A stretch of 64,000 nt of DNA from a virus. Lineage: Duplodnaviria; Heunggongvirae; Uroviricota; Caudoviricetes. The notes beneath the pieces were generated by a model that was not told the DNA's origin, ran no database searches, and worked only from the letters and a program-made list of their open reading frames with translations. Below are positions 1 through 64,000 of this stretch, piece after piece (position 1 is the first letter of the stretch; each line of letters starts with the position of its first letter). The position numbers and the translations under genes are program-made. The stretch is taken from IMG/VR virus record IMGVR_UViG_3300050821_008494, one strand, 5' to 3'.

Positions 1-60
1 TGGGAAAGACACGACAGCTACGGCAAGAGATGGCGTAGACTCTCGGAGAAGAGCAAGGTA

Positions 61-249
61 GTGACAGCAGGCAAGGGAACACTACGTTGCGCCTTCTGCG
101 AAGGCTCAGGAAAGGACCCCAACTCATTCATCGTCCATCGTCCCTGCCAAGTTTGTCGTGGAACAGGAGCTGTCCCCATAAGCTCCTTGGCAAAGCCGGG
201 AGCCCAATACTCTAGGAAGACGTCTCTTTCCGGAGGTCAGAGAGCTTGA
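61..249 (+). CDS. small DnaJ-type zinc-finger protein (two CxxCxGxG motifs: CAFCEGSGK, CQVCRGTGA)
   Basis: ORF track; motif read from translation. Confidence 0.45.
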   Translation: MTAGKGTLRCAFCEGSGKDPNSFIVHRPCQVCRGTGAVPISSLAKPGAQYSRKTSLSGGQRA

Positions 250-409
250 GCGGTCGCAACGAACCAGAGTGCGAGAACGACGAGCTGCGCATCAGATTGG
301 TCAAAGGGATTCTCCAAGACAACCCGTTTGTCCGACAGGAGATAACCTCGTGGCTCGTCGGAGAGAACATCAAGGAAGCTCTGGGACTCAAGGAGGAGAA
401 GACCAAGAG

Positions 410-589
410 ATGACACTTCGACTTAGAGTAACAGCATCTCTCCTACTCATAGGTGCAGTCCTCATGGGAATCTCCTTCTTCGGAATCTACAGAGACCTCT
501 TCCTCTCAGTTGAGACGTGGGCTCTCTTGTTTGTCGTAGGCTTCATCATAGTCTACATAGCAGTAGAATCCCGGAGCTTTTCGAAATGA
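410..589 (+). CDS. small 2-TM membrane protein
   Basis: internal ATG at 410 preceded by AAGGAGGAG; hydrophobic translation; stop overlaps next start (ATGA). Confidence 0.4.
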   Translation: MTLRLRVTASLLLIGAVLMGISFFGIYRDLFLSVETWALLFVVGFIIVYIAVESRSFSK

Positions 590-876
590 GTCCGGAGCCT
601 CCGAAGAGATGGGCTGTCGTATCCTACTGCTTCGACACAGAAGGAGACACCTACGTCAGGGCAGACACCTTCTTAGAAGGAGCGGCAGGTCTCGCTCGCG
701 ACTACTATCAGAGGTGCATCGGTCACCACGGCACATCTCTTCTCGCCGGGGAAATTGTCAAGTGTCTTATTCTCCCTGACGGAGCAACAGCAACGAGAGT
801 TATTCTAACAGAGATTAAGGCTCTCGCCGAGTTCGACGGAACTGAGCAGTATCACTTGGAGGGTGACTACAGCTGA
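586..876 (+). CDS. hypothetical protein
   Basis: ATGA overlap with upstream gene; ORF track frame 517..876. Confidence 0.4.
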   Translation: MSPEPPKRWAVVSYCFDTEGDTYVRADTFLEGAAGLARDYYQRCIGHHGTSLLAGEIVKCLILPDGATATRVILTEIKALAEFDGTEQYHLEGDYS

Positions 877-938
877 GTCAGATTCACGAGGGACACAGGG
901 AAAGCCTCAGCATCCTACTGACCTCCGAGAACAGGCGC

Positions 939-1238
939 TTGGTAGAGTTCTCTCAGCGCCTTCACTCGGCTCTAGGAGACTTAGACGTATGGGATGAGGA
1001 GTTCCATTCCGGTATTCCCTACATCCAGATGACCTCGGAGCACACGTGCCGTGTTCTTCTTCCCGTCATGGCCTTTCTCAAAGACGGGAAGGACTACGAC
1101 GATATGGGGCTCTGTGTATACGTCGCATCAGACGGGACCTTCTTCGGAGAGACCAAAGTTGGAATCTACATCGACGGGAAACCGAACCCAGACATGAGAC
1201 TTCACGTCAATCCAAAACATCTGGACTTGATAGCATGA
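939..1238 (+). CDS. hypothetical protein
   Basis: ORF track. Confidence 0.4.
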   Translation: MVEFSQRLHSALGDLDVWDEEFHSGIPYIQMTSEHTCRVLLPVMAFLKDGKDYDDMGLCVYVASDGTFFGETKVGIYIDGKPNPDMRLHVNPKHLDLIA

Positions 1239-1369
1239 GTCAATGTAAGAACGGCGACCACTTCGAGTTCCCTGTATATGTAAAGGAATACTCCGTCAAG
1301 CTAGGAGAGGTATACTACAGTCAGCTCATGGTCCCTGCCTGTCCCAAGTGTGGAGTAGTTCTAGAATGA
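1235..1369 (+). CDS. small zinc-ribbon protein (C..C...CPKCG)
   Basis: ATGA overlap at 1235-1238; Cys pairs. Confidence 0.35.
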   Translation: MSQCKNGDHFEFPVYVKEYSVKLGEVYYSQLMVPACPKCGVVLE

Positions 1370-1542
1370 CCCAATACTCTACTCCTGCGGGAGTCACCTT
1401 CGAAGAAAAGTGCCCATACTGCGGAGTCCACGTTGAAGTCAGGAAGTTCTCCAATACTCCTACCATAACTATTCAGAGGCACAAGACTCCTAGAGGGCAC
1501 ACCTGTCCTGCTTCCGGGCTTAACGTCAAGGAGGTCTCTTGA
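1366..1542 (+). CDS. small zinc-ribbon protein (CPYCG...HTCP)
   Basis: ATGA overlap at 1366-1369. Confidence 0.4.
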   Translation: MTQYSTPAGVTFEEKCPYCGVHVEVRKFSNTPTITIQRHKTPRGHTCPASGLNVKEVS

Positions 1543-1546
1543 TGCT

Positions 1547-1566
1547 CCTTAAGATAAGCCCTGTTG
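1547..1566. repeat. 20-nt exact repeat CCTTAAGATAAGCCCTGTTG (copy 1)
   Basis: identical copy at 4518-4537; both upstream of gene starts. Confidence 0.6.
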
Positions 1567-1618
1567 TATCTGCCAGCGCAGAAGCCCTCATAAGCTACCG
1601 AAGCGAGGAGACTTCGAT

Positions 1619-2170
1619 ATGATGAAACTAGAATCAAAGCTCGACTGCGAGCAGAACAACTGCAAGATTCCCGCAATAGGCTTCATCTACTTCGCTGGAG
1701 GCGACACATTGATGCTGCTCTGCAAAGAGCATGAGAACGAACTCGCTAGAGAATTCTCAATCTTGGAGTTGGAGGAGTTCCTTTTCGACGACCCTGATTG
1801 GGCAGCGAAACTCGTCAAGCACATGAACGAGCGAGCCAATCGGAGAGCCGCAAAATACAGTCATCTCCTCCAAGAATACGACGAAGTCCGTGGCGCACGA
1901 GTTCCGGGAGGCAAGGACATAGAGCGGGTCTTCAGAGGTCTTGTCGCTTGGAAGAAAGTCTATCCAACAGTCAGAATAACTACCATGCTTGACGGTGCGA
2001 TAGATGAGGACAATCCTTCCGGAGTCTCAGACCCAGACCTCACAGACAAGAGACTTGCCGATGCCATAGAGAGGGTTGTTGCGACTCGTCTTCCAAAGCC
2101 GAAGTCGGAAGAATCCAGAGATGCTGACCTAGAGGAGCAGCAAGAGCGCAAGGAAGCAGGCGAGACCTAG
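1619..2170 (+). CDS. hypothetical protein with acidic C-terminus
   Basis: ORF track; preceded by conserved 20-nt upstream element. Confidence 0.45.
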   Translation: MMKLESKLDCEQNNCKIPAIGFIYFAGGDTLMLLCKEHENELAREFSILELEEFLFDDPDWAAKLVKHMNERANRRAAKYSHLLQEYDEVRGARVPGGKDIERVFRGLVAWKKVYPTVRITTMLDGAIDEDNPSGVSDPDLTDKRLADAIERVVATRLPKPKSEESRDADLEEQQERKEAGET

Positions 2171-2680
2171 ATGGTGCTTCCTTTTCTGACACTCAAGGTT
2201 TCAAAGGAGCCACAGGCTCTGAGGCCTAGAGTCGTCATAAGCGAGTTTGCTCTTCCAACAGACACTCGCATAGAGTCTCGCAGGGCGAATGCCAGAAGCA
2301 TACTGGCGGTCCTCGATATGATACGGTCCGCGAAGGCAGGGCAAATCGACTTAGTCATAGAGACTCAAAAGCTCAGCTCCATAGACCCTGCCATAGTGAA
2401 AGCCCTCGGAGGATTCGAAAACATGATTCCAGAGGAATGGAAGGTCTCGAAGTATCAACTCATCCCTCTCAAGGGCACACCGGAGGAGATGATGGCAACT
2501 TGGTCTATGAACGACTGGGCGATGATATGCGGAGAACTCTCTGCATATCATAGGGGAGAAACACCAGACGTTCGGACAGACACGATAAGAGCAGGTCGCA
2601 GGCTCGAAGAAGTTCTAGGTGCATACCAGAGCAAAATCTCAAAGCTCGAAGTAAAGAAGAAGAGGAAGTCATCGCGATGA
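2171..2680 (+). CDS. hypothetical protein, basic C-terminus
   Basis: ORF track; TAGATG junction. Confidence 0.45.
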   Translation: MVLPFLTLKVSKEPQALRPRVVISEFALPTDTRIESRRANARSILAVLDMIRSAKAGQIDLVIETQKLSSIDPAIVKALGGFENMIPEEWKVSKYQLIPLKGTPEEMMATWSMNDWAMICGELSAYHRGETPDVRTDTIRAGRRLEEVLGAYQSKISKLEVKKKRKSSR

Positions 2681-2976
2681 AATGTCAAATCGACGGCTGC
2701 GAGAACGAAGAGGAGATGCCAGAAGCCAAGGGCCACATCTACCCGAGCAAGTTCATACAGAAGGTGAAGCTCGCCAAGAATGGCGACATCATCAGTCCTC
2801 GTTACGGGCCTCGCCTCTGCACATCCTGCTCAGAGACAATTTACCATCTCTTCTGGCTCGAAAGTCACGGATGGTTCGACGGACTCCCGGAGAAGCTCAT
2901 AGAGCAGCAGGACAAGATAGACAAGGAGCGGGACAAATACAATCGGCTCGTTGCAGAGCTAGGAAGGAACGCCTAG
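2677..2976 (+). CDS. zinc-ribbon protein (CQIDGC...CTSC)
   Basis: ATGA overlap; Cys motifs. Confidence 0.45.
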   Translation: MKCQIDGCENEEEMPEAKGHIYPSKFIQKVKLAKNGDIISPRYGPRLCTSCSETIYHLFWLESHGWFDGLPEKLIEQQDKIDKERDKYNRLVAELGRNA

Positions 2977-3195
2977 CGTGGCATCTCTCCTAGAGCTTGC
3001 GATAGTCTACAATGGGTTCATGGGAGCATCTCTCTTGATTGGGACATCTAGCCTCTGGTGGCCAAAGAGGAAGAGCTGATATGATGTCTTTAGACGAATG
3101 GGCGAATACACCGGAGTCAAGATGCAAAACTTGCGGAGGTCTACTTCTAGTTCCTCATCCCAAAGGTTTGCACAGCCTCAAGGTGAACATCTGAC

Positions 3196-3708
3196 TTGAA
3201 CAAGTTGCAGGTCAAACCCGGTCCAAGAGTGAGTGTCTCTCTGTATTCACAAGAGCTTCAGAGTCTCCGAAAGAGGCTTCACGAACTTATAGCAGGAAGG
3301 AAATTCTTCATCATCCTAGTCACAGGAGACCGCAATTGGCCTTGGTCGGCTCGCTTCATCATAGGTAAGGCTCTCCAAGATGTCACCAGAACTCTCGCAC
3401 CGGACGTCTTCATAGTTCTCATAGAAGGAGGAGCCAAGGGAGCCGACTACTGCGCCAAGACCTACGCCGAGAAATGCGGTTGGGGAGTCCTCGAAGTCGA
3501 GGCTCATTGGGACCTCTACGGCAATCGGGCAGGCCCCGTCCGTAACAGGCAGATGTTCGAACTAGGGCAGAATGTCATCCTAGCCTTCCACGACGATTTG
3601 TCCAAGTCACGCGGGACGAAGAGCATGGTAGGAATCTGCACCGAATCTGGAAGTCAGGTAACGCTCTACGGCACAGATGGAAAGGCCTCTACTCTCGGAA
3701 GCGAGTGA
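3196..3708 (+). CDS. DUF2493/SLOG-superfamily (DprA/LOG-like Rossmann) protein
   Basis: motifs GGAKGADYCAKTYA and W.LYGNRAGPVRNRQM resemble the phage-associated DUF2493 family. Confidence 0.5.
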   Translation: MNKLQVKPGPRVSVSLYSQELQSLRKRLHELIAGRKFFIILVTGDRNWPWSARFIIGKALQDVTRTLAPDVFIVLIEGGAKGADYCAKTYAEKCGWGVLEVEAHWDLYGNRAGPVRNRQMFELGQNVILAFHDDLSKSRGTKSMVGICTESGSQVTLYGTDGKASTLGSE

Positions 3709-3712
3709 TAGC

Positions 3713-4003
3713 ATGGCAGACTGCTCAATACCCGGTTGCGACGGTGGAGCAATCACAATGGAGTATCTCTGCCCCAAACACAAGCAGGGCATAACGGGTC
3801 ACGAGCTATACCTTCTCGCAATGGAGAATGCGAAGCGCTGGAACCACGGGACCCTTCCGTCGGCCCACATCTGCTATGGCTTTCTCTTCAGCGCCCTCCA
3901 CTACCCAGACGAAGAGTTCAAGTTCAAAGTCCCTCCGATAACCCTAGTGGACTACAGCGGAATGATTCGCGACGGCGAACTCATTGAGGAGAAGAAGGCA
4001 TGA
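3713..4003 (+). CDS. hypothetical Cys/His-containing protein
   Basis: ATG at 3713 in frame of ORF 3677..4003. Confidence 0.4.
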   Translation: MADCSIPGCDGGAITMEYLCPKHKQGITGHELYLLAMENAKRWNHGTLPSAHICYGFLFSALHYPDEEFKFKVPPITLVDYSGMIRDGELIEEKKA

Positions 4004-4254
4004 TAACTCCAGAGCGCATACTGTCTAGATACTACCCTAGCATCGACGTCGTCTGCGAAGGCAACGAGAAAGAGAAGTGCGAGAGGAAGACCCCAATCCA
4101 CTACGGTAAACCATTCAGAACCGGTGCTAGCATGGCAACTAACGAACTGATGTGGGAATCCCTAGCAGAGCATATGCGTCAGAGTAGCCACACCAAGTTC
4201 TCCTTCGAACTGAAGGATGACCCCGACTGGAAACCAAAGGAGATACTACCATGA
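4000..4254 (+). CDS. hypothetical protein
   Basis: ATGA overlap. Confidence 0.4.
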   Translation: MITPERILSRYYPSIDVVCEGNEKEKCERKTPIHYGKPFRTGASMATNELMWESLAEHMRQSSHTKFSFELKDDPDWKPKEILP

Positions 4255-4517
4255 GACGCATAACCAAAATCCTCGCTCTCCTAATCGTAGCTTCAATCCT
4301 CCCGGACTTCCTTCTTCTTCTAGGCCTGTATCTCTACTACAACATACTCAATCCTTCTCTACTCTCCTACCCTGCCCCTCACTGGCTCCTGTCTCTTCTT
4401 CTCTGGCTTCCTGCCTCGTTGATAGTATCGGTATTCTCTAGCATAGCTCTCACGACTCTAGCTTTCTTTCCCAACTTTGACATCAGGAGGAAGAGCCCTG
4501 TTGCCTCAAACCAATAG
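4251..4517 (+). CDS. small membrane protein
   Basis: ATGA overlap; hydrophobic Leu-rich translation. Confidence 0.4.
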   Translation: MRRITKILALLIVASILPDFLLLLGLYLYYNILNPSLLSYPAPHWLLSLLLWLPASLIVSVFSSIALTTLAFFPNFDIRRKSPVASNQ

Positions 4518-4537
4518 CCTTAAGATAAGCCCTGTTG
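4518..4537. repeat. 20-nt exact repeat CCTTAAGATAAGCCCTGTTG (copy 2)
   Basis: see copy 1. Confidence 0.6.
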
Positions 4538-4553
4538 AACCCTGCGCGAGGGT

Positions 4554-5027
4554 ATGAAATTGGAAGACATTGAAGCGAAAGCTAAGGAATACGCTAGGGT
4601 CGCCCATGCAGGCAAAGTCTACGGCGACAATCAGAATTACTTCGAAGCTCATCTCACGAAGGTCGCCGACATCGTCGCCTCCGTTACAGATGACCCGGAG
4701 GTCATAGCAATGGCGTGGCTTCACGACATCCTAGAAGACACATCATTCAGAGACCTCTACGGACTCTTCGGTCTCAGAATCTCTGATGGAGTAATCTGCC
4801 TCACTCGCTACAAGGAATACAAAAGTCGCGAGAAAAACGAGGAGGTCTACATCAAGAAGCTCTCTGTTGCTCCTCCCGAAGTGAAGCTCGTCAAGCTCGC
4901 CGACATCATCGTCAACATTAGCAACCTCTCGACAAAGAAGGGTGACAAGAAATTCTACCTCCGCGAGAAGCTCACAGAGCTTCAGTCCATTGGACTTGAA
5001 TCCATCTACGAGGTCATAACATCTTGA
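4554..5027 (+). CDS. RelA/SpoT-type HD-domain hydrolase, small alarmone hydrolase (Mesh1/SAH)-like
   Basis: H..H...AWLHDILEDT...FGLRISDGVICLTR matches the Rel/Spo HD hydrolase signature (HDxxEDT, FG.xV..V.gvTK). Confidence 0.6.
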   Translation: MKLEDIEAKAKEYARVAHAGKVYGDNQNYFEAHLTKVADIVASVTDDPEVIAMAWLHDILEDTSFRDLYGLFGLRISDGVICLTRYKEYKSREKNEEVYIKKLSVAPPEVKLVKLADIIVNISNLSTKKGDKKFYLREKLTELQSIGLESIYEVITS

Positions 5028-5326
5028 GCGTCAAGGTAGACTACAGGCTCACAGAACGTTACACCTCCGACTATCATGCTACGTGGAAGGCAATCGAGGC
5101 AGAAGGCCTCATTCCATTAAAATCGTTCGATGGCAAAGTAGAAGTCATGGAGAGACGTCCTCATTGGTATGAACTAATCGGACCAACACCAATCGGGGAG
5201 CTTGACTTTTATGAATACGGTATAATCTTCGGAAGAGTCAGGGACAGAGCCACACTTCAGAGAGTCCTAGACCTAGCTCAGACCATATCGAAGGCTACCG
5301 GCAAGCACGTTGAGGTTAGACCGTGA
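5024..5326 (+). CDS. hypothetical protein
   Basis: ATGA overlap. Confidence 0.4.
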   Translation: MSVKVDYRLTERYTSDYHATWKAIEAEGLIPLKSFDGKVEVMERRPHWYELIGPTPIGELDFYEYGIIFGRVRDRATLQRVLDLAQTISKATGKHVEVRP

Positions 5327-5967
5327 GCCTCACAATCCCTCCCATAGTCAAAGTCATACCCAAGGGCCGCTCTGGCAAATGGTCTGTAGACCACTACACC
5401 CCGGAGGAAGACGAGGTTGCAGCAGAGAGCTACAAGTGGCATACCTACGGAGCCGGACTAGCTCGCTACACCCAGAAGGGAGGAACCTTTGCCGTCCTCA
5501 GAGACCACAGTATGTGGGGCTCCGGCGAAGTAGTCATGTCAGACACCCCAATGGAACGCGAGTCCAACCGCCAAGTCATAGAGCACGCCCACGGCAAAGT
5601 CCTCATCGCCGGTCTAGGCCTTGGGATGGTCGTTCTTCCTCTCTTCTCCAAGAAGGAAGCGACTTCAATCCTCGTAGTTGAGAAGGAGCAGGACGTCATC
5701 AATCTAGTCCTCAAACATCTCAAGAAGCTCGATAAGCGCAACAAGCTCACAGTAGTCCTCGGAGACATCAAGACCTACGAGACCACGGAGAAGTTCGACA
5801 CCATATACTTCGACATCTGGGAAGGCATCTCTGCCCAAATCTGGGAAGACTACAAGGAACTCAAGGCACGCTTCGCTCGCAACCGGGCGAAGGGCTTCTG
5901 GATGAGCTGCTGGATGAGGGAAGAAACCAGAGCCATGTTCCATAGTGAGAACCGGAGCGGATGGTAA
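5323..5967 (+). CDS. spermidine-synthase-like (PABS fold) class I SAM-dependent transferase
   Basis: GKVLIAGLGLGM (G-rich motif I), VVEKEQDV (acidic motif II), FDTIYFDIW. Confidence 0.4.
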   Translation: MSLTIPPIVKVIPKGRSGKWSVDHYTPEEDEVAAESYKWHTYGAGLARYTQKGGTFAVLRDHSMWGSGEVVMSDTPMERESNRQVIEHAHGKVLIAGLGLGMVVLPLFSKKEATSILVVEKEQDVINLVLKHLKKLDKRNKLTVVLGDIKTYETTEKFDTIYFDIWEGISAQIWEDYKELKARFARNRAKGFWMSCWMREETRAMFHSENRSGW

Positions 5968-5968
5968 A

Positions 5969-6544
5969 ATGGACGAGTGGAAAGAATCCATGAAGCGTCT
6001 CCCTCGCGATGAGAGGTTGGTAGTCCTTCACATCATGGAGGAAATCGAATCCGTTCGAGGTATGCGCTCCTCAATAGACCAGAAGGAAGTCGAGAGAGTC
6101 ACGACCTCCGTATTCAGCAAGGCAGAGGCTCTCGTGAAAGACGCCAACGACAGGCTAGAGGGCATCGACAAGTCTTTGGCCTCGGTCTTTCATAGGTTCG
6201 CTGTCGGAGTAATAGACACTCAGTCGTATGTAGTCTCCTCCGCTCTCGTCATAGGAGCCTTGTGCAAACTAATGGGTGCCAAGATAGAGTTCAGGATAAG
6301 ACCGGAGCACAAGAGCCGGTCTGGAGTCCTCTCCGAATTCGGAGACGGGTGGGTCCCCATCTCAACGGCCAATGGAGAGAAATTCCTCTTCAGAGTCGTG
6401 AAGGACGGCGTCCCTCTCCTCCCTCTACAAAGCCTTCTGGACGACGAATCTGCTCAGGCGTTTGTCACGTGGTCGAAGGGCTTAGACGGTGCCATAAAGA
6501 GGATTGGAACCATAGCAGAGGGGCCGGGAGCACAGGAGGAATGA
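5969..6544 (+). CDS. hypothetical protein
   Basis: ATG just after upstream stop, in frame of ORF 5945..6544. Confidence 0.4.
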   Translation: MDEWKESMKRLPRDERLVVLHIMEEIESVRGMRSSIDQKEVERVTTSVFSKAEALVKDANDRLEGIDKSLASVFHRFAVGVIDTQSYVVSSALVIGALCKLMGAKIEFRIRPEHKSRSGVLSEFGDGWVPISTANGEKFLFRVVKDGVPLLPLQSLLDDESAQAFVTWSKGLDGAIKRIGTIAEGPGAQEE

Positions 6545-6759
6545 GCACCGCAACAGATGAAGAGCACTGGCGTAGGATATACTGGCTTACAACATGTGTT
6601 CTATTCGGTCTCTTCTGTCTCGGACTCTCCGGACTATTCGTGATAGGATGGGATTCTGAGACTCCTGCCGTTGTGAGATACTTCTTCGTGGCAGCCTTCC
6701 TAATTCTGTCCGCTATGTTCGACATAATGGGGATTGCAGGATGGAGAAGGAGACACTGA
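6541..6759 (+). CDS. small membrane protein
   Basis: ATGA overlap; two hydrophobic helices. Confidence 0.35.
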   Translation: MSTATDEEHWRRIYWLTTCVLFGLFCLGLSGLFVIGWDSETPAVVRYFFVAAFLILSAMFDIMGIAGWRRRH

Positions 6760-7049
6760 AACAAGACTTCTTCGACGAAGAGAAGGCAAAGTATGACAGA
6801 GCCTTCCCTAGTCTCTCCAAGGTCTTCCCGAAGAACGTCTACATCGCTCTAGGCCCCATGATGGTAAAGCTCCAATGGCTCATGGAAGGTCAGTGCAGAA
6901 TCTGCTCGGGTTGGAATTGCGACCGATACGTCATAGGCCACTACAAAATCCTCGGTCAGAACGTCAACGGAATCTGCACAACCTGCTTTCTGAGCCTCCT
7001 GAAGTTCAAGAAGCTCGCGAGAGTCGTGAAGCCGAGCGAGATGAAATGA
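6741..7049 (+). CDS. zinc-finger protein (CRICSGWNC...CTTC)
   Basis: ORF track. Confidence 0.4.
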   Translation: MEKETLKQDFFDEEKAKYDRAFPSLSKVFPKNVYIALGPMMVKLQWLMEGQCRICSGWNCDRYVIGHYKILGQNVNGICTTCFLSLLKFKKLARVVKPSEMK

Positions 7050-7050
7050 A

Positions 7051-7179
7051 ATGGGTCTCGAATGCCGGAACTGCCACACCATAGGGAAAATTAACTCCAA
7101 CAGCGACGGCTCTCTCTACTGCCTAGCCTGCGATACTCGGCTCAAGCCAAGCGAAGTCATAATGACACCTCCACTCTAG
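7051..7179 (+). CDS. 42-aa zinc-ribbon peptide (CRNC...CLAC)
   Basis: found by hand; below ORF-track length cutoff. Confidence 0.25.
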   Translation: MGLECRNCHTIGKINSNSDGSLYCLACDTRLKPSEVIMTPPL

Positions 7180-7187
7180 TGACAACA

Positions 7188-7706
7188 ATGATTACAACTC
7201 GTCAAATTCGCTCCCTCTTCATCTCAGTAATAGGCCTGCGTTTGTCGGCTCTTTTCATTACAGTCTACGCTCTCAACTTCAGCCACTTCTACGAGAAGGA
7301 CCCTGCAGTCAGCCCAATCTTCGACACAGTCGGGACGGTCGGAGGAACCTTCATCTACACAGTCATCCTCCTCTTCGCCCTGCTACTCATCTACGACTCT
7401 CTAGCCAAGACCCATGAGCAATGGCATGGCTGGATATTCGGCACATACTACCTAGTCCTCCTCATAACATTCCTCGACGTCCTGAATGACGTCTTCATAG
7501 TCTTCCTGCCTACTCTCTACCTCTACTTCTCCGACGTCACGGCTCTCACAATCCTCTTCTTCGCGCAAGGCGCAGGAGTCCTAGTCGGACTACACATCAT
7601 GTCAATGGCAAACTTCCAAGTCAAAACCCGTGCCCAGAGATTCGCCGTTGATGCTCTTATCTGGCCGGTTAAGCTCATCAAAGTCTACAGGAGAAGACCT
7701 TCATGA
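7188..7706 (+). CDS. polytopic membrane protein
   Basis: ATG at 7188 in frame of ORF 7179..7706; multiple TM segments. Confidence 0.45.
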   Translation: MITTRQIRSLFISVIGLRLSALFITVYALNFSHFYEKDPAVSPIFDTVGTVGGTFIYTVILLFALLLIYDSLAKTHEQWHGWIFGTYYLVLLITFLDVLNDVFIVFLPTLYLYFSDVTALTILFFAQGAGVLVGLHIMSMANFQVKTRAQRFAVDALIWPVKLIKVYRRRPS

Positions 7707-7945
7707 CTTCTGAATCAAAGAAGAAGTTCTGGACTCTGCCAAGAGTTATTCTCTATGTGTTCTTCTTCTCCTTTTTCGTGACTCCTCAAATCGCAATAGA
7801 ATTCTTCGGAGGCTACCCTCTAGGAGTTCAGAGACTCTACAACATACTTTTGTCAGCTTTCCCTTACGTCACGGTAGCAGTGGTTGCCGTTACGGCGACT
7901 CTCGCAGCACTCATCCTGCTTTTCGGAAAGGAGAAGAAAAAGTAA
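7703..7945 (+). CDS. small membrane protein
   Basis: ATGA overlap. Confidence 0.4.
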   Translation: MTSESKKKFWTLPRVILYVFFFSFFVTPQIAIEFFGGYPLGVQRLYNILLSAFPYVTVAVVAVTATLAALILLFGKEKKK

Positions 7946-8275
7946 ATGCCTCGCTGCGTCGTCTGTGGAACAACCGAAGGTCTCGAACTCGACAAGGGCC
8001 GCTACAAGTGCCCAGACCATCGCGGCTCCCTCGAAGAGATTGAGTCCAAGATTCCCTTCGTTGACCCTTTCCCGGAGGTCGCCATTATGATAGAGACCCT
8101 TGAAGGGAGACCTCACGTTCATAAGGACAGGAACTCAGATGTCATCAAAGCGAGCGTCACTTGGGACTACGTCCTCAAGGAGAAAGCCAAGAGAGAGGCT
8201 CGCGAGAACTCTCCAAGGAAGATTCCAAGCCAAGCCGACATATCACGCCAAGAGGTGAAGACGAGATACCACTAA
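7946..8275 (+). CDS. zinc-ribbon protein
   Basis: CVVCG...CPDH. Confidence 0.4.
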   Translation: MPRCVVCGTTEGLELDKGRYKCPDHRGSLEEIESKIPFVDPFPEVAIMIETLEGRPHVHKDRNSDVIKASVTWDYVLKEKAKREARENSPRKIPSQADISRQEVKTRYH

Positions 8276-8505
8276 CCTCAGACTTCATCCTTGGCCTCTC
8301 TCTTGGCCTGTCTCTCGGAGTCTTCCTCTACATAGTAGTCCTCCTGCTCAACTCCTCTCGCTCATTCTGTCATCGCTGTCACAAGCCAATTTACGTGAGG
8401 CCTGTCATAATCAAGGACGAGAACGCTAACGACTTCGAAGAATGGCGCAGCTATCATCGCAAGTGTTACATGATAGCTCACGGCAAAGAGGAGGTCACTA
8501 CTTAG

Positions 8506-8634
8506 ATGCCGAAGGCCAAAATAAAGCGCACCAAGAAGAAGAATCCTATGACTTCCGAGTCCCTTATGAGAGAGGCAACAGAACGAATCGAGAAAATGTG
8601 GGAGCGCAATGAGAAGGAAGTCAAAGCGCTATGA
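8506..8634 (+). CDS. small basic protein
   Basis: TAGATG junction; stop overlaps next start (ATGA). Confidence 0.3.
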   Translation: MPKAKIKRTKKKNPMTSESLMREATERIEKMWERNEKEVKAL

Positions 8635-8888
8635 ATCTCGATACATTCTTCCTCTTCAGTCAGGGTTTCATAACAGGCTACTTCGTAGGAATACTCTCAG
8701 TTGTAATTTTCATGGTCTATGTGACAGCCAGAGACCAATGCGAGGTCTGTAAGAAGGACATATGGTTCAGGACACTAGAGATTGTAGAGCCTCAGCTGAC
8801 ATACGAAAACGGCTACCGCTATCACAAGCGCCACACATACCACAGAGACTGCTACTCTAATCGTCTCCCGAAGGGGATTCAGGTTTGA
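8631..8888 (+). CDS. membrane-anchored Cys/His protein
   Basis: N-terminal TM then CEVCKK...H..H..C. Confidence 0.4.
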   Translation: MNLDTFFLFSQGFITGYFVGILSVVIFMVYVTARDQCEVCKKDIWFRTLEIVEPQLTYENGYRYHKRHTYHRDCYSNRLPKGIQV

Positions 8889-9045
8889 GGCTAGTCCTTC
8901 CTACAGTCTCCCTTGGAGCCTGCTCGTGCTCCTACTGTATCTCCTTCTTCTCCATCAGGGACATGAACCTCCTAGACAAGCACCAATACCAAGGCCATCT
9001 CGTAGGATGTCACGGACTTCACTTCGCAACCAAGGAAGACCTCCG

Positions 9046-9609
9046 ATGATACGCAAGCTCGAAGTCCTAACAGACGGCTCGGAGACGAACCGCTCCGGAA
9101 AGAGAATCCATGTCTACGCCTTCGTAATCAACAGCTTCGAAACCATCAGCTTCGATGGCGGCACTGAGATGTATCGAGAGTCCGGAGCAGAAATTGAGCC
9201 ACGTATGGGCTACGAGAAGCGCTACGCAGAATGGCTTGCCTTCTCCAAGGCAGTTGACTACATTGCCAAGTTCCTCGACGAAAACAGAACACCGAACCTC
9301 AAAGTAGAGTTCTACTCAGACTACACACCCCTCGTAAGATTCCTCAGAGGAACACAGGCGATAAAGAGGGCAAGAGCCCAATATATCGCCAATATGATGC
9401 AGCGCCCTCAATCCATACTCAAGAGATTTGGCGACGTCTCCTTCTTCCATGTGGAGCGGAACCGCATCAGAGAGGCAGACCTTCTGGCTCGAAGAGAGCG
9501 CAAGTTCCAAGAGCAGATAGCAAGTAGTAACAGCAATGTTCCCTACGTGCTTCTGTATGCTCAGGAACCGGACGGAATCAAAGTCATTCGAAAGGAGTCT
9601 AGACTTTGA
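9046..9609 (+). CDS. ribonuclease H (RNase HI-like)
   Basis: catalytic DEDD pattern: LTDGS ... E ... SDY ... FHVERN..EADLLAR, collinear with E. coli RNase HI; alternative ATG at 9007. Confidence 0.6.
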   Translation: MIRKLEVLTDGSETNRSGKRIHVYAFVINSFETISFDGGTEMYRESGAEIEPRMGYEKRYAEWLAFSKAVDYIAKFLDENRTPNLKVEFYSDYTPLVRFLRGTQAIKRARAQYIANMMQRPQSILKRFGDVSFFHVERNRIREADLLARRERKFQEQIASSNSNVPYVLLYAQEPDGIKVIRKESRL

Positions 9610-9943
9610 GCAGCCTCTACGCCTACACAGCAGGCTGGTGCACTCACTCGTGTAGCCATCACAGCGAGCTTGTCTGTAGAGCGGATAAATGCACAGCCAT
9701 AGGAATAGCAAATCCTCCTCCTGTTCTACCAAGAGGACCTCATACTCACATTCAGCAGCCTTCCTACAGAAGGAGTCGTAACCGTCATCGGGGTGTTAAA
9801 GTCCCGGAGGACGACATGGACTCAAGAGCCTCTCCTCAAGAGAATCCTGTCAACAGAGACCCGTAAATACTCGCGCCGCTTTCTCTCCCTCCAGAGAGCG
9901 ACAGAAACGTGCGTCAGAGTCGAACCCCGCAGAGGTATGGGAC

Positions 9944-12900
9944 ATGAGTCTGAACGCACTTTCTCCAACGTCGGTCGGAAGAAATTCTCCCGCATTCTCC
10001 CCGACTTCAGTATTCAACGCACCAACCGCTGTTGGCTATGTCCCGGCTCCCGTAAACCCTAACCCATCTCTCAAAGTTGACACCTCTCCCTCTGCTCATC
10101 TTAATCCTGCGAAAGTCTCGGCAGCTACCTCGAATGCCGCAGCTCTCAATCAGACTCTTGCTGCCAACGCCTCTCAAAAGTTTCTGACAATCACGATGCC
10201 AGACGGCTCAACCGTCTACGCCGAATACGGAAGAGTCGTGCCCCAAGCTCGCTTCCAGAACGACATGGCAGCGGCAGGCCTCAGTGCTACTCTTCAGCAG
10301 AACAAGAGTTCCCCGTTTGCTCAGATTCAAACTCCAAACGGAATAGTCTACGCGGAGAACGGAGTTGTCGTCTCCGCAGAGCAGTTTACCAGAGACCTCG
10401 CGGCATCTGGCATAGCTCAGACCTTGAAGCAGAACGCTAGTCAATCCTTCGTCCAGATTCAGACCGACTCAGGAATCATCTACGCCGAGAAGGGAGTCCA
10501 AGTCTCTGCTGCCAAGTTCCAGCAGGACCTCCAGAATGCGCAAGCTCCCAATCCGAAGACTCTAAACTTGTTCAGCAAGCTCTCTCTCAATCAACAGGCT
10601 AACTCCCTCTCTACTCTCTCCGAGCTTATAGCAAACCTGAAGGCAGAACTGGGTTCTTCGCCTTCATCTGACCGTGTGAATGCCTACAACCAAGCCGTCA
10701 ACACCTACAACCAAGAGACCTCAATCTACAACGCTGGAGCGAACAAGGCTAACGCGGCCTCCCAAGCTCAGGCAAGCGCAATCCTCTCACTCTCCGGGCA
10801 AACTCTAAGTGCCCTGACTCTTTCTCAGTATCTGAACAACGAGGGAGTCAACCAGCCTACGATAACAGTCAACGGGAAGTCTATGACTCTAAGTCAATAC
10901 GCTCAGCAGAACCCTTCTCAGAAGTTTGCTGTGACTGCTACCAAGAGCGCAGACGGCACAGTGAACTTCTCTCTCAAGAGCACAACGGCTCCAGCAGCGT
11001 CCGCTCCAAAGTCATCTCCGGTTGAGAGCGCGTCAGCTACTGCTTACAACGACATCACTGCAGGATTCACTGACCTCTTTAGAGCCGGAGTCTCAACCGG
11101 CATAGCCACAAGACAGGCCGCAGCCAAAGTGGGAATAGGCAAGGCCCCGCCGAAGGGCACTCAGCCCTCAGACCTCAGCCTCCTCGGATTCTCCGAGGCA
11201 GAGACAGAGCAGTTTGCAGGGAGCACGGCAGGCTACCTATTCCCCGGCGCTGCGGTCTTGAAGGGCATCGGAAGCCCCGGCGAAGGAACAGGAGCCAGAC
11301 TCTTCGACATAGGCGTTGGTGTCCTTCCATTCCTTCCTCTCGGAGACGTAGCAGGCGTAGCCGCAAAAGCAGGAGGTAAGGCAGCAACCGTGGCGAAGTT
11401 CGGAACATCGTTTGCCGGCAGGACCCTAATCGGTTCTGGATTCGGAGCAGTAGGAGGCCTAGCATACGGTGAAGACCCTCTCCAAATCGGAGAGAGCGCC
11501 CTTCTTGGTGGACTCTTCGGAGGACCCGGAGGCAGCATCGCAAGCCGTGTCAGTGGTAGGCTCGGAGAATCGCTGAGTGGCGCAACATCAAGCATCTCTC
11601 AGAAGCTCAAGGTTTCAGACGTCGGTGTAGCAGTAGCCAAGGCCAAAGTTGCTCTGAGCAGGCCACAGAACCCCGGTTCTAACTTCATGGCAAGCATAGA
11701 CCAACTCTTTGGGAGAGAGCCCGGTCTTGCCGAGGAAGAGTCCATAGACTACTACGCCGTAGGCAGTCGGACAAGCACCACTGCCAGAGGAGCGCCCATA
11801 CGCAGTGGCCTTACTCAGGACATAGTCCGAGAGTCCTCAGACGCTATCGGTGGTTTGGCGGGTCTTTCATCTCGGCGTAGCTTCATTGAGAACTACCTCA
11901 GCGAAGGCATACCAAGCCAATACGAGGAGTCTGCCCAAGTCCAAATAGAAAGCTCTCGCTCCGTTGCCAAGGGAGGCCCCCCAACTTCAAAACTCGCAGA
12001 TGAATTCCGTTTCGTCAAGGGTCTCGAAGAGGGCTCAGGAGGCCCCGAGCTGATGCTCAGAACAAAATCAGACCGTGCACTCTATGAGGACCAGCTCAAT
12101 TTTGGACGCCTAGACGACTACTTCGGTGTCAAGTCTTCGGAAGAGGGAGTTGGTGAGTCTACCGCTTCCAAGAGTCAGAAGGTTGGGGATGTAGCATCTC
12201 TTCAGAGAGGTGCCCAAGAACTTAACGACATCGACTCACTGTTTTCGCAGGAGCAGGAATCTGCCAAGGTTGCCAAGGCCGCGAGGGTAGCAAAGGCTAC
12301 TGACGACACTTCTGGTCAGACTGAAGTGGCTTCCAAGAGCGGACAATCTTCAATGCAAGTTGCTCGTGAAGAGGAGACTTCCACTCTCATGAGCATAGAT
12401 GACATGGTGGCTGAATCTCGTCCTGCGACTACAGGACGCAGTAGACCGAGGATTGACTACGACTACCTCTCATACACACCTTCTCCTCCCGGTTACGAAG
12501 GACCTTCGATTGGAGAGCGTTCCTACGACCCAACCCAATCATATCTCTCCGGACTCCGCAACGAGGTCCGCGCACCATCAGACCAAGGCACATCCTCCTT
12601 CCTGAACTCCTACCTCGGACTTGGCGGTCGTTCGTCACTAGGACTAGGTTCAGGCCTCGGTCTCGGAACAATCCAGCCTCTCGGACTTAGAGCACCGTCC
12701 GTCCTCGGGCTCGGTCTCTCAGAGACCTCAATCCTCGGCCTCGGTCAAGCTACCCAGATGCAGCAGCTCCTCGGAGTCCAGAGCGTCCAAGCTACCGTTC
12801 AAGCTACACAACAGGTTCAGACAACGGAGACTACTACTCGCACAATCCTCGAAGAGATTGGCGACTATACTCTGGCAGACGAGTTGACAACCAACGAGGA

Positions 12901-13111
12901 CTTTTCATTCCTCCCTCCACTTCAAAGTGATGTCCCAGAGCAGCCGAGGCGAAGCAGGAAGCGGACCGTCTACAAGCCTACCAAAGTCAGGAACCGTATT
13001 GCCCTGAACATAGCAGGCAGCTTCGGCGACGTCGCAGAGGACCTCTTGGGCGACATGTCGTCCGGCCTCATGGACTTCGGCGCAGAAGGAATACTCGGAG
13101 GCCTCTTCTGA
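9944..13111 (+). CDS. large (1055 aa) virion-associated or structural protein
   Basis: three tandem ~57-aa repeats at N-terminus (about nt 10170-10540), Gly-rich hydrophobic core and C-terminal LGLG repeats; no signal peptide. Confidence 0.55.
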   Translation: MSLNALSPTSVGRNSPAFSPTSVFNAPTAVGYVPAPVNPNPSLKVDTSPSAHLNPAKVSAATSNAAALNQTLAANASQKFLTITMPDGSTVYAEYGRVVPQARFQNDMAAAGLSATLQQNKSSPFAQIQTPNGIVYAENGVVVSAEQFTRDLAASGIAQTLKQNASQSFVQIQTDSGIIYAEKGVQVSAAKFQQDLQNAQAPNPKTLNLFSKLSLNQQANSLSTLSELIANLKAELGSSPSSDRVNAYNQAVNTYNQETSIYNAGANKANAASQAQASAILSLSGQTLSALTLSQYLNNEGVNQPTITVNGKSMTLSQYAQQNPSQKFAVTATKSADGTVNFSLKSTTAPAASAPKSSPVESASATAYNDITAGFTDLFRAGVSTGIATRQAAAKVGIGKAPPKGTQPSDLSLLGFSEAETEQFAGSTAGYLFPGAAVLKGIGSPGEGTGARLFDIGVGVLPFLPLGDVAGVAAKAGGKAATVAKFGTSFAGRTLIGSGFGAVGGLAYGEDPLQIGESALLGGLFGGPGGSIASRVSGRLGESLSGATSSISQKLKVSDVGVAVAKAKVALSRPQNPGSNFMASIDQLFGREPGLAEEESIDYYAVGSRTSTTARGAPIRSGLTQDIVRESSDAIGGLAGLSSRRSFIENYLSEGIPSQYEESAQVQIESSRSVAKGGPPTSKLADEFRFVKGLEEGSGGPELMLRTKSDRALYEDQLNFGRLDDYFGVKSSEEGVGESTASKSQKVGDVASLQRGAQELNDIDSLFSQEQESAKVAKAARVAKATDDTSGQTEVASKSGQSSMQVAREEETSTLMSIDDMVAESRPATTGRSRPRIDYDYLSYTPSPPGYEGPSIGERSYDPTQSYLSGLRNEVRAPSDQGTSSFLNSYLGLGGRSSLGLGSGLGLGTIQPLGLRAPSVLGLGLSETSILGLGQATQMQQLLGVQSVQATVQATQQVQTTETTTRTILEEIGDYTLADELTTNEDFSFLPPLQSDVPEQPRRSRKRTVYKPTKVRNRIALNIAGSFGDVAEDLLGDMSSGLMDFGAEGILGGLF

Positions 13112-13262
13112 TGCAAGAACGCTGTGGCCACTGCGGTCATCCTCCTCATGCAGGTGTCTGCTTGAAGAGAGGACTTAGGTCAGGGCACGATTGTGGCTGC
13201 ACGAACTACGAGTCCAACGTCCAGATGCTCGGAGAATCTTGGGTCAAGGAGGCAGGAGTCTA
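13110..13262 (+). CDS. small Cys/His zinc-binding protein
   Basis: TGATG overlap; ends ...WVKEAGV (embedded SD). Confidence 0.35.
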
Positions 13263-13263
13263 G

Positions 13264-13425
13264 ATGCCAAAGAAGTTCAAGGTCTACTACCGGCCACCGA
13301 AGGTCAGGACTGCAATCTATCAAGGAATCTTCGAGGACGAGACAGAAGAAGGGGCACGCAGGAAGGCCATAGCGAATTATCCAGCTATGGTATTCGAATT
13401 CACGGGGGCCTTGGAAATTGGCTAA
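13264..13425 (+). CDS. small hypothetical protein
   Basis: ATG 8 nt after GGAGGCAGGAG. Confidence 0.35.
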   Translation: MPKKFKVYYRPPKVRTAIYQGIFEDETEEGARRKAIANYPAMVFEFTGALEIG

Positions 13426-13732
13426 CCAGCCAGCCTACATCTGGGCAATAGTCTTCTCATCCATCGGCCTCTTCCTCACATGGTTCGGCTACAAGCTCCT
13501 CGTCCCGGTCTTCAACATGACTGTCGGCTCCGTCGCTCCGGGCTACCCCGCGATGGTAAACAACAACCCGACCTACGTCAATGGATTCAATACAATCGTC
13601 TCCGAGGTCAACATACTCTTCCAATACTCCTTTGCCGTGATAGGCCTCGGCATCGTCGCCGTCTTCGTAGTCATCTTCGCATACCGCACTGTCTTCGGCT
13701 CCACAGCTGCATCCTACGAGGAGGCCTACTAA
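13418..13732 (+). CDS. membrane protein (2 TM)
   Basis: TTG start overlapping upstream stop; ORF track. Confidence 0.45.
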   Translation: MANQPAYIWAIVFSSIGLFLTWFGYKLLVPVFNMTVGSVAPGYPAMVNNNPTYVNGFNTIVSEVNILFQYSFAVIGLGIVAVFVVIFAYRTVFGSTAASYEEAY

Positions 13733-14043
13733 TGAACACCCGCAAACTCCTCAACCGATTCTTCGGCAAGAAGCGCCATGCAGTCGGAGGGTGGGTCATC
13801 GCCGTAGTCTTTCTGGGTTTGATAGTCTTCGCCTTCATAATGACTCCAATCAACTTCCTCCAGAACTCAATAAACACATGGACATCAGTTCAGCCCGGCT
13901 TCACGGCATCATACGACCCAAGCACTAACACTTTCATGGACTTGCTACTTTCTGCAGGTCTTGCAATCATGGTAGCCTTCGGAGCCATCATAGAGATAGT
14001 CAATGTGACTCAGAAGAGGACGAGTGGGGAGGAGGTCATCTGA
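13732..14043 (+). CDS. membrane protein (2 TM)
   Basis: TAATG junction; hydrophobic segments. Confidence 0.45.
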   Translation: MNTRKLLNRFFGKKRHAVGGWVIAVVFLGLIVFAFIMTPINFLQNSINTWTSVQPGFTASYDPSTNTFMDLLLSAGLAIMVAFGAIIEIVNVTQKRTSGEEVI

Positions 14044-14044
14044 C

Positions 14045-14233
14045 ATGGGGCACGCTAATAAGACGGAGTCTTGTCAGATTTGCGGGGCAGTGATAGGTCC
14101 GTTCCATGTCTACTCGACAGGAACCAAGATGATGGCAAAGCATCTCAAGACTCATGGAGTAGCAGCGGAGCCTTACATCGCTCAATACTCCGACGACACC
14201 ATCAGGTGGCTGAAAGAGGCCGGGGTGCTCTAG
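14045..14233 (+). CDS. small zinc-binding protein (CQICG...H..H)
   Basis: ends ...WLKEAGVL (embedded SD). Confidence 0.4.
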   Translation: MGHANKTESCQICGAVIGPFHVYSTGTKMMAKHLKTHGVAAEPYIAQYSDDTIRWLKEAGVL

Positions 14234-14234
14234 A

Positions 14235-16115
14235 ATGCAAGTTCAGAAACGGAGGCGTAGACCCCTACCCCTTTTGGGCTCATTAGTCGTCCTCATGCTC
14301 TACGCCCTCTCAGCAATCCCTTCGGTCTTCGCGGACTTCCCAGATGGGTTCGACACCTACCAGACCAACGTCCAGAATCCGGGGCCTTGGACTTTCCTTC
14401 CCGATTCTTCGAACTGCTGGACAGGAGGAGTCCTGACCGGCCAGCAGAACTCAGTAGTTCCTCAGAGCCCTCCGAATATGTATGGAATCGGTTTCGTGGC
14501 AGGCTGTGGAGGAACATTTCATAACTCCTTCTTTACGGTAGGAGCTAACGTCACCAGCAACACGTTGAACTTCACTTTCTACGCTAACGTAGACTCTCAG
14601 CCTTCGACCGCATCCTCAGACGGGATACAGCTCGTGATGTGCGGGACCACAGAGCAGCTCTTCGTCAACGGGACTTCATCAGGTAATCCCTTCATACTCA
14701 TATCTTCGATACGTCACTGGACTAAGGTCTCCGCGACCCAATTCTTTGCGGTCGGGCAGGTATGCACAGGAGGCATCCAAATCGAAGTCACCGCAGTAGT
14801 CGGGGATTCCGGAGGCTTCAGAGTTGACGTTGACACTACCAACATGATAGGAGCCAACGCGATAAGCGCAGGCGTCAACTTCTTCCTCATGAACTACCCT
14901 TCCCAAACGTGGTTCCCAATCAGCAGCTTCTCCGGGTCGAGCGTCCGCGTGAACTACAACCAAGCCGTGACCTGTCCGAACAATATGGTTCAGGCTTCTC
15001 CTACAGTCTGCATCACCAAGTCCCCTCTCACAATACCAGACCTGAACCTTCCTCTTACTCACGCAACTCTCGTCACGGTAAACATAGGAGGCTCAGTCCC
15101 ATACACTCGCACAATCATTCCTCAGCCGAACCTTCTCAATCCGACAACTCCTTCTAGTCAAGTCATGTATCTCGACGTTCCGGCAGCTTGTCCCTCAATC
15201 TGTTCATACACGCTCACAGTCAACGACTTCACGAACTTCTTTCCAGCCGGCACATCCGGAGCTTTCATACAGCAGGGAGGGTTTACGATAACTTCTGCCC
15301 TACTAGACTCCCAATCCGCACTCGCGATGACGATGCAGCCCGGACTTTACAATCTGACTCTCATAAGCGCTAACGGACTCCACACTAGCAGCCAACCTCT
15401 CAGTCTCTCTGCGACAGACGCATCTCCCAGCATACTCATACAGAATGGTTCATCTCCTCTCGTCATAGGACCGTTCCAGCAGTTCTCGTATGTGGCCTTC
15501 TGGGATTGTGACACAGGAGGCATAACATCTCTAGTAGGGGACTCTCTCGGGACTATGACTCAGGAGACCTTCAACCTCTACCGCTACAACACTACATTCA
15601 TGGGAGGCCAGCTCATAGGGACCAACACCCAGACAGTCACAGGAGGACCCGGATTCACAGTCAACTACGACTTCCGCAATCTGACGCTTGGAACGAAGAA
15701 CCTGAACTTCAACACACCGAACGAGTATCAAGTCTCATACGTCCTATCAACTCCTCAAGGTCCTCAGAACTTCGGGCGTTACCCAATAGGAGTGAACTCT
15801 CACTGCTCTAGGCAGCCTCCATACGTCGGCTCTGCGAGCGGGTTCAACTTGCCTCCGTCAGTTCTCGGACTTAGCCAGCTATTCGCTGTGAAGAACGCAT
15901 ACGAGCTTCTTCTCTCTCTGATAGTCGAAGTCCTCACAGTAGGAATCGTAGCAGCTCGCTTCGGACACATGTCGATGCTCCTCCTCGGAGGCGAAGTCGG
16001 AATCTTCGCCCTAATGGGATGGGAGCCTCTAGCGGCAGCGCCTTTGTGTCCCGTATTCTTCTTCATGGGCTCCATAGGAACCCTAGCCAACCGTAGCAGG
16101 AGGCCTATCACGTAA
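14235..16115 (+). CDS. secreted surface or virion protein with C-terminal TM anchor (626 aa)
   Basis: N-terminal signal peptide (RRRRPLPLLGSLVVLMLYALSAIPSVFA), Ser/Thr/Asn-rich, hydrophobic C-terminus. Confidence 0.55.
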   Translation: MQVQKRRRRPLPLLGSLVVLMLYALSAIPSVFADFPDGFDTYQTNVQNPGPWTFLPDSSNCWTGGVLTGQQNSVVPQSPPNMYGIGFVAGCGGTFHNSFFTVGANVTSNTLNFTFYANVDSQPSTASSDGIQLVMCGTTEQLFVNGTSSGNPFILISSIRHWTKVSATQFFAVGQVCTGGIQIEVTAVVGDSGGFRVDVDTTNMIGANAISAGVNFFLMNYPSQTWFPISSFSGSSVRVNYNQAVTCPNNMVQASPTVCITKSPLTIPDLNLPLTHATLVTVNIGGSVPYTRTIIPQPNLLNPTTPSSQVMYLDVPAACPSICSYTLTVNDFTNFFPAGTSGAFIQQGGFTITSALLDSQSALAMTMQPGLYNLTLISANGLHTSSQPLSLSATDASPSILIQNGSSPLVIGPFQQFSYVAFWDCDTGGITSLVGDSLGTMTQETFNLYRYNTTFMGGQLIGTNTQTVTGGPGFTVNYDFRNLTLGTKNLNFNTPNEYQVSYVLSTPQGPQNFGRYPIGVNSHCSRQPPYVGSASGFNLPPSVLGLSQLFAVKNAYELLLSLIVEVLTVGIVAARFGHMSMLLLGGEVGIFALMGWEPLAAAPLCPVFFFMGSIGTLANRSRRPIT

Positions 16116-16528
16116 TGAACATGGCAGGAATCGTGGTATGGTGCATCCTCATGGGAGCTTGCGTCACGTTCGTCAACGGGCTCGGACTGTTTGCCGCTAC
16201 CCTCTCACAGCCGGGAGCCCCATCCGTGACTTCGGCACTCCAGAACACAAGCTGTAAGATTAGCGCCTCCGGCCTCCCCTACAACTGCACAGGCAACACA
16301 AACTCTCCCGGAGGCTCTCCGACTACAGTCCAGACCTTCGGCAACTTCATCTGGTCGTTTGTTCAGGCTCTTCCTACAATCGCTCAAGGGGCACTTACAC
16401 CGGGCTCAATCGCCAACTCATGGTTCGGAGGAATCGGAGCAGTGGTCAACGTAGTGATGCTAATCCTTCTCTCTCTTTGGGGTTGGTCGGTAGTCGGCAA
16501 CAGAGACCCGCAGTTCAAGCCAGAGTGA
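16115..16528 (+). CDS. secreted or membrane protein (137 aa)
   Basis: ATGA overlap; signal peptide and C-terminal TM. Confidence 0.5.
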   Translation: MNMAGIVVWCILMGACVTFVNGLGLFAATLSQPGAPSVTSALQNTSCKISASGLPYNCTGNTNSPGGSPTTVQTFGNFIWSFVQALPTIAQGALTPGSIANSWFGGIGAVVNVVMLILLSLWGWSVVGNRDPQFKPE

Positions 16529-16535
16529 CAACAAT

Positions 16536-17885
16536 ATGGAACACATTAAACCCAAGACTTCCGTCGCGAGAGGCCAGAGAAAGGTCTTGCCAAGATTCGC
16601 GAGCCGTCGAGGCACATCACGCCGCACGGCTTCGGGCTTGGTCCTCGTCAGCTGCATGTTCGCCCTAGTCTTCGTTGCATACGGCATATACCCGGCCTAC
16701 ATTCAGGGTCAGCAGAATCTTCAGGCTTCTCAAACCATTTCTCAGCAGTTCGGAAGCGACCTCCAAAGAGCCCTCAAGCCAGTTCTCATCATAAGCGTCT
16801 ACAAGTCTTCTACAGACCACACACTCATTCACAAATACGTTGACAAGAACGACCTCATACTGGCTCCAGTTCTCTCATTCTTCGAGGCTTGGTTTGGAGC
16901 AAACAGCTTGGGGGGTGCCGTTCAGATTACTGCCACAGACACAGGTGGGGGCTCTAGGACATTCGACCTCACTGACACTTCTAGTCTTTGCACCTCAAGC
17001 GCTCAAACTGTAATCTGTAACACTACCCTCGGGCTTACTGGGTCTACAATCCAGCTTGGAACGGGAGTCTGCGTTCCCGCTCGGACTGACACAGCTCTAT
17101 GCTCTCCATTCCAAGTAGCTGTAGGGACGGGTCAAGCGGGTTACAGCACTACGACAGGTAACGTAACCATGTCATCTACCATCGTGTCGTCTAGCACGGC
17201 AACCATATCGGAAACCGGCATGATTATGAATTGGGGAGACTCCGGAGGAAGCCTTCGAAACGTTCTATTTTTCCACGACTCATTCTCCGGATTCGGAGTC
17301 GTCAACGGGAACGTGATAGTCATTCAATACGTCCTAGAGCTAAACAACACAGGATTTACCAACGCCTTTGGAGAGGCTTTGGCGCTGATTTTCTCGTCTG
17401 TTACTACAAGTCAGAGAGAGACGAATCCATATCCTAACGTTCTCGATACAGGAGGGAACAGCGAGGCTCTTCCAATCCAATACGCTGAGACCGCAGTGAC
17501 ATTTCTTGTCCAGCCTTCATCTGTAGACACTCCAATAATTCAAATTGGTATAGGGTCGGCTGCGGTAGCTCGAAGTCAGAACTCTCTCGCTACGAGCACC
17601 TGCTCTACCAACAAGATTCAAGAACCCATCACTACTCTCGCGACCTCCACCCTAATACTTCAGGCTGGCGTATCGTGCCCATCTCCACAGACGATAAGAG
17701 AGGCAGACCTCATCCAGTATATGCCTGCCCTTAGCGGCACAGTTTACTTCATGGTATGGAGAGCTACATTCACAGGAGTTCCTGTAGGAGCAGGAGCTAC
17801 AATTGGAGTCTCTTGGAATCTAATCTTCAATACGATACTCCCTTCCATCTTCTGCATTCCGACAGTTGCAAGGAGCTGTGGATAG
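16536..17885 (+). CDS. secreted surface or virion protein (449 aa)
   Basis: N-terminal signal anchor; Thr/Ser/Gly-rich. Confidence 0.55.
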   Translation: MEHIKPKTSVARGQRKVLPRFASRRGTSRRTASGLVLVSCMFALVFVAYGIYPAYIQGQQNLQASQTISQQFGSDLQRALKPVLIISVYKSSTDHTLIHKYVDKNDLILAPVLSFFEAWFGANSLGGAVQITATDTGGGSRTFDLTDTSSLCTSSAQTVICNTTLGLTGSTIQLGTGVCVPARTDTALCSPFQVAVGTGQAGYSTTTGNVTMSSTIVSSSTATISETGMIMNWGDSGGSLRNVLFFHDSFSGFGVVNGNVIVIQYVLELNNTGFTNAFGEALALIFSSVTTSQRETNPYPNVLDTGGNSEALPIQYAETAVTFLVQPSSVDTPIIQIGIGSAAVARSQNSLATSTCSTNKIQEPITTLATSTLILQAGVSCPSPQTIREADLIQYMPALSGTVYFMVWRATFTGVPVGAGATIGVSWNLIFNTILPSIFCIPTVARSCG

Positions 17886-17888
17886 AGT

Positions 17889-20612
17889 GTGGCTCGTTTC
17901 ATTGACAGAAGGATTCCAGTCCTCCTCTTCTCAGCCGTCTCTATACTCGGACTTCTGACATTCAATCAACTATCTCCAGCATTCGCAGTAGTCGGGACAC
18001 CAATCTCAAGCACGACTGCCACTTCTCCTAACGGCTACGGATATCAAGGCAAAATCTACCAAGATGGTGGTCTTGTCTTTACAATAGGAACCTCAGACGG
18101 CACAGCTCTCACCTGCCAAACCTCTTCTGACGGAGGAGCTACTTGGTCAACATTATACGGAATGCGAAGTCAGGGGCAGACTACCCAAGGAAGCTACTTC
18201 GCTACATACGTCACTCAGACCACATTTACGACTACTGTGCCCACAGTTTCTGAAATCGGAACTCCTAGCGGAGGAGCTACCAAGAGCTTCACCTACAGCT
18301 CTGGGACACTGACTTCGAACGGATGCCCTCAAGCGGTGTCTCTTGGAACGCTCTCCACTAACTCCGGAACAACAGGGACCTCGGACGCTATGACTCTCAA
18401 CGACGTTGTTTCTGGTGACAAACTTCTAGTAGTTGCCACATCTCTCACTGCGGCATCTACTCCTGCTACTGCTACTGCCGCAGACGGAGGGGACTCTTTC
18501 TCAAGTCAATCTTCGACATCTCTTTCCAATACCTGCCTTGCCGGAGCTTCTTGTTACGTCAACATACTCACGGCAACAGCAGGTAGCAGCTCTAGCTCTC
18601 TCTCTGTGACCGTGACATACAGTCAGTCTACCTTCCATCAGAGCGTGGCATACGACCTTCACGGTTACACTTTGACAGGAATACAGCAGAACGTCGGAAG
18701 CTCTACAAGCTGCGTGAGCCCTTGCTCTGCGTCGGTTGGGGGCTTCACTCCTTCTTCGGGCTCAATCGTCGTATCGGCAATCGCGATAGATAACAGCGCA
18801 GGAACTCAGACGGCAGGGACAGGATTCATAACCATACCCTCGGCTAACACGGGAGACTCCTCTTACCTCCAAGGAAGCTCCGGAGCCCAAACTGCCCCAT
18901 GGACAGTTCCCGGAGGCTCAGGAAATCCCATAGCATATGTAGAGGCAGCCGTTGGTTTGGCTTGCGCTAATTCACCTTGTTCTAGTCAAGAGGCCAAAGT
19001 ATCCACAACCAACAACGTCGTAGACGGAGGAGGACCTTCTGTAGTTCAAGACCAGAACGGAGTTACCTACGCATCAATCGAGACGAACGACGGGACCCTC
19101 AATCACATAGAGGTCTACAAGTGCGCTGCAGGTTGCACGACTTCTTCGAATTGGTCTAAGATTAACGACATCTCTGCGGCAGGGGTCACAGAGAACGGAA
19201 TCATAGGAGTCTACAACGCAGGAATCTATCTCATCTGGCGCAATCAAATCACCTGCGGTCTCTCAACGTGCCATCAGCTTTCCATAGAGACTTCGACAAA
19301 CGCCGGAGCTAGTTGGTCTGGCGCATTCAGCAGTGGGGCAGTTGACATAGTGACGATGCACAGCGGAGGAGTAATCGCTTCTGGTCACATGGTCATGGTA
19401 GCCGCTCCTTGCGCTAGTGCCGACGGAGGAGGCTGCGCTACCACAACTATCAACTGGGTTTCATTCGACATCTCAGTATCCAAATGGGCAGAGTCTCAAT
19501 ACTCATTCGATACAGGTGCCTCCGCTTCAATATCTTGGGACCCTGCCTTCCATCAGTTCTTCTCCTTCTTCACGAGCGCCGAGCAGCAAGTCATAATCTA
19601 CGTTACCAACAACACAGACACTACGATGAATCCGAATATGTATGCCATAGCCACTCCGAGCTTCAAGTCAGCGAGTGCCGCAGCGGTCAGTGCAGGCAAT
19701 CAGCCCGTAGACCCTCCAGCTGTCCTGTGGCGGTCTGGAGCAGGCTCTCCCTACGTCATCAAGGACGCAGTCCTCGCGAGCTTCCCTCCGAAGCCTAACG
19801 AAGTCCCGACAGAGAGTATCAGCCTCTTCGGAACAGAACAAGCTCCAAACGCAGCCCTACACGAGATAGTGGGACTTGCAGGAACACTCTCAGCAGGCCT
19901 CCCCGCTAATCGCGAAATCATGAACGTCTTTGTCTGCATCGAGGGAGGAGGCACCAACGGCACGGCCATAGGAGGAGCTTGCGTAGCTTCGGGTCAACCA
20001 GTCTCGATAACTGTAGTGACTTCGCCTAGCACTCTCATCAACGCACTAACAATAGACGGAGTGACCTACGGCTCCGGTTTGCACGTCTTCAACTGGATTG
20101 TAGGAAGTAACCACACCCTACTAGCTCAACCGACATCTCTTGGTGCTGGTCTCATAATGTATTCGTTCCAGAGCTGGTCTGATGGAGGAGCCGCAACTCA
20201 TACCTTCACAGTCCCCTCACTTCCAACTACTGTCACGGCTGCATACGGGACAGGAGGAAGTGGTGGTGGCGGTAGTGGAGGACCTCCGACCGGAGGAGCC
20301 TGCACAACCACAAACCTAGAGACCGCTCTCAACTCAGGCTGCGCCTTTGGAGTAGTCTTCTACTTCTGGTTCGGAATCTTCGGGCCTTGGGCTCTCGCTT
20401 TCCTAGACTTTCTGCCAGCCCTAGCAGTCTACCTCCGCACAGAGTCTCCTGCGGCAGCTGTCGGAGTCTACGTCCTCATAGACGTCGTGATAGTTACAGG
20501 CCTCATCGCAGCAAACTTCCCGGCAGCTCTGTCCACTGTAGGCCCCGGACTTCTCGGAGCCGTCATAGCGGGAGGAGTCTTCCAACTGGTTAGGAGTAAC
20601 AAGGGAGGCTAG
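17889..20612 (+). CDS. large surface or virion protein with BNR/Asp-box repeat(s) and C-terminal TM anchors (907 aa)
   Basis: signal peptide; SSDGGATWS (SxDxGxTW) and NAGASWS motifs; poly-Gly linker then hydrophobic C-terminus; GTG start. Confidence 0.55.
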   Translation: MARFIDRRIPVLLFSAVSILGLLTFNQLSPAFAVVGTPISSTTATSPNGYGYQGKIYQDGGLVFTIGTSDGTALTCQTSSDGGATWSTLYGMRSQGQTTQGSYFATYVTQTTFTTTVPTVSEIGTPSGGATKSFTYSSGTLTSNGCPQAVSLGTLSTNSGTTGTSDAMTLNDVVSGDKLLVVATSLTAASTPATATAADGGDSFSSQSSTSLSNTCLAGASCYVNILTATAGSSSSSLSVTVTYSQSTFHQSVAYDLHGYTLTGIQQNVGSSTSCVSPCSASVGGFTPSSGSIVVSAIAIDNSAGTQTAGTGFITIPSANTGDSSYLQGSSGAQTAPWTVPGGSGNPIAYVEAAVGLACANSPCSSQEAKVSTTNNVVDGGGPSVVQDQNGVTYASIETNDGTLNHIEVYKCAAGCTTSSNWSKINDISAAGVTENGIIGVYNAGIYLIWRNQITCGLSTCHQLSIETSTNAGASWSGAFSSGAVDIVTMHSGGVIASGHMVMVAAPCASADGGGCATTTINWVSFDISVSKWAESQYSFDTGASASISWDPAFHQFFSFFTSAEQQVIIYVTNNTDTTMNPNMYAIATPSFKSASAAAVSAGNQPVDPPAVLWRSGAGSPYVIKDAVLASFPPKPNEVPTESISLFGTEQAPNAALHEIVGLAGTLSAGLPANREIMNVFVCIEGGGTNGTAIGGACVASGQPVSITVVTSPSTLINALTIDGVTYGSGLHVFNWIVGSNHTLLAQPTSLGAGLIMYSFQSWSDGGAATHTFTVPSLPTTVTAAYGTGGSGGGGSGGPPTGGACTTTNLETALNSGCAFGVVFYFWFGIFGPWALAFLDFLPALAVYLRTESPAAAVGVYVLIDVVIVTGLIAANFPAALSTVGPGLLGAVIAGGVFQLVRSNKGG

Positions 20613-20615
20613 ACC

Positions 20616-20918
20616 ATGCCACGTCTCTATCACGGCACTAGGAAGCCCGGCAAGGTTCGAAGAAAAGGCCTCCAAGCCAAATACAGCAAGAGCGACGATG
20701 AAATATTCCTAAGTCCCCTGAAGGGAGTCGCAGCACATTACGGCAAAGTCATAGCTGTCGATGTCCCTGAGTCTATGGTAGTAAGGACATTCGAAGAATA
20801 TGACAGAGACCCCACGAAGATTCTTCTCACACCTTCAATAGCAAGGACTCGTAGGAGAACCATAGCTCCAGAGTTCATATCAGGAGAGAACGTAGACACA
20901 TCGGAGTTCGGATTCTGA
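20616..20918 (+). CDS. hypothetical protein
   Basis: ORF track. Confidence 0.4.
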   Translation: MPRLYHGTRKPGKVRRKGLQAKYSKSDDEIFLSPLKGVAAHYGKVIAVDVPESMVVRTFEEYDRDPTKILLTPSIARTRRRTIAPEFISGENVDTSEFGF

Positions 20919-21133
20919 TGGCAGGAGGCCTACCCCGGACGAAATGTCAATGTTCTTGCGGCTGCACTAACAGTGCCCTCTCCGGAAAGCCTGACATCTT
21001 CTGGACGACGATTACAGGCGACAAGAACCCAATCTGTGCAGAATGTCAGTCAGGTTCTCACAAGGGTGCTCGTCGTCCTCGTGTCTCTCACAGGAGAGAG
21101 CCGTTCAATTGGAGTTTGAGCCAAAGTGGTTAG
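20918..21133 (+). CDS. zinc-finger protein (CQCSCGC...CAEC)
   Basis: ORF track. Confidence 0.4.
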   Translation: MAGGLPRTKCQCSCGCTNSALSGKPDIFWTTITGDKNPICAECQSGSHKGARRPRVSHRREPFNWSLSQSG

Positions 21134-21306
21134 TTCTCGCAATGTCTGTAAGGGCCACTGTGCAGCTTGTGGTCGTCGAGCTTGTGTTCATCCTGTAGGA
21201 CATTACGGAGACCATCAATGCCCTGAGCACGCATCGAGCTTCATCAACGATGCATTCAGCTTCGGTGACGGAGCACTAAATAACTGGCTTGGAGGAGTTC
21301 CGTAGC
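21126..21306 (+). CDS. small zinc-finger protein (CKGHCAACGRRAC...C)
   Basis: GTG start; hand-found, under 60 aa. Confidence 0.25.
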
Positions 21307-21816
21307 ATGGACTCCAACGACTTGATGGCGAAGCCCTTTCTCGGATGGCAGATGAGGACCATAACACTAGCAAAGCTCTACGACACAGAGGCTTTGGTCA
21401 CTTCTTTCATATCTCTTGCATTTGTCTCTTGGTTCATTCACTTCTTCGGTTACTACGAGTCCTACGGCATAACATTCTCCAGAATAATGGCAATCGACCC
21501 TAGCGGTTTTGTCGTGATATTAATCTGCACTCTTTCCCTCGGGTTCATGGCAGCATACTTATTCCACAGAGGGCAGAATCTCACCATGAAAGCCCTAACT
21601 CATATCAATCCTCAGGCACGTTTGAGAAGGTCCACAGCAGTTATGAGGGCTACGACATTCCTCTTTCTATCAGGACTATCGGGATGGTTTTTCGTGTCAG
21701 ACATCCTCATCTGTATTGCATTTTGCCTAGTAACAGGAATCTATGTAGGTCTCTACTTCTCATACGTCGGTAAGAAAAACGCGGCCTTCAAGTCAGGACA
21801 TATTCAGGTGACTTAG
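21307..21816 (+). CDS. polytopic membrane protein
   Basis: ATG at 21307 within ORF 21289..21816. Confidence 0.45.
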   Translation: MDSNDLMAKPFLGWQMRTITLAKLYDTEALVTSFISLAFVSWFIHFFGYYESYGITFSRIMAIDPSGFVVILICTLSLGFMAAYLFHRGQNLTMKALTHINPQARLRRSTAVMRATTFLFLSGLSGWFFVSDILICIAFCLVTGIYVGLYFSYVGKKNAAFKSGHIQVT

Positions 21817-21819
21817 GGA

Positions 21820-22155
21820 ATGGCATTCCAGCCCGAGCCCGACGGCCCCGATGTCCCTCCTCTCATGAGGCGCATCCTCGGAATCCTGATACTCATAATC
21901 ATACTTCTCGGGACAGCAGTCACCATAGTCTACGGCTACATCATCAACACGACATTCGACTCCAACCTCCAAGGCCTCCCTCTCTACGCTCAACTTCCTG
22001 CCGCAGCTCAAGGAGTCTTCGGGACAGTAGTGACTTGGCAGCTCAACACCTACGCCTTCATTCCGGGAGTAGTCCTCATCCTAGCAATCTTCGGAACAAT
22101 AGCCGCAATCTTCGGCACAAGGTCCCGCCACGAGGACGTTCAGGAGAGCTACTAA
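21820..22155 (+). CDS. membrane protein
   Basis: ORF track; TM segments. Confidence 0.45.
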   Translation: MAFQPEPDGPDVPPLMRRILGILILIIILLGTAVTIVYGYIINTTFDSNLQGLPLYAQLPAAAQGVFGTVVTWQLNTYAFIPGVVLILAIFGTIAAIFGTRSRHEDVQESY

Positions 22156-22156
22156 C

Positions 22157-22363
22157 ATGAAAGCCAAAGAGGCAGTTGGCAGAAAGGTCCGCTACAAATC
22201 TCCTTCTACAGGTCACACATACGAAGGTGTAGTCAAGTCTCATCCGTTCAATATTGGGACTAGAGACCTTCGCCTAGAACTTTCTAAAGACTATACAGAA
22301 TTCGACCTTCGTCTGGGCAAAGGGCATCTCATGTCTCTAGACGAAGAATCGGAGGTCTCTTGA
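22157..22363 (+). CDS. hypothetical protein
   Basis: ORF track. Confidence 0.4.
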   Translation: MKAKEAVGRKVRYKSPSTGHTYEGVVKSHPFNIGTRDLRLELSKDYTEFDLRLGKGHLMSLDEESEVS

Positions 22364-22548
22364 TGAAGCGCCTCGACAAACGGCACATCATCATAACAGA
22401 CTCCGAGCTTGACGGCCTAGTCGCTCCTCTCCGAGCCATGATAGAGGGAGGCAGTGACCCCGGTCTCCAGCCCAACGAGCTTCGGGCTCTTGCGTTTGGC
22501 GGGCGCGTCCTCAACTACGCTCCTGTGAAGAGACCACGAGGGACTTAG
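22360..22548 (+). CDS. hypothetical protein
   Basis: ATGA overlap. Confidence 0.4.
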   Translation: MMKRLDKRHIIITDSELDGLVAPLRAMIEGGSDPGLQPNELRALAFGGRVLNYAPVKRPRGT

Positions 22549-22550
22549 GC

Positions 22551-22811
22551 ATGGTTCAATACAAGCGCAAGACCAGAGTCAACTCTCAAGGAATAGTCGA
22601 AGAATACGGTCCTTGGCGTGTCTACGGAGACTCTAGAGTCCGCAATGGCACAGCAGTCCACGAGTGGGGCACGACTCTTGACAATCACGGAGACTACTGC
22701 GGTGTGGCCGAAATCTGCGGGACTTGCCCCAAGTTCAAGGTCAACGGCACAATCATGACGAAGCAGCAGTATCTCGATTACCTCCTTCCTCAATACAGGT
22801 TGTTGGTGTAA
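22551..22811 (+). CDS. hypothetical Cys-containing protein
   Basis: ORF track. Confidence 0.4.
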   Translation: MVQYKRKTRVNSQGIVEEYGPWRVYGDSRVRNGTAVHEWGTTLDNHGDYCGVAEICGTCPKFKVNGTIMTKQQYLDYLLPQYRLLV

Positions 22812-23018
22812 ATGGCTCACAAGTTTCGAGTCAAATACAAAGAGGAAGAACGCAGTCGGAAGACTTCAGGGTTTGACACAGAGACAGAAGCAAGGGACTT
22901 CATTCACGAGTATGTCAATGGTGTAGCTGACGAAGAGACAGTCAAGGTTGAGACATACTTGTGGTTCCCTCACGAGAGACCGGGCGCAGGAAATCCTCGC
23001 GTCAGAAGGGGAGGCTAG
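22812..23018 (+). CDS. hypothetical protein
   Basis: ORF track. Confidence 0.35.
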   Translation: MAHKFRVKYKEEERSRKTSGFDTETEARDFIHEYVNGVADEETVKVETYLWFPHERPGAGNPRVRRGG

Positions 23019-23315
23019 ATGCCCCATAACGTTGACATTCCTTTGATGTCAATCGACTACGAAGGAGGAGACCCAACTCAATCCATAGTCGTCTACTTAG
23101 AAAACGAACGCCTTGCGTGGCGCAACATGAACGGGACACTTGTCTACTACAAGACAGTAGAGAAACTCATGGAAGACCCGAAGGTCAAGGCTCTCCTCGA
23201 AGAATTCTTTCCAAATTCGGTATTCGATAGAGTTGACCCTGAGTCCCTTCGCCAAATTGAGGCTCTAGAGGGTAGGCCTCCTCCTCTCGAAAGAGAAGAG
23301 GTCTCTGCTCCCTAG
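23019..23315 (+). CDS. hypothetical protein
   Basis: ORF track. Confidence 0.4.
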   Translation: MPHNVDIPLMSIDYEGGDPTQSIVVYLENERLAWRNMNGTLVYYKTVEKLMEDPKVKALLEEFFPNSVFDRVDPESLRQIEALEGRPPPLEREEVSAP

Positions 23316-23362
23316 CCTCACGAGATGAGCATATTACTCGACTACAGGATACATCTCTCCGT

Positions 23363-23677
23363 ATGAAAACCAAGCGCACCCGGCTCCAGATGAAGGTAGA
23401 CGTCCTCACTCATCTTCACAACAACGGCTCCTTCGCGAAAACAGCAATCATGCTTACCTGTAACTTCTCTTGGGTAGTCATCTGCGAGATAATATCTAAC
23501 CTAGAGAGCATAGGCCTCATATCAGAGAACTCCGAATCCAAGTGGGGCATCACATCGAAGGGAATAGACCTCCTAAACTCTCTAAAGGACTCATCTCAAT
23601 CTATCGACCTAGACGGCAAGCTTGCATTCTTGGGGCTCTTGCCTATTACTACTGAACAGCCCATCTTAAATAACTGA
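23363..23677 (+). CDS. winged-helix DNA-binding protein (putative regulator)
   Basis: wHTH-like pattern; perfect palindrome immediately downstream. Confidence 0.4.
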   Translation: MKTKRTRLQMKVDVLTHLHNNGSFAKTAIMLTCNFSWVVICEIISNLESIGLISENSESKWGITSKGIDLLNSLKDSSQSIDLDGKLAFLGLLPITTEQPILNN

Positions 23678-23681
23678 CCTA

Positions 23682-23696
23682 CCCTTATGATAAGGG
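23682..23696. promoter_or_regulatory. perfect palindrome CCCTTAT-G-ATAAGGG (operator-like)
   Basis: between wHTH gene stop (23677) and ATG 23698. Confidence 0.45.
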
Positions 23697-23697
23697 T

Positions 23698-24036
23698 ATG
23701 CCGAGACGCAAAGACTTGCCGAGGGCCGTCTTCCTCAGGCACCAGCTAGACGAGTTCCTCGAAGAGATGTTTCACCGCTTCGAACTCGCAGAGCCAAAGC
23801 ACAAGGGCAACAGCGTCATGGACGACTCAATCGACTGGAACAGCTTCGACTGGAAGGCCATAGAGCTTCACGCTATCAACGAACTCGGTCAATTCTTCGG
23901 CCTCACCGAACGCGAGGCCAATCACCTCTTCGACCTCCTAGCCCCACACCTCACCGACCCACACGAGCCCAGACGCGCCGTTCACGTGTCCAACATGTTC
24001 TTCCTGCTCTGGTGGAAAGCCCAGCAAACCCAATGA
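23698..24036 (+). CDS. hypothetical protein
   Basis: ATG 2 nt after the palindrome CCCTTATGATAAGGG. Confidence 0.4.
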   Translation: MPRRKDLPRAVFLRHQLDEFLEEMFHRFELAEPKHKGNSVMDDSIDWNSFDWKAIELHAINELGQFFGLTEREANHLFDLLAPHLTDPHEPRRAVHVSNMFFLLWWKAQQTQ

Positions 24037-24344
24037 GGGCTCTTGGTTTGGCTCTTTCTTTCACATCAAAGGTCCCTCTCCCCGAAGGGGAAGTCATTGC
24101 CCTCTCTCCATTAGACATAGTCGAAGCTCTCGCAATCCTGACCTCCCTCATAGGCCTCATTATGGGAATCGTCTCCATAATCCTACAACTCACTAAAGCA
24201 GTATTCATCTCGGAGAACCCCGGCATCTCTGCACCGTTTCCTCTATCAAGCTCGACTATCGTCTGGCTCGGCTACATAGGCCTCTTCCTCTTTGCGTTCG
24301 GTGGCGTCATTGCACTAATCAGGTCAAGGAAGAAGCACCAATGA
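24033..24344 (+). CDS. membrane protein
   Basis: ATGA overlap. Confidence 0.4.
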   Translation: MRALGLALSFTSKVPLPEGEVIALSPLDIVEALAILTSLIGLIMGIVSIILQLTKAVFISENPGISAPFPLSSSTIVWLGYIGLFLFAFGGVIALIRSRKKHQ

Positions 24345-24547
24345 CGCCGAATCTCAGACACCGTATAGGCACAGGATTCGGAGCCGCTCTTGTCTTCACA
24401 GGCGTCTTCATAATAGGCATAGCCACAGAGGCTTCTTCCGGAGCGGTCTTCCCACGTTCTTTCTTTGTAGGCCTCTCAATCTGGGCAGGAGTCCTAGCCA
24501 CTATCGGTGGAATCATCATAGTCTTCGGGAGGTCAGAGGCCCCATGA
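24341..24547 (+). CDS. membrane protein
   Basis: ATGA overlap. Confidence 0.4.
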   Translation: MTPNLRHRIGTGFGAALVFTGVFIIGIATEASSGAVFPRSFFVGLSIWAGVLATIGGIIIVFGRSEAP

Positions 24548-24876
24548 CTTCTCAAAAGCGCGTCAGCGTCTTCACAAAGCAGTCCTTCATCCACGGCTTC
24601 TCCGAAGGCATAGTCATCGGCAAAGAGCACGGCCTCGGTGGCAACAAGGTCATCGTCCGCTACGACCCCGGCTCCTCCGCATTCATCCCTCGCGAAGGCA
24701 TAGGTTGGGAATGGCCGAGCGACCTCCTCAAAGACACACCTCGAAACCGCAAGCTGATTGCCAAAATCAAGAGGACTCGCGACCAGATGTCACGCCTCGG
24801 AGCCAAGGAGCGTTTAGCCATAGGCCTGCTCGAAAAGTTCAAAGATTCGACAGAGTTCGAGGAGACCGTGAGATGA
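24544..24876 (+). CDS. hypothetical protein
   Basis: ATGA overlap. Confidence 0.4.
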   Translation: MTSQKRVSVFTKQSFIHGFSEGIVIGKEHGLGGNKVIVRYDPGSSAFIPREGIGWEWPSDLLKDTPRNRKLIAKIKRTRDQMSRLGAKERLAIGLLEKFKDSTEFEETVR

Positions 24877-25445
24877 ACTCTCTCCCACGCAAGGTCTCAG
24901 AGCAGATGGAGAACTCTCGCATACGCGGCAAAGAAGGAGAGACCCTATCACACAAGCAATTCCGCTCCGGTTGGAACGGCTGTCTTGATGCTTTCATTCC
25001 TCAAGTCAAAAATCTAGAGCGCAGCTCTCATGCCTTACCGGCACAGGTTGACGATAGCAGGGGCGATTCTGCAAAGCTCTCCGAGCAAATGCAGATTCAG
25101 GTTGACATCTTGGACATCCTAATCGCGGACCACAAGAAGGAGCATCCTGACGACGACATATCCAACGCCGAGAAGTTCAGGGACGCGACGAAACAATGGA
25201 TTCCCCACGTCAAGGCCCTCGAAGCCCCACCCCAGACGGAGGACAAGCTCATGGCGGGGCTGAGAAAGGCAGTTGAGGCGAAGAGGGTAGAGCATCAGAG
25301 AGATGTTGCCGACATCTACGAATCTCAAGGAATCAGCCCAGAGTTGAAGGACGATTACGCGGACTGGCATCTGAGATGGATAGCCTCCTGTGAGTGGTTC
25401 CTCAAGCTCATCACCGCTACTGCCGAGAAGGGCGAGCCCGAATGA
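24873..25445 (+). CDS. hypothetical protein
   Basis: ATGA overlap at 24873. Confidence 0.45.
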   Translation: MNSLPRKVSEQMENSRIRGKEGETLSHKQFRSGWNGCLDAFIPQVKNLERSSHALPAQVDDSRGDSAKLSEQMQIQVDILDILIADHKKEHPDDDISNAEKFRDATKQWIPHVKALEAPPQTEDKLMAGLRKAVEAKRVEHQRDVADIYESQGISPELKDDYADWHLRWIASCEWFLKLITATAEKGEPE

Positions 25446-25744
25446 CCACCCGCCCGAAAGCGTCAGCACAGACGAGGCCGCCGAATCCTGACATTGAGAC
25501 GAGGACGCTTGAGGAGCATCTGATGATGGGCATGGGTTCGGCTTGGCTGAAAGAGCCGGTGAAGGGTTTGGTAATCAAGCTGCTGAGGGAGGACGCGAAG
25601 GAGCAGTTGGCGATACTCCGAAGGTCGCTCAACGGCCAAACCTACGCTCGCAACCCAACACATGGCGAATACTACGCCAACATGACCGACATCAACAGGC
25701 TCCTGCACCGTCTCGAAAAGGCCGCCGGGGAAAAGTCGCCATGA
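25442..25744 (+). CDS. hypothetical protein
   Basis: ATGA overlap. Confidence 0.4.
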   Translation: MTTRPKASAQTRPPNPDIETRTLEEHLMMGMGSAWLKEPVKGLVIKLLREDAKEQLAILRRSLNGQTYARNPTHGEYYANMTDINRLLHRLEKAAGEKSP

Positions 25745-25929
25745 CCTCCTCAAAGCCACAGACGAGAGGCGGGACGGGGCGAATTTGCGGCTACCAGTGG
25801 GGCGATAAGTGGCACGAAGCGGTCGCCCATGTCTGTTTCCGAGACTACGGCCATTCTGAGGTCTGCCAGTGTCGGTGCGGCCAAGAAGTCCTCGGTATAA
25901 ACTACAACGTGGAGCAGATTCCGCGATGA
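25741..25929 (+). CDS. small Cys/His protein
   Basis: ATGA overlap. Confidence 0.35.
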   Translation: MTSSKPQTRGGTGRICGYQWGDKWHEAVAHVCFRDYGHSEVCQCRCGQEVLGINYNVEQIPR

Positions 25930-26138
25930 CCAAGCCCGAGACCAGCAAGAGCGAGAAGGCGGTCGCGTGTCAGGAGCAAATCCACTACACGATAGACCCT
26001 GTTGGCGAAGGAACGCCGGTCGGTAGCTTCTACTGCATCCTGAGCAAGGGCCACGAAGGGCCGCATAGGATATTCACCCCGAATGAGCTTGACCTTGGGG
26101 AAGAGGAGCCGGACGCCTTTCCGGTCGAATCGCCATGA
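25926..26138 (+). CDS. small hypothetical protein
   Basis: ATGA overlap. Confidence 0.35.
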   Translation: MTKPETSKSEKAVACQEQIHYTIDPVGEGTPVGSFYCILSKGHEGPHRIFTPNELDLGEEEPDAFPVESP

Positions 26139-26260
26139 CCAAAGAATCAAACTCCTCCTCCGTCGCCGCGAAGCGGCTCAGACGATTCTACTGGAAGGTC
26201 AAGAGGATACTTGAAGGCCGAAAGGAATACGAGGGGATTGGAGACGCTTTTGGATTCTAA
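26135..26260 (+). CDS. small basic protein
   Basis: ATGA overlap; 41 aa. Confidence 0.25.
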   Translation: MTKESNSSSVAAKRLRRFYWKVKRILEGRKEYEGIGDAFGF

Positions 26261-26276
26261 GCCTCTCAGCAAGCAG

Positions 26277-27089
26277 ATGAAGGAGTATGTGGAGATTTAT
26301 CCGATGGGGCCTGTCTCAGACGTAATCCGAGGCTGGATAGCAGAGGCGAAAGCCCTCGAAAACTCCTCCTCCGTCAGCGTGGCGGATGCGGGCGGCGATG
26401 TCTTGAGGCTACTGAGAACTTACACGGTCAAGGAAATCAGGTTCAAGGAGAAGGGCTACTGCGGAACCTGCGAAGGCTATGAGGTCATTGTCGCTCAGAT
26501 GGCCGATGAAGGGGGCGACGAATGGGAAGTCTGCGCAGACTGTCTCAAACAGTTCCGAGAGCAAGCCGCCAAATTTGCCGAAGAGAGCATCCTCAAAGCC
26601 GCAGCCGCCTTGGAAAGCTCTACACAGACGGCGGGCAAAGCGGGCGATGGAGAAGACTCTGGGGCCAAGGCCGAGCCGAGTGGTGGGGCACACAGAAAGG
26701 AAATCCTGACTGAGCGAACTACGAAGGTCAATGAAGCAAAGCCCGAAGTTAGCGCATCTTCTCCATCCCCGCGCCCAGAGCCTACACAGACGCAGGAGCA
26801 TTTTGAAGCTGCTTCTGACGCAGACACCGAGGACACGAGGGCCTTCTTGACGAAGATGGGCTTGATGGAGACGCAGCCGCACTTTTGGGAGTTCCCGCCT
26901 AACTGGAAGCCGACACAGACGCAGGAGGACGTGAGGCGCGAAATCGAGGCGTTGAAGATTGACCACACACAGGCCCCAGACAGAGAGGTTAGAGTCCACA
27001 ACAGAGCCATTGATAACGTCCTCGCCCTCCTCGACAAGAAAGCTACGGAGGGCGAAACTCTTGAAGCATCCACAGGAGACGAAACCTGA
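26277..27089 (+). CDS. acidic hypothetical protein with CGTCEGYE cluster
   Basis: ORF track frame 26211..27089; internal ATG. Confidence 0.45.
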   Translation: MKEYVEIYPMGPVSDVIRGWIAEAKALENSSSVSVADAGGDVLRLLRTYTVKEIRFKEKGYCGTCEGYEVIVAQMADEGGDEWEVCADCLKQFREQAAKFAEESILKAAAALESSTQTAGKAGDGEDSGAKAEPSGGAHRKEILTERTTKVNEAKPEVSASSPSPRPEPTQTQEHFEAASDADTEDTRAFLTKMGLMETQPHFWEFPPNWKPTQTQEDVRREIEALKIDHTQAPDREVRVHNRAIDNVLALLDKKATEGETLEASTGDET

Positions 27090-27260
27090 ATGAGCAAATT
27101 GGACTGGTTCATGTTCGGATATGGTGGCTGCCTGTTCGTCTTCATGACAATCCTAACGGCTTGGGGCTGCTTCTTCGTGCTTCCTGCAGTATTCTTTCTC
27201 GCGTGGACAATCAGACTTCACGGTAATCCCAGCACCCCGACAGGAGCCGGAGAACAATGA
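27090..27260 (+). CDS. small membrane protein
   Basis: TGAATG junction. Confidence 0.3.
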   Translation: MSKLDWFMFGYGGCLFVFMTILTAWGCFFVLPAVFFLAWTIRLHGNPSTPTGAGEQ

Positions 27261-27550
27261 ACTTCTCAGACCGCTCAGGGCATCCGCTCGATTCTAAGTC
27301 TCCAGAGAGGGCTCCAAACATGATTCATTCCCTCCTCCCTTCAACCTCCTACTCAGGAAATATCGACGGCATCCCATTCATTCTCACATGGGACCACTCG
27401 AAGCTCACAATGACATTCCGCATCAACCCGAAGTGCCCGCATAGGGTCCGCAAAATCCTCTACCTAGAAGGCCGAGAGTTCAACAACTCAAAGCCCACGA
27501 ACGTCCCTGACTACAAGGTCCAAATAATCGAGGACTCTGACTTCCAATGA
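27257..27550 (+). CDS. hypothetical protein
   Basis: ATGA overlap. Confidence 0.4.
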   Translation: MNFSDRSGHPLDSKSPERAPNMIHSLLPSTSYSGNIDGIPFILTWDHSKLTMTFRINPKCPHRVRKILYLEGREFNNSKPTNVPDYKVQIIEDSDFQ

Positions 27551-27960
27551 AGAACACTATCAAATCTATCATAGTCGTGGCCTTGGTAGCACTTCTCATT
27601 GGTGGTAGTGGCTATGTCTTTTCCGGAAACGCTCAAAGCTATGCACCAAAATATCTCGTGAAGGCCGAGATATCATACTGCCCCCAAGGCCTCAGCCCAG
27701 ACGGTAACTGTTATCCTTCGTTCTCCCACGAGACCATAACCTTTCTAGCCAACAGCTTCTGGCAGCCCACTGCCATGTCTCTAGATTGCATGTATTGCCA
27801 CGAGTTCTCCGGGGTCTCTTTCCTTAACGGGACACGATGTCAGAATGGTGCCACCATATACGACTCAGGAATACTCTCTCTGAGAACCTACAACGGAACT
27901 CCGACCTTCGTAGCGTCCCCAGTCACAAAGGAACCTAATTGCTGGTTGACAGGTCCATGA
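27547..27960 (+). CDS. secreted Cys-rich protein
   Basis: signal peptide; 8 Cys. Confidence 0.45.
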   Translation: MKNTIKSIIVVALVALLIGGSGYVFSGNAQSYAPKYLVKAEISYCPQGLSPDGNCYPSFSHETITFLANSFWQPTAMSLDCMYCHEFSGVSFLNGTRCQNGATIYDSGILSLRTYNGTPTFVASPVTKEPNCWLTGP

Positions 27961-28139
27961 AGCTAGACCCTTTCTTCAAGAGGAGCATCGGCCTCGACCT
28001 CTTCGGAGTATCAATTGTAGTAAACATAGTCAACCTCTCTTCTGCCAACCCGGACCGCATCGAATCAATCGTCCTCTTCGTCATAATGGGACTAGGAGCT
28101 GCTCTGTTCTCAGACGGTCTGGAGCTGACTAGCAAATGA
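27957..28139 (+). CDS. small membrane protein
   Basis: ATGA overlap. Confidence 0.35.
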   Translation: MKLDPFFKRSIGLDLFGVSIVVNIVNLSSANPDRIESIVLFVIMGLGAALFSDGLELTSK

Positions 28140-28375
28140 TTCCCCGAACCAAACAGCCTGCACATTCGAACCTCAAACTAGCCGTATGGCTCATATCATT
28201 CGGAGGTTTGTTCGCTTCTATCATCTGGGCATGCATCATACAAACACCCCTCGGTCTCGTTCTCGCGATAGTTCAGATGGTCATCTGCGCAGTAGTCATG
28301 ATGAAGTCCTACCAGTATGACCCGGATGTTGCATTTGCCATGTATCAAGCAACGGGAGTAGACAACTGCCCTTGA
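28136..28375 (+). CDS. membrane protein
   Basis: ATGA overlap. Confidence 0.4.
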   Translation: MIPRTKQPAHSNLKLAVWLISFGGLFASIIWACIIQTPLGLVLAIVQMVICAVVMMKSYQYDPDVAFAMYQATGVDNCP

Positions 28376-28734
28376 GCAACCTCAAAGAACACGACAAGCG
28401 AGCCATGCTTGAGACTCTCCAGAACTACATAGACCGCCAATTCCCTCCTTCCTCAATACAAGCAGCATGGAGCAAGGCAAAGGCCATACTCGAATCCGAC
28501 ACAGTAGAGGTATTCGTCAAGTCGAGACCTCTCACCCGCTCTGACGTGGACTACGATTGGCGCACTTCATCACCTATCACCTGCGCGGGGCCCTGCGGCA
28601 AGGAGTTCAAAGAAGGAGACTACACCAACTGGCTCATAGCCAATATCCCAGTCCATATGAGCAGCAGGATGTTCTGCGACTCTTGCGCAAATCAGCTAGG
28701 CTTCCCTAAGCAAAAGGAGAGAGTCTCTCAATGA
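28372..28734 (+). CDS. hypothetical protein with C-terminal Cys cluster
   Basis: TTG start overlapping stop. Confidence 0.4.
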   Translation: MSNLKEHDKRAMLETLQNYIDRQFPPSSIQAAWSKAKAILESDTVEVFVKSRPLTRSDVDYDWRTSSPITCAGPCGKEFKEGDYTNWLIANIPVHMSSRMFCDSCANQLGFPKQKERVSQ

Positions 28735-29015
28735 ACTTCTTCACGACCTCCCAAATCAAGAAGCTCTTCGACCTCGCGAAGCCAGACCCCGGTCTCTTCG
28801 ACTTTCCTGTAGTCGGCGAAGTCCTCGGGGACCCAGACGCAGACTTCTTTGCAGGTAGCCTCCACGATGCTCGCCTCCTCTCAATGCTCTGCCGGGTAGC
28901 CAACCCTCAACTAGAGAGCGTTGACCCCGTCCCAATGATTGGTGCAGCAAACCCAGACATGACAAGCCCACTACTCGGCTACAGAATCGCCTTCTTGGAG
29001 AGAGATTCTAAATGA
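28731..29015 (+). CDS. hypothetical protein
   Basis: ATGA overlap. Confidence 0.4.
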   Translation: MNFFTTSQIKKLFDLAKPDPGLFDFPVVGEVLGDPDADFFAGSLHDARLLSMLCRVANPQLESVDPVPMIGAANPDMTSPLLGYRIAFLERDSK

Positions 29016-29087
29016 CCTTCGAGTCTCCTGCCGGAGGGCCCTGTAACTGCCAGTCCTGCAAAGAGGAGCATCATCGAGAGTGGTAGT

Positions 29088-29564
29088 ATGACCCTGCGAG
29101 CACACAAGAGAGATGGAATCTGCGAGTGCGGGGACGAATTATCCAGTCATGGTATCGATTCCTGTGATTGCGGGCACTGTTCTCTCATGGGCTACCAAGA
29201 AGAAGGCCCTCTCAAAATGACAGTCGAGGAACGAAAGCAGAGGTTCCCTGTAACAGTTCACAGGGAGAAGGACGGCCTCACATTTTATGTCTGCCCCAAA
29301 GGCCACAAGTTCGGTCTTCCCATGACTATTGGGAAGGTTAGGAACTTCATAATATTCAGCAGGTTCGAAGAAGGCACAGCCTGCCCTGTCTGTTGGTTCG
29401 GAGAAGATTGGAACTTCAAAGAGAAAGGCTTCGACGTCTCCAAGCCTGCTAAGGTGCTAACTGTTCTCGGCCTCAAGTATGACGAGATAGACTGGGAACA
29501 TAGAGGCCAACACTTTGGCTGTCAGTTCTGTCAATATGAATTGAAGCGGAGAGCGAAGTCATGA
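29088..29564 (+). CDS. multi-zinc-ribbon protein
   Basis: CECG..C.C.HC...CPKGH...CPVC...CQFC. Confidence 0.45.
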   Translation: MTLRAHKRDGICECGDELSSHGIDSCDCGHCSLMGYQEEGPLKMTVEERKQRFPVTVHREKDGLTFYVCPKGHKFGLPMTIGKVRNFIIFSRFEEGTACPVCWFGEDWNFKEKGFDVSKPAKVLTVLGLKYDEIDWEHRGQHFGCQFCQYELKRRAKS

Positions 29565-29863
29565 CGACAGAAGAGCGGGTCATCAGAACCTCCCTGTCAG
29601 TCTTCGACAAGGTCCTGTTAGCCGCTTCATTCCTAGTAGGCTTCACCTGTGCAGGCTTCGAGACACTAGGTCTTCAGGCCGTCTTCCGTGCACTCTCTGA
29701 TGCTTATCCAAACACTCCTAACGCTCAGTATGGAGAGATATTCGCAGACTTCGTCTTCGGAGTCCTCACATTCCTAGTCTCCATGTCAACATTCCTCCGA
29801 ATAGCCGACTTAGTCGATTCCCGGATTCACCCGAAGCCGGTTACCCCAGAGGCCCGGTCATGA
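29561..29863 (+). CDS. membrane protein
   Basis: ATGA overlap. Confidence 0.4.
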   Translation: MTTEERVIRTSLSVFDKVLLAASFLVGFTCAGFETLGLQAVFRALSDAYPNTPNAQYGEIFADFVFGVLTFLVSMSTFLRIADLVDSRIHPKPVTPEARS

Positions 29864-30621
29864 ACACCGACTCCATAGCCTTCAAGGGTCTTGTTGGCTT
29901 TGCCTTCATCTTGATGCTCCTCATCGGCCTCGGAGTCTACGCCTACCTCCCAGCAGACCTCTCCCAGACGACAACATCAACCGTAACCTCAGCCACAACC
30001 CTCCCTGCGGTGACTTCAACGATAACCCGGACAACGACCTCAGTCTTCGCCACAACTCTCCCGGTCCCCACAACCCTCGTTCAGACCTCAGTCCAGACAG
30101 AGACCACCAGCATAGTCTCCACCTCCATCTACACAACCCTCTCAGTATCAGTAGTCACACTCACCCAGAACTTCACGAAGACCACAACCCAAACCTCTTT
30201 CCTAACCTCAGTCTCAACAACCACAGTAACCTCCACAGTATCCTCAACGCCAACTACCACATCCTCAACCTCCACAAGCACAGGCCCTCTTAGCATCACG
30301 AGTGTCGGCATCACCGGCTCCGCGAACGGCTCATGTCAGCCTCAGAGCCCTCCCTTCGGAGCCTTCGCTCAATACCAATGTGTCGTCGTAGTCGGCCAGA
30401 GCGGGGCCATCACCTTCACCGGAAGGAACTCCCTAGCAGCAACCCAATGCCTAACATGGACAACCAACAGCACATCCATAATCGCCGTTGCCCAGACGCA
30501 ATCCTTCGCCTCCTGTTCGAACGGAGGCATCCAAATCGTCTACTCCTCGTGGTCTCTTGGGTTTGGGCTCTCGTCTTCATCTCCAAACACCCTTCAGGAA
30601 GTCACGTTCGTCTTCTACTAG
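29860..30621 (+). CDS. Thr-rich secreted or membrane-anchored protein
   Basis: signal anchor then about 150 aa of Thr/Ser/Val-rich low complexity; reminiscent of Thr-rich virion proteins of crenarchaeal viruses. Confidence 0.5.
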   Translation: MNTDSIAFKGLVGFAFILMLLIGLGVYAYLPADLSQTTTSTVTSATTLPAVTSTITRTTTSVFATTLPVPTTLVQTSVQTETTSIVSTSIYTTLSVSVVTLTQNFTKTTTQTSFLTSVSTTTVTSTVSSTPTTTSSTSTSTGPLSITSVGITGSANGSCQPQSPPFGAFAQYQCVVVVGQSGAITFTGRNSLAATQCLTWTTNSTSIIAVAQTQSFASCSNGGIQIVYSSWSLGFGLSSSSPNTLQEVTFVFY

Positions 30622-30638
30622 ACCAACAGTTCTGTAAA

Positions 30639-30666
30639 CAGACAGTCGTGTCTGCTCATTAAATAT
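30639..30666. promoter_or_regulatory. palindrome CAGACA-gtcg-TGTCTG followed by TATA-like cattaaatat
   Basis: about 25-50 nt upstream of the 30689/30707 start. Confidence 0.3.
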
Positions 30667-30688
30667 CAGAAATCCTCTCCCGAAGCCG

Positions 30689-31096
30689 TTGTCCAAGACG
30701 CGCCTGATGCTCGGCTCCTGCTCTGTCATTGTCCTAGTAGCCCTACTTTCGGCTCCTGCTGCATTCGCCAGCGTCTATGAGAGCGGCTCATTCGGTCGCT
30801 CAAGTGCCTACGGCTGCGGCTCAGCATACGTGACATACGAGGTAGACTACAACGGACCCGGTGACTACTCCTACTCCTACTCCGTCTCCACATGGTGGGC
30901 TTCTAGCTGCTCAGCAGGGGCACCGTGTTCACTTCCCTCCTACTGGTATGACTCTGACCAATCTGGAAGCGGCGACACCTCTTCTCCTCCTCAATGGACA
31001 AGCATCAGCTTCTCTAGTGACTACTGGGGATATTGCCCTGACGGAAACCTCTACGCTACAGGCGACCAGATTGTAGTCTCTGTCCCAACCGGGTAA
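30689..31096 (+). CDS. secreted Tyr/Ser-rich protein
   Basis: signal peptide; TTG or ATG (30707) start. Confidence 0.45.
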   Translation: MSKTRLMLGSCSVIVLVALLSAPAAFASVYESGSFGRSSAYGCGSAYVTYEVDYNGPGDYSYSYSVSTWWASSCSAGAPCSLPSYWYDSDQSGSGDTSSPPQWTSISFSSDYWGYCPDGNLYATGDQIVVSVPTG

Positions 31097-31147
31097 ATCA
31101 TTCTAGCAGAACATCTTAAAAGTCTCCGCCATTGAAAGAGAATTCTG

Positions 31148-31246
31148 ATGAAGCCCTGCCCCCAATGCGGTGCTACTCCTCCAGAAGAGCATCAGTTCTG
31201 GTGTCCATACGGGTCCGGGACCCTCTACGTCAACGAGACGATTTGA
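31148..31246 (+). CDS. 32-aa zinc-ribbon peptide (CPQCG...CPYG)
   Basis: hand-found. Confidence 0.3.
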   Translation: MKPCPQCGATPPEEHQFWCPYGSGTLYVNETI

Positions 31247-31485
31247 CATGAACAAAGAAGAAGCCGTCACAATTCTCCTAGTTGCCGCACTCTCAATCTG
31301 TGGAATAGTCCTCGCCTCTCCCCTCAAGGTGTGAGCCTGTCTTGGGTCTGGCAGCATTTTTCAAATCAATCCTCGACCTGCTAGACCCTCCTCTTCCAGA
31401 TGGGACATACGAGCTTATCGACTACAACTTCCCTCCGAAGCGCCGCAGAAGATATGGCAGCAGAGCTTCTTAAATACAGATTGAC

Positions 31486-31496
31486 CTTATCTTAAG
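31486..31496. promoter_or_regulatory. CTTATCTTAAG operator-like motif 10 nt upstream of SPFH gene
   Basis: reverse complement of the core of the 20-nt repeats. Confidence 0.4.
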
Positions 31497-31505
31497 CCCA
31501 CAACA

Positions 31506-32519
31506 ATGTCACGAAGATTCGGCGACAATACCGACGAACGAACAATAGGAGGGCTGCAGCGCAGGCTAGGCCTAATCCTCTTTCTCCTCATAGTAGGAGC
31601 AGTAGTGTTTAGCGTAGTCGGAGTCACTTCGACATATTCAGTCGGAGTATCGCAATCGGCAGTCCTCGTCAACGGGGTCAGCGGAGAAATCTCAGGCCCT
31701 GTCCCGGGACCCACAACTCACTTCTTCGGGAAGTATCCATGGGTCAACACAATCATCATACCAACATCAGTCCAGACTCTGACCCTTCAAGGCAACAGCA
31801 CAGGCGTCTTCGTCCTCTCTCAAGACAACCTCGAAATCGAGTTCGACATCAACTTCAGATACCAAGTCCTCTCGAACCACGCAATCCAACTCTACGAGAA
31901 GTTCCCCGGTCAGAATTGGGAGGCAGCAGCCATAGAGCCTCACATCAGGACCGCTTTCAGGGACGTCGTAGCGAAGTATGCGGCGGACCAAATCCAAATC
32001 GTGCGCGACCAGATTCAGACAGGAGTCGAGCAAGAGATTAGTAACAACATCGGCAACGACTCTTCTCTAGCAGGAGCAATCAGCGTAGTCTCCGTGCAGA
32101 TTACCGACATCACCCTGCCCGCGAGCTTCCTCGGTGCAATCCAAGCCAAGCTCAACGCGCAGCAGCAATACCTCCAAGCTCAGTTCGACGCGCAGAAGGT
32201 AGTCCTTCTAGCGACCGCGAACGCCAACGCTACCATACAGCAGGCTCTAGGAGTCAAGTCATCCCAACTCATCATAGCGAACGGCACAGCAGCGTCCCTC
32301 CAATACATAGGGAGAGAACTCAACCTGAACGCAACTCAGATTGCAGCCCTCACCCAGACCTACGTGTTCATGCAGCAACTCCAGACCCTCTGCCAGCAGT
32401 CCAGCACTTCGAGTAGCTCTGCCGGTGCTAGCACAACCTCCACGTCAGGAGCGTGCCAGAACATGGTGATGATACTCGGGTCCTCCAACGGCCAGCTCAT
32501 CCAAATCCCGGTGAAGTAG
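31506..32519 (+). CDS. SPFH/band-7 (stomatin/prohibitin-like) membrane protein
   Basis: N-terminal TM, then SPFH-like core (VSVQITDITLPASFLGAIQAKLNAQQQ...AQ) and coiled-coil tail. Confidence 0.55.
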   Translation: MSRRFGDNTDERTIGGLQRRLGLILFLLIVGAVVFSVVGVTSTYSVGVSQSAVLVNGVSGEISGPVPGPTTHFFGKYPWVNTIIIPTSVQTLTLQGNSTGVFVLSQDNLEIEFDINFRYQVLSNHAIQLYEKFPGQNWEAAAIEPHIRTAFRDVVAKYAADQIQIVRDQIQTGVEQEISNNIGNDSSLAGAISVVSVQITDITLPASFLGAIQAKLNAQQQYLQAQFDAQKVVLLATANANATIQQALGVKSSQLIIANGTAASLQYIGRELNLNATQIAALTQTYVFMQQLQTLCQQSSTSSSSAGASTTSTSGACQNMVMILGSSNGQLIQIPVK

Positions 32520-32521
32520 CC

Positions 32522-32818
32522 ATGACAAACGACCACCCGACTCCGGAGTCCTTGTCAGGCTACCAACTTTTTATCTCCTTGATATCGTTCCTAGCAGGAA
32601 TCATGACGGCAGCTCTATCGGTCACACTGATACTAGAGGACCTTACGATTTCCGTAGGAGTAGCAATATTCTTGGTGGGTGTTGTGATACTCGTAAAGAA
32701 GGAGTCCAAGGATTGGGCTTGGAAAGAGGCAACGAGCTTCTACAACACATACCTTCCATTCATCATAGGATTTGGATTCGCTCTAGTATTCTTCGGCCTC
32801 GTGATAGACCTCCCGTGA
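32522..32818 (+). CDS. small membrane protein (possible SPFH partner)
   Basis: ATG 3 nt after SPFH stop; three TM helices. Confidence 0.4.
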   Translation: MTNDHPTPESLSGYQLFISLISFLAGIMTAALSVTLILEDLTISVGVAIFLVGVVILVKKESKDWAWKEATSFYNTYLPFIIGFGFALVFFGLVIDLP

Positions 32819-33195
32819 CGCGAAAATACCTAAGTCACGGCGAGCGCAAACTAGCAGGTATCATTAGACGGAACGGCATAGCTCTCAGCTACACCGGCAA
32901 CCCAAAGCACAAGACGGCCTTCTGGGTAACATTCTCAGATGGCACGCACGCCTGCCCGGACTACATGAACCAGAACAAGAGGAAGGTCCTAGAGCTTTGG
33001 GGCTCGGGAGTTCATACAATAGAAGAAATGACAGCACGAGCAGGCAAATACCGCGAGAAGAATTGGGACTGCTTTCTACTCAATGACTTCGACCTCTATC
33101 ATACCCCGGAGCCGAAGCTAGTGAAGCAGATTGTGGACTTTGTCGAACGTCAGATGCCTTCTGTTTCTGCCGGAACTACAACACCTTTGCCGTAG
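32815..33195 (+). CDS. hypothetical protein
   Basis: GTGA overlap; convergent overlap with minus-strand nuclease gene. Confidence 0.4.
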   Translation: MTRKYLSHGERKLAGIIRRNGIALSYTGNPKHKTAFWVTFSDGTHACPDYMNQNKRKVLELWGSGVHTIEEMTARAGKYREKNWDCFLLNDFDLYHTPEPKLVKQIVDFVERQMPSVSAGTTTPLP

Positions 33196-33659
33196 ATTAT
33201 CTCTCTCTGAATCTTCCTAGCTTGTGTTGAGAGTTTCTGGTCGTATTCGTCGAGCTGCACTAACATAGAGGCAAGTCTGGCATCTTTTACCTCTATGAAT
33301 CTAACCGTTTGTGAATTAGATACCACTCCTACTACCAGATTCAGTTTCAAATTCATAATCTTGCCGAGTCTCCAAGCCCTCTCTATTGCTATGTTCTCCA
33401 GAAATCCTCCCCTGATTACCGAGCCATGTGATTTCACTTCTATGAAGATTTTGCCGTCCTCATCTAGCAAGTCTCCCTTTGGCAACCCAGAATGAAACTT
33501 CTTTCCATATTTCTCCTCGGCCCATTGCATAGCCTTGGCTTCCGACAGCATTCCAGTCTTTCCGTCTCTTAGCTTTGAGGTCAAGTATCTAGAGAAGACC
33601 TCTTGAGAAAGAGAGTAATCAGAGCACAAGTCTTCTATCAATTTGAGTCCGTAACTCAT
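33150..33659 (-). CDS. PD-(D/E)xK nuclease, Hjc-like (putative Holliday junction resolvase or restriction-like nuclease)
   Basis: GDLLDEDGKIFIEVKS resembles the Hjc VDLIA....IFECK core (D...ExK). Confidence 0.45.
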   Translation of the reverse strand: MSYGLKLIEDLCSDYSLSQEVFSRYLTSKLRDGKTGMLSEAKAMQWAEEKYGKKFHSGLPKGDLLDEDGKIFIEVKSHGSVIRGGFLENIAIERAWRLGKIMNLKLNLVVGVVSNSQTVRFIEVKDARLASMLVQLDEYDQKLSTQARKIQREIIYGKGVVVPAETEGI

Positions 33660-34465
33660 TTCGATTTCATCCTCGGAGCGTTTGCTCTTTCCATGAGGAG
33701 CCTCTCTGCTTCAACTTCATCTAAGTAGCCCTCTACCTGCTTCTCCGTCTGTCCTGTAGTCTTGCTGATAGTAGAAGTGCTTGCCCCATCTCTCTTCATC
33801 TTGTTAATCAAAGAGTAGCGAGCTGAGTGCGTGTTGGCTATATGTCTCCGTGCAAACTTCTTGTAACCGTTCAGTGTCCTCGTCTCTAGTATCTTTATGA
33901 ACAAGTCTCTGTCGGAATCTAGACATTCTTGAGGTATGACTAGCAGCCGTGTCTTCGCGTTCTCCATGTCAGGTATGAATTTGGTGCAGACGCAGCCCTT
34001 GTTCTTACACTTGCCTCTTTCTCCCTTGACTCCAGTCAGAGAATGACCGTTCGTCTCGCTCTTCGAAGTCTTGATGTGACTACACGTCTTGCAATGGAGC
34101 ACGGTCTTCCGGACTCGAACTCTCATTGACCTTGCACCAGTCTTGACCCATGTCTGCCAAGCATCGAACCCTTCTATTGCGCGGCAACCTCCTACAATTT
34201 GTATGAGGTAGACCTCGAACCAGCCTAGTCTGACGGGAGCTTCTTCATCTAGGTCGATGCGAGCCTCGTTGTCTAAGTCACCTATGTTAGGCAGAGCCTG
34301 TGCGATTGCGCTCCGAGAAGCTAGGTCTCTCTCCTTCAAAATGTCGGACGCGAGACGCTCGACGGTCGAGTCGTAGTCAACCCTGTGGTCCCACTTCACC
34401 AATTCAGATTCGGGTATTGAGACCCCATTTGATAAACGTAAGGAGCCCAGACCTTCTGCACTCAT
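33656..34465 (-). CDS. tyrosine recombinase/integrase-like protein with inserted Cys-rich Zn cluster
   Basis: box I-like GGCRAIEG (Arg-I); box II-like RRHIANTH ... GQTEKQVEGYL (R-H...H...Y) collinear with XerD LRHSFATH...GHSDLSTTQIYTHV; central CKTCSH...CKNKGCVC. Confidence 0.45.
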   Translation of the reverse strand: MSAEGLGSLRLSNGVSIPESELVKWDHRVDYDSTVERLASDILKERDLASRSAIAQALPNIGDLDNEARIDLDEEAPVRLGWFEVYLIQIVGGCRAIEGFDAWQTWVKTGARSMRVRVRKTVLHCKTCSHIKTSKSETNGHSLTGVKGERGKCKNKGCVCTKFIPDMENAKTRLLVIPQECLDSDRDLFIKILETRTLNGYKKFARRHIANTHSARYSLINKMKRDGASTSTISKTTGQTEKQVEGYLDEVEAERLLMERANAPRMKSK

Positions 34466-34789
34466 CCTCTAGGCTCATCATCGCTCTACCTGTTAGTCCT
34501 CCGAGATAACTACTGACTATGACCACGAGGACTCAGTCGCCGTTCGTCGTAACAACTCCGGGATTTCTACGGTGCGTCCTCTCACCGCCAATTGGACGAC
34601 GGCCTACCGTAGGCATTTCTGACCATGGGGCTCCATCCTATCAGATGAGGTCTCACACAAGCAACGCTCGCGGGTGAGCACCCTTCTCCCCGCCATCTCT
34701 AGGAGTAGGAGTTGAAGCCCTTAGAAAACGACGGTGTTGTATTCCTGTTTAGGAATGACTAAAATAGACGCTGTCTGTTTGTCTACACC

Positions 34790-35242
34790 GTGCAGGCCGC
34801 AGCTGCTGTCCCTCAACCGCGTCCTCCTCAGCCTGCTCCTACCAACCCTGCTACCATTGAGTTTGAGCTTATGGAGTTCGTCAATGATACTCCGAGGGAG
34901 GTCCCTCTTGAGATGCGCAGACAGAACTGGGGCTTTGTGACCCGTCTACTCGGCCTCACTATGCTAGCTGAGAACGAGGCCAACGCACAAATCTACCGCA
35001 TACACGAGCAAGCCCTGTTTCTGCAGTCGTCGGTTCCTGCAAGATTCATAACCGACAATTTCATAAATTGGATTCGTCAGTTCGAAGAACTTTGTGTTCT
35101 GAAGGTCTACCAAGCCAAGCTCCGACCTCGTGGCTGGATTAACGAGCGTATGCTCGGAGCCTACACAGTTCAAGAAACAGTCCAAGCAGGGAGACAGAGC
35201 AGCGGGAGCCGCAAGCGAATCTTCCCCATAGGACCGATTTGA
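34790..35242 (+). CDS. hypothetical protein
   Basis: ORF track; true start may be the internal ATG near 34871. Confidence 0.35.
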   Translation: MQAAAAVPQPRPPQPAPTNPATIEFELMEFVNDTPREVPLEMRRQNWGFVTRLLGLTMLAENEANAQIYRIHEQALFLQSSVPARFITDNFINWIRQFEELCVLKVYQAKLRPRGWINERMLGAYTVQETVQAGRQSSGSRKRIFPIGPI

Positions 35243-36513
35243 GCATGGTAGACCTCACTGTCCCGATAAATGAGATTGCAATTGTAGTAGGCCTCTCCAT
35301 CGCCGGTGTTGTGGCAATTGTCATAGGCCTCAAGGGTCGGGGAGGAAACAAGGCAGTTCGGACCGCAGGCTACCCGTCGGGTCCTGAACAGACGAGCACA
35401 GGAGCCCGACCTACTAAGTCATTACGACGCCCAACTCCAGAAATTGTCGTAGTCTCTGATGTTAAGAGAGACATCCCAGACAGCTGGCGTTCATTTCTTT
35501 GGTTCTGGATTGCCATAGGAACAATCATCAGTGCCCCAATCGGTCTATACGTCTCTCATGTCAATCTGATAGTCTCGATTGCCTACTTCGGAACTTTCCC
35601 TCTCCTTGCCGTTATCGCAGGCTACGCATTCAGCCACTTCCGGGTAGCAGGTCCGGCTCGCGACTTCGACAAAATTTTGAAGCAGAACAACTGCGTAGCT
35701 CTTCACATCGGAACAGACGACAAGGCAAGGTTGGTTGGCGGGAGGAGAGGCTCAACTGGACGCTGGCACCTACCTAACATGGAGATTACGGCAGACGCAA
35801 TCAAGAAGGCGATTTTCCCATTCTACGGAAACGTCATCTCTATAATCCATAGCGTTTCTGACGCCCAGTTGAATCCGGAATTTCTCTACTTCGCCACAGT
35901 CTACAATCGCAACAGTGAACTCATCGGAGAGGACCATCGCCCGAAACTTTCTACGGACATAGCAGACACAATTTCGAAAATGGTAGAGAGAGAGGAAGAA
36001 CTTCTTGAGATGGAGAACGAGATGGTTCGCATCAACAGGGGAGAGACTACTCTTGCGAACGTCATAGAGGAGCGTTACAGGGACATCATCTACGACAAGG
36101 ATGGCAAGCTGATAACAGACGTTCATGACAAGCTCACTGAGTATTGGGGAGGCATGATGAAGGACGATGGCTTCCCTATGAAAATTGAACTTGGAGAAAT
36201 TTCAAGAGCCTTCGAGATAACCATACAGGAGAAGGGCTATCACGTCGAGTTCGAGAAAGACATGAGAGGCAAGCTCATAGGAGCCCATCTCGTCCATGAC
36301 AGAGTCCTCGACGCTCATGACTTCAGAAATTACCTCCCGACAGGAGGCACAGCCGAGTCCTCTCATCTCTTGTCAGAAAACGCTCGTCTCGCCGGAAACG
36401 AGGAGAGAGGGCAGACAGACAACCGGCTCTTCCGTCTCATGCTCTACATCTTGCTTCCGGTCGGAATAGGGGTCATGCTCTACCTCATATTCCTCGGAAT
36501 CAAGCAGCTGTAG
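35239..36513 (+). CDS. membrane protein with large soluble domain (424 aa)
   Basis: N-terminal TMs and C-terminal TM; ATGA overlap. Confidence 0.5.
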   Translation: MSMVDLTVPINEIAIVVGLSIAGVVAIVIGLKGRGGNKAVRTAGYPSGPEQTSTGARPTKSLRRPTPEIVVVSDVKRDIPDSWRSFLWFWIAIGTIISAPIGLYVSHVNLIVSIAYFGTFPLLAVIAGYAFSHFRVAGPARDFDKILKQNNCVALHIGTDDKARLVGGRRGSTGRWHLPNMEITADAIKKAIFPFYGNVISIIHSVSDAQLNPEFLYFATVYNRNSELIGEDHRPKLSTDIADTISKMVEREEELLEMENEMVRINRGETTLANVIEERYRDIIYDKDGKLITDVHDKLTEYWGGMMKDDGFPMKIELGEISRAFEITIQEKGYHVEFEKDMRGKLIGAHLVHDRVLDAHDFRNYLPTGGTAESSHLLSENARLAGNEERGQTDNRLFRLMLYILLPVGIGVMLYLIFLGIKQL

Positions 36514-36528
36514 TGGTGGTCTCGAAAA

Positions 36529-37017
36529 ATGCCGAAGGGCAGCGGTAAAGAGCCACCGTCATACCTAGTAGCCGGAGACCGTCGCTCTCTCGAACTAATC
36601 TTCCAGAGGATGGACTTCGCCACAAACGCCTTGATTTTCGGAGACTACGACAACGCAATGGAAAATATTGAGGCTGCTTGGCAGCGTCTTCCTAACAGGC
36701 TGAAGGAGGATTTCGAAGAACCCAACGAGACTCTCAAGATTCAGATTGACAAGGTCCCTACTGAGAGCCAGCTCTGGGATGACCCAAACTTCATGGCTAC
36801 TAATCCCGGATGGAAGGACATAGAGCGATTCAGGGAGAACGCCATCAAGCGTCTGATTCATCGCCTAGTCTACGACTGCATCAACAAATACACGCAAGCC
36901 ATGGACACGGCAGGACTCTACATGAGGGAGTCCGGAGAAGGCACAGGAGTATTCGGCTCCTACGACGATGCCATCAAGGGACGCTCCTACAAGGTCAAAC
37001 AAATGGAGACTCCTTAG
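36529..37017 (+). CDS. hypothetical protein
   Basis: ORF track. Confidence 0.45.
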   Translation: MPKGSGKEPPSYLVAGDRRSLELIFQRMDFATNALIFGDYDNAMENIEAAWQRLPNRLKEDFEEPNETLKIQIDKVPTESQLWDDPNFMATNPGWKDIERFRENAIKRLIHRLVYDCINKYTQAMDTAGLYMRESGEGTGVFGSYDDAIKGRSYKVKQMETP

Positions 37018-37020
37018 AAA

Positions 37021-38196
37021 ATGTCAACCGTCACTCCAGTTGAGTTGCACAGAGATTCGGGTCCTCTCGAAGATATGAGAGCACCTCTTGAGATTATCAA
37101 GTGGAAGACCAAAAACGGATTTCCTCCCAAGAACGCACCATGCTATGACGCTAGGGCGTTTCCTCTTGAGAAGGCCATGGGAACTCACAAGATTCAAGGA
37201 GACCGTTTCCAAGGTAAGTCCGCTCTCGGAGAGACAATCTGCTTCATGCTCTGGAACACCGGAGCTACAATCTATGACATCTACGCTGCAAACGACCAAG
37301 AGAACGCGGCATGGCTAGAGAGCCCTTGTGCTGACTACGTTACTCTGCTAGTCGGCTCCAATTGTAGCCTCACGTTCGACCACAAGCAATACAAGTTCAT
37401 GAAGGCGATAGACCTCGACCCTAGCAAGCAGGGTATGCGCAACATCTACGTCGCGTGTAAACGCTTCTTCCAGACAGAAGACGACTACTACAAGGCGATG
37501 TGGAACCTCTCTGACAAATTCAAGACCCGCACGACCTATGATTGGGTTGACGTCATATTCCTGCGAGAAGCCCAAGAGGTCATCACAGGAGTGATGCGCG
37601 CAGGAGTCGCTCGAAGCGAGAAGGACGCAGCAACTGCTTTCATAAGATTCCACAACACTCTCTTCCACTTCGGCTACGCCGTTGTCCTAGACTCCCAGAG
37701 AGACGTTGAAGTCTCTAAGTCCGTCAGAGAGTTGGCAGATTGGAACTACTTCAAGAATATGGGAGGCCTCGAAATCCCTCACAAGTATTGGCACACGTTC
37801 CGAAAGGCCGACCCAGACAGGATGTATCGAGAGCTAGAGAAATGGCAGTTCATCCTCTACGCTAAAGGCAAAGTTGGTTTGGGAGTCAATCTTCAACCGG
37901 ATTGGCACATCAACCGTGGAAGAGACCTCCTTCTGAAGCTAGGCATCCATGAGCACTTCGAAGGCTCTCCTAACACTCCAGTGCCTACGTTGAGCGGTCA
38001 GGGAGGCCCCGGTAGGCCAAAGGAGTTCGGAGTCCGCCATGAAATCGAGATAAGAATTCTAGGTGGCAAATCCTACACCACAATAGAGAACGAGCTTAAC
38101 ACTTCAGACAAGACAATCACTAAAGTCAAGAAGGACATGATAGCGCGGGGAATCCTTAACCCTGACGGCTCCCTCAAGGTTACTGCTGTGCCATGA
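37021..38196 (+). CDS. hypothetical 391-aa protein with C-terminal HTH
   Basis: C-terminal ILGGKSYTTIENELNTSDKTITKVKKDM helix-turn-helix-like segment. Confidence 0.5.
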   Translation: MSTVTPVELHRDSGPLEDMRAPLEIIKWKTKNGFPPKNAPCYDARAFPLEKAMGTHKIQGDRFQGKSALGETICFMLWNTGATIYDIYAANDQENAAWLESPCADYVTLLVGSNCSLTFDHKQYKFMKAIDLDPSKQGMRNIYVACKRFFQTEDDYYKAMWNLSDKFKTRTTYDWVDVIFLREAQEVITGVMRAGVARSEKDAATAFIRFHNTLFHFGYAVVLDSQRDVEVSKSVRELADWNYFKNMGGLEIPHKYWHTFRKADPDRMYRELEKWQFILYAKGKVGLGVNLQPDWHINRGRDLLLKLGIHEHFEGSPNTPVPTLSGQGGPGRPKEFGVRHEIEIRILGGKSYTTIENELNTSDKTITKVKKDMIARGILNPDGSLKVTAVP

Positions 38197-38627
38197 GAAC
38201 TCACAGAAGGAGAGAAGAGCAGTCAAAGGCAGAAGCGAAGATAGCAGCGGCAGCCGCAATAGCCTCAGTTCACTTTGGAGGAGACGTCTCGGCTGTCCCT
38301 TCAATAGTAGAGAAGGTCAAGGAGATGAAAGGAGACCTAATCATGTGGCGCATCGTCGCTACTTGTCAGGTCACAGGCTACCGCGAATACATGGTGAAGC
38401 TGTTCTGGGACGACGAGGCTTTGGGGCGTAGAGTGCTAGGGGACTACTACGCAAAACACGCTCATCCGGTCTCTCTGGAATTCACGAAAGTCCCTATGGA
38501 CACACCTATGGTCGAAGACCCTCCTCTGTGTGTAGACTGCAACAAAATTCACGAGGTCTCTTCGGGGAATGTCTGTCAGCCTTGTGTGCCTAGACTGCCG
38601 AGCCCAAGTCTTCGTCAACCTTCTTGA
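38193..38627 (+). CDS. hypothetical protein with C-terminal Cys cluster
   Basis: ATGA overlap. Confidence 0.45.
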   Translation: MRTHRRREEQSKAEAKIAAAAAIASVHFGGDVSAVPSIVEKVKEMKGDLIMWRIVATCQVTGYREYMVKLFWDDEALGRRVLGDYYAKHAHPVSLEFTKVPMDTPMVEDPPLCVDCNKIHEVSSGNVCQPCVPRLPSPSLRQPS

Positions 38628-38856
38628 GCTGAAGGACTGTCTCAAACAGCTTTGACTCTGCGATGTCCCACTCTACAACAGAGCCGTGAGCAATCTCCAT
38701 CTTTCGAGCGAAGGATTGAGGTATGACAGCGAACACTGTGTTGCTATTCTTGTTGACTCTCTGAACACGGACTTGGTTACCTCCGAGCTTCCCTCTGTTC
38801 TTCGGAATCGAAGGACTGCTCTTCGCCACGATGAACAGAGGCGTATTACCTAACAT
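38590..38856 (-). CDS. AbrB/SpoVT-like (swapped-hairpin) transcription regulator
   Basis: VQRVNKNSNTVFAVIPQSFARKMEIAHGSVVEWDI resembles the AbrB/MazE/SpoVT N-domain. Confidence 0.4.
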   Translation of the reverse strand: MLGNTPLFIVAKSSPSIPKNRGKLGGNQVRVQRVNKNSNTVFAVIPQSFARKMEIAHGSVVEWDIAESKLFETVLQLKKVDEDLGSAV

Positions 38857-38921
38857 TTGTATATAGTTATGTTACGAATCTGTGTTTTGTTATATGCCAG
38901 TTTCGTGTCGCCAGTCTTAAG
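38851..38921. promoter_or_regulatory. divergent promoter region with TATA-like boxes and inverted repeat TAACAT-N12-ATGTTA
   Basis: tatata 38860-65 and ttatat 38890-95; the IR arms flank the first TATA and overlap the AbrB start codon. Confidence 0.4.
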
Positions 38922-39260
38922 ATGTTGAGTCACCAAAGCCCGAAGCTCAAGAGGGCACTGGCTCGGTATCGCCACGCACTAGGACCCGTTGAGGGAGTCC
39001 TAACAATCGTCATCGTAGGAGCGCTGCTTGCAGTGTCTCCGTTCGTCATCGGTTCTCTCCAGAACGGATTGAACACGTCCGGTCTGCCTTCGGCAGCCCA
39101 GACTTCCATAGGGAACATCTTCACCCAAATCTACAACGCATTGGGCATCGTGCCCCTTGTGCTGGTCATCCTCGCGCTAGTCATCATCCTGAGCGCCATC
39201 TTCTTGCTAGTCCCAAGAAGGGGTGGCGGAATGGTTGGTGGCGCTGGCGAAGCCGTCTAG
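38922..39260 (+). CDS. 2-TM membrane protein, paralog A1 of a triplicated family
   Basis: LTIVIVGALLAVSPFVIGSLQNGLNTSGLPSAAQTSIGNIF...LVLVILALVIILSAIFLLVPRR. Confidence 0.5.
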   Translation: MLSHQSPKLKRALARYRHALGPVEGVLTIVIVGALLAVSPFVIGSLQNGLNTSGLPSAAQTSIGNIFTQIYNALGIVPLVLVILALVIILSAIFLLVPRRGGGMVGGAGEAV

Positions 39261-39341
39261 TCACCTCTGACCGCTGGAGCCCACGGAGGTAACACTCCGT
39301 GACTCCTTCCCTATCAAAAAACTAGAGAGAAAAAGAGAAAA

Positions 39342-39512
39342 ATGGCAAAGCGCCACGCGAAGCCGAATCCGACGCCGAACTTCAACGTAGTTCTGGCGGC
39401 AGCCGAGTCACTAGCACATGAGGCTCGTAAGGGTCAGCGTGGAGGTTACACCGACCCCGGTTACTTCGCCGAAAAGCTCGGAACGATTGAACGTGAGGTC
39501 TGGGATTCCTGA
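39342..39512 (+). CDS. small hypothetical protein
   Basis: hand-found 56-aa ORF. Confidence 0.3.
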   Translation: MAKRHAKPNPTPNFNVVLAAAESLAHEARKGQRGGYTDPGYFAEKLGTIEREVWDS

Positions 39513-39652
39513 TGGGAAAGAAAAGCCGACAGGATGTCAGGTCCATGGACTCTCACTATGAGTCGAGCGTCCACGACTTCGACATTTCTTCTGCTGACAA
39601 GATTGAAGGACTGACGAAGGGCAAAGGACTCGATACAGAGGGCGCAGTCTGA
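39512..39652 (+). CDS. small hypothetical protein
   Basis: TGATG-type overlaps on both sides. Confidence 0.3.
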   Translation: MGKKSRQDVRSMDSHYESSVHDFDISSADKIEGLTKGKGLDTEGAV

Positions 39653-39981
39653 TGCCTAGAGGCAGCAGGAATTCTCATCTCTACCAGCATGGAGGTAGAA
39701 GGGCTCACGAACCTGAGTTCGAGCGTAGATACGGAGCAGAGCATGGCAAAGAAGTCTATGGAGCAGTTGTAGGTCAAGTCCGAAGAGCCCGCATGGTGAA
39801 AGGCCTCTGTCGAGCAGGAAATTGCGGTCTTCGCTCAAGTCACAAGCATGGAGAGAACGATTGCTGCGGTGCACCTCTTCACTGTGCTCAGATTCTCGGC
39901 ACGGAGCAGCAAAGCAACAATCCGGCTTTCGGCCCTTCGACAATGCATGAAGTTCTTGATGGAGAAGGTCTCTTTGCGTGA
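39652..39981 (+). CDS. His/Cys-rich small protein, family member 1 (C-terminal FGPSTMHEVL)
   Basis: CRAGNCG...HKHGENDCCGAPLHCAQILGTEQ...PAFGPSTMHEVLDG. Confidence 0.45.
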   Translation: MPRGSRNSHLYQHGGRRAHEPEFERRYGAEHGKEVYGAVVGQVRRARMVKGLCRAGNCGLRSSHKHGENDCCGAPLHCAQILGTEQQSNNPAFGPSTMHEVLDGEGLFA

Positions 39982-40307
39982 CTCGGATGTCCTTTCCAGA
40001 CCCTACCGAGGACGCTTCGATAAGAAGCATAAGCCCGGTAGACGCGACGTTGACAATCGTGATAGTCGGAGCCCTGCTAGCAGTAGCTCCGTTTGTCATG
40101 GGGCTTCTTCAGAATGGAATCAAGACGGGAGGCCTACCTTCTACGGCTCAAACTTCCATATCGGGAGTCTTCACTCAAATCTTCAACACATTCAACATTC
40201 TTCCTCTCTACGTGGTAATCATTGCACTGGTCGGAATCCTTTCAACAATGATGCTCTTGTTCCCTCGAAGGAACAAGATAGAGTTTGGGGACGACACGGT
40301 AGTCTAG
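39978..40307 (+). CDS. 2-TM membrane protein, paralog A2
   Basis: GTGA overlap; LTIVIVGALLAVAPFVMGLLQNGIKTGGLPSTAQTSISGVF... Confidence 0.5.
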   Translation: MTRMSFPDPTEDASIRSISPVDATLTIVIVGALLAVAPFVMGLLQNGIKTGGLPSTAQTSISGVFTQIFNTFNILPLYVVIIALVGILSTMMLLFPRRNKIEFGDDTVV

Positions 40308-40319
40308 GAGTAGCTTGAC

Positions 40320-40547
40320 ATGGCCGCAGTCCTCGGAGCCGGAATCGGACTTGGTGCTACTCTCGGTGCTGCTGGAACAGTAACCTGTGCCGCAGGCGGA
40401 TGCGGAAGACCTACCAAGCATCACCACGGAGCTAACCCATGTTGCGGCTCCGAGCTTCATTGTGCCAAAATCCTCGGCGTGGAGCAAAGTAGCTCAAGAC
40501 CTGCATTCGGTCCTACTATGGACGAAGTCCTAACGGGAGTTCCTTGA
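40320..40547 (+). CDS. His/Cys-rich small protein, family member 2 (Gly/Ala-rich N-terminal hydrophobic segment)
   Basis: CAAGGCG...HHHGANPCCGSELHCAKILGVEQ...PAFGPTMDEVLTG. Confidence 0.45.
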   Translation: MAAVLGAGIGLGATLGAAGTVTCAAGGCGRPTKHHHGANPCCGSELHCAKILGVEQSSSRPAFGPTMDEVLTGVP

Positions 40548-40548
40548 C

Positions 40549-40782
40549 TTGGCAAAAGAAGGGGACATCTGTCCTAACTGTCACATAGGAGTCCTCGGTT
40601 GGGCAAAGAACTCTTACGAGGCTTCTATGTATGAGAAGCTGGCCTGTAACAATTGCGGGCACGTAGCAAATGAAAGACGGAAGACTTCCGGGCTTGCTGT
40701 AGATGTTACTCCGAGGATAAGCACAAGAATCACAGGTTCCGGAGTCCCTCAATATGACAACTACTTCGAGAGTGGAATCTGA
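40549..40782 (+). CDS. zinc-ribbon protein (CPNCH...CNNCGH)
   Basis: TTG start. Confidence 0.35.
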   Translation: MAKEGDICPNCHIGVLGWAKNSYEASMYEKLACNNCGHVANERRKTSGLAVDVTPRISTRITGSGVPQYDNYFESGI

Positions 40783-40967
40783 TGCCTAGAGACAAGAGAC
40801 GGGTTACGGAGAGCAACGTTGCGGAGAACCTGAAGGACATTCACACCCTTCACGGAATCCAGAACCCACACGACACCGTCGTCGGAGAAGTCACTCACAA
40901 CGTCGTAGACGGCTACATGGGTGACGTTCAGAAGCACGCAAAGGAAGCGAGAGAAAGAAAGCTGTAG
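40782..40967 (+). CDS. hypothetical His-rich protein
   Basis: TGATG overlap. Confidence 0.35.
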   Translation: MPRDKRRVTESNVAENLKDIHTLHGIQNPHDTVVGEVTHNVVDGYMGDVQKHAKEARERKL

Positions 40968-40973
40968 AGAGTC

Positions 40974-41462
40974 ATGGCAACCAGCTACAACGTCCAAAGT
41001 CTGGCGCTTCTAGCTGGTCCTCTGACTTTCGCATTCGCCTCCATAATGATAGGAGTCGATGATGGCATACCGGCCATTCACGACATGGCTCTGATAACCG
41101 GAGCCTTATTCTTCGTCTTCTCTCACTTCGCCCATTCCATTACCTCCTTCGGCATCGTAGGAGTTCCTCGCGTAGGGCTCGGTCCGATAGAAGGCACACT
41201 CACAATCGTCGTAGTCGGAACTCTGAGCGCGGTCTCTCCATTCGTCGTAGGGAGCCTTCAGAACGGTCTCAATACCAGCGGCCTTCCTTCTGCCGCGAAG
41301 GTCTCAATCGGTAACATCTTCCAGCAAATCTACAACGCTCTTGGAATAGTCCCTCTCGTCCTCGTAATCCTCGCCCTAGTCGTAATCTTGTCTGCGGTCT
41401 TCCTTCTTGTTCCTCGACGCTCCGGCATGATGCTCGACACAGGAGGTTCGCAAGCGGTATGA
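40974..41462 (+). CDS. membrane protein, paralog A3 (extra N-terminal TMs)
   Basis: LTIVVVGTLSAVSPFVVGSLQNGLNTSGLPSAAKVSIGNIF...LVLVILALVVILSAVFLLVPRR. Confidence 0.5.
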   Translation: MATSYNVQSLALLAGPLTFAFASIMIGVDDGIPAIHDMALITGALFFVFSHFAHSITSFGIVGVPRVGLGPIEGTLTIVVVGTLSAVSPFVVGSLQNGLNTSGLPSAAKVSIGNIFQQIYNALGIVPLVLVILALVVILSAVFLLVPRRSGMMLDTGGSQAV

Positions 41463-41485
41463 GAAAGTCCGAGAAGAGAACCAAG

Positions 41486-41635
41486 ATGGAACAGGAGTTT
41501 GTCACACTCTATCGCCTCAATTGGGGCAACACAATAGGTCTGGAGACCTCTCGCGTAACAGGAATGTCAGACCGCGAGCTTGAGATGTCACTCGACAGTC
41601 AACGGAAGTTTCCGGGGAAGTTCAGAGGACCATGA
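41486..41635 (+). CDS. small hypothetical protein
   Basis: hand-found; stop overlaps next ATG. Confidence 0.25.
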   Translation: MEQEFVTLYRLNWGNTIGLETSRVTGMSDRELEMSLDSQRKFPGKFRGP

Positions 41636-41880
41636 GCGCAGCAGGTGCGGCCTTCGGGGTCATTGGTGCGGGTCTTCCTCTCATAGCAGGATTCATAGTC
41701 CTCGATGCAATAGCAGGGACAGTCAAGTGCACTCATCCCGGCTGCGGTGAAGAGATGCATCATTCAAAGCAAGCCTCTCATTCGAAGGCTCATCAGTCGA
41801 AAGGAGAGCACACCACTCACAAGACGATACAGCGGCACGAATTCGGTGGAGACATGGACTCGTGGCTCGGCCTTGGTTAA
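41632..41880 (+). CDS. His/Cys-rich small protein, family member 3 (Gly/Ala-rich N-terminal segment)
   Basis: TVKCTHPGCGEEMHHSKQASHSKAH...FGGDMDSWLGLG. Confidence 0.4.
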   Translation: MSAAGAAFGVIGAGLPLIAGFIVLDAIAGTVKCTHPGCGEEMHHSKQASHSKAHQSKGEHTTHKTIQRHEFGGDMDSWLGLG

Positions 41881-42070
41881 TCCTAACAAGCGTCATTACT
41901 TCCAAGCGGACTCCTACGAGTCCAATTACTGTAAGTGCGGTAAGTGGTCTCTCGACCCAATCCACAACGACCCTATGAGAGTAGCAACAAGGGTTGCTGT
42001 CGGTATTGCAGACAAGCAGTCCGGAATAAAACACAAGGGGCTGGTGCCTCCTGTTCCGGAGTGGGATTGA
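41873..42070 (+). CDS. small Zn-ribbon protein (YCKCGKW...), tandem paralog 1
   Basis: TTG start; motif shared with next ORF. Confidence 0.3.
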   Translation: MVNPNKRHYFQADSYESNYCKCGKWSLDPIHNDPMRVATRVAVGIADKQSGIKHKGLVPPVPEWD

Positions 42071-42072
42071 GT

Positions 42073-42249
42073 ATGGCTTCCAACGTCCGTCGCCACTCAT
42101 TTACCGAGAGGGAGCCCGGCAGTGAATACTGTAAGCACTGCGAGAAGCACTACTCGAATCCAGTTCACATAATCCTCCGCTCTACTCCTGTCGGAAAGTT
42201 TACTCCTAACGACGAAGACAGGATTGTTGGGAAGGTCCCGAAGTGGTAG
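42073..42249 (+). CDS. small Zn-ribbon protein (YCKHCEKH...), tandem paralog 2
   Basis: ATG at 42073 in frame of ORF 41944..42249. Confidence 0.3.
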   Translation: MASNVRRHSFTEREPGSEYCKHCEKHYSNPVHIILRSTPVGKFTPNDEDRIVGKVPKW

Positions 42250-42251
42250 AA

Positions 42252-42479
42252 ATGGCTAGTGAAGACTACAGAGGCTCTCCATACTCTAGAGTCACCGGCT
42301 CCGGAATCTTCGGGAGGAGTCCTGCCCTCGATGAGAAGTGCACAGAATGCTACGGCCCCATGGAGATAACCGTCTTCGGCGAGAAGGTCTGCGCATCGAA
42401 CCCGTCTTGCGATTCTCCTCTCAACCCTCTCAACAAGAAGGCCAAGCACAAGACTAGAATTAGGGTAGCATTGATGTAG
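42252..42479 (+). CDS. zinc-ribbon protein (CTECYGP...C...C)
   Basis: ORF track. Confidence 0.35.
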   Translation: MASEDYRGSPYSRVTGSGIFGRSPALDEKCTECYGPMEITVFGEKVCASNPSCDSPLNPLNKKAKHKTRIRVALM

Positions 42480-42481
42480 CC

Positions 42482-42703
42482 ATGGCCAAGAGAGTCTTCG
42501 TGAAGAGGAGTCCCAACGCGAGCTTCGAGGATTTACAGAGCAGGCTCAAGCAGGACAACGTGCCTTTCCAATTCCTCAAGGACATCAACGCTGGAGTCGA
42601 ATACGTCGAGGCAGACATTGACCCTGCCTATGCAAACCTAGTGGGAGGTAGCACAGGCATGGCGGTAGGGAAAGTCAAGAGGACGGGGATGTGGGACTTC
42701 TAA
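42482..42703 (+). CDS. hypothetical protein
   Basis: ORF track. Confidence 0.35.
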   Translation: MAKRVFVKRSPNASFEDLQSRLKQDNVPFQFLKDINAGVEYVEADIDPAYANLVGGSTGMAVGKVKRTGMWDF

Positions 42704-42960
42704 TGGCAGGGAGACATAGCCGACGTCAAGGAAGGGGACCCGGAGGGAAACCTACAATGGAAGACTACCAATCAGACTCATTCTTCACCATAGGTGCCAT
42801 TCAGGGAACGATAGCGAAGACCAAAGAGAAGTCCGGACGCATGGGTCCTACCGCAGCACTAAGGGAGATAGAAGAGACCATAGGAACATTCGAGCATCAG
42901 CGCCACGTTCGTAGAGAGGCAGGTCTCGTTCCGGGAGCTTTCGAGGAGCCAGAAGAATAA
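42703..42960 (+). CDS. hypothetical basic protein
   Basis: TAATG overlap. Confidence 0.35.
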   Translation: MAGRHSRRQGRGPGGKPTMEDYQSDSFFTIGAIQGTIAKTKEKSGRMGPTAALREIEETIGTFEHQRHVRREAGLVPGAFEEPEE

Positions 42961-43106
42961 TGGTAAAAAAGTCCGAGCCCAAGCTTGTAGCATACGGAAC
43001 CATTAACGTCTACGAGATAGAGGGAAAGGCCTACTACAGATGGAGAGGAAAATACACGCGAGCACCCGAGAGGGACAATCTCATCCCTCAGGCACCGGAG
43101 TGGTAG
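42960..43106 (+). CDS. small hypothetical protein
   Basis: TAATG overlap; 48 aa. Confidence 0.25.
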   Translation: MVKKSEPKLVAYGTINVYEIEGKAYYRWRGKYTRAPERDNLIPQAPEW

Positions 43107-43109
43107 AGC

Positions 43110-43304
43110 ATGGCACGCAAGAGCAAAGACCATCTCGTTCACTTCAAGTGCTACCGCTGCGGAACCGACAACACAGAGATTACTACATACTACGACGGAG
43201 TCACGGAGAAGATTGGCGGTGACTTGGTCACTTGCAAAGGCTGTGGGGCTTATCTGTCATTCCCTTCCGACTACGGCCTCGTGAGAATGAAGCACTTTGG
43301 CTAG
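43110..43304 (+). CDS. zinc-ribbon protein (CYRCG...CKGCG)
   Basis: ORF track. Confidence 0.35.
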   Translation: MARKSKDHLVHFKCYRCGTDNTEITTYYDGVTEKIGGDLVTCKGCGAYLSFPSDYGLVRMKHFG

Positions 43305-43462
43305 ACGAAAGTGCACAGACTGTGGCAAGATGAAGGACTGCAAGACTTGCATCGAATACGGAGCACCATACTGCTCAGGCTGCGAGGCTCAGCATAGCCA
43401 CATAGTCCGGATGCAGCCGGTAATCCCGAGGAGATTCCTCGGAGGTTAAGAACTTGGCAGGA

Positions 43463-43609
43463 ATGCACATCTGCGGCTATTGTGGGAAGGACGACTTCAA
43501 GACTCGTGCGGAGCAGGAATCTCACGAGAGGAGAGTTCACGGTGCATCGGATTCTCCGATAGTCCAGAAGTATGAATGGCGTGGCAGCTACAAGGTGAGG
43601 CCAGCCTAA
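43463..43609 (+). CDS. small C2H2-type zinc-finger protein
   Basis: CGYCGKDDFKTRAEQESHERRVH = C-x2-C-x13-H-x4-H. Confidence 0.3.
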   Translation: MHICGYCGKDDFKTRAEQESHERRVHGASDSPIVQKYEWRGSYKVRPA

Positions 43610-43794
43610 TGGCAAACTGCGGAGTCTGCAAACTTTCTCTAAGTCCCGCTATGGGCCCTACAGTCCACGACAAGGAATATGGAAAGATTCACAGAGGCTG
43701 CTCTGTCTGGCTCAACGACCGCAGATGGGAACAGAAGCAGAGGGAGGCTAACGCAGGACCCGCAGAGCATTGGGTCAAGGAGGCCGGTCTCTGA
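43609..43794 (+). CDS. small Cys protein ending ...WVKEAGL
   Basis: TAATG overlap; embedded SD at 3' end. Confidence 0.3.
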   Translation: MANCGVCKLSLSPAMGPTVHDKEYGKIHRGCSVWLNDRRWEQKQREANAGPAEHWVKEAGL

Positions 43795-44015
43795 TGCCAA
43801 GAGCCTACACTGTGGAGGATTTGCTCAAGAAGCGCCGTGGTGCTAAAAGAGAATTGAACTCCGTAGTGAGAGAGTTCGGAGAGGTTGGCGGTTTCGCTCT
43901 TCATCATGGCAAGAAGGTCGCTCAGAAGAGCATAGAAGATATAGACATAAGGCTCGCGAGACTAGGCTACAATCCTGAAGGAACCCCGTTGTCGGAATTC
44001 AGTGACAATTCATGA
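43794..44015 (+). CDS. hypothetical protein
   Basis: TGATG overlap. Confidence 0.35.
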   Translation: MPRAYTVEDLLKKRRGAKRELNSVVREFGEVGGFALHHGKKVAQKSIEDIDIRLARLGYNPEGTPLSEFSDNS

Positions 44016-44122
44016 TGCTATCATACAAGAGCTTGGAGGAGACTCTTCGCAAGCATCACAAGGGAGCCGACCATACTTTCAAGCTCTTCCCTACCTACAC
44101 CTACGAGCTGGAGGGACTCTGA
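44012..44122 (+). CDS. small protein YKSLEETLRKHHKG..., tandem paralog 1
   Basis: hand-found in frame 2; similar to next ORF. Confidence 0.3.
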   Translation: MMLSYKSLEETLRKHHKGADHTFKLFPTYTYELEGL

Positions 44123-44247
44123 TGGGAAAGCCCTACAAGAGCTTACAGGAGAGCCTGCGGAAGCAGCACACGCTAGGCGAATACAAAGTCCTTGACTCCG
44201 GCTCCTTCATAGGAGACGACCTCTTCAGCGAAATGGAGGGAGTCTGA
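44122..44247 (+). CDS. small protein YKSLQESLRKQHTLG..., tandem paralog 2
   Basis: internal ATG of track ORF 44002..44247. Confidence 0.3.
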   Translation: MGKPYKSLQESLRKQHTLGEYKVLDSGSFIGDDLFSEMEGV

Positions 44248-44384
44248 TGGCGTGCATCTGCGGCGACTCTACATACATAGACTCTCACCACAAGATTCAT
44301 TGTATGGGATGCGCAAAGCTCAAGTCGAGATGCGACTGCCCTCGAAAAGAATCTGGGCACCTCCAAAGGATGGAGTTCGGTTAG
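44247..44384 (+). CDS. small Cys/His zinc-binding protein
   Basis: hand-found. Confidence 0.3.
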   Translation: MACICGDSTYIDSHHKIHCMGCAKLKSRCDCPRKESGHLQRMEFG

Positions 44385-44386
44385 CC

Positions 44387-44548
44387 ATGGCACGAAAGTG
44401 TCCCAAGTGCGGAGGCACAATGACCGATTTGGGTTGGAGCGCATTTCATAACGCTCATGTCTACCAATGTCGCAAGAAGAGTTGTCGCTCCGTAGAGCAC
44501 GTGTCCTACGTGAACAACGTAGAAACAACGGAGACGCCGAAGTGGTAA
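44387..44548 (+). CDS. zinc-ribbon protein (CPKCGG...C..C)
   Basis: ATG in frame of ORF 44252..44548. Confidence 0.35.
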   Translation: MARKCPKCGGTMTDLGWSAFHNAHVYQCRKKSCRSVEHVSYVNNVETTETPKW

Positions 44549-44550
44549 CC

Positions 44551-44682
44551 ATGGGAAGTCAAAAAAGAGAGCATGACCCAACTCTGAAGTTCCTCGTCGC
44601 CCTAGAGCAGGGCACAATATCCTCCCAGAAGTTCAACGAGCTGGCTAGAAACACGGACGTCTACATAGCTGAGTTGATTTGA
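44551..44682 (+). CDS. small hypothetical protein
   Basis: hand-found. Confidence 0.25.
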   Translation: MGSQKREHDPTLKFLVALEQGTISSQKFNELARNTDVYIAELI

Positions 44683-44889
44683 ATGGCTAAGTCACGCTCA
44701 CGCGACGACAGCGCGGCCTTCGTCGAACTCGAAGAGCTTGAGGGAGAGATTGAGGCTATGAAGTCAAGAGCCCTCTTCAGGACAGGCTCGCGGAGAGAAA
44801 TCTCCCGCAGAGACCGTCAGCGCTACGACTACGCAACTCAACGCGAGGCCGAAATCCTAGACGCTGCAGGAATCGAGTGGAGGACTTAG
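44683..44889 (+). CDS. hypothetical coiled-coil protein
   Basis: ORF track. Confidence 0.35.
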   Translation: MAKSRSRDDSAAFVELEELEGEIEAMKSRALFRTGSRREISRRDRQRYDYATQREAEILDAAGIEWRT

Positions 44890-45205
44890 AGCTTGCCAAA
44901 GAGGAACCCTCATCTGGTTGAGTTCGGCACGAGTCATTTCGTTCATCTTGACGAGGGACATATCGAGCAAGAAATCAAGAGGTCTCATGGAGTTGCCGGT
45001 GACCTTCCTCTAGACCCTGTGGCAAACTCGAAGCTCATACCGAGGCTCGATTGGTGACATGACAGAGAAGCTCCCCAATCACGAGTTCGAAGATATCACT
45101 ATGACCGACATTGTCGGAATATCAGAGGAGACTGAGAGCTTCATATCAGCGGGAGGAGAGCTTTGAGATGGCTACCTTAAACAAGACAAGGAGAGACGTC
45201 TAGGT

Positions 45206-45463
45206 ATGGGACAGAACATCGAGACTCTCGAAGGCTTCAGCCTCTTGGATTCTACAAGAGGTCTTGTAGTCTGCAAGCGGTGTAAGTCCGAAGTCCATCA
45301 TACGAAGCAACAGGAGCATACTAGGTTGCATCACCCCGCTAACTCTCGTGGAGTAGAACCCGGCCACACAATGGCAGAAATCCTCGGGGTTGCCGGAGTA
45401 TCTCACGAGACAGGGAAGGACTCCGACCCGTTCGACGTCAACATGGACGACCTGCTCAAGTGA
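45206..45463 (+). CDS. His/Cys-rich small protein, family member 4
   Basis: CKRCKSEVHHTKQQEHTRLHH...HTMAEILGV...DPFDVNMDDLLK. Confidence 0.4.
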   Translation: MGQNIETLEGFSLLDSTRGLVVCKRCKSEVHHTKQQEHTRLHHPANSRGVEPGHTMAEILGVAGVSHETGKDSDPFDVNMDDLLK

Positions 45464-45469
45464 TATTCC

Positions 45470-45709
45470 GTGCACAAAGAGTGGCTCGCTTTAATCGGAC
45501 GGAAGCTCGACGAATACAAATACAGCAACGACCCTAACGAGAGAGCCATTTACGAGCGCATTGAGCGGGTCTATCTTGCTCCAGCAGTCAACGAGATAAA
45601 CGCCAACGAACAATCCAAAGGCCGAATGGCTCCTTCTCGTGGAGGCAGAAGGGCTCCTGACCCATTCGACGGAATGCCCGGCGTCTCTATGGACGACGTG
45701 CTGGGTTGA
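45470..45709 (+). CDS. hypothetical protein with the family C-terminal motif (DPFDGMPGVSMDDVLG)
   Basis: GTG start. Confidence 0.35.
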   Translation: MHKEWLALIGRKLDEYKYSNDPNERAIYERIERVYLAPAVNEINANEQSKGRMAPSRGGRRAPDPFDGMPGVSMDDVLG

Positions 45710-45712
45710 ATC

Positions 45713-45750
45713 CTGTTGACTGTCAACAGTCCGATTTCCTTAAGAGTCGG
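45713..45750. promoter_or_regulatory. two palindromic operator-like elements
   Basis: CTGTTGAC-T-GTCAACAG (8-bp arms) and CCGA-tttCCTTAAGag-TCGG upstream of wHTH gene 45794. Confidence 0.4.
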
Positions 45751-45793
45751 AACAAACATTCCTGTTAGGCGTGGCGACGCAGGGAGCAGATGA

Positions 45794-46072
45794 GTGATTT
45801 TGGACGAGACACAACTCATCAACTACATGAAATCTAACAACTGTATGGCTAAGGTCGGTAAGCCAGACACAATGGAGGCTGCTGCGGCCTTAGAGCGGAG
45901 AGGCATGATTGAGAAGGTCGGGTCTCACAAGGGTCAACCAATCTACCATATGACCGACAAGGCAATAGAGGTCTACACCGGGAAGCGTCCTGCTCCAGTT
46001 GCTACTCTGAACGACTCAATAGCAGTCGGCTCAAGACTCAACCTGAAGACGGAGATGCCAATAAGGGCATGA
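45794..46072 (+). CDS. winged-helix DNA-binding protein, paralog of the 46972 N-terminus
   Basis: GTG start; wHTH-like. Confidence 0.4.
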   Translation: MILDETQLINYMKSNNCMAKVGKPDTMEAAAALERRGMIEKVGSHKGQPIYHMTDKAIEVYTGKRPAPVATLNDSIAVGSRLNLKTEMPIRA

Positions 46073-46905
46073 GCGAGTCTCCAAAGGTGAGAGTCGATTC
46101 ATCCGGCGATACAGGAACACGGACCACCTTTTCAAACATCTCAGAAGAGGAGCGTAGGAAGCTCAACGCGCCTCCAAGCAAGATAAAGACAGTTCCTATT
46201 AAAATCAAGAACATCGCCGTTGAGGCAGCAAAGGCAACTCCCGGAGCGTTGAAGTCAGGAGCGACATTAGGAGCCAAGGCCATAGCTACCGCAGCGGCAG
46301 AAGGCACCAAAGGTTATCGCGAAGACCGACAACGTGCCGACTCTGTTAGGAGAATCAACGCGGAGATAGCACAAGATGCCTACCTCAAAGGACTTCAGAC
46401 CGGAGTTGCCAAGAGAGCTTACGCTAGAGGTCAGCAAAGAGGTCTTGGTAGCAGAACCAACGGTCGTCAGAGCATAGAGCAACAGGCCTACGAGTATGGT
46501 CTCAAGAAAGGAATTGCGAAGCGAGCCGCACAGAAGGGCTACGAGCGAGGCCTTGGAGTTCAGCAAAGACCTTCTCCTTCTGGAGAGTTCGGACTTGGAG
46601 GAGGTCTCTCTGGTTACACTCTTGGCGGTGACTTAGGCATTATCGGCATGGGACCTAGCTCTACCGTCCGACAGGTTCCGGGCAAAGGAGGGAAGCCACA
46701 GCTCGTCCGTGTAGCCGAAGAGCCAGCTAGAATCGGAGGAGGGGAGGCAGAAGTCCTCTCTTGGATGAACCAACCTGCGCCTCCTGCCAGCAAGGTCGTC
46801 ATAAAGAAGGGAAAGCCTGTCACAATCAAGGCAGCTCCTCGAAGAGGCGACTCTATGGAAGACATTCTCGGATTCGGAGCCCTCGACTCAATGCGAATAG
46901 AGTGA
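46069..46905 (+). CDS. repeat protein (278 aa) with Y.KGL..G.AKRAY.RG...RGLG repeats
   Basis: ATGA overlap; three internal repeats. Confidence 0.5.
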   Translation: MSESPKVRVDSSGDTGTRTTFSNISEEERRKLNAPPSKIKTVPIKIKNIAVEAAKATPGALKSGATLGAKAIATAAAEGTKGYREDRQRADSVRRINAEIAQDAYLKGLQTGVAKRAYARGQQRGLGSRTNGRQSIEQQAYEYGLKKGIAKRAAQKGYERGLGVQQRPSPSGEFGLGGGLSGYTLGGDLGIIGMGPSSTVRQVPGKGGKPQLVRVAEEPARIGGGEAEVLSWMNQPAPPASKVVIKKGKPVTIKAAPRRGDSMEDILGFGALDSMRIE

Positions 46906-46949
46906 GCTTTGTTTGGTTTCATCATCTCAACAGAGTCATCTAAATGCGT

Positions 46950-46964
46950 CCCTTAACTTAAGGG
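46950..46964. promoter_or_regulatory. perfect palindrome CCCTTAA-C-TTAAGGG (operator-like)
   Basis: 8 nt upstream of ATG 46972. Confidence 0.45.
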
Positions 46965-46971
46965 CTGTGTA

Positions 46972-47481
46972 ATGAACGGTCCCGAGTTCGTGAAGTATCT
47001 CTCAACTCACAAAGGAGAGGCTATGATAGGAAACGACGAGACTCTCGCTGTAGCACGCTACATGGAGAGCAAAGGCCTCCTAACCAAAATAGGAACCAAG
47101 GACAATCATCCAATATTCCGAGTCACTTCAGATGGAAGGGCTTTCGTTACTCAGGCTCTGAAGGCTGCAGGTCAAACCAAGGGAGAGAAGGCGAAGGACT
47201 TTCTCAAGTCAGCAGTTGGAGCCTTCCAAGATTACGCCGAGGCATATCGCAACATGCATCCTGTAGGCATGGAAGACGTCCGAAGGACGTTCGGTGGAGG
47301 AGGCCTCGGAGGAAGAGCCTCAGACGAGCCAATACTTCTTCCTCCCATAGAGCCAATGAGGCTCGACGTCGGACAATCTGCTCTCCCGAAGAAAGGCAAG
47401 CAGGTCGAGGAGGTCATCAAGATTGACGGCCAATACTACAAGAAGGTCGGCAAGAACCGCTACGAGAAGGTTAGTTCTTGA
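46972..47481 (+). CDS. winged-helix domain protein
   Basis: perfect palindrome CCCTTAACTTAAGGG 8 nt upstream of ATG. Confidence 0.45.
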   Translation: MNGPEFVKYLSTHKGEAMIGNDETLAVARYMESKGLLTKIGTKDNHPIFRVTSDGRAFVTQALKAAGQTKGEKAKDFLKSAVGAFQDYAEAYRNMHPVGMEDVRRTFGGGGLGGRASDEPILLPPIEPMRLDVGQSALPKKGKQVEEVIKIDGQYYKKVGKNRYEKVSS

Positions 47482-47591
47482 GTTCGCTCCCAAAGAACCT
47501 CACCGCATAAATAACGCCACACAGGAGAAGTTCGCTCCTTTAGTTAGCTCCTAACCTACTCTCTACCCCTCTCTCTATCGAAACGAACCTA

Positions 47592-47616
47592 CTGAACTGA
47601 ACTGAACCAACCTGAA
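47592..47616. repeat. pentamer micro-repeat (CTGAA)x3 + CCAAC + CTGAA
   Basis: in intergenic region 47482-47674, which also carries direct repeat AGTTCGCTCC at 47483 and 47524. Confidence 0.5.
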
Positions 47617-47644
47617 TGTTGTATCCTGATTCGTGTAGTATGAC

Positions 47645-47651
47645 TTTAAAA
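47645..47651 (+). promoter_or_regulatory. TATA-like box TTTAAAA 24 nt upstream of ATG 47675 (leaderless-type spacing)
   Basis: seen in sequence. Confidence 0.4.
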
Positions 47652-47674
47652 GGCGCACCGACCGACCTTAACTT

Positions 47675-47899
47675 ATGCCCAAGGTTCAAGCTGAGGCCGA
47701 ACAAGTTTTCGTTTTCACCTGCAAAGAAATTCTCACACACGGCATCACACGCGAGAAGCGTGAGTGCGGGAAGGTCATTCGCTCAATCTCTAGAGGTCAA
47801 TTCGACTACTGGGTTCAGGAGCACAAGGCCAAGCACGCTGCCAAGAAGAGAGGCATCAAGACCTCTCAAGCCCTCGCTTCAAAATCAAAGGCGAAGTAG
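47675..47899 (+). CDS. small basic protein
   Basis: ORF track. Confidence 0.4.
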   Translation: MPKVQAEAEQVFVFTCKEILTHGITREKRECGKVIRSISRGQFDYWVQEHKAKHAAKKRGIKTSQALASKSKAK

Positions 47900-48817
47900 T
47901 TGGCCGCTCCGTCACCGGAGCCCTTGAGCGGACTCCGCAAGTATCTCTCCGGTCGTCGAGCTAACGGCATCATCTCAGCCATAGCAGCAGGCGCACTCAT
48001 TCAAGCGATGCTCATCTTCGCAGTCGAACTCTTCCAAGTCAACGTCCCTCTCATCCAATTCTTCATAGGCCAAACTTCCGGCTCCGGAGGTCAGAGCCTC
48101 CAATACCAACCTCTCGGTTCCTCCCCATCAGGGCAAGCAGTCTCCGGATTCCTCTACATCATACCTGCCATAGCAGCCACCTTCGGCATGGTCTACCTAG
48201 CACGGCGCAATCCTCGTGTCTGGTTCAAGCTCGTGATAGGAATTGCCTTCGCGCTCGGCTCCTTCTTCATCGGCTTCGTCTCCTATTGGTGGTGGCTCGG
48301 CTTCTGGCCAACGGCAATCCTCATAGTCGGTCTGGCCACGGCAGTCTTGGTATCCTTTACGTTCAAGTCACGCACAAGAGCAGCTCTCGCAGGAGCACCT
48401 TTCAAAATCTGGTTCGCCGTAGGTTTTGCCTTTCTCTCTTTCCTCACACTCCCATTCTTCATGTGCCTAGCCATAATCTGCGGCTTTGCAGTCTGGGACA
48501 TAATCGCCGTCTTCCGAGGACCTCTCAAAGAAGTCGTCAAGTCAGAAGGCAAGGCCTTCCAATTCCTCCGCACTGCCCTGATGCTTGACTTCGGTCTCGG
48601 TGGCATCGGCCTCGGAGACCTCTACCTCTACAGCCTCATGACAATGCTCGCAGCGTCCCTCGGCTTCCATCAAGTCGAGGCCTCATACATTGCAATCCTC
48701 GCCGGAGTCATGCTCAGCTACTACCTCCTCCGCACACGCGAGAAGATTGGCCTGCCGGGGCTTCCTTTGCCGGTCCTCTTCTTCATAGTCTCCGTAGGAG
48801 CACTCACACTTGCCTAG
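47900..48817 (+). CDS. presenilin/signal-peptide-peptidase family (GxGD-type) intramembrane aspartyl protease homolog
   Basis: VWDIIAVFRGPLKEV vs PS1 VYDLVAVLCPKGPLRMLVE; GIGLGDLYLYS vs LGLGDFIFYS; LPGLPLPV vs LPALPISI (PAL motif). Confidence 0.55.
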   Translation: MAAPSPEPLSGLRKYLSGRRANGIISAIAAGALIQAMLIFAVELFQVNVPLIQFFIGQTSGSGGQSLQYQPLGSSPSGQAVSGFLYIIPAIAATFGMVYLARRNPRVWFKLVIGIAFALGSFFIGFVSYWWWLGFWPTAILIVGLATAVLVSFTFKSRTRAALAGAPFKIWFAVGFAFLSFLTLPFFMCLAIICGFAVWDIIAVFRGPLKEVVKSEGKAFQFLRTALMLDFGLGGIGLGDLYLYSLMTMLAASLGFHQVEASYIAILAGVMLSYYLLRTREKIGLPGLPLPVLFFIVSVGALTLA

Positions 48818-49016
48818 AGTCAACCCTCTCGAAGGGTGGAAGCTCTACAGCTCCTTCGGTATCAAACCTATTCCGAAACGCCTATGGTGGGTGTTCAGAT
48901 ACATTCCTCCTTCACGTCTTCGAAGGATGCGAGAAGGAACTTATCTCGCCATAGGTCCAAAGAGCCAAGTTGCCATGGTCACGGTTAGTTACGCTACTCC
49001 CAAGAGGGAGAGATAA
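48810..49016 (+). CDS. hypothetical basic protein
   Basis: TTG start. Confidence 0.3.
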   Translation: MPRVNPLEGWKLYSSFGIKPIPKRLWWVFRYIPPSRLRRMREGTYLAIGPKSQVAMVTVSYATPKRER

Positions 49017-49192
49017 TCACATCCTACAACGGAGGCATCTTCTGGACTTCGGGCAACGTCCACAACGTCGAATACGGCACAGTCCTCCTTGTCCTGACAA
49101 TCGTCGAACTCCGCTTCAACGTCCTCAAGCGCTTCCGCAGCTACATTGGCGACTTCTTCGGACGCCCAATTCACACCATCGAAATCTTCTCA

Positions 49193-49774
49193 ATGTCGGT
49201 CATCGTCTGGTTCTGGCTGAGCCTCTACTTCTTCGTTAAGTTCAACACCAACCTCATCAACCTCCGCGTAGTCAACGCCCTCGTTGGCACAGGGGTCGGC
49301 ACAGGACATTGGTTCGCATGGCTCGCAATAGCAGCCATAGCAACCCGTTGGGGATGGGACAACGCCCCAGCAGGCTTCCTCACGGTCGGACTCTACAGCG
49401 CCCTCCACGAAGGCTTCTGGTATGTCTTCTACTATGCCATCTACCCCGGCCAGATTGCACTGACATGGCTCTTCTATCTCCCATTCGGCTACCTCGGCCT
49501 CTGCCTGTCAATCTCCTACCTCCTCCTCTCCCGCAACCGCAAAGTTGACGAGCGCTACGCCAGCATACCCAAGATTCCAACCCGCATCTTCCTCATGACA
49601 ATCGCCCTCTTCCTAGTCACCGACATCATGTGGGCTATGGCAGGCTTCCCCGTCACTGTCCGTCTCGACACCGGACCCACTCCTCAATTCCCAGACCTCT
49701 CAACAAATCTCATCGAGGACAACAGCTGGGTGACCCCGGCACTTCCGCTCATCTTCTCCGAGAGGGAAAACTAG
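49193..49774 (+). CDS. polytopic membrane protein, member 1 of triplicated membrane-domain family
   Basis: TRWGWDNAPAGFLTVGLYSALHEGFW motif; in-frame upstream extension lacks ATG. Confidence 0.45.
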   Translation: MSVIVWFWLSLYFFVKFNTNLINLRVVNALVGTGVGTGHWFAWLAIAAIATRWGWDNAPAGFLTVGLYSALHEGFWYVFYYAIYPGQIALTWLFYLPFGYLGLCLSISYLLLSRNRKVDERYASIPKIPTRIFLMTIALFLVTDIMWAMAGFPVTVRLDTGPTPQFPDLSTNLIEDNSWVTPALPLIFSEREN

Positions 49775-49777
49775 CCC

Positions 49778-49936
49778 GTGTGCGACAGAACCTGCACAGT
49801 TCACAAGAAGCCCTGTAAGGCAACTCACAACGGCAAAGACCCAATCCAAGGCCTCCTCAAAAGCCGGAGAGAACACTATCACCAAGGTTGGGCAATCTTC
49901 GGCAACGAGAACTGCAAATGGAGCCGTCCGAAATGA
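49778..49936 (+). CDS. small Cys-rich protein
   Basis: GTG start; stop overlaps next ATG. Confidence 0.3.
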   Translation: MCDRTCTVHKKPCKATHNGKDPIQGLLKSRREHYHQGWAIFGNENCKWSRPK

Positions 49937-50547
49937 GCGCCACACATGGCATCCCTGTTGAAAGTGACTTAGCGAAATCCGTCACTCGCCCCATCTACTA
50001 CTTCATATCAATCGTAGCAGTCGCGGCAGGCTTCTACTACATCTACACATACGACGGCCTCTCAAACCTCTCCCAAGCCTTCCCCGGCAACTTCAACGAC
50101 CGCATCGAGATTCCCGTCCCATTCACTCACTACCTTCTCCCAATCCTCCCTCCATCAGCGTTCGCCCTCGGCATCTCCCTCTTCTTCTACGAGCGCAAGT
50201 TTGGCTGGCGAGCCCTTCCACTTATCTTCATGGTCTCTGGCGCATTCGACTTCCTCTGGAACCGCGATGCCATCACCTTCATCTTCCAAGGAGACTTCTG
50301 GGTCTTCTTCCAACTCGCTATAATGATTGGTGGCTGGCTCGCTGCAGGACGTCCCAAGTTCCTCTCAACCAAGTATCTCTTCATCTGCCTCTTCCTCTTC
50401 GCTGTGACAAACTTCACCTACAACCAGCCATTCGAGTTCGGCCTTCTCCTCTACGTCTACACTTCGACATCTTGGCCATCAAAGCGAGATACTGTCCTCA
50501 TTCGCGAGGCCTCCGAATATATTCCAAGCAGGAGTCCTCCAACTTGA
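49933..50547 (+). CDS. polytopic membrane protein, member 2
   Basis: RKFGWRALPLIFMVSGAFDFLWN motif. Confidence 0.45.
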   Translation: MSATHGIPVESDLAKSVTRPIYYFISIVAVAAGFYYIYTYDGLSNLSQAFPGNFNDRIEIPVPFTHYLLPILPPSAFALGISLFFYERKFGWRALPLIFMVSGAFDFLWNRDAITFIFQGDFWVFFQLAIMIGGWLAAGRPKFLSTKYLFICLFLFAVTNFTYNQPFEFGLLLYVYTSTSWPSKRDTVLIREASEYIPSRSPPT

Positions 50548-50831
50548 GTGACGACTCTTCCAAGGCAGACAAGCTCGGCCTCTTCCAGAAAGTCCTCGAT
50601 GCCTTCGCGGAAGGCAGGACAATATCACGCAAAGACCTTCACCTCCTCCAAGACCTAGCCTACAGGCTTACAGAGACAGACGATGTCCGAAGGTTCCGTC
50701 TCAAGCTCCTGTTCGTGAAGGACATCGTAATCTGGATTAGCTTCCTCGCCACAGTCATCTTCGTAGTCCAGTATGCCTTCGATTTCATAGCCGCACTTCA
50801 CGGCTTTGGAAGGATTGGGAACAGCTTTTGA
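50544..50831 (+). CDS. small protein with C-terminal TM
   Basis: TTGA overlap. Confidence 0.35.
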   Translation: MSDDSSKADKLGLFQKVLDAFAEGRTISRKDLHLLQDLAYRLTETDDVRRFRLKLLFVKDIVIWISFLATVIFVVQYAFDFIAALHGFGRIGNSF

Positions 50832-52069
50832 CAATCACCCAGACGCTCGGCAACTCGAAGCTCCTCAACATAGGAGCCTACGCAGGAACCATATTCTTCA
50901 TGCTCTGGGCTCTCTACAACGCACTCACCTACGGTTGGGACTACTACAGCGACTACATCCCATTCCTCCCGAAGGGCTTCCGCATCTTTGCGGCATGGCC
51001 ATACTCCATCCTAGTCTTCGGAATCCTCGCCCTCTACTGCATCAAGCGCTACGGCTGGCCGGGTCTCTTCTTTGCCGCAGCCATCAACGAACTCTGGGAA
51101 CTCGCCTACGACATGACACCGGCAGTCATCCAAGTCCGCTACTGCCCCGAGGTCTACTCCGTCCCCGGCCAAAACTACCTCTTCTGCGCAGTCAACGAGT
51201 CAGCAATCTTCGACCCGCACTTCTTCCTCTACATTGGCCAAGGCATAGCTCTCGTCCTCTTCGCATTCGCAATGGTCCTCCAATTCAGAGGCTACACCTT
51301 CAGCATCAAGAACCTCGGCAAGCTCTTCATCCTCCAATGGCTCTTCTCCATAGCAACGTGGCCATGGAGCATCTGGTATGAGTTCCTCGCCGAAGTCTCG
51401 GTCGTCCTTCTCTTCTTCCTTCTCGAAGTCCCGCAAGATGCCGTGAGCATCTACGGTCAAGCAACCGACAAGCTTGACGAGAAGTTCTTTGACCATCAAA
51501 CCGAGCAGGGCTTCTCCGTAGCAGCGACCGCTGTGGCAAACTCTCTCAAGACAATTCTGTCACCCACAGAGGCCCTCGATGTTGGCTGTGGCAAAGGCTT
51601 TCTCGTGCGCCAGCTTAACCTCTTGGGAGTCAAGTCCTGCGGAATGGACAAGAGCCTCTACGCCATACAACACAGAGCCTCCGGTCTCGACCAAAATGAA
51701 CTCATGTTAGGCGACATATCCGCACGCACATCACTAATGGACGGCTACTTCGACCTAGTCACCTGCATCGGAGTCCTTCAATACCTAGACGACAAGCACT
51801 CTGCTCTCAGGGAGATGAGGCGTCTACTCCAGACCGGAGGAAAGCTCTTCATAGCGTTCCCACTTCATAGGCGTAGCCAGAAGCCCTTTGCCGAATCCGT
51901 AGAGCATCTCGGCTTCAAGTTCCTTCCCGACTCCTCCGAGGAACTCGCCAAGCTCTACCCATACATCCTCGGCAGAAAGTTCGGCCTCCTCAGCAAGTGG
52001 CCATTCAAAGTCCTGATACCCCGTTTCCAGAAAGACGACTTCGCCTTCCTCTGCTTTCAGGCGATATGA
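50828..52069 (+). CDS. membrane domain (member 3) fused to class I SAM-dependent methyltransferase
   Basis: N-terminal KRYGWPGLFFAAAINELWELAYD; C-terminal LDVGCGKGFLVRQL (motif I), DLVTCIGVLQYL, GGKLFIAFP. Confidence 0.55.
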   Translation: MTITQTLGNSKLLNIGAYAGTIFFMLWALYNALTYGWDYYSDYIPFLPKGFRIFAAWPYSILVFGILALYCIKRYGWPGLFFAAAINELWELAYDMTPAVIQVRYCPEVYSVPGQNYLFCAVNESAIFDPHFFLYIGQGIALVLFAFAMVLQFRGYTFSIKNLGKLFILQWLFSIATWPWSIWYEFLAEVSVVLLFFLLEVPQDAVSIYGQATDKLDEKFFDHQTEQGFSVAATAVANSLKTILSPTEALDVGCGKGFLVRQLNLLGVKSCGMDKSLYAIQHRASGLDQNELMLGDISARTSLMDGYFDLVTCIGVLQYLDDKHSALREMRRLLQTGGKLFIAFPLHRRSQKPFAESVEHLGFKFLPDSSEELAKLYPYILGRKFGLLSKWPFKVLIPRFQKDDFAFLCFQAI

Positions 52070-52770
52070 TGGAGCCACAATCTAGGATTCCAGAGTTCTC
52101 CGGCACCACAGTATCCATTGTCATCCCTGCTCACAACGAGCGCGACACAATACGCAACATAGTGGCAGGCTGTCTCCCATACGGCGAAGTCATCGTTGTA
52201 GATGACGGCAGCACGGATGACACTTCAGCACAAGCCACAGAAGCAGGGACTAGAGCTAACCCCAAGCTCGTAATCCTACACAAGAACTTCGGTTACTCCT
52301 ACGCCATCAAGAAAGGCTATGAAGCCTCAACAGGCGAAATCATAGCCCTCGTAGATGCAGACGGACAGCAGAACCCCGACGAACTCCACAGGCTCCTTTC
52401 CCCAATCCTCAACGACGAAGCCGACATGGTCATCGGTTCCAAAATCCTCGGCACCATGGACTACGAGCCAGCAATCGCGAACTCCCTTATGAACGAGACA
52501 TGGCAGAACCTCATCCTGTGGCGCTTCGGAGTAAACCTCACTCACCCCTTCAGCGGCATGAGGGCAATGCGCAAGTCCTGCATCGACATGAGCGCCCTCA
52601 AATCTAATCGCTTCGAGTCCATGCTGGAGCTTGACATCTCATTCATCAAGAACGGTTACAGGATTCTCGAAGTCCCTCGCGTCGCCCGAGCCCGGACCAA
52701 AGGCAAGTCTCATGTCACACTAGCAGACGGCCTTCGTGTCATGTGGAGAGGAGCACAGCTCCTCCTATGA
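52066..52770 (+). CDS. GT2-family glycosyltransferase (dolichyl-phosphate sugar synthase / GtrB-like)
   Basis: VSIVIPAHNE, VIVVDDGSTDDT, DADGQ. Confidence 0.6.
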   Translation: MMEPQSRIPEFSGTTVSIVIPAHNERDTIRNIVAGCLPYGEVIVVDDGSTDDTSAQATEAGTRANPKLVILHKNFGYSYAIKKGYEASTGEIIALVDADGQQNPDELHRLLSPILNDEADMVIGSKILGTMDYEPAIANSLMNETWQNLILWRFGVNLTHPFSGMRAMRKSCIDMSALKSNRFESMLELDISFIKNGYRILEVPRVARARTKGKSHVTLADGLRVMWRGAQLLL

Positions 52771-53264
52771 CTCTCTTCAGCTGGACCTTCCGCAGAGTCC
52801 TCGCCGTCTCAGTAGCAACCCCAGCACTAGCCATAGGCTACATAGTCACATGGCTCCTCATAGTCCATGTCCACTACCAAACAGTAGGCGTCCTCTCCTC
52901 CGTCTTCATAGGAGACATCTCAGCATTCATATTCGGCCAAGCCACACAAGACTACCAATACAGGTTCATGCTCCGCTTCAAGTCCTTCCGCGAGATAATG
53001 CCGCAGCGCAAGAGCCCCAAATCAGACACACCACAGAAGTTCATCAAGCGCAGGTTCCTCAGCTTCCTAACCCTCTTCCCTCCCATGGCATTCAACTACC
53101 TCGCCGTCTTCGTCCTCATCTCCTTCATCCACTTCCACACCGTCTGGATTCTCTCGGCAGTCCTAGTCGGCGATGGTCTGGGTTTCGCTTTCAACAGTCT
53201 CACCCTCGACTATCAGTTTAAGTTCCTCATGCACTTCGAGTCCTTCAAGGAGCTTCTAGATTGA
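52767..53264 (+). CDS. GtrA-like 4-TM protein with internal tandem duplication
   Basis: two halves each TM + DYQ(Y/F)(R/K)F(M/L)(L/M)(R/H)F(K/E)SF(R/K)E(I/L)(M/L); ATGA overlap with GT2. Confidence 0.45.
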   Translation: MTLFSWTFRRVLAVSVATPALAIGYIVTWLLIVHVHYQTVGVLSSVFIGDISAFIFGQATQDYQYRFMLRFKSFREIMPQRKSPKSDTPQKFIKRRFLSFLTLFPPMAFNYLAVFVLISFIHFHTVWILSAVLVGDGLGFAFNSLTLDYQFKFLMHFESFKELLD

Positions 53265-53406
53265 AGCCCGAACCAGCCAAGCCTATGCCGTCCAAGAAGA
53301 CAGCATCACAGCAAGAGACCATCGAAGAGCAGGACATCAACAAAGAAGCAGCAGCATGGTGCGACCCTCCCTAAGTTAAATAGCAGCCCAACAGACAAGC
53401 CCTTCC

Positions 53407-54546
53407 GTGCAGAGCGACCCTTTGCAACTGAGCCTCAACATTTGCGGCGTCTCTGGAAGTCGTCGCCACGGAAACACTCTCTACCTCGTAGAGCGAGCCC
53501 TTAGAGCTGCCAGCGTCTTCTTCGACGAGATGAATGTCTCCTCCAGAGGGCACCTCAAGATAACCTCAACCTTCTCCAAAGTGGAGACTGGCTTCGACAA
53601 ATCCTCAGATGCCGAGGTCCTTATGTCACGAGCAGACGGCCTCCTTCTGGCCTCTCCCGTTTACTTCGGTTCCATATCCCCGTCCCTCAATCAAGCACTC
53701 AAGAACATATCACGAATCGAGGGACTCTCCGAGAAGTCCGGAGCCTGCGTAACTATCGGCACTCAGCGCAATGGAGGGCAAGAGACCGCCATCGAAGACA
53801 TCTACCGCTGGTTCATGGCTCGCAGCGTGACCTTCGTCGGTAACGGTCCCGTGACATCCCAATACGGAGGCACAGTCTGGGGAGGCGCAATCGGCACGGC
53901 AGAGAACGACGAGTATGGACTTCACACGACAGAAGGCACAGGCAAGCGCCTAGCCCAAGACGTCCTCCTGCGAGCCATAGGCAAGAAGGTCACATTGGAG
54001 AACTCCACAATCCGTGTCCCTCGCTTCCTCTTCTTCTGCGACTCCGAAACACCCCAGTGGCGTCTCGACCATTCCAAAGGCCGAGTCCCTCCATACACCG
54101 CAGACTACCTATTCCTCAAGGAGGACTTGGCCAACGTCGAAGACTGCGTCGCCTGCGCAACCTGCCCTCCCGGCAATCTCAAGGAGCCGGGAGTCTACGG
54201 TTGCATCTTCAACGACGACCTCAACACCAACTACGAGCGCTTCTACTCAGCCAACACAATCATCTGTTCCGCGAACGACCAAGACGGCCTCTGCTCTCCA
54301 GACTACTGGAAAGTCCTCAACCGCATGAGAAGCGTCCGACGGAACAACTACGACCTTACGGGACGCTGCGGAGCCATGATGGGAACTTCCATGGTTCCTC
54401 TCAAGTGGCTTATCCGCAACAATCTTCCCATCGTCCCCTCAGAGCCCAACCTCATGTATCGCGAATCCCTCTACCGCATGGCAGGCCTCGAATACATGAA
54501 GTCAATCGGAATGTCCCCTTGGACGGAGCCGACAATCCATGAGTAG
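53407..54546 (+). CDS. NAD(P)H-dependent FMN reductase-like flavoprotein with Cys-rich C-terminal domain
   Basis: ADGLLLASPVYFGSISPSLNQALK (flavodoxin-like FMN reductase); C-terminal CVACATCPP plus 5 more Cys; GTG start. Confidence 0.5.
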   Translation: MQSDPLQLSLNICGVSGSRRHGNTLYLVERALRAASVFFDEMNVSSRGHLKITSTFSKVETGFDKSSDAEVLMSRADGLLLASPVYFGSISPSLNQALKNISRIEGLSEKSGACVTIGTQRNGGQETAIEDIYRWFMARSVTFVGNGPVTSQYGGTVWGGAIGTAENDEYGLHTTEGTGKRLAQDVLLRAIGKKVTLENSTIRVPRFLFFCDSETPQWRLDHSKGRVPPYTADYLFLKEDLANVEDCVACATCPPGNLKEPGVYGCIFNDDLNTNYERFYSANTIICSANDQDGLCSPDYWKVLNRMRSVRRNNYDLTGRCGAMMGTSMVPLKWLIRNNLPIVPSEPNLMYRESLYRMAGLEYMKSIGMSPWTEPTIHE

Positions 54547-54736
54547 TAGAACAAAACTGTCACAATCTCAGATAATACAGCTAGCAGACGACTTAGTCGT
54601 CGAGATTCTATCTAGCCCTGCCATGGCTCCATTCCGTGAAGCGTGGTTCTCTGGAAGATGGGACTTGCCAATGTTCGAATACTCACGAAGACAGAAGCAG
54701 CGAATCCGTTTGGCTATGAGGGGCTTCTTCACTTGA
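54539..54736 (+). CDS. small hypothetical protein
   Basis: ATGA overlap. Confidence 0.3.
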   Translation: MSSRTKLSQSQIIQLADDLVVEILSSPAMAPFREAWFSGRWDLPMFEYSRRQKQRIRLAMRGFFT

Positions 54737-55017
54737 CAGACTCAAAGCTCCTCGGGACATTCCAGCAAGGTCACACCAAGGTCTTTCCCGACCGCATAGA
54801 GATTGACGGCAACAAGCTCCTCTTCTCCGACCTCCATCACATCGAAGGAGAAGGCACCGAAGTCATCATAGTCCTTCACAACGGCCTACCAGTCTCTCTC
54901 AGCATCACAGGCGAGGAAATCGTCTCAGCTTCCAACTTCAAGATAATGGTCTGGAGGGCCTACAAGCTCTGGAAGAAAGACCCCACAGCAGGCAGTCACG
55001 GAGTCGTCGGCTATTGA
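54733..55017 (+). CDS. hypothetical protein
   Basis: TTGA overlap in frame of ORF 54643..55017. Confidence 0.35.
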   Translation: MTDSKLLGTFQQGHTKVFPDRIEIDGNKLLFSDLHHIEGEGTEVIIVLHNGLPVSLSITGEEIVSASNFKIMVWRAYKLWKKDPTAGSHGVVGY

Positions 55018-55123
55018 ACGACACACTCAAGGGATTTCTGGCTCTGGTTGGCTTCCTCCTTTTCATAGACGGGCTCGCATTAGGAATGACCTTCTTTACA
55101 GTTCACATGGTAGCTCTGATACC

Positions 55124-55999
55124 ATGAAGACCGTCCTAGTCACCGGAGCAGGAGGCCCCGCAGGAATGGCAGTCCTCCAGTCTCTCAAAGTAGCCCCAGA
55201 GAAGTTCAAGACCGTTGCCGTAGATTCAAGCCCACGCGCCGCAGGCCTTCTCAAGGCCACATACTCCAGAGTCGTCCTCAAGTGCAACGAGCCCGGTTAC
55301 ATAGACCAGCTCAGAGCACTCTGCGAGGAATACCACGTTGACGTCATCATACCTACCGTCGATGAAGAGATTCCATACCTCGTCCAATCCGGAGTCTTTA
55401 GCGATGGCATGGCACGCGCAATCCTTCCGGACGAGCGAGCAGTCAAGATGGCACAGGACAAACTCTCCTACCAATTTCTCGAAGTCGATACTCCAACAAC
55501 CGTCCCCTTCCCCGCCATAATCAAGATGCGCCGAGGTCGAGGCTCCAAGGGCATCCGCTTCCTCGACAAGGAGCCAATAGACATGATAGTCCAAGAGCGC
55601 ATCCCCGGTGACGTCTACCTCGCACAAGCCCTCTGCAAAGACGGTGAAGTCCTGCGCTGGTGCATCACAAAGCGCCTCGACCCTGCCGTCGGTCCGGCAA
55701 CCTCGGCAGTCTCAGCCTACGACCTCAACATAGCCGACCGGCTTCAGAAAGTCGTCAAGACCCTCCGCTGGAACGGAGCCATAGGAATCGAGTTCATCCT
55801 TTCCAAGACCAACGGCTCATACTACCTCATAGACATCAACGCCCGCATCTGCGGTCAGTCCCATCTCTGCACCATGGCAGGCATGAACCTCGCATACGGT
55901 CTAGTCCAGCTCTCCCTCGGCCAAGAGGTCACAATCTCCAAGGAATACAAAACAGACGTCACCTTCGTCCGCGCATGGGAGGACACCACAATTGGATGA
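55124..55999 (+). CDS. ATP-grasp family enzyme (carboxylate-amine ligase-like)
   Basis: VLVTGAGGPAG N-domain; EFILSKTNGSYYLIDINARICGQS C-domain. Confidence 0.5.
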   Translation: MKTVLVTGAGGPAGMAVLQSLKVAPEKFKTVAVDSSPRAAGLLKATYSRVVLKCNEPGYIDQLRALCEEYHVDVIIPTVDEEIPYLVQSGVFSDGMARAILPDERAVKMAQDKLSYQFLEVDTPTTVPFPAIIKMRRGRGSKGIRFLDKEPIDMIVQERIPGDVYLAQALCKDGEVLRWCITKRLDPAVGPATSAVSAYDLNIADRLQKVVKTLRWNGAIGIEFILSKTNGSYYLIDINARICGQSHLCTMAGMNLAYGLVQLSLGQEVTISKEYKTDVTFVRAWEDTTIG

Positions 56000-56219
56000 A
56001 GACATCTACTCTGTGGACTCCATACGGAAGTTCGCGAATCAAACCGAGGTCGAACCTACAGGCGAGTTCCATTCTGTCTTATGTCGCGTCGCCTATCAAC
56101 TCCAATCCAAAATAATCACTCGCGAGCAGGCAATCGAGAGGCTCAAGCCCTACGATTATCCAAACAGGCTGAACCCCGAAATCAACCAAGTCGATTTCTC
56201 CGAGGGTCCCACACGATGA
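55992..56219 (+). CDS. hypothetical protein
   Basis: ORF track. Confidence 0.35.
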   Translation: MDEDIYSVDSIRKFANQTEVEPTGEFHSVLCRVAYQLQSKIITREQAIERLKPYDYPNRLNPEINQVDFSEGPTR

Positions 56220-56752
56220 GCCCTACTCGACCGGGTGTAGCTACACGTCCGAGCGAGCAACGTCTCAAGAGTAAAATTTACCAGAGTCACGTCATTCGTA
56301 GAATCATATCCGGTTCCGAAGTCTGCAACAAGTGTGGTGCACCTTTAGTCCTCGACGAGAATTGGCAGGTCTACTACGCGAATCTCGTTTGCAAGTCGTG
56401 TAGAAGCGAAGAGGGCAAAAGGGAATATTGGAAATCCGGCAGGCTCCTAAAATCTACCAAAGCTCCGTTTCTCGCCATGAGGATGAAGGTAGAGGTTTTC
56501 TCTCATTATTGCAGAGGCAAGATTAAGTGTCTTCGATGCGGAGAAAACGATTTGAGAGTTCTTAGCCTAGACCATATCAACGGAAGCACTAAGGAGGAGA
56601 AGCTACTACGAAGGGCTACCGGCTCTAATCTCTACAAGCATCTCAGACGCAACAATTACCCTCCGGGCTTTCAGGTTCTGTGTATGAACTGCCAATATAG
56701 GAAGAGGTGGGATAAGAGAGAATTCAGGAAGATGGCGGAGAAGCGCAATTGA
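56216..56752 (+). CDS. HNH endonuclease-like protein
   Basis: CNKCG...CKSC and LSLDHINGS...N...LCMNCQ; locally AT-richer. Confidence 0.5.
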   Translation: MSPTRPGVATRPSEQRLKSKIYQSHVIRRIISGSEVCNKCGAPLVLDENWQVYYANLVCKSCRSEEGKREYWKSGRLLKSTKAPFLAMRMKVEVFSHYCRGKIKCLRCGENDLRVLSLDHINGSTKEEKLLRRATGSNLYKHLRRNNYPPGFQVLCMNCQYRKRWDKREFRKMAEKRN

Positions 56753-57357
56753 ACGTATTAGCTATCGGGGCTCATCCGGACGATTGCGAGTTTGGCGTCT
56801 TCGGAACTCTTCACCGTCATGTCAAGAAGGGTGACAAGGTCACCATCCTCGTCCTTACGAAGGGCGAGCAGGGAGGAAACTGCAACATGAGAGAAGCTGA
56901 GGCCACAAGAGCTGCCAAGCTCCTCGAATCTGAAATCATCTTCGGTGAGTTCCAAGACGGCTACCTTCGCGACAACCACAAGCTAGTCAACGAAATAGAG
57001 GAGGTCATCAATGCCGCAGAAGCCGACCTTGTCTATACCCACAGCGACAAAGACCGTCACCAAGACCATAGATACTGCTCTCTTGCATCAGTTGCCGCTG
57101 CCCGTCGAGTCAACACAGTCCTCCTCTTCGAGACCCCAAGCACAGTCCATGGTTTCATCCCTCAACTCTTCATAGACATCACAGACAGCGTCGATGTGAA
57201 GCTCAAGTCCCTCCGTCAACACGAGAGCCAGCTTCCAAAGCGCTACCTCGAAGAGGGAGCAGTCACTGGCCTCGCTACATACCGCGCATATCAGGCTGGC
57301 CTTCCCGGTCGTATGGCAGAGGCATTCGAAGTTGTCCGTGAGGTGCGTCAAATCTGA
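56749..57357 (+). CDS. PIG-L/LmbE-family N-acetylglucosaminyl deacetylase
   Basis: LAIGAHPDDCEFG, HQDHRY; TTGA overlap. Confidence 0.6.
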   Translation: MNVLAIGAHPDDCEFGVFGTLHRHVKKGDKVTILVLTKGEQGGNCNMREAEATRAAKLLESEIIFGEFQDGYLRDNHKLVNEIEEVINAAEADLVYTHSDKDRHQDHRYCSLASVAAARRVNTVLLFETPSTVHGFIPQLFIDITDSVDVKLKSLRQHESQLPKRYLEEGAVTGLATYRAYQAGLPGRMAEAFEVVREVRQI

Positions 57358-57473
57358 ACCGTGATGGCCAGTTCCTCGACCGTGCGGCAGAGGTCAGCGT
57401 CACAGAGAAAGAGATAGACCGCGTCATTGGAGAACTCACGGAGAGCTTTGGCTTCTCCGTCGTCTACTCCGCA

Positions 57474-57617
57474 ATGAAGATGCACGTCCTCTTTATGGAG
57501 ATGTCATTCACAGACAAACAGCTGAGCCGCATCAAGTCCGAGATAGAAGACCGCGTCTCAACTCATGCCAAGTTCAGGGAGCGCCGCATATCCGAGCAGA
57601 AGAGGCCTCCCAAATGA
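57474..57617 (+). CDS. small hypothetical protein (possibly longer, non-canonical start)
   Basis: in-frame protein-like extension back to 57342 without ATG/GTG/TTG. Confidence 0.25.
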   Translation: MKMHVLFMEMSFTDKQLSRIKSEIEDRVSTHAKFRERRISEQKRPPK

Positions 57618-57826
57618 ACCACGACGAGAAGGTCGAAGTCATAGCTGCACGTCAGCACGACCTATGGTGTGCCCTAACCAAGACCCTCGCATCAAAGGAG
57701 ACCCTGAACCCTGACCGGCTTCGCCGTTGGGAGACCTTCTGGAAACCCTACGCAGAACTCTCTGATGGCCAGAAGGAGCGAGCCCGCATGGAAGCCGAGA
57801 AGCTCCTCGAACTCATAGGAGAATAA
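57614..57826 (+). CDS. hypothetical protein
   Basis: ATGA overlap. Confidence 0.35.
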   Translation: MNHDEKVEVIAARQHDLWCALTKTLASKETLNPDRLRRWETFWKPYAELSDGQKERARMEAEKLLELIGE

Positions 57827-57832
57827 GCCCAC

Positions 57833-58534
57833 GTGGCTTTCCAGTTCATCAACATCATAGTCCTCGCTCCCGTAGTCTGCACAATCCTAATCCTCCTGAG
57901 ACGCCAACTCAAAGCCCGGAAGCTCTGGCTTCTCATTCCTCTAGATGCAGCATCAGCCTTCGTCCTAGTCGGGGTCCTCTTCACAATAATGACAACTACC
58001 CCAAACCTCTCCGCAAACCCATTTCTCTGGAAGGGAGTCTATGCTTGGCACACACTAACAATATTCGGCCTTCTCATAGAAGCCGTCGTAGCATCATTCC
58101 TTCTTCGCTCTGCCTTCATGGGGCTCCTGACAGTCCTCTTCACAATCGGTCTTCACGAGACCCTCTTCTTCCTCTTCTTCGAAATCCGAGACAGCATCAT
58201 GCTAGGCTTCGGCCACTTCTTCACAGACTGGCTCCAGAATGGAGTCTTCAACCTAGTCCTCGTTGCCCCATCAATCCCTCTCTTCATCTACGTCCGATAC
58301 GACAAGGTCAGCTACAAGTGGCTCCTCCCTGTCCTCTTCTTCTACATGGCTTGGTTGTATGGCAACTTCAACGTCTCAACCTACTCTCCATGGGACGGTC
58401 TCTCCTACGTGAATTCCATACCAGTTGCGATTACAGAAGTCCTCTCTTGGTTCACTACCTCAGCCTGCGTCCTCCTCTCCATCATATTCGGCCTGAAGGC
58501 CTTCAACACCAAACAGAAACCCTCTTCAGCATAA
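57833..58534 (+). CDS. polytopic membrane protein
   Basis: GTG start; about 7 TM. Confidence 0.45.
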   Translation: MAFQFINIIVLAPVVCTILILLRRQLKARKLWLLIPLDAASAFVLVGVLFTIMTTTPNLSANPFLWKGVYAWHTLTIFGLLIEAVVASFLLRSAFMGLLTVLFTIGLHETLFFLFFEIRDSIMLGFGHFFTDWLQNGVFNLVLVAPSIPLFIYVRYDKVSYKWLLPVLFFYMAWLYGNFNVSTYSPWDGLSYVNSIPVAITEVLSWFTTSACVLLSIIFGLKAFNTKQKPSSA

Positions 58535-58696
58535 GTGTCTACACAACTTCCAGACAGCTATGATATTCGGCGCTATGCCTTTCGGTCCTGTTACTTTGAT
58601 TGGGAGGTCAAGAGGACATTACATCGAAGGTCCTTGGGAAGTCGTCGTCGAGAACGGCTCAGTAATCCTGCGTCCAGTCAAGACTGACTCCAAGAA

Positions 58697-59749
58697 TTGA
58701 GAGCCCTCGTAACTGGAGGTGCAGGCTTCCTCGGTAGTCATCTCGTCGAGGCCCTAGTTGCTCAAGGCGACGAGGTCACAATCCTCGACGACTTCTCCGG
58801 AGGTGTCATAGAGAACCTCTTCGGTGACTACGTCATCAAGGGCTCCATCACAAGTCCAGAACTCGTGGCCTCTGCAGTCAAAGGTAAGGACATCGTCTAT
58901 CACCTCGCAGCCCTCATCAACGTAGACGAGAGCATCTCCTTCCCGGAACTCTTCCACGACGTCAACGCCACAGGAACCATGAACGTCCTCAAGGCAGCAA
59001 AGGCCAACAGAGTCCCTCTCGTCCATATGAGCAGCTCCGAAGTCTACGGCACAGCCCTCTACACGCCCATGGACGAGAACCACCCTATGCGTCCGGGCTC
59101 TCCATACGCGGCAACAAAGCTGGCATCAGAGATGTATGTCTCCTCCTTCGTCCGCTCCTACGGCATCAAGGCAGTCATCGTCCGAGGCTTCAATATGTAT
59201 GGTCCCCGCCAGAAGGGCAACGCGACCTTCGGAGGAGTCATCGCCAAAAACATCATCCGCATAATCCTCGGCCTCCCTCCAATCATCCGTGGCGGCACCC
59301 AGAAGCGTGACTACACCTACGTCGAAGACTACGCAAAAGCCCTAGTCACAATCGGCAAGGAAGACCTCTGGGGTGAGGTCTTCAATCTTGGCTCCGGCTA
59401 CTCCACAAGTGTCAACGACATCACATCGCTCCTTCTCAAACTCTGTGACCGTGAAGACATCAAGCCCATAATGGAACCACAACGCGCAGGAGACGTCCTC
59501 GACTTGGTCTCCGACTTCAAGAGGGCGAAGCAGCACATAGGATGGGAGCCCCAGACCTCATTCAAGGACGGCCTCGTGAAGACAATCAAGTGGTATCGCG
59601 ACAATCAAGAGCGCAGCAAGCGCTACCTCTTCCCATCATTCGAGGAGGAACTCAGCTGGATACCATACTCGACGTCTTCTGAGAACGGCTACCAAATTGT
59701 TCGACGGTCTGAACTAGAATCTGCTCAAGCCGTTCAACGACAAGGTTAA
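58697..59749 (+). CDS. NAD-dependent nucleotide-sugar epimerase/dehydratase (extended SDR)
   Basis: TGGAGFLGSHL (GxxGxxG), YAATK (YxxxK), SSSEVYG; TTG start. Confidence 0.7.
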   Translation: MRALVTGGAGFLGSHLVEALVAQGDEVTILDDFSGGVIENLFGDYVIKGSITSPELVASAVKGKDIVYHLAALINVDESISFPELFHDVNATGTMNVLKAAKANRVPLVHMSSSEVYGTALYTPMDENHPMRPGSPYAATKLASEMYVSSFVRSYGIKAVIVRGFNMYGPRQKGNATFGGVIAKNIIRIILGLPPIIRGGTQKRDYTYVEDYAKALVTIGKEDLWGEVFNLGSGYSTSVNDITSLLLKLCDREDIKPIMEPQRAGDVLDLVSDFKRAKQHIGWEPQTSFKDGLVKTIKWYRDNQERSKRYLFPSFEEELSWIPYSTSSENGYQIVRRSELESAQAVQRQG

Positions 59750-60791
59750 GGTCGAACTTCGAGACAACCTTCTTTCTGAGCCTCTCCCCAAACATCATCC
59801 TCAAAGTCGGAGAGGCCTCCATTACCCTCAGGCACTCCGCGAGGTCATCCGAATCTCTTGACTTGAAAAGCAGCCCGTTGTAGTGAGGCTCGATTATCTC
59901 CGGAGAGCCTCCCACGTTCGAAGCGATGCAGGCCTTCCCGCAAGCTCCAGCCTCAAGCAGGGAGTTCGAGACTCCCTCACTAACAGAAGGCAAAACAAAG
60001 ACATCAGACATATCCATTATGTTCTGAAGGTCTCTCCTGTATCCGAGGAACTCCACATTGCTTGGGGCAAGAGACTCCAGACGCTTCTTCTCTATTCCCT
60101 CTCCAACAATCAGGAACCTCGCATCTGGAAACTTCTTCGCTGCCTCAACAAGATAGATGACACCCTTCGTCAAAGTCAGAGACCCGAGGAACGTCACAGT
60201 GAACTTGCCCTGCGCTCTTTCCGGGGACGGATGCAACTTCGTAGTATCAGCAGGCGAGTAGACAACCTCACTATGGGGGACTTTGTAGGCTGCCTTCGAA
60301 GCCTCGCAATCGAATATGACCAAGTCACTCATGGCAATCGTAGCTCTCCCAATAGAGGCAGTCAGGTTCTTCTTCAGGGAGTTCGCCACAGACGCCCCAA
60401 ACGAAGTCCCCGGCCCTCTGATGCCGAGTATTCTCGGAATCCTCAGCTGGTGAGCCGCCAGCATAGCCATGTTAGTCGTAAAGTGAACATAGTGCATCGC
60501 CAATACCACGTCAGGCTTGAATCTCTTCATGATTGCCATAGTCTCCCAGAACGAACCCGGCGTTACTACATACGGCATACCGGGAACACGGAACGAAGGA
60601 AGATATTGAGTCGGGACCCCTACTCCTTTCGCCGCAAACTTCCTCCCATCTGTGGTAGTGTCGGACGTCACTACCATAACGTCGTGCCCTCTCTCCATGA
60701 GCTTCCTCGCGAACTGAAGCGACTCCGAAGTCCCATAGAGCGGGAACGTGTCCATAGCGAACATCACTCTCAAGATAAATACCGACACCAT
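59652..60791 (-). CDS. GT4-family glycosyltransferase
   Basis: EGVSNSLLEAGACGKACIASNVGGSPEII C-terminal GT4 signature; 3' end overlaps epimerase by about 98 nt. Confidence 0.6.
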   Translation of the reverse strand: MVSVFILRVMFAMDTFPLYGTSESLQFARKLMERGHDVMVVTSDTTTDGRKFAAKGVGVPTQYLPSFRVPGMPYVVTPGSFWETMAIMKRFKPDVVLAMHYVHFTTNMAMLAAHQLRIPRILGIRGPGTSFGASVANSLKKNLTASIGRATIAMSDLVIFDCEASKAAYKVPHSEVVYSPADTTKLHPSPERAQGKFTVTFLGSLTLTKGVIYLVEAAKKFPDARFLIVGEGIEKKRLESLAPSNVEFLGYRRDLQNIMDMSDVFVLPSVSEGVSNSLLEAGACGKACIASNVGGSPEIIEPHYNGLLFKSRDSDDLAECLRVMEASPTLRMMFGERLRKKVVSKFDLNLVVERLEQILVQTVEQFGSRSQKTSSMVSS

Positions 60792-60806
60792 CCCACGGCT
60801 ATTAAA

Positions 60807-61919
60807 TTGGTTCGAATCTCAAAGCCTCTGTTCTCAGAAACCGACTTAGACGAAATCACGTCAACCATACGCCGCACTCTCTCCGAAGGCTGGCTAACAA
60901 CCGGCTCAATCACAGAGGCTTTCGAGAAGGAGGTCGCACACTTCGTCGGGACAGAGCACGCAGTTGCTACCAACTCCTGCTCTACAGCACTGACCTCTAT
61001 TCTTCTGGCTCTCGGCATCAAGGCCGGAGACACGGTGATACTCCCAGCAAACACCTTTGCTGCTACGGCCAACTCCATCAAGAACGCTGGAGCTGTCCCT
61101 TTCTTTGTTGACTGTCTCCCAGACACGTTCAACATCAGCCCCGACGAGATAACAGCCAGAGCACCAATCAACACGAAGGCAGTCATAGCCGTAAACATCG
61201 GAGGCAACCCCTGCGACCTCGACAGGCTAGTTGAAATCTGCAAGGCCAACGATTGGTTCTTCGTTCAGGACGCAGCCCATTCATTCGGCTCTCTCTACCA
61301 AGCCGACCTTCCTGCCTCATACGGCATAGCTTCCTCATTCAGCTTCTCTGCTACCAAGGTCATAACTTCCGGAGAAGGAGGGGCAGTCGCTACCGACAGC
61401 GCAGAACTCTACCGCAGAGTGAAGGCCATACGCGACAACGGACGCCTCACCACAGGCCCCAGCGACGTCATGTATCAGGGCAGCAACTTCAAGATGTCGA
61501 ACATCCATGCCGCCATAGGTCTGAGCCAGATGAAGCACGTGCGGCAATTCCTCGGTCACAGGCAGGACTTGGCGGACTACTACATAGCCAACCTCCCAAG
61601 GTGGCTCGTCCCTCAGCTCATCCGTCCCGGAAACACAAGCTCCAACTACGCCTTCATCTGCATGGTCAAGCCCGACTCGCCTGTAACTCGCGACGAGCTG
61701 GCCTCCTTCCTCTCCAGCAAGAACATCGAGACAAGCATCTACTTCAAACCCCTTACCGACATGTCCCTGTTCGTCAGCACCAAAGACCCGTGGGTGCCAG
61801 TCTCCAAGGAAATCGGGGAGCGTTCAATCGGCTTCCCAATCGGCAACTCGACAACCCTCGATGAAGTAAAGTCCGTCATCGAGGCCATCAAGTTCAGCAC
61901 AGAAGAAGTCCGAGTGTGA
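60807..61919 (+). CDS. DegT/DnrJ/EryC1-family PLP-dependent sugar aminotransferase
   Basis: FEKEVAHFVG, DAAHSFGS, FSFSATKVITSGEGG; TTG start 15 nt from divergent GT4 start; upstream part of track ORF 59883..61919 is antisense to GT4. Confidence 0.6.
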   Translation: MVRISKPLFSETDLDEITSTIRRTLSEGWLTTGSITEAFEKEVAHFVGTEHAVATNSCSTALTSILLALGIKAGDTVILPANTFAATANSIKNAGAVPFFVDCLPDTFNISPDEITARAPINTKAVIAVNIGGNPCDLDRLVEICKANDWFFVQDAAHSFGSLYQADLPASYGIASSFSFSATKVITSGEGGAVATDSAELYRRVKAIRDNGRLTTGPSDVMYQGSNFKMSNIHAAIGLSQMKHVRQFLGHRQDLADYYIANLPRWLVPQLIRPGNTSSNYAFICMVKPDSPVTRDELASFLSSKNIETSIYFKPLTDMSLFVSTKDPWVPVSKEIGERSIGFPIGNSTTLDEVKSVIEAIKFSTEEVRV

Positions 61920-62013
61920 CTTCAAAACGAGACCTGTCGGAGAGCTACTTCGTCTGGAAGGAATTAAGTTCGAGGAGCGCGTTAATCGAGAGTTTCGAAG
62001 ATACTTCACAGAA

Positions 62014-62613
62014 GTGAAGTCAGGCAAGACGGCGAGAGGGTTTTCTGGAGCAATATGGTGCCCAGACATAGTCGCTAACGGAAACATATTCGTTGAAGTC
62101 ACTACTTCTCCTCTTTCTGGAAATCTCAGCAACATATTTTTAAAGTTTGCCGACCTTCAAGTCAAGGACAACAAACGAGTTTGCATCGTCGTGGTCGAAA
62201 AACTCTACCGACGCAGAAAGGGATTTCCCCGTTCCGTCTATACAACATTTATGAAGTTCGGGTTTCCCATAATCGGATTTGATAGCATCTCTAAGGTTCT
62301 GGAATTCTCTAAGGGAAAATATTCGGCAGAAGAAATATCTTTGGCGATTCCTGCGAGAGCAGACGGCCACAGGCACATAACAGAATCTGAGAAGTCTAGG
62401 GTTCTAAATCTTGTCAGTCTGAGCCCTAGAAAAAGAGGAGATGTCTCGCGAAGCCTCGGAATCACTTTCAGAAGAGCTGAGCTTATACTCAAGAAGATGC
62501 TCAAGGAAGGCTCTGTAGTTAGAATCCATTATCACTATGGTATCGACTCTTCCCAAATATCGAATTACTTCAAGGCTAATCCTCGACGACGGAGGTATGA
62601 CTTTCCACTATGA
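62014..62613 (+). CDS. hypothetical protein with C-terminal winged helix; possible nuclease-like N-domain
   Basis: locally AT-rich; VSRSLGITFRRAELILKKMLKEG wHTH. Confidence 0.4.
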   Translation: MKSGKTARGFSGAIWCPDIVANGNIFVEVTTSPLSGNLSNIFLKFADLQVKDNKRVCIVVVEKLYRRRKGFPRSVYTTFMKFGFPIIGFDSISKVLEFSKGKYSAEEISLAIPARADGHRHITESEKSRVLNLVSLSPRKRGDVSRSLGITFRRAELILKKMLKEGSVVRIHYHYGIDSSQISNYFKANPRRRRYDFPL

Positions 62614-63371
62614 GGCAAATAGTTCTCGGAAGTTCGGGAGAGAAAGTCCCAATCATCGGAATGGGCACAGCTCGCATGGGCTCAATAAAGTCCAAGCGCC
62701 AGCAGGAACTTGACGCAATCCGGGAAGGCATCAACCTCGGCATGACTCTCATCGACACCGCAGAGGAATACGGCAACGGTGACTCCGAGCGTCTCGTTGG
62801 CGAGGCAATCAAAGGTCAGAGGGAGAAGGTCTTCATAGCCACAAAGGTCGGCACAGAGAACTTCTCCTTTGACAACGTAATCAAGGCCTGCGACCGGAGC
62901 CTCGAACGTTTGGGGGTCTCGTTCATAGACCTCTACCAGCTTCACTGGCCGAGCCGCACAGTCAACATAAGCGACACCATACGTGCTATGGAGTCCCTCG
63001 TCAACCTCGGCAAAATCCGCTACATCGGACTTAGTAACTTCTCGGTCGGTGACTTCATAGACGTCCACTCCTGCCTCAAGCAATATGAGGTCATGTCAGA
63101 CCAACTGCGCTACAACTACTTCGACCGCACGATAGAGACCGGCCTTCTCAAGTTCTGCGAGCAGATGAAGATGACTGTCATATCTTCGAGTCCACTCAAC
63201 ATGATGAATGTCGGTCAGGTCGAGCGCTTCTCTCAAGAGACCAATCAGACAGAATCTCAGTTCATGCTTAGCTGGGTGACTAGGAGCGGCAACGTCTGCG
63301 CCATACCCAAGGCCTCCAATGTGTTTCACGTCGAAGTCAATTCCAAGACTCCAGAATGGCGGACGCCATAA
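62610..63371 (+). CDS. aldo/keto reductase
   Basis: IDTAEEYGNGDSERLVGEAIKG, LYQLHWP; ATGA overlap. Confidence 0.6.
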   Translation: MRQIVLGSSGEKVPIIGMGTARMGSIKSKRQQELDAIREGINLGMTLIDTAEEYGNGDSERLVGEAIKGQREKVFIATKVGTENFSFDNVIKACDRSLERLGVSFIDLYQLHWPSRTVNISDTIRAMESLVNLGKIRYIGLSNFSVGDFIDVHSCLKQYEVMSDQLRYNYFDRTIETGLLKFCEQMKMTVISSSPLNMMNVGQVERFSQETNQTESQFMLSWVTRSGNVCAIPKASNVFHVEVNSKTPEWRTP

Positions 63372-63430
63372 CCGCACCACAGCACTAAGCCTATAAGCCC
63401 ACACTCCAGAACTCTCTCACCTTGTATGAA

Positions 63431-64000
63431 GCCGAGCCCGAGCGAGCAGGCTCCTCCGGGATTGCAGGCCTAGCTCTCATCGTCTCAATCATAGCCCTAG
63501 TCCTCGGCGCTGCCTTCGAGGGAGGCACAGTCCTTTCCGGAGGAGGGAGCGACACCGCTACAAACTGTCCTGCCGCACAAGCCGCTCAGAACGAGACCTC
63601 TGCCGGAGCCTTTCAGTGCACTCCTCTTTCTAGCGCAGGGGTCAACGCGCTCACTCAGGGAGCCCACACATTCACAGGGAGCATAGGACTCCTCAACGCA
63701 ACCAACATAGGGTGGGACTTTAATTCAGGCACCAATACAATCTCCGCTATACTCAGTGGGGTCGTTACCTCAATTACAGTTAGCGGCACCAACGTTCTAT
63801 CCGGAGCACTTACATTCGTTTCATCAGGTCCTATTAGCGTTGGCAACGTAGGAAATCAAGTCATCTTCGGCTGTCCTACCTGCATAACAACTTCGAACAT
63901 AGCATCGGATGCAGTTACAGCACTTACTCAGGGAGGTCATACTTTCGTCGGAAGCATTGGCCTTACTAACTCTACGGGAATAGGATGGGACTTCAACAAT
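63431..64000 (+). CDS. partial (3'-truncated) surface protein with about 86-aa repeats and N-glycosylation sequons
   Basis: signal-anchor; repeats ALTQG(A/G)HTF(T/V)GSIGL.N.T.IGWDFN; NETS/NATN/NSTG; start uncertain (TTG). Confidence 0.4.

What the first reader, a model, noticed from the sequence alone, without database searches (positions are those of the whole stretch)
47900..48817. Presenilin/SPP-family GxGD intramembrane aspartyl protease encoded in a virus-like element
Motifs align closely with presenilin. TM6 reads VWDIIAVFRGPLKEV against PS1 VYDLVAVLCPKGPLRMLVE. TM7 reads GIGLGDLYLYS against LGLGDFIFYS. The PAL region reads LPGLPLPV against LPALPISI. A mobile-element-borne presenilin homolog is unusual. 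Substrates could be the His/Cys-rich proteins with Gly/Ala-rich TM segments, or the surface proteins.
Basis: partly seen in the sequence, partly recalled or inferred. Interest (0 to 1): 0.6.

Follow-up and report, generated by a model that had tools for sequence, protein, structure and literature searches.

The report
Presenilin-like protease on archaeal mobile element
A large mobile genetic element linked to soil Nitrososphaerales archaea carries its own, very divergent copy of the presenilin-type protease that cuts proteins inside membranes; the enzyme type is well known, but finding it on a mobile element is rare and its targets are unknown.

Summary
ORF 47900..48817 (+, 305 aa, TTG start) is a real presenilin/PSH-type GxGD intramembrane aspartyl protease homologue. 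Family profiles hit presenilin-1/2 (E 2e-26) and archaeal PSH (1.6e-15). An AlphaFold model has nine TM helices, and its top 25 PDB matches are all presenilin, PSH or SPPL2a. Both catalytic Asp (D200 in WD, D240 in GLGD) and the PGL (PAL-equivalent) motif are invariant in 59 relatives. All 20 Lys/Arg residues sit on the presenilin-type cytoplasmic side.

The host DNA is a mobile element of at least 114-185 kb. About 84 kb could be read. It has no housekeeping genes and no tRNAs, but does have its own replication genes. A relative is integrated in a Nitrososphaerales chromosome. Whether the element is a virus or plasmid/conjugative is unresolved.

The protease belongs to a small, strongly supported clade (window, P0002, L092/L093), at most about 29% identical to cellular PSHs in the trimmed alignment. 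I found no relative in phage, plasmid or IMG/VR collections. Together with a 74-aa Cys/His protein it forms a variable cassette at the head of a glycan-synthesis cluster. A syntenic sister element lacks the cassette. Substrates are inferred only. It is a new member of a known family in an unusual context.

The parts
47645..47651 (+). TATA-box-like TTTAAAA, 23 nt before the ATG of the small ORF. It is the likely archaeal promoter of a leaderless small-ORF + protease transcript (inferred).
   Evidence: Sequence read. Such A/T hexamers at -40..-22 occur at 0.8% of random positions in the window.
47675..47899 (+). 74-aa basic Cys/His-containing soluble protein. Its TAG stop directly abuts the protease TTG start. 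It is the conserved upstream partner of the protease.
   Evidence: A 56% identical homologue sits directly upstream of P0002 in L001/L002 and was found nowhere else in 1.4 Mb of loci. No Pfam or PADLOC family.
47900..48817 (+). Presenilin/PSH-type GxGD intramembrane aspartyl protease homologue, 305 aa, nine predicted TM helices, N-terminus cytoplasmic.
48491..48535 (+). TM6 motif VWDIIAVFRGPLKEV. The first catalytic Asp, D200, is codon 48497-48499 (WD in place of YD).
   Evidence: D200 is invariant in 59 relatives and aligns with PS1 D257. Coordinates.
48602..48634 (+). TM7 motif GIGLGDLYLYS (GxGD). The second catalytic Asp, D240, is codon 48617-48619.
   Evidence: G237, G239 and D240 are invariant. 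The motif aligns with PS1 GLGD385.
48752..48775 (+). LPGLPLPV, the PAL-motif equivalent (P286-G287-L288), just before TM9.
   Evidence: P286, G287, L288 and P289 are invariant in 59 relatives. The motif aligns with PS1 PAL433-435.
48810..49016 (+). Short ORF or spacer between the protease and the next gene. It weakly resembles residues 235-287 of the 37021-type ATPase, so it may be a recombination scar. It is absent from L001/L002, where the genes overlap.
   Evidence: E 7e-4 to 2e-5. L001 gene order.
49013..49774 (+). Polytopic membrane protein of a small family tied to glycan-synthesis genes. The true N-terminus lies upstream of the ATG at 49193, where no canonical start codon is available.
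   Evidence: (24 representatives in 1.84e9 proteins; homologues align from residue ~8).
49888..50547 (+). Second polytopic membrane protein. It always accompanies the previous one in related elements, with or without the protease.
50828..63371 (+). Glycan or surface-sugar biosynthesis cluster: TM + SAM-methyltransferase, GT2, FMN reductase-like, ATP-grasp, PIG-L deacetylase, NAD-epimerase, GT4 (minus strand, 59652..60791), DegT aminotransferase (~60807..61919) and aldo-keto reductase.
   Evidence: The cluster is syntenic in L086.
40320..40547 (+). Candidate substrate (hypothesis): a 75-aa protein with an uncharged N-terminal Gly/Ala-rich TM helix followed by a Cys/His-rich tail.
41632..41880 (+). 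Candidate substrate (hypothesis): an 82-aa protein with an N-terminal Gly/Ala-rich TM helix and a Cys/His/Lys-rich tail. Its L086 homologue has a C-x2-C-x12-H-x5-H finger.
   Evidence: Pfam gives a weak zf-C2H2 hit for the L086 protein.
37021..38196 (+). FtsK/HerA-fold P-loop ATPase, a core gene of the element family. It could serve virus packaging or conjugation or DNA translocation.
   Evidence: Homologues occur in L086 (57% identity) and in L090, integrated in a Nitrososphaerales contig (63%).

Best explanation
The ORF encodes a stand-alone, cofactor-independent intramembrane aspartyl protease of the archaeal presenilin-homologue (PSH, peptidase A22) type. It has nine TM helices with the N-terminus in the cytoplasm. 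The two catalytic aspartates (D200 in TM6, D240 in the GLGD of TM7) face each other inside the membrane, and the PGL motif before TM9 supports the active site. These points are shown at the level of sequence and predicted structure.

The gene lies on a large mobile element (at least 114-185 kb) associated with Nitrososphaerales. This is shown for the element family and inferred for this member. It is an accessory gene. Together with a 74-aa Cys/His protein it forms a two-gene cassette, apparently transcribed from a TATA-like promoter at the head of a membrane-protein and glycan-biosynthesis cluster. A syntenic sister element lacks the cassette.

The role is inferred. By analogy with PSH and presenilin, the enzyme cuts the membrane-spanning helices of N-out/C-in (type I) membrane proteins with short ectodomains, or left-over membrane stubs. 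The most likely targets are among the element's own many membrane proteins: secreted Ser/Thr-rich surface proteins with C-terminal anchors, small 2-TM hydrophobic proteins, and Gly/Ala-rich-TM Cys/His proteins. The effect would be to process or clear them during the element's remodelling of the host envelope.
For: Family and fold. Pfam Presenilin gives E 1.5e-6. Profile searches against PDB give PS1 4.8e-16 with 4 sequences, and PS2/PS1 2e-26 and PSH 1.6e-15 with 59 sequences. D200, G237, G239, D240 and P286-G-L-P289 are invariant. The AF2 model has pLDDT 75.8, pTM 0.76 and nine helices. The top 25 Foldseek PDB hits are all PS1, PS2, PSH or SPPL2a. All 20 K/R residues lie on the N-terminus or the TM2/3, TM4/5, TM6/7 and TM8/9 side. 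The TM6-TM7 loop is short (~30 aa) and no APH-1, PEN-2 or nicastrin hits occur in the neighbours. MCMJR1 PSH is active without cofactors (PMC2947513).

Mobile context. There are no tRNA or Rfam hits. The flanks carry replication genes. Related elements are L086, L088, L089 and L090. L090 is flanked by PurA and IMPDH that cluster at 90% identity or more with Nitrososphaerales MAG proteins.

Accessory cassette. L086 is syntenic from window 34.8 to 62 kb but lacks both 47675 and the protease. The small ORF occurs only together with the protease.

Distinct clade. The window, P0002, L092 and L093 group with NJ bootstrap 299/300. L093 carries an HNH endonuclease and a transposase fragment.

Substrate pool. 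31 of 102 plus-strand ORFs have predicted TM segments.
Against: There is no biochemical evidence. The single-sequence Pfam score is below the gathering cut-off (27.7 against 34.3 bits). The motifs deviate from the canon: WD instead of YD, and PGL instead of PAL (though PGL is universal in the relatives). Model confidence is low in the TM1-TM2 loop and only moderate in TM2-TM5. No substrate is identified. A sister element does without the gene, so it is dispensable. Host chromosomes of this lineage already encode a PSH (for example L006 in a 1.8 Mb chromosome), so the need for a second copy is unexplained. The element type and the host of this particular contig are inferred, not shown. I could not read about 100 kb of the 185 kb contig.
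Confidence: 0.7

Rival explanations
1. The enzyme is the same, but it is aimed at host proteins. The element would use it to cleave host membrane proteins (receptors, S-layer anchors, sensors), either to block superinfection or to take over envelope biogenesis.
For: The gene is accessory and varies among related elements, as is typical of host-interaction genes. It sits at the head of a surface-glycan cluster. It is very divergent from cellular PSHs: at most about 29% identity in the trimmed alignment and 26-33% in tblastn best segments. That divergence could reflect a changed specificity.
Against: No host target can be named. No defence or exclusion family was detected. The element itself encodes many candidate substrates. 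This rival differs from the best explanation only in the choice of substrate.
Confidence: 0.2
2. It is an ordinary housekeeping PSH on a cellular chromosome, and the window is a gene-poor or island region of an archaeal genome rather than a mobile element.
For: PSH genes are common on chromosomes of Nitrososphaeria, Bathyarchaeia and Asgard archaea, with 181 genomic relatives found. I could not read all of the 185 kb contig.
Against: About 84 kb has no tRNA, rRNA or housekeeping gene. Genes are almost all on one strand and most have no known family. The region carries its own replication genes. The protein falls outside all cellular clades with 299/300 bootstrap support. Only three related lineages were found among 5.8e9 proteins and the metagenome scan. 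A syntenic relative lacks the gene.
Confidence: 0.05
3. It is a presenilin-fold protein that no longer acts as a protease, for example a scaffold, a leak channel or a chaperone for the neighbouring membrane proteins.
For: It sits on a long branch. Tyr of the YD motif is replaced by Trp in the window and P0002. Its Pfam score is sub-threshold.
Against: Both Asp, both Gly of GxGD and the PGL motif are strictly conserved across a clade whose members share only 34-44% identity. That pattern is what purifying selection on catalysis would produce. The neighbouring TM proteins occur without it in L086, L088 and L089, so it is not their obligate partner.
Confidence: 0.04
4. It is a type IV prepilin or archaellin peptidase (family A24, also GxGD-type) belonging to a conjugation or pilus apparatus, like those carried by thaumarchaeal integrative-conjugative elements.
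For: Thaumarchaeal ICEs do encode prepilin peptidases and pilins (PMC6563490). The element has an FtsK/HerA-fold ATPase that resembles TrwB and VirB4, and it has small hydrophobic proteins.
Against: There is no Pfam Peptidase_A24 hit even at E<=10. All significant PDB sequence and fold hits are A22 enzymes; no FlaK or PibD-type structure appears. The two Asp lie within adjacent TM helices. In A24 enzymes they lie in soluble loops (PMC2947513).
Confidence: 0.01

Closest known systems
Archaeal presenilin homologue PSH / MCMJR1 (Methanoculleus marisnigri; PDB 4HYC/4HYG/4Y6K), and the 'presenilin-like A22 family membrane protease' of Nitrososphaeria and Bathyarchaeia
   Same: Similar size (~290-305 aa), nine TM helices, catalytic Asp in adjacent TM6 and TM7, and a short TM6-TM7 loop. 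No partner subunits are encoded nearby. PSH matches with profile E 1.6e-15 and Foldseek TM-score 0.55-0.71. The PGL motif is shared with all TACK and Asgard relatives.
   Different: Only 15-18% identical to MCMJR1 in the structural alignment, and at most about 29% identical to any cellular relative in the trimmed alignment. It forms a separate clade. It has WD in place of YD, a Ser/Gly-rich TM1-TM2 loop and a conserved SYWWW segment in TM3. It is carried on a mobile element rather than a chromosome.
[quoted passage not shown]
   Same: It is the best profile and fold match (E 2e-26; Foldseek probability 1.00, TM-score up to 0.66, 20-24% identity). The alignment covers TM1-TM9, with D257, D385 and PAL opposite D200, D240 and PGL. 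The inferred orientation is the same.
   Different: There is no long cytoplasmic loop for endoproteolysis and no long N-terminal extension. No nicastrin, APH-1 or PEN-2 homologues occur in the neighbourhood. The adjacent conserved TM proteins belong to the glycan cluster and occur without the protease.
Signal peptide peptidase / SPPL2a, including the only viral GxGD protease found here (Megaviridae environmental 'signal peptide peptidase' A0A5J6VK56)
   Same: Same superfamily fold (SPPL2a E ~1e-3, TM-score 0.55-0.58; viral SPP E 3.9e-4). This gives a precedent for a virus-borne member.
   Different: The matches are weaker (13-14% identity). SPPs have the opposite membrane orientation and cleave type II substrates (established knowledge), whereas the charge distribution here indicates the presenilin orientation. 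The viral precedent comes from giant viruses of eukaryotes, not from an archaeal element.
Type IV prepilin peptidases (A24) on thaumarchaeal integrative-conjugative elements
   Same: These are GxGD-type aspartyl membrane proteases known to be carried by mobile elements of the same host phylum (PMC6563490).
   Different: They are an unrelated family with a different arrangement of the catalytic Asp. No sequence or fold match was found.

Membership tests
Peptidase A22 (presenilin / SPP / PSH GxGD intramembrane aspartyl proteases) | Polytopic membrane protein with nine TM helices | tested here: met
   AF2 helices are 10-48, 78-103, 105-133, 136-154, 158-183, 186-206, 238-252, 256-279 and 289-304. 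The hydropathy peaks are consistent with them. This is a prediction only.
Peptidase A22 (presenilin / SPP / PSH GxGD intramembrane aspartyl proteases) | First catalytic Asp in a YD motif in TM6 | tested here: met
   D200 lies in helix 186-206. It is invariant in 59 relatives and aligns with PS1 D257. The preceding residue is W here and in P0002, and Y in most others.
Peptidase A22 (presenilin / SPP / PSH GxGD intramembrane aspartyl proteases) | Second catalytic Asp in a GxGD motif in the adjacent TM7 | tested here: met
   G237-L-G-D240 lies at the start of helix 238-252. G237, G239 and D240 are invariant, and the motif aligns with PS1 GLGD385.
Peptidase A22 (presenilin / SPP / PSH GxGD intramembrane aspartyl proteases) | PAL motif just before the last TM helix | tested here: met
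   P286-G287-L288 aligns with PS1 P433-A-L435 and is invariant in 59 relatives as PGL. The variant is not unusual: MCMJR1 itself has PPL (PMC2947513).
Peptidase A22 (presenilin / SPP / PSH GxGD intramembrane aspartyl proteases) | Significant match to the curated family model | tested here: inconclusive
   Pfam PF01080 gives E 1.5e-6 but 27.7 bits, below the gathering score of 34.3. The clade member L092 passes at 45.8 bits. Profiles built from relatives hit PS1/PS2 at 2e-26. There is no NCBIfam hit.
Peptidase A22 (presenilin / SPP / PSH GxGD intramembrane aspartyl proteases) | Presenilin fold | tested here: met
   In Foldseek against PDB, ranks 1-25 are all PS1, PS2, PSH or SPPL2a, with probability 0.97-1.00 and TM-score up to 0.66 (query-normalised) and 0.71 (target-normalised). 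The next hits have probability 0.11 or less.
Peptidase A22 (presenilin / SPP / PSH GxGD intramembrane aspartyl proteases) | Asp-dependent cleavage of a transmembrane substrate, inhibited by transition-state analogues | not testable with these tools
   This needs biochemistry, as was done for MCMJR1 (PMC2947513).
Presenilin-type orientation (presenilin/PSH) as opposed to SPP-type | N-terminus and TM6-TM7 loop cytoplasmic | tested here: met
   By the positive-inside rule, 20 of 20 K/R residues lie at or nearest the N-terminus and the TM2/3, TM4/5, TM6/7 and TM8/9 loops, and none on the other side. This is a prediction only.
Gamma-secretase complex | Partner subunits nicastrin, APH-1 and PEN-2, and a long TM6-TM7 loop that is endoproteolysed | tested here: not met
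   The loop is about 30 residues. The neighbouring proteins have no Pfam hits. The two adjacent conserved TM proteins occur without the protease in L086, L088 and L089.
Type IV prepilin peptidase (A24) | Peptidase_A24 domain with Asp residues in cytoplasmic loops | tested here: not met
   No Pfam hit at E<=10. No A24 structure appears among the PDB sequence or fold hits.
Virus (as opposed to another kind of mobile element) | Capsid and packaging hallmark genes (MCP, portal, terminase, or DJR MCP plus A32-like ATPase) | tested here: inconclusive

The most novel reading that the evidence does not exclude
The element runs a Notch-like regulated intramembrane proteolysis circuit. The protease would cleave the Gly/Ala-rich N-terminal TM helices of small membrane-tethered Cys/His (zinc-finger-like) proteins encoded by the element (40320..40547 and 41632..41880). 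These proteins are predicted to be N-out/C-in with an ectodomain of only 2-4 residues, which is the ideal geometry for a presenilin substrate. Cleavage would release their metal-binding tails into the cytoplasm as regulators. This would be the first natural substrate class for any archaeal presenilin homologue, and the first such circuit on a prokaryotic mobile element. In favour: the geometry fits. Such proteins are specific to this element family. In L086 the homologue of 41632 occupies the very slot that the protease cassette occupies here. Against: L086 shows no protease in the 20 kb read, and nothing links the genes functionally.
Probability: 0.12. Interest if true: 0.75.

Novelty: new member of a known kind. 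Interest (0 to 1): 0.42.

Why it matters
Archaeal presenilin homologues are the structural and mechanistic models for gamma-secretase. In the literature I searched, only model and APP-derived substrates are reported for them, and I found no natural substrate or physiological role.

A copy carried as an optional cassette on a mobile element narrows the search. The element encodes a small, defined set of about 30 membrane proteins, and two of them have textbook presenilin-substrate geometry. The question 'what does an archaeal presenilin cut?' therefore becomes directly testable by co-expression.

The finding also adds intramembrane aspartyl proteolysis to the repertoire of accessory functions seen on archaeal mobile elements. 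None appeared in 50,697 phage and archaeal-virus genomes, 72,556 plasmids or the IMG/VR scan. It also points to a family of large Nitrososphaerales-associated elements that I did not find described, each carrying its own glycan-synthesis cluster.

Tried and rejected
1. Gamma-secretase-like complex with the two conserved downstream TM proteins. Rejected: those proteins have no APH-1 or PEN-2 signal. They occur next to glycan genes without any protease in L086, L088 and L089.

2. Prepilin peptidase. Rejected.

3. Read-through fusion of the 74-aa ORF with the protease. In the window the two are in the same frame, separated only by TAG. In L001 the two genes are in different frames, so fusion is not conserved.

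4. Borg-like element. There are no tandem repeats, and the host lineage is different.

5. Defence system. No PADLOC hits for the protease, the small ORF or the ATPase module.

6. Spindle-virus capsid identity of the 2-TM proteins. No match in phage and archaeal-virus genomes or IMG/VR, and no Pfam family. This remains an untested resemblance recalled from memory.

7. Fetching the source contig or close relatives. The first metagenome scan found nothing. IMG/VR scans with the ATPase and the 2-TM protein also found nothing. The look-up of encoding contigs failed for P0001 and two other window proteins.

8. General promoter survey. Only 4 of 47 gap-preceded ORF starts had a TATA-like hexamer. This is too weak to define a promoter consensus.

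9. Literature. No paper links presenilin homologues with archaeal viruses or with mobile elements of Thaumarchaeota. The run accession SRR7094834 was not found in the searched text.

10. A first bootstrap script timed out, and a second had an invalid distance clamp. Only one search is used for support values.
Full report
**Observation.** JGI, Logan and ENA gene calls give the same protein. The three quoted motifs are present at residues 198-212, 235-245 and 285-292 (nt 48491-48535, 48602-48634 and 48752-48775). HMMER aligns them with PS1 VYD257LVAV..KGPL, GLGD385FIFYS and LPAL435PISI.

**Family assignment.**
- Alone, the sequence hits only Pfam Presenilin (E 1.5e-6, 27.7 bits, below the 34.3-bit gathering score). 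It hits no NCBIfam or PHROG family.
- The word-indexed search of 5.8e9 proteins found just four hits. These were itself, one 40%-identical protein (P0002), and two distant PF06550/PF01080 proteins, one of them from a Helarchaeota MAG.
- A profile of these four hits presenilin-1 at 4.8e-16 and archaeal PSH (4HYC) at 9.4e-9. A profile of 59 relatives reaches 2e-26 and 1.6e-15.
- D200, V204, G207, G237, G239, D240, S245, G269 and P286-G-L-P289 are invariant across those 59 sequences.
- An AlphaFold2 model (pLDDT 75.8, pTM 0.76) has nine long helices. D200 lies in helix 186-206, and G237-L-G-D240 lies at the start of helix 238-252.
- Foldseek against the PDB returns only presenilin-1/2, PSH and SPPL2a in ranks 1-25, with TM-scores 0.55-0.66 for the full-length matches. 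The next hits have probability 0.11 or less.
- All 20 Lys/Arg residues lie at the N-terminus or at the TM2/3, TM4/5, TM6/7 and TM8/9 junctions. This is the presenilin/PSH orientation rather than the inverted SPP one.
- The TM6-TM7 loop is about 30 residues, and nothing resembling nicastrin, APH-1 or PEN-2 is nearby. The protein is therefore a PSH-like stand-alone enzyme. The characterised PSH, MCMJR1, works without cofactors and also lacks a canonical PAL, having PPL instead (PMC2947513).
- A prepilin-peptidase (A24) identity is excluded.

**The surrounding DNA.**
- The window has no tRNA genes and no Rfam hits, and no tandem repeats. Its genes lie almost entirely on one strand.
- Most proteins have no Pfam or PHROG family. 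About 30% (31 of 102 plus-strand ORFs) have predicted TM segments.
- The identical proteins occur on contigs of 185,236 bp (JGI), 114,287 bp (ENA) and 114,176 bp (Logan SRR7094834).
- The 9 kb to the left of the window encodes two clamp-loader-like proteins, a PD-(D/E)XK exonuclease and a primase-helicase.
- To the right lie an 1838-aa repeat-rich secreted protein and a 970-aa ResIII/DEAD helicase.
- No capsid, portal or terminase gene was recognised.
- Its 63%-identical homologue lies in a 63-kb contig (L090) next to adenylosuccinate lyase, adenylosuccinate synthase and IMP dehydrogenase. The synthase and the dehydrogenase fall in 90%-identity clusters with Nitrososphaerales MAG proteins.
- The element family is thus associated with Nitrososphaerales, and some members integrate. 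Whether this large member is a virus, a plasmid or a conjugative element is unresolved. 'Virus-like' should be read as 'mobile element'.

**Local anatomy.**
- A TATA-like TTTAAAA (47645-47651) lies 23 nt before the ATG of a 74-aa basic Cys/His protein at 47675..47899. That ORF's TAG stop abuts the protease start codon.
- Downstream come two polytopic membrane proteins (49013/49193..49774 and 49888..50547). A glycan-biosynthesis cluster follows, containing methyltransferase, GT2, FMN-reductase-like, ATP-grasp, PIG-L, epimerase, GT4, DegT and aldo-keto reductase genes.
- The P0002 contigs (L001/L002) share the order small protein, protease, TM protein, TM protein, followed by epimerases.
- The sister element L086 is syntenic with the window from 34.8 to 62 kb, with 40-63% identity in most genes. 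It lacks both the small ORF and the protease.
- In L088 and L089 the two TM proteins again sit beside glycan genes without a protease. They belong to a tiny family of 24 representatives among 1.84e9 proteins.
- The TM proteins are therefore components of the glycan cluster, not protease partners. The small ORF plus the protease form a variable accessory cassette.

**Phylogenetic position and rarity.**
- The species-genome scan found 181 relatives, almost all in Nitrososphaeria, Bathyarchaeia and Asgard MAGs, at 26-33% identity for matches that span most of the protein.
- The second metagenome scan added L092/L093, a 287-aa protein that is 34-37% identical and passes Pfam's cut-off. In L093 it sits next to an HNH endonuclease, a transposase fragment and small ORFans.
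- In an NJ tree of 107 sequences, the window and P0002 group in 293 of 300 bootstraps. The four-member clade (window, P0002, L092, L093) groups in 299 of 300, outside all cellular clades. Its sister group is not resolved.
- tblastn with the window protein, and with a typical cellular PSH (P0046), found nothing in 50,697 phage and archaeal-virus genomes or in 72,556 plasmids.
- Two motif scans of IMG/VR found nothing.
- The viral structure library gave one match, a Megaviridae 'signal peptide peptidase'.
- The literature searches found no report of a presenilin homologue on an archaeal virus or on a thaumarchaeal mobile element.

**Mechanism.**
- Shown at the level of prediction: the protein is a nine-TM, N-in, two-Asp intramembrane protease of the PSH type.
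- Inferred: it is active without cofactors and cuts N-out/C-in transmembrane helices with short ectodomains. Its targets are probably the element's own membrane proteins, or stubs left after secretion of the large Ser/Thr-rich surface proteins (9944..20612 and 63422 onwards).
- The most interesting candidates are two small proteins (40320..40547 and 41632..41880) with uncharged Gly/Ala-rich N-terminal TM helices and Cys/His/Lys-rich tails. The L086 homologue of the second has a C2H2-type finger, and it sits where the protease cassette sits here.
- Their release by intramembrane cleavage would be a Notch-like circuit. This reading is not excluded, but only geometry and position support it. I give it about 12% probability.
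- Rival readings and my estimates: host-directed cleavage (0.2), chromosomal housekeeping gene (0.05), non-catalytic protein (0.04), prepilin peptidase (0.01).

**Verdict.** The finding is real and correctly identified. The enzyme kind is known, so I file it as a new member of a known kind. It represents a distinct subfamily borne on mobile elements, in a context that appears to be unreported. Interest is moderate (0.42). A specialist would be mildly surprised. The main value is that it offers a tractable route to natural substrates of archaeal presenilin homologues.

Noticed in passing
window 48989-49774: The gene after the protease is mis-called at its 5' end. The frame is open from 48989, and homologues (L001 252 aa; 20 or more database relatives) align from about residue 8 of a start near 49013-49037. 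No ATG, GTG or TTG exists before 49193. ATA (49013) or ATC (49016, 49037) follows a purine-rich GAGGGAGAG, which suggests a non-canonical start codon.
   Followed up: partly
window 38922-41880: Three tandem repeats of a gene pair. Each pair has a small 2-TM hydrophobic protein (38922..39260, 39978..40307, 40974..41462; 80% identity between the first and third over 93 aa) followed by a small Cys/His-rich protein (39652..39981, 40320..40547, 41632..41880). The 2-TM proteins recall spindle-virus capsid proteins, but that resemblance is from memory and untested. 21820..22155 and the C-terminal part of 13480..14043 look similar.
   Followed up: partly
window 33150-38196; L090 8200-11182; L086 1194-5519: A conserved module recurs in related elements, including one integrated next to purine-biosynthesis genes of a Nitrososphaerales genome. 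It comprises the 269-aa HTH-containing protein (33656..34465, -), a 169-aa protein with an IEVK motif that may mark a PD-(D/E)XK-type nuclease (33150..33659, -; untested), a 162-aa protein (36529..37017) and the FtsK/HerA-fold ATPase (37021..38196).
   Followed up: partly
window 48810-49016: The 68-aa ORF between the protease and the next gene weakly resembles residues 235-287 of the 37021-type ATPase (E 7e-4 to its own copy, about 2e-5 to the L086 and L090 copies). It may be a remnant of the recombination that brought in the cassette.
   Followed up: no
window 9944-20612, 29860-30621, 63422-64000 (continues in L083 10813-16329): A series of very large Ser/Thr/Gly-rich proteins of 1055, 626, 449, 907, 253 and 1838 aa. 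Several have N-terminal signal-like and C-terminal TM segments, and the 1838-aa one is internally repetitive. None has a known family. They may be surface or adhesin proteins that the glycan cluster decorates.
   Followed up: no
window 59652-61919: The 678-aa + strand ORF 59883..61919 is an artefact in its N-terminal half. The real genes are a GT4 glycosyltransferase on the minus strand (59652..60791) and a DegT aminotransferase from about 60807 (gene calls in L083; the L086 homologues match both).
   Followed up: yes
window 1-9609 and L084 1-10000: A nucleic-acid-metabolism region. It holds two clamp-loader-like AAA+ proteins, a PD-(D/E)XK exonuclease, a DUF3987 primase-helicase and a DUF6011 protein (all left of the window). 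Inside the window it holds a YspA/SLOG-family protein (3196..3708), an HD-domain protein (4554..5027), a methyltransferase-like protein (5323..5967) and an RNase H-like protein (8926..9609).
   Followed up: partly
window 31506-32519: A membrane-anchored SPFH/Band-7 (HflC/stomatin-like) protein (Pfam 1.1e-23; PHROG 200). In bacteria such proteins modulate membrane proteases, so it is another membrane-quality-control gene on the element.
   Followed up: no
L093 2790-3862; L092 129-1219: In the third lineage of the element-type protease clade, the gene immediately upstream is a 74-aa 2-TM protein (weak DUF202) rather than the Cys/His protein. An HNH endonuclease and an IS240-like transposase fragment lie 1-2 kb upstream.
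   Followed up: partly
contig geometry (L083, L084, L085): The ENA contig (114,287 bp) ends at about window position 3089 and extends leftwards. The Logan contig (114,176 bp) spans about -8.9 kb to +105 kb relative to the window start. The JGI contig is 185,236 bp. The different break points are compatible with a circular or circularly permuted genome of about 185 kb, but this was not tested.
   Followed up: no
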